Positions 1-31,885 are shown, numbered from the stretch's first letter. The stretch: 31,885 bases of DNA from Candidatus Thorarchaeota archaeon (GCA_003345555.1 PRDJ01000030.1:1-31885); one strand, 5' to 3'. Program-made: numbers and translations. The notes: generated by a model from the sequence alone, not told the origin.

Positions 1-786
1 ACGTACGACGCTATGCTACTGGCATCAGGCGGAGGAATCATGGCTGTTGATAGTATTCTAGAAAAGAGGAGCAATAATGCTTTCATAATGTGTAGACCTC
101 CCGGTCACCACGCTGAGCATGATACAGCAATGGGATTCTGTTTCATCAACAATATTGCTATCGCTGCACAGCATCTTGTAGATAAGAAACACATCGATAG
201 AGTGATGATTGTCGACTATGACGGACACCACGGGAATGGGACACAACATGCTTTCTATGACACCGACAAAGTTCTCTATGTTTCGCTGCATCAAGATGGC
301 CGCACTTTGTTTCCCGGTTCAGGCTTTCCGGATGAGATTGGAACTGGAAAGGGCAAAGGATACACTGTAAACCTATCAATGTACCCGGGCGCTGGGGACC
401 GTTCCTATGACATCGGCTTCACACGTATAGTTGAGCCGGCCGCGGAAGCCTTCAAACCCCAATTTGTCCTAGTCTCTCTGGGTTTTGACTGCCACTTTGA
501 AGACCCACTGACTAGCCTTGGCCTTACTACCTCGGGCATTTCGATGATGAATGCTCGTGTTCACAGGATTGCCGAAAAGTACGCTCAGGGCAGACTCGCC
601 TTTTTCCTTGAGGGCGGGTACAACCTGAACATCGTGGGCAACGGATCTCGAAACCTGATTGAGGAACTGTCAGGGCATGCAGTCACGAAGATGGGAGACA
701 GTCACAATGAGAGCGATGCCTGCGTAGGTTACACCGAGAAGTTGGTGGCAGTCCTCGAGCGTAACTTAAAGGGAACATTGTTCTAG
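1..786 (+). CDS. Histone deacetylase-family (HDAC/AcuC/APAH-like) Zn-dependent deacetylase, 5'-truncated by the window edge
   Basis: Motifs RPPGHHA, GFCFINN, DYDGHHGNGTQ, SLHQ, FPGSG, GFD and LEGGY (catalytic Tyr present). The frame is open from base 1 (ACG TAC GAC GCT ATG), so the true start is probably upstream. Confidence 0.93.
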   Translation, partial: TYDAMLLASGGGIMAVDSILEKRSNNAFIMCRPPGHHAEHDTAMGFCFINNIAIAAQHLVDKKHIDRVMIVDYDGHHGNGTQHAFYDTDKVLYVSLHQDGRTLFPGSGFPDEIGTGKGKGYTVNLSMYPGAGDRSYDIGFTRIVEPAAEAFKPQFVLVSLGFDCHFEDPLTSLGLTTSGISMMNARVHRIAEKYAQGRLAFFLEGGYNLNIVGNGSRNLIEELSGHAVTKMGDSHNESDACVGYTEKLVAVLERNLKGTLF

Positions 787-2990
787 TTCTCTTTGTCGCC
801 AAAGTCTTCTAGGAGCGTCTGCGCCGAATCGGTAGTTTCCTGCCCCTCTTTTGTCAGTGGGAGCTCCTTGTTGCTCTCGCCAACTTCAAGACCAAGTTGT
901 TGTTTTATTGATTCTGCTATGGTTGGCCCAATTGCCGGTACTCTTGCTATCTGGTCAAGAGACGCTCGAGACAGGTCGGACAGCGTTTTTAGTCCGTGGT
1001 TGTATAGCATTCTTCCTCTTACCCTGCCTATCCCTCTCAGACTGACAAGCTCAAGAAGCTCAGGTAGAACGCCGTCTCTGACACGAGCTCTGAGGGATTG
1101 TAGAGAAGGCAGTAATCGCCATGCACCTACAACTCGGGCAATCTCTGATGCAGAATACGCCAACCAGTCTGCAGCTTCAACGTGGCGGTAGATATCACCC
1201 ATTCCTACATCGTAGTCCTCAGTAATGTCCCTCTCGGTACGCTCTGATATCCAGTCATCCAACATACGTGCAGTCTTCACTTGAGAAAGGAACTTGGAAT
1301 ATGAGTCATAGTCCTCCCACTCATCAGGCGGGGAAACCAGCAGTTCGTCTTCATGTGCAGCCACAAATACGTCATAATCCTCCTGTTCAGATTGCGTAAC
1401 GCGTACAAGTGGTTCGTCAGGAGTACTGCATATCAGATGGAGGATGCCAATTGGAGTGGCCTCGGCAATTGTTGGCAAGACATTCCGGAACAGAATCGCA
1501 GTAACGGGGTCGATGTATAACTTCGCGGCTTTCTCGCCCAAGGGCGTCGCGTACAAGTGGTCGGCTTCGTCACTCCCTATTAATCCCCCTTCCTCAAGGA
1601 AAGCCAGTGCGGATGAAACATGTTCGTCTATTTCATGACTGCTGTACTGGAATGAGAAGAAAGTACCCTCTATCAGTTGGTCGATTTCTGTCCTGTTCGA
1701 AACCGTCTTTCCGGCTATTGCTGTTAGTAGATGAAAACGTATTGCCGACTCAGATGCCAACTTCGATCTGATTTCCTCAGGATCAGCAGAAACGTAGTGA
1801 TCCATTAGGAAATCGTACTCGTCATCAGTCCTTGCAACTAAGACGGATTCCCCGTATTCGTCGTACTTGGGTCGACCTGCACGACCAGCCATCTGCTTGT
1901 ACTCTAGCACCGGAATGGGCTGGTTGCCGCGTTCCTCATCGAACCTACGGTAGTCACGGACTATGACACGTCTGGCCGGGAGGTTTATTCCTGCTGCTAG
2001 TGTAGGTGTGGCAACAATCACTTTGAGCAGATTCTGTTTGAAAGATTCCTCGACGATAGTCCGTTCCTGAGAGGCCAGACCTGCATGATGAAAGGCAATG
2101 CCGGCCTTGAGAAGCCTACCGAGAATCTTGGATGCCTCGGGGGCGTGAGGCCCGCCTCCAATCCTGTCGGAAATCCGTGAAAGCTCTTGCGAAGCCTCTC
2201 GTGATAGGTACGGACGTACAAATGGAGCAATCTTGCCTGCTACGGAAACGGCAGAACGTCGACTCGAGACAAATGTCAGAACCTGACCTTTCTCATCCAA
2301 GGTGTCGCAGACGAGATCGATGAGCTCGTCTCCCTTTGATCTCCTGATAGCTCTCGTGGAACCGTCACTGAACCTGATCCTGCCATCAAGAAGGATGCCT
2401 TCGCTAAGAGGTATGGGTCGCCATGTGCTCTTGACAAGTTCTGCCTTCAACCAGCCGGCGATTTCTTCGCCATTCGCGATTGTAGCGCTTAGAGCGACGA
2501 TCTGGATAGTTGGTATCATCCGGGCAAGCTTTGCAAGCACCATCTCAAGGGTTGGGCCCCTAGATGTATCGTTGACCAAGTGAATCTCATCAGCAATCAG
2601 CACTGCAATACTGTGTATCCACTCAGGGTCATGACACACTAACGAGTCAGCTCGTTCTGTCGTGAGAACCAAGATGTCAGCATCAGACAATTTCGTTCCG
2701 GGGGAATCATAGTCGCCAACCGACATTGCCGTCGATATACCCAGTGCCTCATATTTCGCGAACTCATTGTACTTCTCGCGTGCCAAGGATTTCAGCGGCA
2801 CGAGGTATACGGCCTTTCCCTTTCCGTCAAGAATCGCTTTGAGCATGCACACCTCGGAGACGAGTGTCTTGCCAGAGCTCGTGGGAATTGCGAGAACCAG
2901 ATTCTTGCCATCCAAGACTCCAGTATCGAAAGCTTGCTCCTGTGGAGGAAAGAGTTGAGACACACCACTCTCGCGAAGCAAAGAGATCAC
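783..2990 (-). CDS. hel308: Hel308/Ski2-like superfamily 2 DNA helicase
   Basis: Q motif LFPPQ, Walker A PTSSGKT, DEIH, SAT, FHHAGL, ATPTLAAGINLPAR, QMAGRAGRP and a C-terminal HhH (LRGIGRVRGR). The GTG start at 2990 is uncertain; the open frame extends to about 3038. Confidence 0.95.
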   Translation of the reverse strand: MISLLRESGVSQLFPPQEQAFDTGVLDGKNLVLAIPTSSGKTLVSEVCMLKAILDGKGKAVYLVPLKSLAREKYNEFAKYEALGISTAMSVGDYDSPGTKLSDADILVLTTERADSLVCHDPEWIHSIAVLIADEIHLVNDTSRGPTLEMVLAKLARMIPTIQIVALSATIANGEEIAGWLKAELVKSTWRPIPLSEGILLDGRIRFSDGSTRAIRRSKGDELIDLVCDTLDEKGQVLTFVSSRRSAVSVAGKIAPFVRPYLSREASQELSRISDRIGGGPHAPEASKILGRLLKAGIAFHHAGLASQERTIVEESFKQNLLKVIVATPTLAAGINLPARRVIVRDYRRFDEERGNQPIPVLEYKQMAGRAGRPKYDEYGESVLVARTDDEYDFLMDHYVSADPEEIRSKLASESAIRFHLLTAIAGKTVSNRTEIDQLIEGTFFSFQYSSHEIDEHVSSALAFLEEGGLIGSDEADHLYATPLGEKAAKLYIDPVTAILFRNVLPTIAEATPIGILHLICSTPDEPLVRVTQSEQEDYDVFVAAHEDELLVSPPDEWEDYDSYSKFLSQVKTARMLDDWISERTERDITEDYDVGMGDIYRHVEAADWLAYSASEIARVVGAWRLLPSLQSLRARVRDGVLPELLELVSLRGIGRVRGRMLYNHGLKTLSDLSRASLDQIARVPAIGPTIAESIKQQLGLEVGESNKELPLTKEGQETTDSAQTLLEDFGDKEN

Positions 2991-3064
2991 GCGTTGGTTT
3001 ATCGGTATCTCATCGAGACGCGTTGTTCTCCGCTCCGTTCAGAGTCACTGTAGCTGGCAGCATC

Positions 3065-6000
3065 TTATACCTGAGCTCTCTTGATCTTGCCCTCCCGGGG
3101 GTTGAAGAGGATGCCCTCTGAAACAAGCTTCCTTATGACTTCCTCCGCCCGTTCTCTCGGGAGACCCATTGAAGTGACCCTCTGAAGCAATGCATCTTCA
3201 CTAACCACAGGAGTGCCCTCTGCTTCCATGTCCTTTATTGCCTTCAGGATTATGTCTGAAGAGCTTCTCTGCGCGGCACTCATCTTAGACACCAAGCGGT
3301 CTATGTCGATCTTCCCGGTTACTGTGTCGAATGCAACCATCCTGAGCGACTCTTGCATCAGTCGTACCGCCGCCTGAGCATCTTCTTTTGTCACCTTGGG
3401 ACGCAGGGCCATCCTAGCTCTTGCTTCTGCTAGCCTTACAAGAGACTCCAGCTGACGTGCAGTTATCGGAACTGGAGCAGCACCACCCTCAGCACTCTTG
3501 CGCAGATCCACGTAGAAGTCTTCCATGACTTCAGCAGCCTCGGGAGTAAGCTGAGGTATCACGTATCTGTTGGCGAAACCAATGTACTTTTTGAGGAAGT
3601 CGGGTGGGATGGGAGGACTTGAATCCTTGGTCGGATTCTTCTTTCTCTGATGCATGTTCAGAATGAACTGAGCCAGTTCCCTGTCCTTCGTGGGTTCAAT
3701 TGTGTCTACTAGTATCCAAATCAAGTCGAATCGTGATAGAATCGTGAATGGAAGTTTTATGTTGTCCTGTACCGATAAGGACGGCTCGTACCTACCGAGA
3801 GCCGGATTTGCCGCGGCCAGAATAGATGTTCTGGCATTGAGCGTTGCCACGATTCCCGCCTTTGCTATGCTCACAGTATGCTGCTCCATCGCTTCATGTA
3901 TGGATGTCCGGTCATCTGGGTCCATCTTGTCGAATTCATCGATACAGTTATGCATCAATACACCATTGGCGACAAAATTGTGGTGATGCTTGACGTATAG
4001 GTCATAGACCCATCCATCGAAGTGTTCCTCCTCGATAGAGACTATCTCGTCCAAGAAATAGTCGCGTTTCAGCAGTTTATTGATTTCGCAACTGATTGGG
4101 ATTGGCAGTCTGTCTGCCATCAAGTCCGCAATCTTGAAGAGCTGTCGTCTCGAAGGCTGATACCTCTGGTTCTTGTATGCATGGACGGTACTCCAGATTC
4201 CTTTGTCAAGAAGTTCAGACTTGCTTCCTAGACTAATCAAATCACAGATTTCTGAGACCGGTCGGCTAGGTAGCTTCTCGCTAGCGGAGGAAACCTCGTG
4301 AATGTTATCTGGAATAGATGCGTTTCTGGCTTTGATGCTGTACTCCTTAGTGGATGCGCACAGCAGCTGCACGTCTTTTCGTCCTGTGACTCGGATCACG
4401 TTGACATTTTCTCTTTCCTTGAGCCGTGCATATACGTCTAGCCTCCGCAGAGCTAGGATAAACGTCAAATCCTTCTCTCGGTTGTTTGACAGCAGAAACT
4501 CGATGTGTGCTGTTCGGTATTCTTTGTTGCTTTTTGTCCCACTCTTCACCGACACGCACCCATCTGCGTCGAGTGCTCCAGAGACAAATGCCTTCATGCA
4601 CTCTTGGGGAAGCATCAGAATATTCGCCAGATTATCAGCAAGGAAATAGTCAATGAGATAGGTTAGAACGCTTGATCCTCGGTAGAGGGTCACGCTCTTG
4701 CTTGTGACCTGCTTTCCTCGAATCTCAGATCTCGTCGTCCGATAATATCGATTGAAATCGCAATAGGAAATTGAATGCAGTGCGTTGTCTAGGTTCCTGA
4801 TTATGTCTTCCTTCTTGGCGGATTGGTATACGCAAAAGCGTGATCTACGTCTTCTTATCGTGTAGTTACCGTCCCCGTAGACAAACCCTATCAGATATGC
4901 AAGTTCTGGGGTGACTTGGTTCGTCCGCAGAGTCTCGCCTCTACCTTTCCGGCCGTAACTGAGAAGTCTCTCTCTCCATTCTGATACTAAACCGAGGCGC
5001 CCCAATATCTCCCTCAGCTTACCCATTTTGAACTGCTGATTGCTGGACAGAATGTGTCTGCTCACTCCAAAGCATCGATTGAATTCACTCAAGCTTCTGA
5101 AATGCTGAAGGATCCTTCCTTTCAGAAGATTCTTGTCTTCTCTCTTTAGTACAACTACCCAGTCATCGGGGATGATATCGAAGATATAGATGGGACTCAC
5201 AGCATCGCGTAGCTTCAGTGGCGAAAGAATCATTTCACCAGCTTTGCAGGAACCGATATCTTTCCACTGAAGTGAGTTCCCATCAACCACCTTGTGATCG
5301 GGTGTCAATCTGATTTCGAAACCTGAGGCTAGCCTAGCTCTGATGAGCTTGCCAACATGCCTCTTCCGCCTTACCAGAGTGCATTCATCGTCGACAGAGT
5401 CAAGGTTATCGATGTCGAACGCCTTGATGCCGCCTTTGATGGGACTGACCTCCACGATCTCGCTGCCACTAGTGGCTTCCTTCTTCAACCTCTCATCGAA
5501 AAGGCTCTCGACTGTGGCTATGTGATTGTTGAAGATGACCTTCGTGCTCGGATGCAGGCACGCTACGCCCTGATCTGCCAAAACCAGGGCTCCGGCCTCC
5601 AGAGTCATTGCCCCTGTGTCTGTGTCGTGAATGACGGCTGCTGTAAGTCCTGCAGCAGTAGTTCCCTTTCCGGAGGTATAGAGACCGCGGGAAGCCAGTC
5701 CTGCAACGAACTTCAGGATTTGACTCTTACCCGTGCCGGGATCGCCTATCATGAGAATATTGGATCTTCCACGAAGATGTGTGCCATCCGAAAGCACCTT
5801 CTCAACACCGCCGAATAGCAGTAACGCAATTGACTCCTTCACACGCTCGTGTCCTTGGATTGAAGGCGCAATTGAAGCATAGATTCTTTCGTGAACATAG
5901 GGATCTTCTGCCAACTCTCGTATGCGTTTCTCATCCTCTTCTGATATCTCTACTTGCTCGTACTCCTTCTCCGCAATTTCAACACCGTTTGCTTCGATGA

Positions 6001-6751
6001 AAACGTTGAAAGTGGCCAATCGTCCCCCGCGGCGAGAGAAATCCGGAGATGTCTGGAGAAGTCCTGTCAGTTTCACCAAATCGCCGGGTCGAGAAACGTC
6101 GACAATATCACCCTCAAGTACAACGTCGACAGATCTAGGCATCTGTCCGGGGGGTAGCTCGTCTGGTGATTCCTGCACTCTGACCTTTTGCCAGTCTATG
6201 AACCTCGATTGCTCAGGAATGAGCCGCATGGCTGTCTTCTTGCCACATGTGGGACACAAAGGTGGCTCGGTGTAGCGTCCTTCCTCTTGCGTCTGAGGAA
6301 TATCCTGCCCACAGACTCTGCACCTAAAGACAGCTTCCACAAGAAGAGGCTTGACCTCGCTTGCGCGCATTAGGATTCCATTGATTTGTATTAGCTTGCC
6401 TATATGTTTTGAACGAATGTGTCTTAGGGGAACATGCTCGGAGTAATTGATAATCCGAATCCTTATCGTACTCACGTCGAGCTTCTCGACATAGTCGGGA
6501 TCCTCCATTCTCAGAATAGAGAGCAGAGCACTGCTCGCTGTTGCAAGGAATTTCTGAGGATCCTCAGTAACCAAAACAGCAAACATGTTATCGAAACTGA
6601 CTAGGTCTTGAAAGTTGACCCGCAAGGACGTTTCGTCATTGAGAGACATCTGCTCGCACTTGGGCCAGTACACGAGAGTACCGTGTTCATCTTTGTAGGT
6701 ACGTAGAAACTCCTCGAATCGCTCTTGTGGACCTTCATCAGTGCGCGACAT
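3065..6751 (-). CDS. mcm: MCM replicative helicase precursor containing an intein (about 690 aa after splicing)
   Basis: C4 Zn finger (CRVC..CPTC), Walker A GDPGTGKS, SGKGTTAAGLTA, Walker B CIDEFDKM, AAANP, LSRFDL, arginine finger TARQLESLVRL and a C-terminal wHTH. Confidence 0.97.
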   Translation of the reverse strand: MSRTDEGPQERFEEFLRTYKDEHGTLVYWPKCEQMSLNDETSLRVNFQDLVSFDNMFAVLVTEDPQKFLATASSALLSILRMEDPDYVEKLDVSTIRIRIINYSEHVPLRHIRSKHIGKLIQINGILMRASEVKPLLVEAVFRCRVCGQDIPQTQEEGRYTEPPLCPTCGKKTAMRLIPEQSRFIDWQKVRVQESPDELPPGQMPRSVDVVLEGDIVDVSRPGDLVKLTGLLQTSPDFSRRGGRLATFNVFIEANGVEIAEKEYEQVEISEEDEKRIRELAEDPYVHERIYASIAPSIQGHERVKESIALLLFGGVEKVLSDGTHLRGRSNILMIGDPGTGKSQILKFVAGLASRGLYTSGKGTTAAGLTAAVIHDTDTGAMTLEAGALVLADQGVACLHPSTKVIFNNHIATVESLFDERLKKEATSGSEIVEVSPIKGGIKAFDIDNLDSVDDECTLVRRKRHVGKLIRARLASGFEIRLTPDHKVVDGNSLQWKDIGSCKAGEMILSPLKLRDAVSPIYIFDIIPDDWVVVLKREDKNLLKGRILQHFRSLSEFNRCFGVSRHILSSNQQFKMGKLREILGRLGLVSEWRERLLSYGRKGRGETLRTNQVTPELAYLIGFVYGDGNYTIRRRRSRFCVYQSAKKEDIIRNLDNALHSISYCDFNRYYRTTRSEIRGKQVTSKSVTLYRGSSVLTYLIDYFLADNLANILMLPQECMKAFVSGALDADGCVSVKSGTKSNKEYRTAHIEFLLSNNREKDLTFILALRRLDVYARLKERENVNVIRVTGRKDVQLLCASTKEYSIKARNASIPDNIHEVSSASEKLPSRPVSEICDLISLGSKSELLDKGIWSTVHAYKNQRYQPSRRQLFKIADLMADRLPIPISCEINKLLKRDYFLDEIVSIEEEHFDGWVYDLYVKHHHNFVANGVLMHNCIDEFDKMDPDDRTSIHEAMEQHTVSIAKAGIVATLNARTSILAAANPALGRYEPSLSVQDNIKLPFTILSRFDLIWILVDTIEPTKDRELAQFILNMHQRKKNPTKDSSPPIPPDFLKKYIGFANRYVIPQLTPEAAEVMEDFYVDLRKSAEGGAAPVPITARQLESLVRLAEARARMALRPKVTKEDAQAAVRLMQESLRMVAFDTVTGKIDIDRLVSKMSAAQRSSSDIILKAIKDMEAEGTPVVSEDALLQRVTSMGLPRERAEEVIRKLVSEGILFNPREGKIKRAQV
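3947..5560 (-). mobile_element. Intein (Hint plus LAGLIDADG homing endonuclease), 538 aa, inserted immediately before the MCM Walker B
   Basis: Begins at Cys1 (GVA|CLHPST) and ends HNFVANGVLMHN|C with Cys+1. Block B is LTPDHKV. LAGLIDADG motifs are LAYLIGFVYGDG and FVSGALDADG. Removal restores ADQGVA-CIDEFDKM. Confidence 0.95.
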
Positions 6752-6861
6752 CAGTTCCAGCCTCGATAGCCATGCTCAAATCAAGAAGTCGGTATAGCAC
6801 CCGGTCTCAGTCTGATGCGTAGTCATATTGATTCGTATTTAAGCTCCTGTGTTCGTTCTCA

Positions 6862-7419
6862 TCAGGCCATCACATCATCGCGCCATTGAGATAGGAGATT
6901 CGCTAGCTCCTCGCAAAGCCAGCGCTCTTCGTTGGCCATCTGCTTGCGCATCTCAATGTAGGCACCGGATTTCGCCGTGCGTAATATTTTCGACAGCCGA
7001 GACTCAAGCAGGAATGGAATCACTCGCTTTAGTTTGTCGATTTCATCATAGCTTCTCGGATCTAAAGAGGTCTTGTCGCTCTGAAGGCGGAGCAGTTTGC
7101 GACTAAGAGCAGCATAGAGGTGTGGATGGAATGACTGAAGCTTGTGGGGCACCTTCTCTTCTGCGAGATAGAGATTCTCCACTCGTCTTAGGGAATCGAA
7201 AGCATCTTCGGGAACAATGTCGACAAGGTTGTGTTTCAAGAGCATTTCGATTATCCAGTTGGGGAGGTCTGCGTGATCCCCTTCGTGGAAGGGGCCGAGC
7301 TGACGATTGTCAGTGAGACCCACTGTGACATCCTTCCTGAACACGCATCCACGCATATCGTTCAGGAACATCATTCTGAACCGGTCTACGACTTCCTTCA
7401 CTTCTTCGTGGATTATCAT
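6862..7419 (-). CDS. gins23: GINS subunit, Gins23 (Psf2/Psf3) type
   Basis: N-terminal beta B-domain signature GPFHEGDHADLPNWIIEMLLKHNLVDI followed by a helical A-domain, 185 aa, directly upstream of mcm on the same strand. Confidence 0.8.
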   Translation of the reverse strand: MIIHEEVKEVVDRFRMMFLNDMRGCVFRKDVTVGLTDNRQLGPFHEGDHADLPNWIIEMLLKHNLVDIVPEDAFDSLRRVENLYLAEEKVPHKLQSFHPHLYAALSRKLLRLQSDKTSLDPRSYDEIDKLKRVIPFLLESRLSKILRTAKSGAYIEMRKQMANEERWLCEELANLLSQWRDDVMA

Positions 7420-7632
7420 GATAATCTGTATCCAAGAATACGCCTTGATTACCCACCATAAAGAACTTGCCGACCTTCTTTGCGGCAGGAAAGACCCGCT
7501 ACGCTGAAGATTGAGACCTTTCCATCGGAGAAATGACTGAGCTGGTCCGAAGAGTCTTTTAGGGCCCCATACTGAACTCTCTCATGGTTAACAAGGACAC
7601 TGAGTCTTCATCAAGCTAGGACGATTGATTCG

Positions 7633-8586
7633 ATGGATACAGACCTCTGGACTGAGAAGTACAGGCCTCAGACACTCAAAGAAATCGTTGGCCAACAATC
7701 GGTTATCGAAAGTCTAGTCAGGTTCGTTGAAACAAGAAATGTTCCACATTGCCTGTTTGCAGGTCCGCCCGGTACAAGCAAGACGACAGCTGCCATAGCA
7801 ATGGCCAAGGATTTGTTCGGAGACTCTCTCGATCGCAATTTCATGGAACTGAATGCAAGTGATGAGAGAGGGATTGAAGTCGTAAGAAATCAGATCAAGC
7901 ATTTCGCTCGAACTCTTCCGGCAGAGAACGCGCCATTCAAGATTCTTGTCCTTGATGAGGCGGACCACCTTACAAGCGATGCACAGCACGCCCTCAGACG
8001 TACAATGGAAAGCTATGCTGCATCATGCCGAATGATTCTGATATGCAACTATTCTAGCAGAATAATCCCGCCAATCCAGTCAAGGTGTGCAATGTTCAAG
8101 TTCTCGCGGTTGAGTGATGCGGATATTGCTGGCAGAATCGAGTATATTGCGAAAAAGGAAGGAATACAGCTTCTATCGAGTGGGAAAGAAGCGATACACT
8201 ATCTTGCAGAGGGGGACATGAGAACTGCGATAAACCTGCTTCAAGCTGCAGCTTCTGCTAACAAGAAAATCACGGATACGGTCGTCTATGGAATGTCAGG
8301 CCAAGCAGACCCGGCTAAAGTGAGAGAGATGCTGGCGATGACCCGGTCCTCTGACTACAGTGGTGCTCTTGGGGTGCTTAATGGTCTCATCTACCAACAA
8401 GGGCTCTCGCCGCTCGACTTAGTACGGCAGATACATCGAGAAGTCATGAAGCTGGAGATTCCTGAGGACCAAAGGATGAGGATTCTTGAAAGAACTGCAG
8501 AGGCGGAGTTTCGAGTTGCAGAAGGTGCCAACGGAGAGATACAGCTTGCGGCACTACTATCGTTTATCGGCGTGGGAACGGCGTAG
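7633..8586 (+). CDS. rfcS: Replication factor C small subunit
   Basis: LWTEKYRP, ELNASDERGI, LDEAD, AQHALRRTME, IQSRC, GDMRTAINLLQ. Walker A reads GPPGTSKT. No intein. Confidence 0.96.
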   Translation: MDTDLWTEKYRPQTLKEIVGQQSVIESLVRFVETRNVPHCLFAGPPGTSKTTAAIAMAKDLFGDSLDRNFMELNASDERGIEVVRNQIKHFARTLPAENAPFKILVLDEADHLTSDAQHALRRTMESYAASCRMILICNYSSRIIPPIQSRCAMFKFSRLSDADIAGRIEYIAKKEGIQLLSSGKEAIHYLAEGDMRTAINLLQAAASANKKITDTVVYGMSGQADPAKVREMLAMTRSSDYSGALGVLNGLIYQQGLSPLDLVRQIHREVMKLEIPEDQRMRILERTAEAEFRVAEGANGEIQLAALLSFIGVGTA

Positions 8587-8589
8587 GAA

Positions 8590-9813
8590 ATGAGCGAAGA
8601 GACTACTCCTTGGTCTGAGAAGTACAGACCCAGCAGCATGAATCAAGTTGTCGGCAATACCGAAGCTATGAATGAACTCCGAGACTGGGTAATATCTTGG
8701 AAAAGGGCGCCCCAGAAGGTCAAGGCCATTCTGCTGTTAGGACCGCCCGGTGTTGGCAAGACATCTGCGGTAATCGCCCTCTGTAAGGATCTGAATGCTG
8801 AACTGGTCGAATTCAATGCAAGCGACAAGCGCAACAAGGGGGTAATTGAAACAGAAGTCTGGACTGCAGTTACCCAGCAGACTCTTGATGGACGAATGCG
8901 GGTCGTTCTCTTGGATGAAATTGATGGACTGTCAGGCACAAGCGATAGAGGTGGTGCGGGAGCAATCCTCAAAGTGATTGCCGATTCTGTCCATCCAGTC
9001 GTGATGACGGCAAATGATCCCGAGAGCCCACGTCTTAAGGAGATTATAAAGTATTGTCGAGTTCTGACAATAAGACCAATCGAGCTGCAGGATATGATCA
9101 GTGTACTGAAACGCATAGCACACCTGAATGAAGCAGAAATCCCAGACAATGTCCTTGAAGAGGTAGCTGAGCATTCAAGTGGAGACTTGCGCGCCGCCAT
9201 ATCAGACCTAGAAGCAATTGCCATAGGTGGCCTTTCTCTTGGAGTAGGCGGTCTATCTTCGAGAGACGTGCGGCGAGGTATAAGAGAGACGCTCAGCCGG
9301 CTGTTTATGGCAACTAACCCCATAGTCGCCAAGAGAGCCCTCTCAGAAGCGGATGTGGACGAGGAAGAAATGATACTGTGGCTGGAAGAGAACATGAACT
9401 TGCATCTCACAACCCGCAGTGAACAAAATCGAGGATATGAGGCGCTTTCGCTAGCAGACTTGGCACTTGGAAGAATCCGACGAAGGCAAAGCTGGAGATT
9501 ACTGGCTTATATTCACGACTTTATCTCGATGGGAATAGTAGTAGGCCGCTCTGAGACGCCCTTCCGACGAATCGATTATTCTGAACCTTCTTGGCCACTC
9601 TTGGCTTGGCGTGGTGCTAGGAGAACTGACAAAATCATGGAGCCCCTAACCAAGCTGTCGCGCATTGCAGGGGTCTCAAGACGAAGAGCGGCCCGGGTTT
9701 ATTATGATGCAATTGAGCAAACCGTAGCACGAGATCCAAAAAGCGGAGAGTTCTTCGCTCGATGGTTGGGTGTCAGTAGGGGACTCCTAGGCTCGAAAGC
9801 AAGTCGTCGTTGA
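8590..9813 (+). CDS. rfcL: Replication factor C large subunit
   Basis: PWSEKYRP, GPPGVGKT, EFNASD, LLDEIDG, GDLRAAISDL; 3 nt downstream of rfcS. Confidence 0.93.
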   Translation: MSEETTPWSEKYRPSSMNQVVGNTEAMNELRDWVISWKRAPQKVKAILLLGPPGVGKTSAVIALCKDLNAELVEFNASDKRNKGVIETEVWTAVTQQTLDGRMRVVLLDEIDGLSGTSDRGGAGAILKVIADSVHPVVMTANDPESPRLKEIIKYCRVLTIRPIELQDMISVLKRIAHLNEAEIPDNVLEEVAEHSSGDLRAAISDLEAIAIGGLSLGVGGLSSRDVRRGIRETLSRLFMATNPIVAKRALSEADVDEEEMILWLEENMNLHLTTRSEQNRGYEALSLADLALGRIRRRQSWRLLAYIHDFISMGIVVGRSETPFRRIDYSEPSWPLLAWRGARRTDKIMEPLTKLSRIAGVSRRRAARVYYDAIEQTVARDPKSGEFFARWLGVSRGLLGSKASRR

Positions 9814-10603
9814 GTGCTGACATAACCCTTGCAGATCGGACAAAGAAGCTTAACTGGGTATTGATACTCTTCCGAACTCTTCTCAAGGCGAACTTGTTAA
9901 CATTCATTCGCAGTGGAATAACTGCCTCCATGAGCACCAGACACTCGGGTGCGGCGGGTCTTATGCCACCATGTATTGTGTTGCGTTTCTGAAGTATCTC
10001 AGGAACGGATTCCGGATCTAGTTCATTCTGACCCACGTATAGGAGCATAGAGACTATCTTTCGGACGAGCTTCCATAGAAAGCTTGTACCGAATATGTCC
10101 AACGCCAATATTCCCTTGGATTCACTCATGCAGGCATTCAGAAGTGTTGCCTTAGAAGAACGGTTCCCATCGCGCTTTGAGAGAAGTGTAAAGTCGTGCG
10201 TTCCTATGAGATGCTGTGCTGCAGCTATCATCGACTTTGAGTCAAGTGAGATATTGGACATATCTAGGTAGTATCTGTAGTGACGCATTAGAATGCTCTG
10301 ACGAGGCCTGAAACCCAATGGGGCCACAGCATGAGCCCAAAGTGCAGTGTCGTCTGGCAGATGCTTGTTTATCTGACTGATGTCCAAGGGTCTGTCTGTG
10401 GTTATCATTGCTATTTGGCCTATGCTGTGAACGCCTCCGTCAGTACGCCCGGATAGCTGAATCGAGGCAGGTGAGTGTGTCTCTCCGCTCCATTTCGTCA
10501 CGGCATCAATGAGCGTGCCCTGAACTGTCCTCAATCCCGGTTGCCATTGTGATCCGTGGTAATTGCTGCCCAGATAGAAAAGGCGAACCAAATAGCCAGT
10601 CAT
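9773..10603 (-). CDS. truA: tRNA pseudouridine(38-40) synthase
   Basis: YLGSNYHGSQWQP, catalytic GRTDGGVHS, GTHDF, FLWKLVRKIV. Overlaps the rfcL 3' end convergently by 41 nt. Confidence 0.92.
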   Translation of the reverse strand: MTGYLVRLFYLGSNYHGSQWQPGLRTVQGTLIDAVTKWSGETHSPASIQLSGRTDGGVHSIGQIAMITTDRPLDISQINKHLPDDTALWAHAVAPLGFRPRQSILMRHYRYYLDMSNISLDSKSMIAAAQHLIGTHDFTLLSKRDGNRSSKATLLNACMSESKGILALDIFGTSFLWKLVRKIVSMLLYVGQNELDPESVPEILQKRNTIHGGIRPAAPECLVLMEAVIPLRMNVNKFALRRVRKSINTQLSFFVRSARVMSALNDDLLSSLGVPY

Positions 10604-10618
10604 ATCGTTACGAACTTC

Positions 10619-10903
10619 CTACGATGACCAGAGGTCAAAGAGGTTCTTGAGAGACCTAGCTCTCAAATCCTCAACGCGGTACCGATAGATCTTGATTCGT
10701 CCGAAAGTCTTCTCTTCGACCAGTCCGGAATCAATGAGTACCTCGAGATGGGCCTTAGTAGAACTGTGATTAAGTGAGGCTCTCCTGCAGAGCTCGGATA
10801 TGTTCAGTTCTCCGGCAATAGCCAACTCCCTGAGAATCCTCACTCTTCCCTTTGAAGAGAACAGATCTTCTATGAGCACGCGTGAACCGGGCTCCCTTCT
10901 CAT
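10619..10903 (-). CDS. Small winged-helix (ArsR-like) DNA-binding protein
   Basis: 94 aa with the wHTH pattern RVRILRELAIAGELNISELCRRASLNHSSTKAHLEVLIDSGLV and wing KTFGRIKIY. Lies 9 nt downstream of cdc6 and 15 nt upstream of truA. Confidence 0.85.
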   Translation of the reverse strand: MRREPGSRVLIEDLFSSKGRVRILRELAIAGELNISELCRRASLNHSSTKAHLEVLIDSGLVEEKTFGRIKIYRYRVEDLRARSLKNLFDLWSS

Positions 10904-10912
10904 GTGTTGTTA

Positions 10913-12121
10913 TCAGCTCCCTTGTGTTGACTGGAGCAGGTCTAGAAGAAAACGTTCCAGCATGTCTGCAGGAACATCTGAAAGCCCCACGAGGGTGGTC
11001 TGCCCTCTCTGACCTGCCCCGGACCGTCTCGTATCAATCAGCCCGTGAGCATTCAAGTCTTGAACCCACTCCCACACCTGCGTGTGTGCCCGTGGTTCCA
11101 CTCCATACTCCTCACACACTGTCCGATACATCTCTTCCACTTCGCCAATTGTGGCGTAGGCACTTCGAATCTCCTTAAGAGATCTGCTTGCGGCTAACAG
11201 TAAGAGCTTGCTTTGAACTGGTAGTGCTGTGAAAACTTCCTTTCTCAGCTCAGGGTGTGTGTCGGCCTTTGCTTGTCGAGCATAGTCCGGAACCACAACC
11301 TTTGACTCATCACGATCTGCCTGTTTGCCGGCGCGCCATAATAGCTCAATTGCGTATCTAGCATCACCACGTTCGGAAGCAATATCAGATATCACTTGAA
11401 GAGTCTCATCCATTACGACGTTTGGTTGAAATGCCAGCACAACACGATCCTTCAGAATGTCACAAAGAGCTTCGGAGTCATATTTGTCAAACCGTAGAAT
11501 GTTACGCTGAAGAGTACTGAGTATGCTACGGTCGAACGAACTCTCATCAAGGGCAATGTCCCTGCCAACTCCAATAATCGAGATTCTCTGAGGTGCGTTT
11601 AATCTGTCATCGATTAGCCGCGTGAGATCGTACAGTATCTCTGCACCCCTCTGCTTGATAAAATAGTCCAGCTCGTCTAGAATCAACATGAGGTATCTAT
11701 CCTGCGAATCGATAACTTCCAGAACCATCTGCAGGATTTCTTCAGGAGAATGACCTCTGCGTGGAAATCCTGAATTGAACTCACGCAGTATCCGGAGGTA
11801 TACAAGATAGGTGCTCTTGTTCACACGGCAGTTTATGTGCAATTTGTGCAGACGGATGCCCCTTCTGCTTGCAGCCTGAACCATCTGCTCTGAGAATCGC
11901 TTAGCCACGGCGGTTTTTCCGCTGCCAACTGGGCCTTCAATTATGAACTTCTGACTAGTATGTCCGGGTGAAGTTATGAGTGTCTTGAAAGCTTGTGCTA
12001 GAGTCCTCAGTTCTGGTTCCCGATGAGGAAGGGTCTCAGGGACGTAGTCGGCAGATAGAAACTGTTCTGACTTGAATACGCTATGCCGGCTCAGTTCGTC
12101 CTCAACATAGTCCCGAGGCAT
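10913..12121 (-). CDS. cdc6: Orc1/Cdc6 family replication initiator
   Basis: LPHREPEL, Walker A GPVGSGKT, HINC, Walker B LILDELD, GDARYAIELL and a C-terminal winged helix. Confidence 0.95.
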   Translation of the reverse strand: MPRDYVEDELSRHSVFKSEQFLSADYVPETLPHREPELRTLAQAFKTLITSPGHTSQKFIIEGPVGSGKTAVAKRFSEQMVQAASRRGIRLHKLHINCRVNKSTYLVYLRILREFNSGFPRRGHSPEEILQMVLEVIDSQDRYLMLILDELDYFIKQRGAEILYDLTRLIDDRLNAPQRISIIGVGRDIALDESSFDRSILSTLQRNILRFDKYDSEALCDILKDRVVLAFQPNVVMDETLQVISDIASERGDARYAIELLWRAGKQADRDESKVVVPDYARQAKADTHPELRKEVFTALPVQSKLLLLAASRSLKEIRSAYATIGEVEEMYRTVCEEYGVEPRAHTQVWEWVQDLNAHGLIDTRRSGAGQRGQTTLVGLSDVPADMLERFLLDLLQSTQGS

Positions 12122-12151
12122 TGTGGTCTGAGTACATGTCCTGATGTGAGC

Positions 12152-12186
12152 TTAAAAGCATTCCGCGGATTGTACGATTAAAAGCA
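12152..12186 (-). promoter_or_regulatory. Tandem TATA-like boxes upstream of cdc6
   Basis: TTAAAAGCA occurs twice on the + strand (12152-12160 and 12178-12186), reading TGCTTTTAA on the coding strand. The proximal copy lies about 31-39 nt before the ATG. Confidence 0.5.
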
Positions 12187-12525
12187 CAGGAGTGGCAGAG
12201 GTTACCGAAACTATTAGTGGCGAGCTCTTCACTCAAGATCCAGATCATCGTCGGAACCCGACTCATCGGGGTCATGACAGTCATCACTCGCCAGGCTCCA
12301 ACATCAGTACATTCACCGTTTATTGTTTTCTGGACAGAGTTGGACACAGGAGTCTCTGTCCACCCAGAAACGGCACTGGGCTGCAACTCCGGGAGGCTTA
12401 GTTCGTGTGCCTTAACCTCAACAATCAGATTACTCTCCCAAGCTTACGTACTCCTACAATGCGATATCCAAGTCTGTCCATGTTTCCGGCAGCTGCCGCA
12501 TACCCTTAAGTCTGGCGACAAATAA

Positions 12526-12625
12526 TGGTGCGACCGCCGGGATTTGAAATCCCGCGGCTTTTGAAAACCGACTCGGGTTGGAAGCTTGGGAGGCTTCCGT
12601 CCTAACCAAACTAGACCACGGTCGC
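12526..12625 (-). tRNA. trnG: tRNA-Gly(CCC) with a 23-nt intron at position 53/54 and encoded CCA
   Basis: Acceptor GCGACCG/CGGTCGC, D stem GTCT/GGAC, anticodon stem GAAGC/GCTTC with loop CT-CCC-AA, T loop TTCAAAT after splicing, ACCA end. Mature length is 77 nt. Confidence 0.93.
12549..12571 (-). other. BHB-type tRNA intron in the T arm of tRNA-Gly
   Basis: Central 4-bp helix CCCG/CGGG, 3-nt bulges AG|T and AT|T, inner hairpin CGGTTT-tcaa-AAGCCG. Cutting after the 2nd nt of each bulge restores CCGAG-TTCAAAT-CCCGG. Confidence 0.88.
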
Positions 12626-12649
12626 TAAAAGGTTGGACCTGTGGGTCTT

Positions 12650-12657
12650 GATAAAAG
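12650..12657 (-). promoter_or_regulatory. TATA box of tRNA-Gly
   Basis: CTTTTATC on the coding strand 25-32 nt upstream of the mature tRNA 5' end. Confidence 0.55.
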
Positions 12658-12836
12658 AGTATCGGCGAATCTCACGCTCGCGTGACCGGAGGGTCATCAC
12701 GGTGGTGTGCATGAATGATTGGTTTCATTGAATTGTCCGACACTCCGCAGTCGCTCGATACTCTGACAAACCCTTGAATGACCCTACAGAAGTCTTATCT
12801 CTGTACCGGGTGAGTCCGACGTCGAGAGTCGCACAC

Positions 12837-13970
12837 ATGACTGCTCGAGGCTCTATAATACACTTCTGGCAAGGAAACCAAGCGTGCGCGGAAGCGGCTA
12901 TCGCAGCTGGTTGTCGTTTCTTTGCAGGTTACCCGATAACTCCAGCTTCGGAGATTGCTGAGATCATGGCAGAAAGGCTTCCGCAGATAGGAGGAATCTA
13001 TCTCCAGATGGAGGACGAGATCGGTGCCATCTCAGCAGTCATCGGAAGCTCCTGGGGCGGATTGCTGTCAATGACTGCAACCTCAGGACCGGGCTTTAGC
13101 TTGATGCAGGAGAACATCGGCTATGCAGTGATGACTGAAACACCCTGTGTCATCGTTGACGTTCAAAGGGCAGGACCAAGCACGGGACAAGCTACGAAAG
13201 CAGCCCAAGGAGACATGATGCAGGCTAGGTGGGGGTCTCATGGAGACTATGAAAGTATAGTACTAGCCCCTTACTCATCACAGGAGACGTACGAGCTGAC
13301 TTTGAGAGCTTTCTATCTCTCTGAACGGTTGAGGCATCCCGTTATAGTGTTGTCAGACGAAGTAGTAGCCCACTCACGTGAAAGGGCGATTGTGAAGGAT
13401 ACAGGTAATCCTGTAGTAGAAAGGAGACTTGCATCTGAGGGTGAGCCACCGTTCGGGGGGGTCGACGAAACGGGTAGAGCGATAATGCCAAGATTTGGAG
13501 ACGGCCACAACCTGCTCGTAACTGGCTCGACGCACGACGAACGCGGTTTGAGAAAAACGTCAGATCCGGAAGCTCATGATAAACTGATACGTAGGCTTAC
13601 AAGAAAGATTCTCGCCAATAGGAATCTCCTGACCGATACGCTGGTTTCAGGACCACCAGAAGCGGAGTGGGGAGTGATTTCCTTTGGATGTACTTCAAGG
13701 ACTGTTGAAGAAGTGATGATGGAGCAACGTGGCGCACCATCGCTTCGATCCCTGAGGCTAAGGACACTATGGCCTTTCCCAGACAAGGAAGTAAGGGCTT
13801 TTGCACGTACTGTAGAGAAATTGCTTGTGCCTGAATTGAACCTTGGACAGCTCGTTAGAGAGGTCTCTCGAGCTGCCGGAGACTCCGTTGAGGTATTGCC
13901 GCTGAACAAGATTGGCGGGGGATTGATGATAGAGCCGGACGAGTTGGTCAGAGCACTGACAGTAACCTGA
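12837..13970 (+). CDS. 2-oxoacid:ferredoxin oxidoreductase alpha subunit (KorA/VorA-like, short form)
   Basis: GNQACAEAAIAAGC, FAGYPITPASEIAE, QMEDEIGA, TATSGPGFSLMQE, VQRAGPSTG, LRTLWPFP, PELNLGQL. ATG 12837 is preferred over the 12774 start in the ORF track. Substrate specificity cannot be determined here. Confidence 0.9.
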   Translation: MTARGSIIHFWQGNQACAEAAIAAGCRFFAGYPITPASEIAEIMAERLPQIGGIYLQMEDEIGAISAVIGSSWGGLLSMTATSGPGFSLMQENIGYAVMTETPCVIVDVQRAGPSTGQATKAAQGDMMQARWGSHGDYESIVLAPYSSQETYELTLRAFYLSERLRHPVIVLSDEVVAHSRERAIVKDTGNPVVERRLASEGEPPFGGVDETGRAIMPRFGDGHNLLVTGSTHDERGLRKTSDPEAHDKLIRRLTRKILANRNLLTDTLVSGPPEAEWGVISFGCTSRTVEEVMMEQRGAPSLRSLRLRTLWPFPDKEVRAFARTVEKLLVPELNLGQLVREVSRAAGDSVEVLPLNKIGGGLMIEPDELVRALTVT

Positions 13971-16252
13971 CAAGTTACCTGATTGCAGCTGTCATCACTT
14001 GCACAGTACGTATGAGAGCGATCGGTGGAAACGGTGATCATGATACTTGTTCGCATCCAGACAAAAACCGATATCGATTCGTTGCTGGTACCAAGCCAAA
14101 TATGACTGATTTGAAAGATAAGCAAATGTGACCCCGGAGCAAGACAAAGAGGCAAAGGTACTGTCAACGGGTGATTGATTGTAGCATTGTTTGAGAAAAT
14201 CAGTAGCCCGGTGTCAACGAAAGACATGGAGACGGTAGCATTGCCTACTGCATTGCCGATATCGTCGATAGCAGTGATATTTAGAATGAGGCTCTCTCCG
14301 TAGAATGCTGAAATGACTGTGCTACCCGCATGCATTTCTCCAGTGATTATTATCTCGACTACAGCCTGTTCAACGAAGATATAGGACTCTGTGACAACCT
14401 CTATCAAGAGCAAGTGATGGCCGAGGCATACTTGAGAACCGATGCTCAGTCTGATTGCCCCATGTACACCGGCCACACCGGCCCATTCCGACATTATCTG
14501 TGCATAGCTGTCTCTGAATCTAATCTGGAGCGTTTGGTTCTCAGGGCCTTCGGATTCAATCAAGAAGTCGATTGTGACATTGCTGTTGCGCATAACGCAG
14601 TAAGTATCGTTAGAAGAGAGAAACAGTAATGGACACAGTACTGCAAACTGAACAGGGACTGTCAGTTGATGGAGAAATGAAGGACTGGCGCCATGAATGA
14701 ATAGGAAATATGTTTGGGTACCGATCTCGGCATCTCTCGGGACTGACCAGTATAGGAAGACTATTCCTTCAGAGTCGGTGCGATTGTAAGACGTTGATAT
14801 GTTGTCGGGAGTGAGAAGATTCACAATGACATTCGGTGCCGGTGTCCCATTAGGGTCTGTTATGTGGACAAGAATTCCGGCTTGTGCACCCAAGATGACC
14901 GGAGCAATGGATTGAATCAACAGACGGGGCGTGAAAGACACGTTGCCTGTAAGTGTATGTGCGAGAGAGTCATGGAACATGGTCCTGTTGATGTTCAATG
15001 ATATGATTGCTGTGCCCCAGACGCGTTCTGGCAAGTCCGCAGGAATGCAGAGATATCCAGAGGAGTTGGTGGTGACTTGGCATCTGACTAATGTGCGATT
15101 CTCAATGGAAAGGGTAAGGGTAGCAGGCAATGAGGGAATTATCATGCCGCTGAGACCGTCTGTCACTCTTACCTCGATTTGAATTGTAGAACCAGATACC
15201 ATCTCCGTAGGCACAGTGACGTTTACTAAGATGGGTCTCGGAAGGCATTCGATATTTGCATTTGCAGCCGCAGTCTGATATAGTCCGTTTGTTGCAGTCA
15301 AATTGACGCTATAGAAACCAGGTCCGACGGAGAATGGTACAATGGCGTTATAATGACCATTTCCAATACCTACCATAAAGCCGCTAGAAAACGGGGTTGA
15401 CCACTCAACGATGCTATTATCGATGGGCGAGAGAGACGAATTCAAGTGCTCTGCATTGATTTCAAGCGATTCGACTTGTCCATAGTATGGGAATTGGCAA
15501 TAGACACGGCTTGGAGCATTTAGTATTCTTAGCGTAGAATGACCTGGCTCAACGACAACAATCCGAGACTCAGAAAATGGCAAGAATGAAAGCGACCCAG
15601 GACTAGTAAGCGTTAGGTTGTATGTACCGGGAGGGCCCATGTCTTCTGTCCAGTTGACGTGAAGCTGCCCTAGTGAGTCTGTTAGCGCCTCTGTCTCAAG
15701 CACGGGCTGCAGAGTAGAGTCATGAACGGATATCGAAATCGGTTGATTTGAAAACGGGATGTCGTTGTTGTGCGCGCCTGTTATTCTCAGTACGAGGGCC
15801 GTGTCGATTCCGAACTGGACTGACAACGGGGTTAGTGGAAGAGTGACCAGAGGCCCTCTTTTCATATTCACATCTATCACTTGGCTTCCACTTTGACTAT
15901 ATCCGTCATAGATCTCGTAGTTGAAAACGACCTCTGCAGAGGATCCATTGATACCTGGTGAGGTCTCGTTAGGCACAATAACGTAAGAGGACGTGAGAAA
16001 GCGAATATCGGGGGATGACGAAATGAAGTATCCTTGGTTGAACACGGGGCCCAAGTCTGTCACAACCCCAAAGGAGACATAACACCATCCCCCCTCTCCA
16101 AAATCAGCAACGAGCTTGGCGACCATGTCTATTGATTCGCCAACCTCATAGACCATCTTGTCAGTCTCAAAGTAGTAGAGCTCAAAGTAGAAAGCCGAAA
16201 CAGGCGCTGACATGCACAGCGCTATGACTACCGAAAGTGACAACGTGGTCAT
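13574..16252 (-). CDS. Large secreted/surface protein with repeated Ig-like beta-sandwich modules; the last ~130 codons overlap the oxidoreductase gene antisense
   Basis: Signal-peptide-like N-terminus MTTLSLSVVIALCMSAPVSA, recurring T(D/N)SxG motifs (TDSLGQL, TNSSGYL, TDSEGIV) and many N-x-S/T sequons. The true 3' end is uncertain. Confidence 0.7.
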   Translation of the reverse strand: MTTLSLSVVIALCMSAPVSAFYFELYYFETDKMVYEVGESIDMVAKLVADFGEGGWCYVSFGVVTDLGPVFNQGYFISSSPDIRFLTSSYVIVPNETSPGINGSSAEVVFNYEIYDGYSQSGSQVIDVNMKRGPLVTLPLTPLSVQFGIDTALVLRITGAHNNDIPFSNQPISISVHDSTLQPVLETEALTDSLGQLHVNWTEDMGPPGTYNLTLTSPGSLSFLPFSESRIVVVEPGHSTLRILNAPSRVYCQFPYYGQVESLEINAEHLNSSLSPIDNSIVEWSTPFSSGFMVGIGNGHYNAIVPFSVGPGFYSVNLTATNGLYQTAAANANIECLPRPILVNVTVPTEMVSGSTIQIEVRVTDGLSGMIIPSLPATLTLSIENRTLVRCQVTTNSSGYLCIPADLPERVWGTAIISLNINRTMFHDSLAHTLTGNVSFTPRLLIQSIAPVILGAQAGILVHITDPNGTPAPNVIVNLLTPDNISTSYNRTDSEGIVFLYWSVPRDAEIGTQTYFLFIHGASPSFLHQLTVPVQFAVLCPLLFLSSNDTYCVMRNSNVTIDFLIESEGPENQTLQIRFRDSYAQIMSEWAGVAGVHGAIRLSIGSQVCLGHHLLLIEVVTESYIFVEQAVVEIIITGEMHAGSTVISAFYGESLILNITAIDDIGNAVGNATVSMSFVDTGLLIFSNNATINHPLTVPLPLCLAPGSHLLIFQISHIWLGTSNESISVFVWMRTSIMITVSTDRSHTYCASDDSCNQVTCQVTVSALTNSSGSIINPPPILFSGNTSTESPAARETSLTSCPRFNSGTSNFSTVRAKALTSLSGKGHSVLSLRDRSDGAPRCSIITSSTVLEVHPKEITPHSASGGPETSVSVRRFLLARIFLVSLRISLS

Positions 16253-16387
16253 TAGCTTAGCCAAAGTATCCACCAGAAAGGCGTGAGCATGATGCCTAAA
16301 AAAGGGCACAAGGTAATAGCGACAGGTTTAATTCAAGACCGTCGCTCCACGCTATGGAAAGCCAGACTGCCGGGAGCGTCAGAGTGC

Positions 16388-16753
16388 ATGGTGATTAAGC
16401 TGAAGGATGCTGTCATCGACCTGATTGATGACACTGAAACCAAGAGACTAAAGCTCGTAAGAATAACGTCCAAGACGGATGGCGCAACTCTGACTATTGA
16501 ACTTCCAGAAGCACTGTGTGAGAGGCTTAGCGTAAAAGATCGTGTTGATGTCAGTATAGATTCCAAACCCATTTCGAAGGGAGAAGAAGCCAAGCTGTAT
16601 GCCGAGGGTACGCTGTTACGTATGGTTGAAGGAAAGGCTCTGGAGATTATGGGATCTGTCGGGGGTCTAAGAGTAGAGCTTAAGATCACGAAGCCGACAC
16701 CCGCGCAGAGTAAGACATTTGCATCGAATGTGTTTTATCTCATGATTTTGTGA
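16388..16753 (+). CDS. rpo8: RNA polymerase subunit Rpo8 (RpoG, eukaryotic RPB8 homolog)
   Basis: 121-aa OB-fold-like pattern VRITSKTDGATLTIEL, LSVKDRVDVSI, LYAEGTL and GSVGGLRVEL (equivalent to RPB8 SFGGLL). ATG 16388 is preferred over 16283. Confidence 0.7.
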   Translation: MVIKLKDAVIDLIDDTETKRLKLVRITSKTDGATLTIELPEALCERLSVKDRVDVSIDSKPISKGEEAKLYAEGTLLRMVEGKALEIMGSVGGLRVELKITKPTPAQSKTFASNVFYLMIL

Positions 16754-16920
16754 TGGACTTGTTTGAGTGAGATGGTAGCTCGGACGAAGTAGTTTCGGGG
16801 TTCTCTCTTTCTGTATGGGCTGAATCCGGCTACCATATGGCCATGATTGTTCGATGAAATAGACAAGAGCTCTAAGCAATGAGATTGCGCACTTCTGGAA
16901 TCTAGTTATCTGTTGGAGCT

Positions 16921-17988
16921 TTGGCAATCTCGGTGTGGTCTTTGGTCAATGAGGTGGATGAGCCACTCATAACCTCTTCATGGTCCTGTCCAGACTGTTC
17001 AGGGCAGTTGGTGACCAGTCAAGGGCATATAGTCTGTACAGAGTGCGGACTTGTGGTTTCAAGAGAATATGTACATCCTACGTATCAAATGGGCGAAGAG
17101 CAACATGCAGATGCTCCTGATGCGGCATCGTATGTCTCGTTGGGAAACAGACTGCATATCGTGGATGGACTTGGCAGTTACATTGGTTATCATAAGGATA
17201 CGTACTTCCGAGACGCTCATGGGCAAACACTCTCTGGATATGCACAGAAGAAGTTCAAACGCTTAAAGCTTGTATACAGCGCCCGCATAAGAATCGGAAA
17301 AAGCGAAGCAAAGTATCGGGCACTTAGGACGCTGAATCATGTTTCGAAGTTGTTGATGTTAAGTGAACAAGTACGTGATCGCACAGCATATCTGTACAAG
17401 AAAGTAATCTCGGAAACTCCAGAGAAGGTTAACAACAATATCCTAGTGATGGCGGTATGCCTTTTGATGGCAGTACGCGAGTTCAAAGATGGAGCTCCGA
17501 TAACTCTGGAAGAGATTGCTGGTGTTTTCGAAAGGTGTGGCCATAGAGTGAATGTACGCGCGATGGTGCGCGAAGCAATGCGGCTCAAGTCTATCACCGG
17601 TCACTCTCCCGAACTCAGGCGACCCGAGGATTATGTCCCCAGAGTATTGTCTATGGTGATGAACAACCCGATAGCGATTAGTAAAATGAAATCTAGGGGA
17701 TGGGATTCCAGCGAGTATGAAAATGCCATGAGAGGTAAGATGCTTGCCATACTCGATATGATACCCGCTTCAAAGAGAGGTGGTCGGAATCCATTCATAT
17801 TTACAGTCTCAGTCGCTTATACTGGCGATAGATTGATAGCTGGTGAACATGGAAGACATTCCGTCCTAACTCAAAAGCTAGCCTCCAGAGCGACCAAAGT
17901 GGCCGAGTACAGTATTCGAGACCACTTTGGGGTGATAAAGAAGCTCTTAGAGAGTGTACCCAAAGCCGCCATCGAAAATTCGGAATAG
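16921..17988 (+). CDS. tfb: Divergent transcription initiation factor IIB (TFB) paralog
   Basis: Zn ribbon CPDC..CTECG, cyclin repeat 1 (RDRTAYLYKK..PITLEEIA), RPEDYVPR, repeat 2 (GRNP..TQK..VAEYSIRDHF). The exact start is uncertain. Confidence 0.82.
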   Translation: MAISVWSLVNEVDEPLITSSWSCPDCSGQLVTSQGHIVCTECGLVVSREYVHPTYQMGEEQHADAPDAASYVSLGNRLHIVDGLGSYIGYHKDTYFRDAHGQTLSGYAQKKFKRLKLVYSARIRIGKSEAKYRALRTLNHVSKLLMLSEQVRDRTAYLYKKVISETPEKVNNNILVMAVCLLMAVREFKDGAPITLEEIAGVFERCGHRVNVRAMVREAMRLKSITGHSPELRRPEDYVPRVLSMVMNNPIAISKMKSRGWDSSEYENAMRGKMLAILDMIPASKRGGRNPFIFTVSVAYTGDRLIAGEHGRHSVLTQKLASRATKVAEYSIRDHFGVIKKLLESVPKAAIENSE

Positions 17989-18083
17989 TTACTGATTGGC
18001 AGCAAGCGTTTCTCTCGTCCCGATTCCGAGAGTTTGCGGCAGCTGTTAGAAACTAGGACAGACTCGGGGATTGGACTATAGGA

Positions 18084-18347
18084 GTGTATAAACCTGCGCG
18101 TAGAATCGAACTCCAGAAGTTGGCGCGACTCGGACCTCGAATAGCTGCAGACCGATGCCGTTTCTGGGCGGATAGAGACTTCTGTGCCCAACTCATAACG
18201 GATGATTCGATTCTCTATTCAGACTGCACAGTTCTGTACTGCCTCCATAGGCATGATAGCGGCTGGTGGACCGACGCGACGAAGTACCTCAATCGGGGAG
18301 CGAGAAACAACGGTGCCGATATGACTGTCAACTGGAATGAGAAGTGA
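18084..18347 (+). CDS. Small Cys/His-containing hypothetical protein
   Basis: 87 aa with 4 Cys. Its stop overlaps the next start (GTGA at 18344-18347), suggesting translational coupling. No family recognised. Confidence 0.4.
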   Translation: MYKPARRIELQKLARLGPRIAADRCRFWADRDFCAQLITDDSILYSDCTVLYCLHRHDSGWWTDATKYLNRGARNNGADMTVNWNEK

Positions 18348-20074
18348 GCAGTTGCTTGATAGTACCCAAGCTAAATGTACTAAGATGCCCAAAGACGCGT
18401 TGCAGGGGCTGCAAGCATGCATCAGTCACGACTGATGAACCTTGCACACGCCTCTCAGCTATGGCGTTGACCAGCGACCATCAGGATAAGATCCTGATTC
18501 TCGAACCCAATCAGGGGTTTGTTCACATAGGGGGACTCAAGGGAGAGTTTCCCAAAGGACCGCCTTGGCAAGCTGATGGCTGGGAGTCGGTTTATGTGGG
18601 AGACCATGGTACTCTGGACAATTGGGAAAGCCTCATTGACATTTATCCTGTCGGACCCTACCTATCCGTGTATTACAGGATTGCTTCTAGCCCGTCCACA
18701 CTTCACAGGGCTGTTCCGTACGTCAGAACGCCCCTTGAGCTCGCTCTAGTTGAAAGACTATGCAAAGAGAAGAGTCAATTCACTGGAACTGTGGGCGCAT
18801 GCAGAATGAATCTAACCGCAAGAATGAGAGAGATTTCATTTCTTGTTGCCGAGAGAATCTCGGACACATTGCCAGAAATCAGCAGCCCTACGAGAGCCAG
18901 AATCGCTGAAATAGTGGGGCATCGTTCAAATGCTCTTGGTTCGTTGTTTCCTGTCCTATTGGATGATGAGGTCGAAGAAACGTACATAGATGGACCTCAA
19001 TCTTCAATGTACTTCGACCATCGGCGTCTTGGTCGATGTAGCTCGATGATTACTCTCGGACAACAAGACGCGGAACGAATCGTCACTCTTGTTAGATGTG
19101 AAAGCAATCTACATCTGGACAGGCATAACCCATCACTGAAGACTGACGTGAATCTGTTTGATGCGAATCTTCGCTTCTCCGTTTGTCTACCGCCACTCAG
19201 CGTGGATGGACTACATCTTGAAATCCGGCGTGCACCCAGTAATCCATATTCAATATATGACTTAATTCGCAACGGCACGCTCACCATCGAGGCTGCAGCC
19301 TTGCTTCTCTTGGCAGTGTGCGGAAGGTTCAATATCACAATAACTGGGGGGCCAGGATCGGGCAAGACCACTCTTCTGAATTCCTTAGACATGACTACTC
19401 CGCGAGCTTGGAGAAAGATCTATGTTGAAGATGCCATCGAGAGCAGGAGATTCGGGGACCAACATCAAGTGAGGTACAGAGTTGACCCCCTTGATGAGAC
19501 CGAGGCGAAATTCGACAAGAGCACGGAAATCATCAAGACTCTTCATAGATCACCAGATTACCTGATTCTGGGGGAGATTCAGACTGCGGAGCACAGTCGT
19601 GCCCTGTTTCAAGCAATTGCTGCAGGTCTTAGGTCAATTCAGACGTGTCACAGCGACTCCGCCTCAAGTCTAGTATCCCGTTGGATGCTCAATCATGGAA
19701 TCGATAGGTCAAGTATTGCTCTCATGGATGTAATTGTTACAGTTGAGAGACTGACACCGGGAGAGTCGAAACGCCGAGTGAAGGAAATCGCCGAGATTAG
19801 GAGAACTGTCAATGATGGGATGCTCTCCTTTGCTGGGCTGAACAGAGTATTCGCGAATGGCACGATTGTTCCCGAGAAATCAAGATGGGCCAAGGACGGT
19901 GCTTTTATCCTTCGTGCTCAGGAACAAGGTGCGGACAGTCACCTAGCAGCCTATGAAGCATTGATTGACAGGCTTGTCGGCTCATCAGATAGTTACGGTG
20001 CTACTGATACTTCGCCTATCGGAGAAAGACTATGGAAGTCTGGCAATCCCTTCATGCATACTGAACAGGAATAG
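18344..20074 (+). CDS. CpaF/TadA/VirB11-family (type II/IV secretion) ATPase with a Cys-rich N-terminus
   Basis: LLDDEVEETYIDG, LRFSVCLPPLS, Walker A GGPGSGKTT, Asp box VEDAIE, Walker B PDYLILGEIQ, His box QTCHS. Confidence 0.85.
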   Translation: MSSCLIVPKLNVLRCPKTRCRGCKHASVTTDEPCTRLSAMALTSDHQDKILILEPNQGFVHIGGLKGEFPKGPPWQADGWESVYVGDHGTLDNWESLIDIYPVGPYLSVYYRIASSPSTLHRAVPYVRTPLELALVERLCKEKSQFTGTVGACRMNLTARMREISFLVAERISDTLPEISSPTRARIAEIVGHRSNALGSLFPVLLDDEVEETYIDGPQSSMYFDHRRLGRCSSMITLGQQDAERIVTLVRCESNLHLDRHNPSLKTDVNLFDANLRFSVCLPPLSVDGLHLEIRRAPSNPYSIYDLIRNGTLTIEAAALLLLAVCGRFNITITGGPGSGKTTLLNSLDMTTPRAWRKIYVEDAIESRRFGDQHQVRYRVDPLDETEAKFDKSTEIIKTLHRSPDYLILGEIQTAEHSRALFQAIAAGLRSIQTCHSDSASSLVSRWMLNHGIDRSSIALMDVIVTVERLTPGESKRRVKEIAEIRRTVNDGMLSFAGLNRVFANGTIVPEKSRWAKDGAFILRAQEQGADSHLAAYEALIDRLVGSSDSYGATDTSPIGERLWKSGNPFMHTEQE

Positions 20075-20081
20075 CTCGTAT

Positions 20082-20110
20082 GCTTCTTGGCTACTGCCTC
20101 GCCAAGAAGC
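20082..20110 (+). terminator. Perfect 10-bp hairpin just after the ATPase stop (terminator or RNA stability/processing element)
   Basis: GCTTCTTGGC-(9 nt)-GCCAAGAAGC. There is no U-tract, so the function is uncertain. Confidence 0.4.
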
Positions 20111-20200
20111 TATCGACTTGTTGATCGAATAGGATCATAGTCCATCTTACTGAGGTCCTAACTTGAACTCAATGTCGAGCCATTCTGATATCGGTGGGAC

Positions 20201-20208
20201 TTAAAATA
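20201..20208 (+). promoter_or_regulatory. TATA box for the prepilin gene
   Basis: TTAAAATA ending about 36 nt before ATG 20244. Confidence 0.5.
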
Positions 20209-20243
20209 GGATTCAGAGGACAGACATAATTGGGTACGGACAC

Positions 20244-20450
20244 ATGAGTATGCGACCAAAGCTGAAGAGTGACACCAAGGGAGGACCATTGGTAGAGGAG
20301 AGCTTGTTATTGGGTCTTGCTGTGATTACGGTTTCAATAGTGATTGCAGTAATACTGGAAGCCACAGGTTGGGCTCAAGATGTTGTAAATGGTCTATTCC
20401 AGCTCCTCAAGGATAGCTGGAGTGGTCTGACAGGGCTTTTGACACCTTAG
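20244..20450 (+). CDS. Flp-like type IV prepilin (class III signal peptide)
   Basis: Basic leader ending DTKG|, Glu at +5 (GPLVE), a hydrophobic helix of about 20 aa and a short amphipathic tail. The mature protein is about 55 aa and the gene follows a CpaF-type ATPase. Confidence 0.7.
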   Translation: MSMRPKLKSDTKGGPLVEESLLLGLAVITVSIVIAVILEATGWAQDVVNGLFQLLKDSWSGLTGLLTP

Positions 20451-20613
20451 GTTTTATCGTGGAAGATACCTGCGGCCGGGGAAACTCTTAGGATTAGTTG
20501 CTCGAAATCGGAACAAGCCAAGGTGCGGCAGTGTTGAATATGCCAATTGATTCAGAGAAAGGCTTATTTGCAGAGCAAAAAGTGAAGCCCTGCTCCGGGC
20601 TGGAACCACCAAG

Positions 20614-20723
20614 GCTCCGGTAGACGCATTGAGTTTGATCTGCAATGCGGTCGTATGTAGTCCGGCCCAGCATTGGGGACCCTCGATCCTCAGACCCGGG
20701 TTCAAATCCCGGCCGGAGCACCA
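20614..20723 (+). tRNA. trnE: tRNA-Glu(CUC) with a 32-nt intron at position 10/11 and encoded CCA
   Basis: Acceptor GCTCCGG (20614-20620)/CCGGAGC (20713-20719), D stem GTGT/GCAT after splicing, anticodon stem GGGGA/TCCTC with loop CC-CTC-GA, T arm CCGGG-TTCAAAT-CCCGG, ACCA end. Mature length is 78 nt. Confidence 0.9.
20624..20655 (+). other. BHB-type tRNA intron at the start of the D stem of tRNA-Glu
   Basis: Inner helix CGCATTG/CAATGCG, central helix CGGT/GTCG, bulges AG|A and TA|T. The standard cut positions give exactly GCTCCGGTAG+TGTAGTCCGG. The outer helix is relaxed. Confidence 0.83.
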
Positions 20724-20731
20724 TCGAGCAA

Positions 20732-22705
20732 TCAATTCAATAGATATCTTCTTCTCGCAACGGGAATGCTCACAACCAATATCGATAGACCGGCGCTTAT
20801 CATGAACCCAAGGATGCCAGCACCTTGTATCGATGAGATGTCGAGGAAATTGAGTGTGATGATTGTGTAGCCAGCACTGAAGAAGAGGAAACGCGAAGTC
20901 TCAATCCAGTATGAAAGATTGAAACAACCAGCGTAAGTTGGGAACAATAGATAGAACTCAGCAATTCCTCCAGGTCCGCTTAGAACACACCCTCTACTGG
21001 ATAGCCATTCAAAGTTCACTGCAACGTAGGCCAAAAGCGATCCATTCAGTGCACGAAGCACCAGCCGAACATGAATCTGCTGTAGTGGTGGTATCATCTG
21101 ATAGTCATACAGTGTCATGGACACGGGCATCTTCTGAGTTACAATGACTGTGTAGGGCATTGATGTGGCCAGTCTGTATTCGCTAGGACTGCCGCAATAG
21201 GTGAAGAGTAGTTCAAGCAGGCACGACGCCTTTGGGGCAACGAATCGAATCCAAAATACTCCAGTGAGATTTGTGAGAACGGTGAATTCGGTCGTGTTGT
21301 CGGTATGTACGTTCACCGTTGTGTTGGCATAGTCGTGTTCGAAGTCGCCCAAGTGCAATTCCACGAGGAATTCTTGACCGGGATAAGCATAGCCCATGAT
21401 TTCAGTGTAGACGAACTTGAATTCCGGACGCACCCAAACCACGCCTTCGAACGTGTACGTTCTGTTGAGTAGGTAGTCGCTGTCCAAGATATTGAGGACA
21501 AAGCTCCTTGGACCTTCCTTACCCGTAATCTGAAGACCTATAGGTACCAGCACGGTATCGGGCAGAATCGGCTGTCTAATCGCTTGACCGGTAGTCAAGT
21601 CATGAAGACTCAACGAGGCACCCGATAGCGGGCGACCAAGCAAGTCTTTCACTTCGACTCTGATATCTGCTTGCGTTCCAGCTATCATGAGTTCTGGCAG
21701 GATGACCTTGACGAAGGACGGGCTGACTATATTGATTTCAACACTAAGAAGGGAAGGAGCATATCGTGACGTGCCAGGGTACCTAACAGCTAACCCGTGA
21801 GGACCCAAAGAGAAGGTGGAATCTATGTCTGTATGGAGAGATGCAATACCTGAACTGTTGGTCGTGATGTAAGCAAGCAGTGTACCATCGAGCAGAACTT
21901 CGAGTGGGACGCCGGACGAGGCCTGTCCATCGGTCTCCAAGAGTATGCAAGACTGAATGCTGCCATTTAGCTCGATCGGATTCTGAGGAGGGTTTACGAG
22001 GAGTAGGTTACTAGGAAGTTGCTGGATAGAGATGTTAAAGAAAGCCTCAGATGCTTCAGTGAAATTGCATAAATCCCGTTCGTGAACGACTTTTATTTGG
22101 TTTACCCCAAGCTGCCCCCAACTGCTATTGCAGTTGATCGCGAAGCTGACTTGACCTGAACTGTCTGTTATGCCGGTCTTGAGCCGTACAGCATTCCAAA
22201 ACACGGCAAGGTATGCGTTTGGTAGAACCATGCCCCCATCGTTTAGAATTGTCGCTGTGAGCGTGAGAACGTCGTCGGGAGCGAGAGTATCTTTGGCCAC
22301 ACGGACACTGATTGTAGTGTGTGATAGAATGGTAATGAATGCCCACTGGCATGATGGGCTCAGGGCTAATGATTGGTTCCCACGGAATGTTGCGTTAAGA
22401 ACACTGATTCCAAGCGGTTGGTCTGTTGGAATGATCCATTGAATTGCGGCTATACCGCTCGGGTTCGTCTGCGCGCAACCCAAGAATGTGTTGTATGTCT
22501 GCTCGAAGAACTCGATCTGTTGGTTTGGAACGGGATTGCCGTAGGTGCCATTTGTTAGAAGCGTAGCGCTGATGGACACGCGCTCTCCACGACAAACAAT
22601 TGTGCCTTCTTCAGCACAGGTCTCGTTGACAGCAAAGGAGACCAAAAAAGCCAAGATTCCTAAGGTGAAGCAGAAAAGAAAACGTGTATCTGTTCGTCGA
22701 TGCAT
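20732..22705 (-). CDS. Membrane-anchored surface protein with Ig-like repeats
   Basis: Signal peptide (RFLFCFTLGILAFLVSFA), repeats TNPSGIA/TDSSGQV/TNSSGIA/TNLTGVF, C-terminal TM helix GILGFMISAGLSILVVSIPV and basic tail ARRRY. Confidence 0.78.
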   Translation of the reverse strand: MHRRTDTRFLFCFTLGILAFLVSFAVNETCAEEGTIVCRGERVSISATLLTNGTYGNPVPNQQIEFFEQTYNTFLGCAQTNPSGIAAIQWIIPTDQPLGISVLNATFRGNQSLALSPSCQWAFITILSHTTISVRVAKDTLAPDDVLTLTATILNDGGMVLPNAYLAVFWNAVRLKTGITDSSGQVSFAINCNSSWGQLGVNQIKVVHERDLCNFTEASEAFFNISIQQLPSNLLLVNPPQNPIELNGSIQSCILLETDGQASSGVPLEVLLDGTLLAYITTNSSGIASLHTDIDSTFSLGPHGLAVRYPGTSRYAPSLLSVEINIVSPSFVKVILPELMIAGTQADIRVEVKDLLGRPLSGASLSLHDLTTGQAIRQPILPDTVLVPIGLQITGKEGPRSFVLNILDSDYLLNRTYTFEGVVWVRPEFKFVYTEIMGYAYPGQEFLVELHLGDFEHDYANTTVNVHTDNTTEFTVLTNLTGVFWIRFVAPKASCLLELLFTYCGSPSEYRLATSMPYTVIVTQKMPVSMTLYDYQMIPPLQQIHVRLVLRALNGSLLAYVAVNFEWLSSRGCVLSGPGGIAEFYLLFPTYAGCFNLSYWIETSRFLFFSAGYTIITLNFLDISSIQGAGILGFMISAGLSILVVSIPVARRRYLLN

Positions 22706-23030
22706 CTCGCTTCGCGGTTCTCCTTGTCTGAATTTTCTGCGGTTGTTTTTGTATCAGAAGGGTACTGCATACTCATCTGTTTCTGACCAATGATTGAGCT
22801 TGCTTCTTGCTGTCAATCATCATACCGGGACTTGCTGATTCGTGTCTTTTAATCTCCTAGAACCTGCGGCCAGCGCGGCTTTTGCGAGGAAAGACCCATG
22901 GCATGAACAGCCACTCAAGATGCTGTAACGTGACCGATTCGGGGGAGTTCATATGGCAGACGAGAGCACGAGGAGAGGATCCAGGCGGCGGACAGAATTA
23001 ATCTGATTTGAACAGCGGTGATAGCACTAT

Positions 23031-26000
23031 ATGCGGGGCCAAAAAGCCTGTCACGAGGGTTACTCGGTTAAGTGGAAAGACAAAGTATGGTCACGCCGGG
23101 CAAGAATGGTCAAATATGGAGGAGCACAGCTTTGTCTAATCTATTTTATTGCAGTCTATGTCCTTCCCCTTGCTGGCATTATCAGGCAGCCCTTTGTTCC
23201 ATTCAAAGCAGCTACTGAGATTCTCATCTGTGCTTTCCCAATATGCTGTGGTTTGATTATTGCAGCAGAGAAGATTGTGACGGAATCGATTTCGTTCTTC
23301 CTAGAAGATGAGTTCTATGTGGTCCGCATTGGAAATCGTGCTGTTGCAGTCTGCTGTCTAGAAATGATGTCCGTCCCTGGATCCGTCGAGCAGGATTCTA
23401 ACAACAGACCAAGATACAACACAACGATGCTCCTCGCCTTGCGAGCAGGGATGGACAGCCATGTGACGATGGCATACGAAGTTGGTCTAGAGAGAGATGA
23501 GCCGTTTCTTCGAGTGTTCATTAGCATAATGGGGACCTGCCTTACCGAAATGGAGGAGACTCTGAAGAGAGAGGCAACCAGAGCAGAGGCAATTTTGCTG
23601 GCATGTCTCAATAATGTGGATCTCCGACAACTGAAGGGCGAGAGCCTGAAGGCGGCGGCGTTATCCATCATTGGAACAGCCGCTTTAGTGGGGACTAGGA
23701 TTGGCGAGAAAGGAATGCAGACTAGGTCAGCAATCGTATTCTCTGGTAATCCGAGGATTGCGCCTTCGGAGTTCACATCTCAGATTGGCACATTTCTTTC
23801 TACAGCGCTCAAGCAACGATATTCGGTGACTCTAACATGCGTGTTTTCGTCCGCAAAGGGCGGTAATGATAGAAGGAAACTTGAAGCGGAATGGAAATCC
23901 ATCCAAGGGAGAGAGAAGAAACAAGAGGATTCGCTTGAGGACCAAGCAGCAAAGAAGGATCTCTTGAGTCAATACGAACAGGTACAAGCTGAGGAGGGGT
24001 GGTTTGATTCGAGTGTCTATATTGTGATAGCTGCCGAGAGTCCCACCGAACTAGAAGTTGTCAAAGAGGGATTGAAAGGACTTGCTTTCTCAGTGTGGGG
24101 CGGAGATGACAATGTATCAATATCAGATGAGAAGATTGGCGGCAGGATGGCTTGCAGGTTGCTTGCAAGGCGACACCTTGGCCGACAGAGGATGCATGTG
24201 AGCAGACTGGCAGCTTTTGTAAACACACCAGTACAGACTATTCCGGTTGTGACCGCACCGCAGATTCCTGACTTTTACGTTCCTCCGAGAGAACTTGTGG
24301 ACAATGAGTTGTACATAGGTTGGACTGTCTACGGCGGACGTCTGCTCAACAAAGTGGGGCTGAAAAAGGAGTGGTTGAGAGAGCATGTTGCAGTTCTTGG
24401 TTCTACCGGTACCGGAAAAACATCGTTGGTCAAGAGACTGATGGCTGAACTGAGTACGAAGACTGATGTGCCTTGGTGGGTATTTGATTTGAAAGGTTCT
24501 GAATATAGCGACCTCGCAAACGTAGGCAGACAGGATGTAATGATACTTCGCCCGGGACTTGACCCCTCTTTCGTGATAGGCCTATTGGATCCTGAGGCTG
24601 ATACAAAAGAAAAACAAGCCCATGCAACATTCGTCATTCTGAGAGAACTCCTAAGGGAGATGGGTACCTCAACAGAACTCTCTCCAGCTATGGAGAAGCT
24701 ATTGAGGGATGCGATTCTTGACACGGCAAAGATGCCAAATCACGGTAACTCGGTGCACGCATTGATTGATAAAATCAATCAGCTCGCTGATAGTGACCGC
24801 ACGGGAATTATGACAAGAGATGCCTTGCTAAATCGCTTAGAGGTCCTTTCCCGAGAGCCATTGGGTTCGATTCTAGGTGGAGGGTCACACTCGATGGTAG
24901 TATCGAGTTTACTTAGCAAGCGTGTAGTATTCGATTTGCGGTACGTTGCACGAACAGGAGGCATGGACGCCGCCCGTCTTTTGTATAATCTGGTCGCGAA
25001 ACGCATCTTTGATGGTGCAATGCGCCGTGGTATAACAGCCGAACTCAATCATGTTGTCGTGCTTGAGGAAGCAAACAACCTCGTTCCTGAAAGCTACACG
25101 AGACAATCCGCAGCAGATGTAACAACAGGCGAGTCAATGGTGATGTTGCAGAGAGCTACTGGTCAGGGTGTCATTGTCGTTTCAACTAGACCAAATATCT
25201 CATCAAATATCCTAGCAAATACTGCCACGAAGATTACATTCAGACTGCCCTATGACAGCTCAGTCGGGGCGAGATTCATGTCCTTGAATGACACACAGGA
25301 GCGTTACCTTCGGATGCTCAAGGTGGGAAGAGCCCTAATCGTGACCCCGGAGACAGATACCTTCGAGCTGGCAACGGCACCATTTGAAGTGGTGCCGCCA
25401 GCGGAATCAATCGAGACTGACATCGACTCAGAGAAACAAGACCGGACTCAGGACCATGCGGCCACTGAACTGGGACGGACAGAGATGATGCAATTGTGTG
25501 CTCCAGACAGCGTGACTGCAATCAGGACAAAAAGGGCCATGAGCAGCGCTGTTACTGTCGAGCATCGGGGCGTTGTATTTGATGGTTTGGGAGAACTGGC
25601 GAACCAGGCGGTGGCATTCCTTGCATCACACGGCGTAGCCACAAGAGATGAACTGCAGAATGTGCTGACTGCTTTCAACCCACAAATCAGGAATGATGAT
25701 GCGGCCGAGTTGATCCAGGAACTTGTGTCTCTAGGTTCGATTGAACGCGAGTCTCTGCCGCTTGTCGGAGGCGGGGTTCTTTTTACGTTACCGGGCAAAG
25801 GATGTGATGCGATAAGAGAGGCGGTAATTGGGTATGTCTCAGTGCGCTTGGGACGGTCTCTGAGTTCAGAGGAGAATGGGCGTCTTGGAAATGAAGTCGT
25901 CATTGTGGACGACAAGGCAATTCTCATAGTTCCTGAGCACCTGAAAGCGTCGTCCATGGAGAGTGTCCTTGAAAGAATCCGGTATCAGATGAGCACCATG

Positions 26001-26882
26001 GGAAATGGCGTGACAGAGCTATTTGTGATAGTCAGAGGAAGCGTCGCAGCCGCTAGGCTAAGAGAGCTAATGGACAGAAATGAAGAGTATGATGCGGTGA
26101 GCGTTGTTTCAGCTTTTCCGAGTTCACTCGATAAGATGATTGAGACTCAACTTCAAAGAAGCAAATCGGGAAAGATGCAGGAATCGGATACGGGTGTCTC
26201 TGAGATTGGTAGCAGAATGGAGGGTACCACGCTGAAAGAGGAAACGGCCGAGGACAATGCTCGTGCCCGTTCCTCAATGCAGTTGCGGCTTTGGTTCGGT
26301 GTAATCCAAGACTTTGTGGATTTATCGAATGGCAAAGTCAGATGGAATACACTCGTAGAATTCATTGATACAACTGCGCTTCAATCAGTCAAGGGAAGGT
26401 CAATTCCCATGAGCGCATACGAAGGCAAACAGGCATTGACAGATTTGTTGTCGGATGGCCGACTTGTGGCAATGAGAGTTAGGAACGGCAGAGCATTTCC
26501 AAGTCTGGAGGAGGGATTATGGGTAGTTGGCCGTTCAGCTATCAGGGATCTTAAGACGACCGCGGTTGGTGCTCTTGAATCGCAGTTGCTGAAGCTTAAT
26601 GAGCCGATTGCGAAGGGCCATGGCTGCTATGATTTGTGTGCAGGAGGCAAGTCTTATGCTGTCTTTCCGAGTCAAGATCAACTTGACATTCTCTTGCAGC
26701 TTGACAATGAAATCGTCTGCAAGTCGTGCGAATCCACCCAGGCAATCTGTATCCTACCCGCCGCCGAATACCTTGACGACGAAGCAGCCAAACCTGCTAA
26801 TTTGAGAATATGTGAATTAGAAGATGTGCAGAGCATCATAGGACGCAGCAGAAGCACGGGAGATGCCAGAGTTCGCAGGTAA
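23031..26882 (+). CDS. Membrane-anchored VirB4/HerA/FtsK-superfamily ATPase with long N- and C-terminal extensions
   Basis: Two N-terminal hydrophobic helices, LYIG..VGLKKEWLREHVAVLGSTGTGKT (Walker A), VFDLKGSEY, VVFDL, Walker B VVLEEANN, STRP, LANTATKITFRL, then a wHTH-like segment and further C-terminal domains. Confidence 0.82.
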   Translation: MRGQKACHEGYSVKWKDKVWSRRARMVKYGGAQLCLIYFIAVYVLPLAGIIRQPFVPFKAATEILICAFPICCGLIIAAEKIVTESISFFLEDEFYVVRIGNRAVAVCCLEMMSVPGSVEQDSNNRPRYNTTMLLALRAGMDSHVTMAYEVGLERDEPFLRVFISIMGTCLTEMEETLKREATRAEAILLACLNNVDLRQLKGESLKAAALSIIGTAALVGTRIGEKGMQTRSAIVFSGNPRIAPSEFTSQIGTFLSTALKQRYSVTLTCVFSSAKGGNDRRKLEAEWKSIQGREKKQEDSLEDQAAKKDLLSQYEQVQAEEGWFDSSVYIVIAAESPTELEVVKEGLKGLAFSVWGGDDNVSISDEKIGGRMACRLLARRHLGRQRMHVSRLAAFVNTPVQTIPVVTAPQIPDFYVPPRELVDNELYIGWTVYGGRLLNKVGLKKEWLREHVAVLGSTGTGKTSLVKRLMAELSTKTDVPWWVFDLKGSEYSDLANVGRQDVMILRPGLDPSFVIGLLDPEADTKEKQAHATFVILRELLREMGTSTELSPAMEKLLRDAILDTAKMPNHGNSVHALIDKINQLADSDRTGIMTRDALLNRLEVLSREPLGSILGGGSHSMVVSSLLSKRVVFDLRYVARTGGMDAARLLYNLVAKRIFDGAMRRGITAELNHVVVLEEANNLVPESYTRQSAADVTTGESMVMLQRATGQGVIVVSTRPNISSNILANTATKITFRLPYDSSVGARFMSLNDTQERYLRMLKVGRALIVTPETDTFELATAPFEVVPPAESIETDIDSEKQDRTQDHAATELGRTEMMQLCAPDSVTAIRTKRAMSSAVTVEHRGVVFDGLGELANQAVAFLASHGVATRDELQNVLTAFNPQIRNDDAAELIQELVSLGSIERESLPLVGGGVLFTLPGKGCDAIREAVIGYVSVRLGRSLSSEENGRLGNEVVIVDDKAILIVPEHLKASSMESVLERIRYQMSTMGNGVTELFVIVRGSVAAARLRELMDRNEEYDAVSVVSAFPSSLDKMIETQLQRSKSGKMQESDTGVSEIGSRMEGTTLKEETAEDNARARSSMQLRLWFGVIQDFVDLSNGKVRWNTLVEFIDTTALQSVKGRSIPMSAYEGKQALTDLLSDGRLVAMRVRNGRAFPSLEEGLWVVGRSAIRDLKTTAVGALESQLLKLNEPIAKGHGCYDLCAGGKSYAVFPSQDQLDILLQLDNEIVCKSCESTQAICILPAAEYLDDEAAKPANLRICELEDVQSIIGRSRSTGDARVRR

Positions 26883-26926
26883 TACGATTCTGCTCATGGT
26901 ATGCGCAGTTAGTATGGTTGGAAGAC

Positions 26927-27721
26927 CTAGAGTATAATCCTCGTGCAAAGGACGGGTTTTCGAGAGAGCAATGCTTCTAGACGCCCAGGCACAGACAGGT
27001 TGAACACAGCAATCTCTCTTTTCTTTCCCGCGAGTTTAGTCAACTCGGCAAGCTTGGCCGTCATTCCCCCGGTAACGTCCGTGGCTTTTGATGAGCTTGC
27101 CCCGAGCATGACTTGATTCATATTCGACTTGTCGATGATAGGAATCATCGTGGCATTCGGTTTGTCTCTAGGATCGGCTTCGTACACACCATCAACATCA
27201 GTTCCGATATACACAGATTCTGCGTCAAGGATTTCTGCTATGTGCACAAGAATCGTATCACCGCTAAGGATTGATGCACCACGAATGTCGTCAAAGCATA
27301 CATCGCCGTGAGTCACCACTGTCAGCCCTGTCTGAAGTGCCCTTTGAATCAGTTCCATAGGAAAGCTAGACACCGAACCATCATGCATCTGTACAAAAGA
27401 GAAAGGAGAAAACACAGCTGCGGGTATCCCAACATTCTGCATTATGCGCTCGACTTGCATTGAAAGCAGAGTCATGTTATGACGAATCGCAGGGACACCT
27501 GCCAGAAGGCGTTCCTTCGGTGTCTTTGGGTCTCCAAAACCGAATCGATGGGCTGCCTGATGACCATGTGCTCCGCCGCCGAGGACAATGACCAGATTAC
27601 CGTTGTACCCCTTCAACTCGAGAGCTATGCGTTTCACTGCTTCGTGATTTACTCTGGGTGGAGAAGCGCTCTTGTGAGTGATTACAGAACCTCCAAGCTT
27701 AACAACTGTCACACGGTGCAA
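26927..27721 (-). CDS. ipk: Isopentenyl phosphate kinase (amino acid kinase family)
   Basis: VVKLGGSVITHK, GGGAHGH (IPK His), VTHGDV, ILSGD, TDVDGVY, DVTGGM..K. TTG 27721 is preferred over the 27871 start in the ORF track. Confidence 0.85.
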   Translation of the reverse strand: MHRVTVVKLGGSVITHKSASPPRVNHEAVKRIALELKGYNGNLVIVLGGGAHGHQAAHRFGFGDPKTPKERLLAGVPAIRHNMTLLSMQVERIMQNVGIPAAVFSPFSFVQMHDGSVSSFPMELIQRALQTGLTVVTHGDVCFDDIRGASILSGDTILVHIAEILDAESVYIGTDVDGVYEADPRDKPNATMIPIIDKSNMNQVMLGASSSKATDVTGGMTAKLAELTKLAGKKREIAVFNLSVPGRLEALLSRKPVLCTRIIL

Positions 27722-28001
27722 TGATGAAGCCCCGAGAATGTGTCCGAAAAGGCAGCTTATGGAGGTTATTATTGATGGACGGCCTGTGCTGTCGTGAGAA
27801 AGCGGGCCGCTGTGGCAGTCCCTAGAGCATGAACGGATGGAGAGAGAGGAATCTCCATGGAAGAGATGCAATTGCTGTAAAGACTGGCGATGTCTGATAC
27901 ATCCGGGATCGTTGGAAGCCGAAGGCCAAATACAGACGGCAGGGAACCAAGAGAATTGAAATATCAGCGTGGGCAGGTACTACCCATTCGTTGTAACATA
28001 C

Positions 28002-28024
28002 AGGTTGCAAAGCAACCTTTTTAT
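28002..28024 (+). promoter_or_regulatory. Palindromic operator-like site abutting the rps10 TATA box
   Basis: AGGTTGC-aaa-GCAACCT (28002-28018) runs directly into TTTTTAT (28018-28024), in the divergent ipk/rps10 spacer. Confidence 0.45.
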
Positions 28025-28077
28025 CCGATTCCACGCTGGCTGCCGGGGACGTCTCCTCAAGCGGGGTAAACAGTCAC

Positions 28078-28389
28078 ATGACTCAGAGAGCTAGGATTCG
28101 ACTATCGAGTACGAGTACAGAGTATCTCGATGGCGTATGCAATCAAATCAAGCGAATTACCCGCAAGACAGGAGTACGGATGGCTGGTCCGATTCCGTTG
28201 CCCACGCGTCGAATGATTGTTCCCACGCGGAAAACGCCCTGTGGACAGGGTTCCGAGTCATGGGATAAGTGGGAGATGAGGATACACAAGCGATTGATTG
28301 ACATCGATGCCGATGAGCGTGCCATCCGTCAGATAATGCGTGTGAAGATTCCTGATTCTGTGTATATCGAGATTGAGCTTACCGGATAG
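28078..28389 (+). CDS. rpsJ: 30S ribosomal protein uS10
   Basis: [50 protein letters not shown]. Confidence 0.97.
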
Positions 28390-28491
28390 TGCCCGAGTCT
28401 TATCTCGAGTTACGGCGATTTCAGAAGAAGGACTGTGTTCGGTCACCGGAGCGTATATGAGGTTCGCTTGTCCCTCATAGAGGCAGAAATC

Positions 28492-30315
28492 ATGTGCGGA
28501 ATAATCGGTGTAGTTCAAGAACGAGGAGAAGTGGCTCCGTTCCTTCATCAAGCGCTGAAGAGGCTGGAGTATAGAGGCTACGATTCAGTAGGAGTAACAA
28601 CCATTGCGAACGAGCACCTATACATTAAGAAAGAGAAGGGTAAGATTGACGAGGTACACAAGAAACTCAATCTGGACGATCTTCCTGGGTCTATAGGCAT
28701 CGGACATACTAGATGGGCCACACATGGAATACCTTCCATGCTGAACTCGCATCCGCATTTTGACTGCAATGACGAGATAGCTGTTGTACACAATGGTGTA
28801 ATAGATAATTTTCTGGAACTAAGGAGCGAACTCAGTGCAAGAGGGCATGTTTTCAACTCTGATACGGATACAGAAGTCATTCCTCACATGATTGAAGAGT
28901 ATATGAATGAGGGAATGGACCTGAAAGCGGCTCTCAGAAGAGTTGCTCTTAGGATTGAAGGAACCTATGCGATTGTTGTCATGACGACGAGAGAGCCGGA
29001 CAAGATATGTGCCGTCAGAGACGGCAATCCTCTAGTAATCGGCACGCAGGAGGGTGTACACTACATTAGTTCGGACATTCCGGCTTTTCTGCCGATGACG
29101 AACAACATGGTCCTTCTCTTGGATGGGGAGATTGCCAGCCTCTCTGCGAGCGGAGTTCAAATCGAGAAGCTTTCAGATGGTAGTAGAGTACAGCGTGAAA
29201 GCATCAAGGTGAGTTGGACCGCAGATCAGGCCCAGAAGGGTGGCTTTCCTCATTTCATGCTCAAGGAGATTCATGAGCAGCCGGAAGCAATCAGGAATAC
29301 GCTAAGGCTTCGTAGAGATTCAATCGTCAAGGCTACCGAGATTATTCAGAGTGCAGATAAAGTGTATATGATAGCAATGGGTACATCTAGTCATGCTGCC
29401 ATGGCTGGGCGGCATATGTTTGGCTCTCTTGGCGGAGTACTTCCGATATGCGAACTGGCGAGCGACTTTCAAGATAGTGTTTATGATGCCCTCTCTGGGG
29501 ATGATTGCATATTGGCAATCACACAGTCGGGAGAGACAACAGACACTATTGCGGCGACGAAGTACGCCAAGCATCTTGGTGCCAAAGTGATTGCAGTCAC
29601 GAATGTGGTAGGAAGTTCAATAACACAGTCTGCCGACCACACGATCATTACGCAGGCGGGACCTGAAATCGGGGTTGCTGCAACGAAGACTTTCATGGTG
29701 CAGCTTACTGCATTGGCCCAGATTGCATTGACCTTGGCCGAAAGTAATCGAAAGATGGACCGAGACATCATCTTGAGAAAGCGAGAAGGTCTTGCTAGAC
29801 TTCCAGAGATTGTGTCTGAAGTGATAACTAGAAATGAAGAGCGATCACGAATGCTAGCTGGTGTGTTCTATGACAAACCGAGCTTCTTGTTTCTCGGACG
29901 GGGCGTGTCGGTGGCAACTGCGAATGAAGGAGCATTGAAGCTGAAAGAGATAGCCTACAACCATGCTGAAGGGTATTCGGCAGGCCAATCAAAACATGGA
30001 CCGATTGCACTCGTACAGGATGGCTATCCTGTGGTATGTGTCGTTCCTAGAGATGTTACAAGAAACCGCATGATTGGGAACATAATGGAGATGAAAGCGA
30101 GGGGAGCATCGATCGTCTCCGTTGTCGAAAAGGACGATCAAGAAGTCAGTGGCCTCTCGGATCATGTCCTCGAAATACCAGCAGGTGTTGAATCGGAATT
30201 CTCACCAATGCCGTATGTGGTACCACTCCAGCTGTTCAGTTATTATGTTGCGCTGAGAAAGGGATATGACCCTGACAAGCCTCGCAATCTTGCCAAGTCT
30301 GTGACTGTCCTCTAG
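28492..30315 (+). CDS. glmS: Glutamine--fructose-6-phosphate aminotransferase (isomerizing)
   Basis: N-terminal MCGIIG (catalytic Cys), RLEYRGYDS, GHTRWATHG, HNG, SDTDTEV, SQSGET, GPEIGVAATK, KHGPIAL, PRNLAKSVTV. The start must be ATG 28492 for the N-terminal Cys. Confidence 0.97.
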   Translation: MCGIIGVVQERGEVAPFLHQALKRLEYRGYDSVGVTTIANEHLYIKKEKGKIDEVHKKLNLDDLPGSIGIGHTRWATHGIPSMLNSHPHFDCNDEIAVVHNGVIDNFLELRSELSARGHVFNSDTDTEVIPHMIEEYMNEGMDLKAALRRVALRIEGTYAIVVMTTREPDKICAVRDGNPLVIGTQEGVHYISSDIPAFLPMTNNMVLLLDGEIASLSASGVQIEKLSDGSRVQRESIKVSWTADQAQKGGFPHFMLKEIHEQPEAIRNTLRLRRDSIVKATEIIQSADKVYMIAMGTSSHAAMAGRHMFGSLGGVLPICELASDFQDSVYDALSGDDCILAITQSGETTDTIAATKYAKHLGAKVIAVTNVVGSSITQSADHTIITQAGPEIGVAATKTFMVQLTALAQIALTLAESNRKMDRDIILRKREGLARLPEIVSEVITRNEERSRMLAGVFYDKPSFLFLGRGVSVATANEGALKLKEIAYNHAEGYSAGQSKHGPIALVQDGYPVVCVVPRDVTRNRMIGNIMEMKARGASIVSVVEKDDQEVSGLSDHVLEIPAGVESEFSPMPYVVPLQLFSYYVALRKGYDPDKPRNLAKSVTVL

Positions 30316-30361
30316 CGGGCTTAAATCCGCTTGAATGGAATAGTCCCTCGTGAGCGTTGTC

Positions 30362-30610
30362 ATGCAGTATTGTATTCTAAGCCCTTTGGTAGATTTTGCG
30401 AATGTCATATCCCAACATCTTGCGGAGATATGGGCATTCTTGATGCTTGTCGGCAGGATTTCGGCGATTATTGTTGTGCTTGCAGGAGCGATTCTTTGGT
30501 TCACTGAAGTGAATTCGTCCAAGGGGAAACAGCTGGTCATGAGCGGTATTCTGCTAGCGGTTGTGGTTCAGTACTTTGTTATGTATCCTCCGTCCTTCGC
30601 CTTAGGCTAG
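30362..30610 (+). CDS. Small two-helix membrane protein resembling VirB2/TrbC-type conjugative pilins
   Basis: 82 aa. Hydrophobic helix ending VVLAGAILWF, basic loop NSSKGKQ, then LVMSGILLAVVVQYF. It has its own TATA-like TTAAAT at 30321-30326. The family assignment is by eye only. Confidence 0.5.
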   Translation: MQYCILSPLVDFANVISQHLAEIWAFLMLVGRISAIIVVLAGAILWFTEVNSSKGKQLVMSGILLAVVVQYFVMYPPSFALG

Positions 30611-30629
30611 GGTCGTAAACTTGCTCGGT

Positions 30630-31844
30630 TCACAGTAGTTGTTCACGTATGAGCCTCAGCGATTCTGCAAGCCTATCGATATCCTGGAATGAATTGTAGA
30701 CATGCAGAGATGCTTGTATGATCCCCTCATTTGCGAATACTCGGATTAGAGGGTGTGCACAAAGCAGACCACTTCTGACTGCAACATTCGATTGGTCTAG
30801 GAACAGCGAAATGTCGTGGCAGCTGATTCCGCCACCTTCACCCATGTTAAAGCCGAAGATCGTTGAACTCTCACTAGGCAGACCGTAAAGAACGAGATTA
30901 TCGATGCTAGTCAGACGTTCCAGCATGTATTGAGATAGAGCCTTCATGTGATCAAGAAATCCTCTTGAATGGAGGGTACGGAGATAGTCAATAGCTGCCC
31001 CCAAGCCGACAATCGCTGGAACATTGATGGTTCCTGGTTCAAACTTATCGGGTTGCATGGCTATGTCATAGGAGGAGGGGGTTACATTGGCCACCGCGGA
31101 TCCTCCGATTATGCCCGGTAGTAAGACTGTGCCCAGTGATTTGTCTATCCACTGTACTGTTAGACCAGGAGGACCCATGAGTCCAACGTTGCCCGAAAAG
31201 AAGAGAACATCGGCACCGATTGATTTGGGGGAATGGGTTGTAGTCCCCATAGATCGAGTCGCATCGGTCATCAGTATCGCTCCGTTTTCGTGAGCAATTC
31301 CTGCGATTTCGTTGGTCGGGTTTTGAACACCGACACCGGTTGTGACATCGCTAACAGCAATCATTCCTGTTCTGCTGTTGACCCGTGCCTTCAGTTGCTC
31401 GATTTGCAGCAATCCTGTATTATCGATTGGAATAGTGTCGACTTGGAGACCAAGAACCTCAGCCACCCTTAGGAGAGTCGTGAGGATGGAATGTTCTTCG
31501 CTCTCAGCAATTGCGATGTGGTCTCTATTCTCTTTGTGCCAGTCATATCCGTAGGCAAATGATGCCACTGCGGCAGGGAGAGAGCCATGAAACGAGACCT
31601 GCGATTTCTCTGTGTTGATGAAATCGGCCAGCGATGAACGGGCATTTTCAACGAGAGTATTGCTCATAACAGCGAGTTTGTATGCGCCTCGGCGAGAAGA
31701 GACAGTACAGGTGTTTAGGAAGATAGTAGTAGCCTTGATAGCTTTCTTTGGAACGAGACTCGTACTAGCTGAGTCAAAGTATGCAAGGTCGGGATGGACG
31801 TCGTAGACGCCGAAGTCGGACTTTACCTCGAGCATGACTGTCAC
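30630..31844 (-). CDS. SufS/cysteine desulfurase-fold (class V aminotransferase) protein lacking the PLP-binding lysine
   Basis: YFDSAST, EEH, KFEPGTINVPAIVGLGAAIDYL and RSGLLCAHP match SufS, but SGHK reads SGNV. Start is GTG 31844 or ATG 31835. Confidence 0.85.
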   Translation of the reverse strand: MTVMLEVKSDFGVYDVHPDLAYFDSASTSLVPKKAIKATTIFLNTCTVSSRRGAYKLAVMSNTLVENARSSLADFINTEKSQVSFHGSLPAAVASFAYGYDWHKENRDHIAIAESEEHSILTTLLRVAEVLGLQVDTIPIDNTGLLQIEQLKARVNSRTGMIAVSDVTTGVGVQNPTNEIAGIAHENGAILMTDATRSMGTTTHSPKSIGADVLFFSGNVGLMGPPGLTVQWIDKSLGTVLLPGIIGGSAVANVTPSSYDIAMQPDKFEPGTINVPAIVGLGAAIDYLRTLHSRGFLDHMKALSQYMLERLTSIDNLVLYGLPSESSTIFGFNMGEGGGISCHDISLFLDQSNVAVRSGLLCAHPLIRVFANEGIIQASLHVYNSFQDIDRLAESLRLIREQLL

Positions 31845-31885
31845 GGTGAACGCTTCAATGTGCAGGCTTTTAACGTCATCCGATG

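Follow-up and report, generated by a model that had tools for sequence, protein, structure and literature searches.

Parts of a putative two-module envelope machine with a divergent TFB and a VirB4-like ATPase on a Thorarchaeota chromosome

Do the divergent TFB, filament ATPase, pilin-like and VirB4-like genes that lie close together in Candidatus Thorarchaeota archaeon (GCA_003345555.1) belong to one system, and what would such a system do? The window, i.e. the whole stretch of DNA analyzed, is 31,885 nucleotides long and is the entire contig C30 of a 2.28 Mb genome that is 93% complete. The original prediction was that of a domesticated pilus and DNA-transfer system with its own alternative TFB, similar to the Ups, Ced and TFB3 set of Sulfolobales. 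All genes listed in it are present, with strands as given and coordinates correct to within a few bases. The features are:

13574–16309, minus strand: Ig911, an Ig-like surface glycoprotein (Big_1, 1.7e-9; N-terminal signal peptide; 24 N-x-S/T sequons)
16283–16753, plus strand, likely start near 16385: Rpo8/RpoG candidate, RNA polymerase subunit (protein-language-model neighbours only)
16921–17988, plus strand: TFB*, a TFB/TFIIB paralogue of divergent sequence (Zn ribbon; a single cyclin repeat is recognisable)
18344–20074, plus strand: T2SSE ATPase, type IV filament (TadA/FlaI/GspE2-class; PF00437, 2e-20)
20244–20450, plus strand: Flp68, a 68 aa Flp-like candidate class III prepilin (motif KG|GPLVEE, then a single hydrophobic helix)
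20614–20723, plus strand: tRNA-Glu(CUC), interrupted by a non-canonical intron, CCA encoded (read by eye)
20732–22705, minus strand: Ig657, an Ig-like surface glycoprotein (Big_3_5, 2e-8; signal peptide; C-terminal TM anchor; 15 sequons)
23031–26882, plus strand, likely start M26 at 23106: BigATP, a membrane-anchored VirB4-like ATPase of 1283 aa (DUF87, 5e-14; fold)
26927–27871, minus strand: isopentenyl phosphate kinase, IPK (strong Pfam and NCBIfam matches)
28078–28389, plus strand: ribosomal protein S10 (strong Pfam and NCBIfam matches)
28435–30315, plus strand: GlmS (strong Pfam and NCBIfam matches)
30350–30610, plus strand: o86, an 86 aa two-helix membrane protein, VirB2/TrbC-like (AF2 hairpin; weak family matches)

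The analysis establishes gene identities, folds and recurring gene linkage, and by analogy with known systems a cell-contact or DNA-transfer machine is plausible. With confidence a little above even, the locus is taken to hold parts of one chromosomal, vertically inherited, Asgard-wide envelope machine that is built of two kinds of module. Module A would be a type IV filament unit of the Tad/'subclade 4D' type, consisting of the secretion-type ATPase with its Cys motif and the tiny Flp-like pilin, with the TadB/C platform and prepilin peptidase supplied from other contigs. A divergent TFB copy, next to rpo8, would be private to Module A and travel with it. Module B would be a minimal Ced/Ted-like unit of the type IV secretion kind, made of VirB4-like ATPase, VirB2/TrbC-like protein and Ig-like glycoproteins. 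The ATPases would extract the Flp-like and VirB2-like proteins from the membrane and assemble them into filaments at the cell surface or into a contact conduit, the Ig-like glycoproteins would serve in adhesion, and the VirB4-like motor would move a macromolecule across the membrane. Judging from Ced/Ted, the most plausible cargo is DNA, and the set may serve in DNA exchange. The divergent TFB may regulate the set by directing its transcription.

The locus is chromosomal and not mobile. T4SS-type parts are present, as they would be in an integrated conjugative element or a plasmid remnant, but such an origin is extremely improbable. The window displays no integrase or relaxase, in agreement with the original prediction, and no direct repeats of at least 18 bp; no coupling protein was found. 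The G+C content is flat across the window (0.47–0.52) and the block has a fixed position between core genes, the same chromosomal site, in more than 16 genera. Both cdc6 (10913–12121) and hel308 (783–2990), predicted to be nearby, are to the left of the set; on the right, it is followed by a gene for a class-V aminotransferase. Core genes are interleaved with the set as described (rpo8 candidate, tRNA-Glu, IPK, S10 and GlmS). The tRNA-Glu(CUC) at 20614–20723 was called neither by ARAGORN nor by Rfam at the gathering threshold, and its support beyond reading by eye consists of tRNA-like CM matches only. IPK, S10 and GlmS (26927–30315) are located between the large ATPase gene and o86. These housekeeping genes are not parts of the system, since they adjoin the module only in the Thorarchaeota family (the GlmS-o86 pair is also found in the sister family).

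TFB* is a full length protein of 355 aa with Pfam matches to the TFIIB repeat (3e-5) and the Zn ribbon (2.5e-4). On the NCBIfam TFIIB model NF001658, which has a cut-off of 384 bits, it scores 54 bits vs. 402–457 bits for the four canonical TFBs found elsewhere in the genome. This bears out the predicted divergence; by its sequence the protein is a highly divergent fifth TFB paralogue of the genome. The Sulfolobus TFB3 is a truncated TFB that lacks the DNA-binding core and is a UV-induced co-activator. The proposed likeness to TFB3 was not sustained, as the Thorarchaeota protein is not truncated and looks like the 'subclade 4D' TFIIB of Thermoproteales. A role analogous to that of TFB3 is possible. 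The orthologue of the divergent TFB adjoins the T2SSE ATPase gene in most Asgard families sampled. The rpo8 candidate is directly upstream of it in the window and adjoins it in families f1, f3, f8 and f12. This candidate has no Pfam or NCBIfam match; among its protein-language-model neighbours in the Atlas, RpbG clusters come nearest (0.94; 225 features in common).

The second gene of the putative filament unit was originally described as a CpaF/VirB11-type ATPase. The gene is present but its affinity is not to VirB11. The family profile searched against PDB gives 175 bits with afGspE, 139 with FlaI, 103 with CpaF and 39 with VirB11, and by these sequence scores the ATPase is assigned to the archaeal type IV filament clade. 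On TIGR03819 it scores 89 bits, which is far under the equivalog cut-off. Relatives are found in 136 of the 150 genomes of the phylum. The N-terminal Cys motif CX4CX2CX7-10C is kept within the Thorarchaeota family, and Cys-rich N-termini are also present in families f12, f19 and f21. A genome-wide search for TadB/C and prepilin peptidase partners, suggested earlier, located both on other contigs. A fused TadB/C (T2SSF) orthologue lies outside the window at C27:630–2303 (PF00482, 4e-8) and corresponds to the gene pair that separates T2SSE from Flp68 in other families. The prepilin peptidase (A24) is on contig C72 (40 bits).

Flp pilins are processed at the motif G|xxxxEY. The gene of the predicted Flp-like class III prepilin is present and displays a comparable motif followed by one hydrophobic helix, making Flp68 a candidate prepilin. 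The predicted cleavage places Glu at +5 and there is no Tyr. Flp68 has no Pfam match, including PF04964, and no PDB sequence match. Its relatives are found in 118 of the 151 genomes of the phylum, and in other families the gene is directly 3′ of T2SSE-TadB-TadC.

Bacterial Tad/Flp systems (CpaF/TadA, TadB, TadC, Flp, TadV) are similar to the Asgard set in four respects: the ATPases are of one broad clade, the platform is of the TadB/C type and in two parts, the genome has an A24 peptidase, and the pilin (in the Asgard set the candidate Flp68) is very short, with an N-terminus of the G|xxxxE type. The Asgard set differs in that its ATPase is nearer to archaeal GspE2/FlaI than to CpaF, the signature Tyr of Flp is replaced by Glu, outer-membrane parts are lacking and a TFB gene is attached.

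A parallel to the TFB association is the subclade 4D T4P-like system of Pyrobaculum and Thermoproteus, described as being without pilins (Makarova, Koonin and Albers, 2016; PMC4858521). Common to both are an ATPase whose small N-terminal domain is rich in Cys, a TFIIB homologue in the gene string in which a single cyclin domain is recognisable (Pfam detects one TFIIB repeat in the Thorarchaeota protein), an rpo8/RPB8 gene alongside (here with language-model support only), and small membrane partners thought to be TadC derivatives. The Asgard loci differ by their Flp-like pilin candidate, by platform genes that are recognisable as T2SSF-type, and by their linkage to genes of the VirB4-like and VirB2-like kinds. 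The likeness is to the published features of 4D. The pilus half, predicted to be Ups-like, resembles the Tad/4D kind rather than Ups.

The 4D system is perhaps not a pilus at all and was proposed to be a membrane-linked transcription or signalling device (PMC4858521). The same may be asked of the unit formed by the divergent TFB, the ATPase and Flp68, which would then form no filament, with the small proteins as fixed membrane subunits. This fits with the tight linkage of TFB and rpo8 to the ATPase across the phylum, the Cys-rich N-terminal domain on the ATPase, and a conservation of Flp68 (27 invariant columns in 18 genomes) that is far above the usual for exposed pilins. However, the ATPase is accompanied by canonical TadB/C-type platform genes, Flp68 has a class-III-like signal and the genome has a prepilin peptidase; the signalling device is considered clearly improbable and the filament unit is preferred. 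The puzzling association of TFIIB, ATPase and RPB8 in Thermoproteales is in this way extended to another phylum, and the pilin candidate gained by the Asgard 4D-like set may explain what 4D systems do.

In BigATP, two N-terminal TM helices precede a VirB4-type N-terminal domain and an ATPase domain; the C-terminal tail of 480 aa has no match in searches. In a Foldseek search with its AF2 model (pLDDT 82), the top 13 matches are all to R388 TrwK/VirB4, with an E-value of 1e-20 over ~800 columns encompassing the N-terminal and ATPase domains; HerA is matched by the ATPase domain alone (8e-13). VIA gives a similar result. TrwK aligns to residues 60–762, while HerA structures align to residues ~385–768 only, and the Z score of the ATPase domain is 30.0 with the C-terminal domain of VirB4 vs. 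26.5 with HerA. The best NCBIfam match is CedD (2e-10), a marginal one (40 bits; cut-off 600). The model thus indicates that BigATP folds like VirB4 over both domains and not like HerA.

HerA-NurA and HerA defence ATPases are characterised by a HAS-barrel at the N-terminus and by a partner that is a nuclease or an effector. The Pfam match of BigATP is to DUF87/HerA and there are weak NCBIfam HerA_antiphage matches, as would be expected of a HerA-type repair or anti-phage enzyme. This assignment was rejected and is highly improbable: in the fold search the N-terminal domain is covered by VirB4 alone, BigATP has TM anchors, no NurA, Sir2 or DUF4297 neighbour is present, and a better, separate HerA candidate is found on C50. 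The grouping with VirB4 is as the original prediction had it. Compared with the VirB/Trw T4SS of R388, TrwK is the best structural match of BigATP in both domains, and the predicted hairpin of the small protein has the topology of TrwL/VirB2. Unlike VirB/Trw, the Asgard set is without VirB3/6/8/9/10/11, VirD4 and relaxase and is not on a mobile element.

The original prediction also named a VirB2-like two-helix protein. The AF2 model of o86 (pLDDT 87) is a hairpin with helices at positions 3–52 and 56–78. The putative VirB2 identity is based on weak matches in the wider family: TrbC matches 6 of 17 divergent family members and T4SS_pilin 3 of 17, all below the cut-off (best 20.8 bits vs. 27.9). 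These two are the sole recurrent Pfam families among 98 profile-detected relatives of o86, with a transitive link through 5 of the 98, and all named language-model neighbours are conjugative-pilin families. There is no significant fold match and no PDB sequence match, and a fold search with the hairpin does not separate VirB2-type proteins from unrelated hairpins. Paralogues of o86 occur in unrelated contexts.

The two Ig-like surface proteins predicted on the minus strand, beside and between the genes of the set, were confirmed by their Big_1 and Big_3_5 domains. The 3′ end of the Ig911 open reading frame overlaps porA. A gene related to Ig911 comes after the VirB4-like gene in f12 and before T2SSE in Borrarchaeum. 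Ig657 has TM segments at residues 6–31 and 626–651. It is transcribed divergently from the VirB4-like gene and adjoins it in all Thorarchaeota-family genomes, two rearranged ones included, and in the sister family f2.

Ced of Sulfolobales and Ted of Thermoproteales are DNA-exchange systems (CedB/CedD/TedB, CedA1/TedC, CedA/TedA), and in Sulfolobales Ced works jointly with the Ups type IV pilus and a TFB paralogue (PMC9905601, PMC11868833). The Asgard set is likewise a chromosomal, domesticated T4SS-like set with a TM-anchored VirB4-like ATPase, in which TM helices, N-terminal domain and ATPase domain are as in CedD, and a small two-helix VirB2-like protein (CedA1/TedC compared with the predicted o86 hairpin). 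It differs by the 480 aa tail and by the physical linkage of its parts to a Tad-like unit and a TFB gene. A search for a VirB6/CedA/TedA-like partner channel, also suggested earlier, found none: PF04610 gives at most 14.7 bits genome-wide, a search that CedA/TedA are too divergent to be excluded by, and no gene of the window codes for a polytopic membrane protein. The Asgard module would combine a type IV pilus and a domesticated T4SS, which are separate in Sulfolobales, and tie them to a basal transcription factor paralogue. In the literature searched no cell-contact or gene-exchange apparatus has been described for Asgard archaea; contact and gene exchange there matter for understanding the dealings of the archaeal ancestor of eukaryotes with its partners. 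The gene set is concrete and can be tested because Asgard strains are now in culture.

Whether the two modules belong together depends on gene linkage. The genes are kept together and are re-associated in different orders across Asgard lineages, the opposite of the refuting outcome named in the original prediction. Synteny inside the Thorarchaeota family proves little because housekeeping genes are equally syntenic; the rearranged orders in other lineages are more telling. The divergent TFB, the T2SSE ATPase and a pilin-like gene are grouped in most Asgard families sampled, and TFB-T2SSE-(TadB/C)-Flp68 is clustered in at least 12 families. An operon of the o86-like and then the VirB4-like gene is present in all four of the Baldrarchaeia genomes (4/4), and these genes are 5 kb apart in f12. 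In Borrarchaeaceae (Borrarchaeum) the VirB4-like gene is directly abutted by a Flp68-like gene, and in two Borrarchaeum species the o86-like gene adjoins that of the divergent TFB, with all parts within ~20 kb in changed order. The Flp-like and o86-like sequences are fused into one protein in f20; in f17, and also in an NCBI MAG that is unrelated, they are neighbours. From these rearrangements and fusions, a single functional network of the parts is most likely.

Two independent systems could also have become chance neighbours in Thorarchaeota, i.e. a 4D/Tad-type unit (TFB, ATPase, Flp-like protein) and a VirB4-like/VirB2-like/glycoprotein unit with another job. Most non-Thor families have the VirB4-like gene and the Flp68/T2SSE unit separated by 12 to >100 kb or placed on different contigs. 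In the two rearranged Thorarchaeota-family genomes the VirB4-like/Ig657 and T2SSE/TFB pairs are intact but have shifted relative to each other, and Flp68 is parted from T2SSE. This reading is unlikely although it carries real weight; the fusion or adjacency of Flp-like and o86-like sequences and the abutments in Borrarchaeum are hard to explain by it, as is a promoter type common to Flp68, o86 and the VirB4-like gene.

The single network is extended by a more doubtful conjecture, drawn by analogy. Asgard archaea would ancestrally own a dedicated contact-dependent DNA-exchange apparatus in which the Flp-type pilus and the Ced/Ted-like VirB4/VirB2 conduit are one machine, switched on by a private TFB that reads a G-rich BRE promoter class, and kept near the replication origin and cdc6. 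If true, the prokaryotes most closely related to eukaryotes would possess a functional counterpart of Ups, Ced and TFB3. The promoter element itself, GGnnCTTAAAT, occurs in almost every Thorarchaeota-family genome at 40–50 nt upstream of both Flp68 and o86. With a matrix trained on Flp68 orthologues only and scanned over 4.55 million positions, an o86 paralogue ranks 3rd, the upstream region of the VirB4-like gene 17th and o86 30th. The motif is also found upstream of mcm.

The window comprises the whole of contig C30 of a metagenome-assembled genome (2.28 Mb in 82 contigs, 93% complete). An ORF listing combined with Pfam and NCBIfam scans gives the map below, in which all genes of the originally predicted set are present.

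Features of the window (nucleotide positions, strand, description)
1-12386, mixed strands: histone deacetylase, hel308, intein-containing mcm, GINS, two RFC subunits, truA, ArsR regulator and cdc6
12526-12625, minus: tRNA-Gly
12774-13970, plus: porA
13574-16309, minus: Ig911, Ig-like glycoprotein
16283-16753, plus: rpo8 candidate
16921-17988, plus: divergent TFB
18344-20074, plus: T2SSE-family ATPase
20244-20450, plus: Flp68, 68-aa Flp-like protein
20614-20723, plus: intron-containing tRNA-Glu(CUC)
20732-22705, minus: Ig657, second Ig-like glycoprotein
23031-26882, plus: BigATP, 1283-aa membrane-anchored ATPase
26927-30315, mixed strands: isopentenyl phosphate kinase, S10 and GlmS
30350-30610, plus: o86, 86-aa two-helix protein
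30630-31883, minus: class-V aminotransferase

The locus is not a mobile element. As had been stated, the window displays no integrase, relaxase or att repeat; direct repeats of 18 bp or longer are absent and there is no compositional step across it. Cdc6 and hel308, predicted to lie beside the set, are both present but are on its left, not on its right. The tRNA-Glu is also present, although it is seen only by eye and by tRNA-like covariance-model matches. It is missed by ARAGORN and by Rfam at the gathering threshold, has an intron of about 40 nt at a non-canonical position, and its CCA is encoded. The tRNA-Gly(CCC), of 100 nt, also has an intron. In the MCM gene (positions 3065-6751, minus strand) the P-loop domain is interrupted by an intein that carries a LAGLIDADG endonuclease. 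The Ig911 ORF and porA are convergent, and their 3′ ends overlap over about 400 nt (positions 13574-13970). As read, the Ig911 ORF displays no C-terminal TM anchor, thus it may in truth stop earlier or its frame may be disrupted.

The ATPase encoded at 18344-20074 had been described as CpaF/VirB11-type. The family profile does match CpaF (103 bits), but VirB11 gives only 39 bits and both afGspE (175 bits) and FlaI (139 bits) are higher. Scores this far above VirB11 place the protein among the archaeal type IV filament ATPases. The N-terminus displays a conserved CX4CX2C...C motif, and most relatives (P0029-P0148) carry the precomputed Pfam family PF27713. Flp68, a candidate prepilin, is extremely conserved, with 27 invariant columns, and its KGGPLVEE motif has a predicted class-III cleavage site between KG and GPLVEE that places Glu at +5; a PDB sequence search with the Flp68 profile gave nothing meaningful. 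The divergent TFB scores 54 bits against the TFIIB model vs 402-457 for the four canonical TFBs of the same genome. It is not a TFB3 orthologue. A candidate ORF for rpo8 is present, but this assignment comes solely from language-model neighbours (nearest clusters RpbG at 0.94, 225 shared features); the Pfam RpbG and Rpb8 models have no match over the whole genome and a PDB comparison of the candidate gave nothing. Elsewhere in the genome are a TadB/C platform orthologue, a fused 558-aa gene (C27:630-2303), and an A24 prepilin peptidase on C72. The fused gene is flanked by the DNA-repair gene nreA and by the gene of a polytopic membrane protein (220 aa) that belongs to no known family (C27:1-3128).

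BigATP displays two N-terminal TM helices followed by a VirB4-type N-terminal domain and the ATPase, the same arrangement as has been published for CedD and CedB (PMC11868833). Its best NCBIfam match is CedD, although very weak (2e-10, 40 bits). An AlphaFold model of residues 26-805, built from 29 Asgard homologues, has a pLDDT of 82. In a Foldseek search of the PDB with this model the best 13 matches are all R388 TrwK/VirB4 chains (E 1e-20 to 2e-13), and the alignment of about 800 columns covers both the N-terminal and the ATPase domains. HerA is next, with E 8e-13, and is aligned in the ATPase part only. With VIA-align the ATPase domain (385-768) gives Z values of 30.8 for DndH-C, 30.0 for VirB4, 26.8 for TrwB and 26.5 for HerA; residues 60-762 are spanned solely by full-length TrwK. 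The predicted structure thus argues for the proposed grouping with VirB4 and not with HerA-NurA or defence enzymes, as TrwK/VirB4 covers the N-terminal domain and HerA just the ATPase part. The locus is not a HerA-NurA repair locus. There are five other DUF87 ATPases in the genome, among them a better HerA candidate on C50. The C-terminal 480 residues of BigATP are confined to its family and have no Atlas, Pfam or PDB match; a search for shorter homologues, made with the ATPase, returned only Thorarchaeota fragments.

The o86 protein is predicted to form a hairpin (helices 3-52 and 56-78, pLDDT 87). Foldseek gives nothing at E ≤ 0.001 and lists an H-pilus pilin first at rank 47, in a search that cannot discriminate hairpins of this kind. 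The wider family has an invariant core, G-x-I-x-W...G-K...G..L. Of 17 members, 6 match TrbC/VirB2 (best E 4.5e-4) and 3 match T4SS_pilin, all of them below threshold. The family profile, run against 1.84 billion representatives, recovers 103 clusters; in the 98 that were Pfam-scanned the only recurrent families are T4SS_pilin (best 1e-10) and TrbC. All named language-model neighbours are conjugative-pilin families, at lead-level scores of 0.83-0.86, and distant members have an N-terminal signal peptide, as do VirB2 and TedC. PDB sequence searches with both o86 profiles gave nothing meaningful. With sub-threshold matches in its wider family and a predicted hairpin that fold search does not discriminate, o86 is rated as a likely, but not a proven, member of the VirB2/TrbC superfamily.

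Most genomes of the Thorarchaeota family have 2-5 copies of o86. In this genome a close paralogue is at C10:62967-63206 (minus strand), with a histone deacetylase gene and a radical-SAM gene as neighbours. A 4-TM paralogue consisting of two tandem hairpins (C10:19163-19831, plus strand) immediately precedes the gene for the B subunit of the A-type ATPase. On contigs of distant archaea, possibly outside Asgard, an o86-like gene adjoins or lies close to an XPD-like helicase and a DUF87 ATPase (L176 8343-10259; L173 1172-4158), which hints at a link to DNA handling.

More than 16 genera of the Thorarchaeota family keep the whole block, Ig911 through to the aminotransferase, in synteny; this is weak evidence, since the housekeeping genes are equally syntenic. 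In two rearranged genomes of the family BigATP stays with Ig657 and o86 with GlmS, and Flp68 is separated from the T2SSE gene. A predicted complex of Flp68 and o86, run without controls, scored 0.00, from which no verdict is drawn. Other Asgard lineages were sampled by profile searches of 151 genomes and local HMM scans of fetched 20-kb loci. The divergent TFB, T2SSE and Flp68 genes occur together in at least 12 families, including records labelled Odin-, Jord-, Baldr-, Frey-, Atabey- and Borrarchaeia; two T2SSF-type membrane genes often sit between T2SSE and Flp68 in other families, and rpo8 is alongside in some. In Baldrarchaeia (4/4 genomes) an o86-like gene immediately precedes the VirB4-like gene in the same orientation, and in family f12 the two are 5 kb apart.

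Other loci join the two sets. Borrarchaeaceae have the Flp68-like gene immediately beside the VirB4-like gene and the o86-like gene beside the divergent TFB, the order within about 20 kb being Flp68, VirB4-like, cdc6, Ig-like, T2SSE, TadB-like, TFB, o86-like. Flp-like and o86-like sequences are fused in family f20 (one protein of 149-170 aa); f17 and an unrelated NCBI MAG have them side by side, in the MAG with an XPD-like helicase after them. Co-conservation beyond the Thorarchaeota family, as predicted, is thus seen as linkage in rearranged orders. Because independent rearrangements keep linking the parts, the best reading is a single functional network, to which we give a modest preference; the main rival, two independent units that are neighbours, appears rather unlikely.

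Almost every Thorarchaeota-family genome has a GGnnCTTAAAT element 40-50 nt before Flp68 and before o86; the S10 promoter differs in type. In this genome, 4.55 million positions were scanned with a matrix trained only on Flp68 orthologues of other genomes. The promoter of the o86 paralogue comes 3rd, the BigATP upstream region 17th and the o86 promoter 30th. The second-best site, AGGAGCTTAAAT (positions 6837-6848, minus strand), is between GINS and mcm and upstream of mcm, thus this promoter class is not confined to the module. Further top matches are heterogeneous (DNA methyltransferase, urocanase and others), and no clean regulon emerges from the genome-wide scan.

As to possible function, the analogy of Tad pili suggests that processed Flp68 would be pulled out of the membrane by the T2SSE ATPase together with the TadB/C platform and built into a thin filament. 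A VirB4-like hexamer may act on the o86 hairpin, by extraction or polymerisation, and drive the transfer of a substrate, as in VirB4/VirB2 and Ced/Ted (PMC9905601), the DNA-exchange systems to which this half is closest. By the same analogy the substrate is possibly DNA, a tentative best guess. Neither a VirB6/CedA-like channel nor a coupling protein or relaxase turned up. The Ig-like glycoproteins may be adhesins, and the divergent TFB could give promoter selectivity. The T2SSE half matches, feature by feature, the published description of the T4P-like "subclade 4D" of Pyrobaculum and Thermoproteus. There the ATPase has an N-terminal domain rich in Cys and occurs with a single-cyclin TFIIB, with RPB8 beside them and with small membrane partners; the system is described as without pilins and possibly transcription-related (PMC4858521). 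In a search towards the Thermoproteales 4D loci the best 120 proteins and best 80 loci are all Asgard; two records labelled Thermoproteota/Bathyarchaeia fall inside the same phylum sample. No published description of this Asgard module was found in the literature searched.

A four-CBS-domain protein adjoins the VirB4-like gene in families f2, f7 and f8 (L036 13678-15070; L074 11486-12301; L075 8097-8900), and its orthologue here (C72:4500-5790) shares a short contig with the prepilin peptidase. No meaning is read into this neighbour of the VirB4-like gene, the domain being too common to interpret. Many unrelated Asgard families (L038, L039, L040, L042, L043, L047, L050, L054, L056, L067, L068, L168 and L172) have an Orc1/Cdc6 gene (cdc6 at 10913-12121 in the window) no more than about 10 kb from the Flp68/T2SSE or VirB4-like genes; the remaining housekeeping neighbours are not kept there. 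This proximity could reflect an origin-proximal location or a regulatory link.
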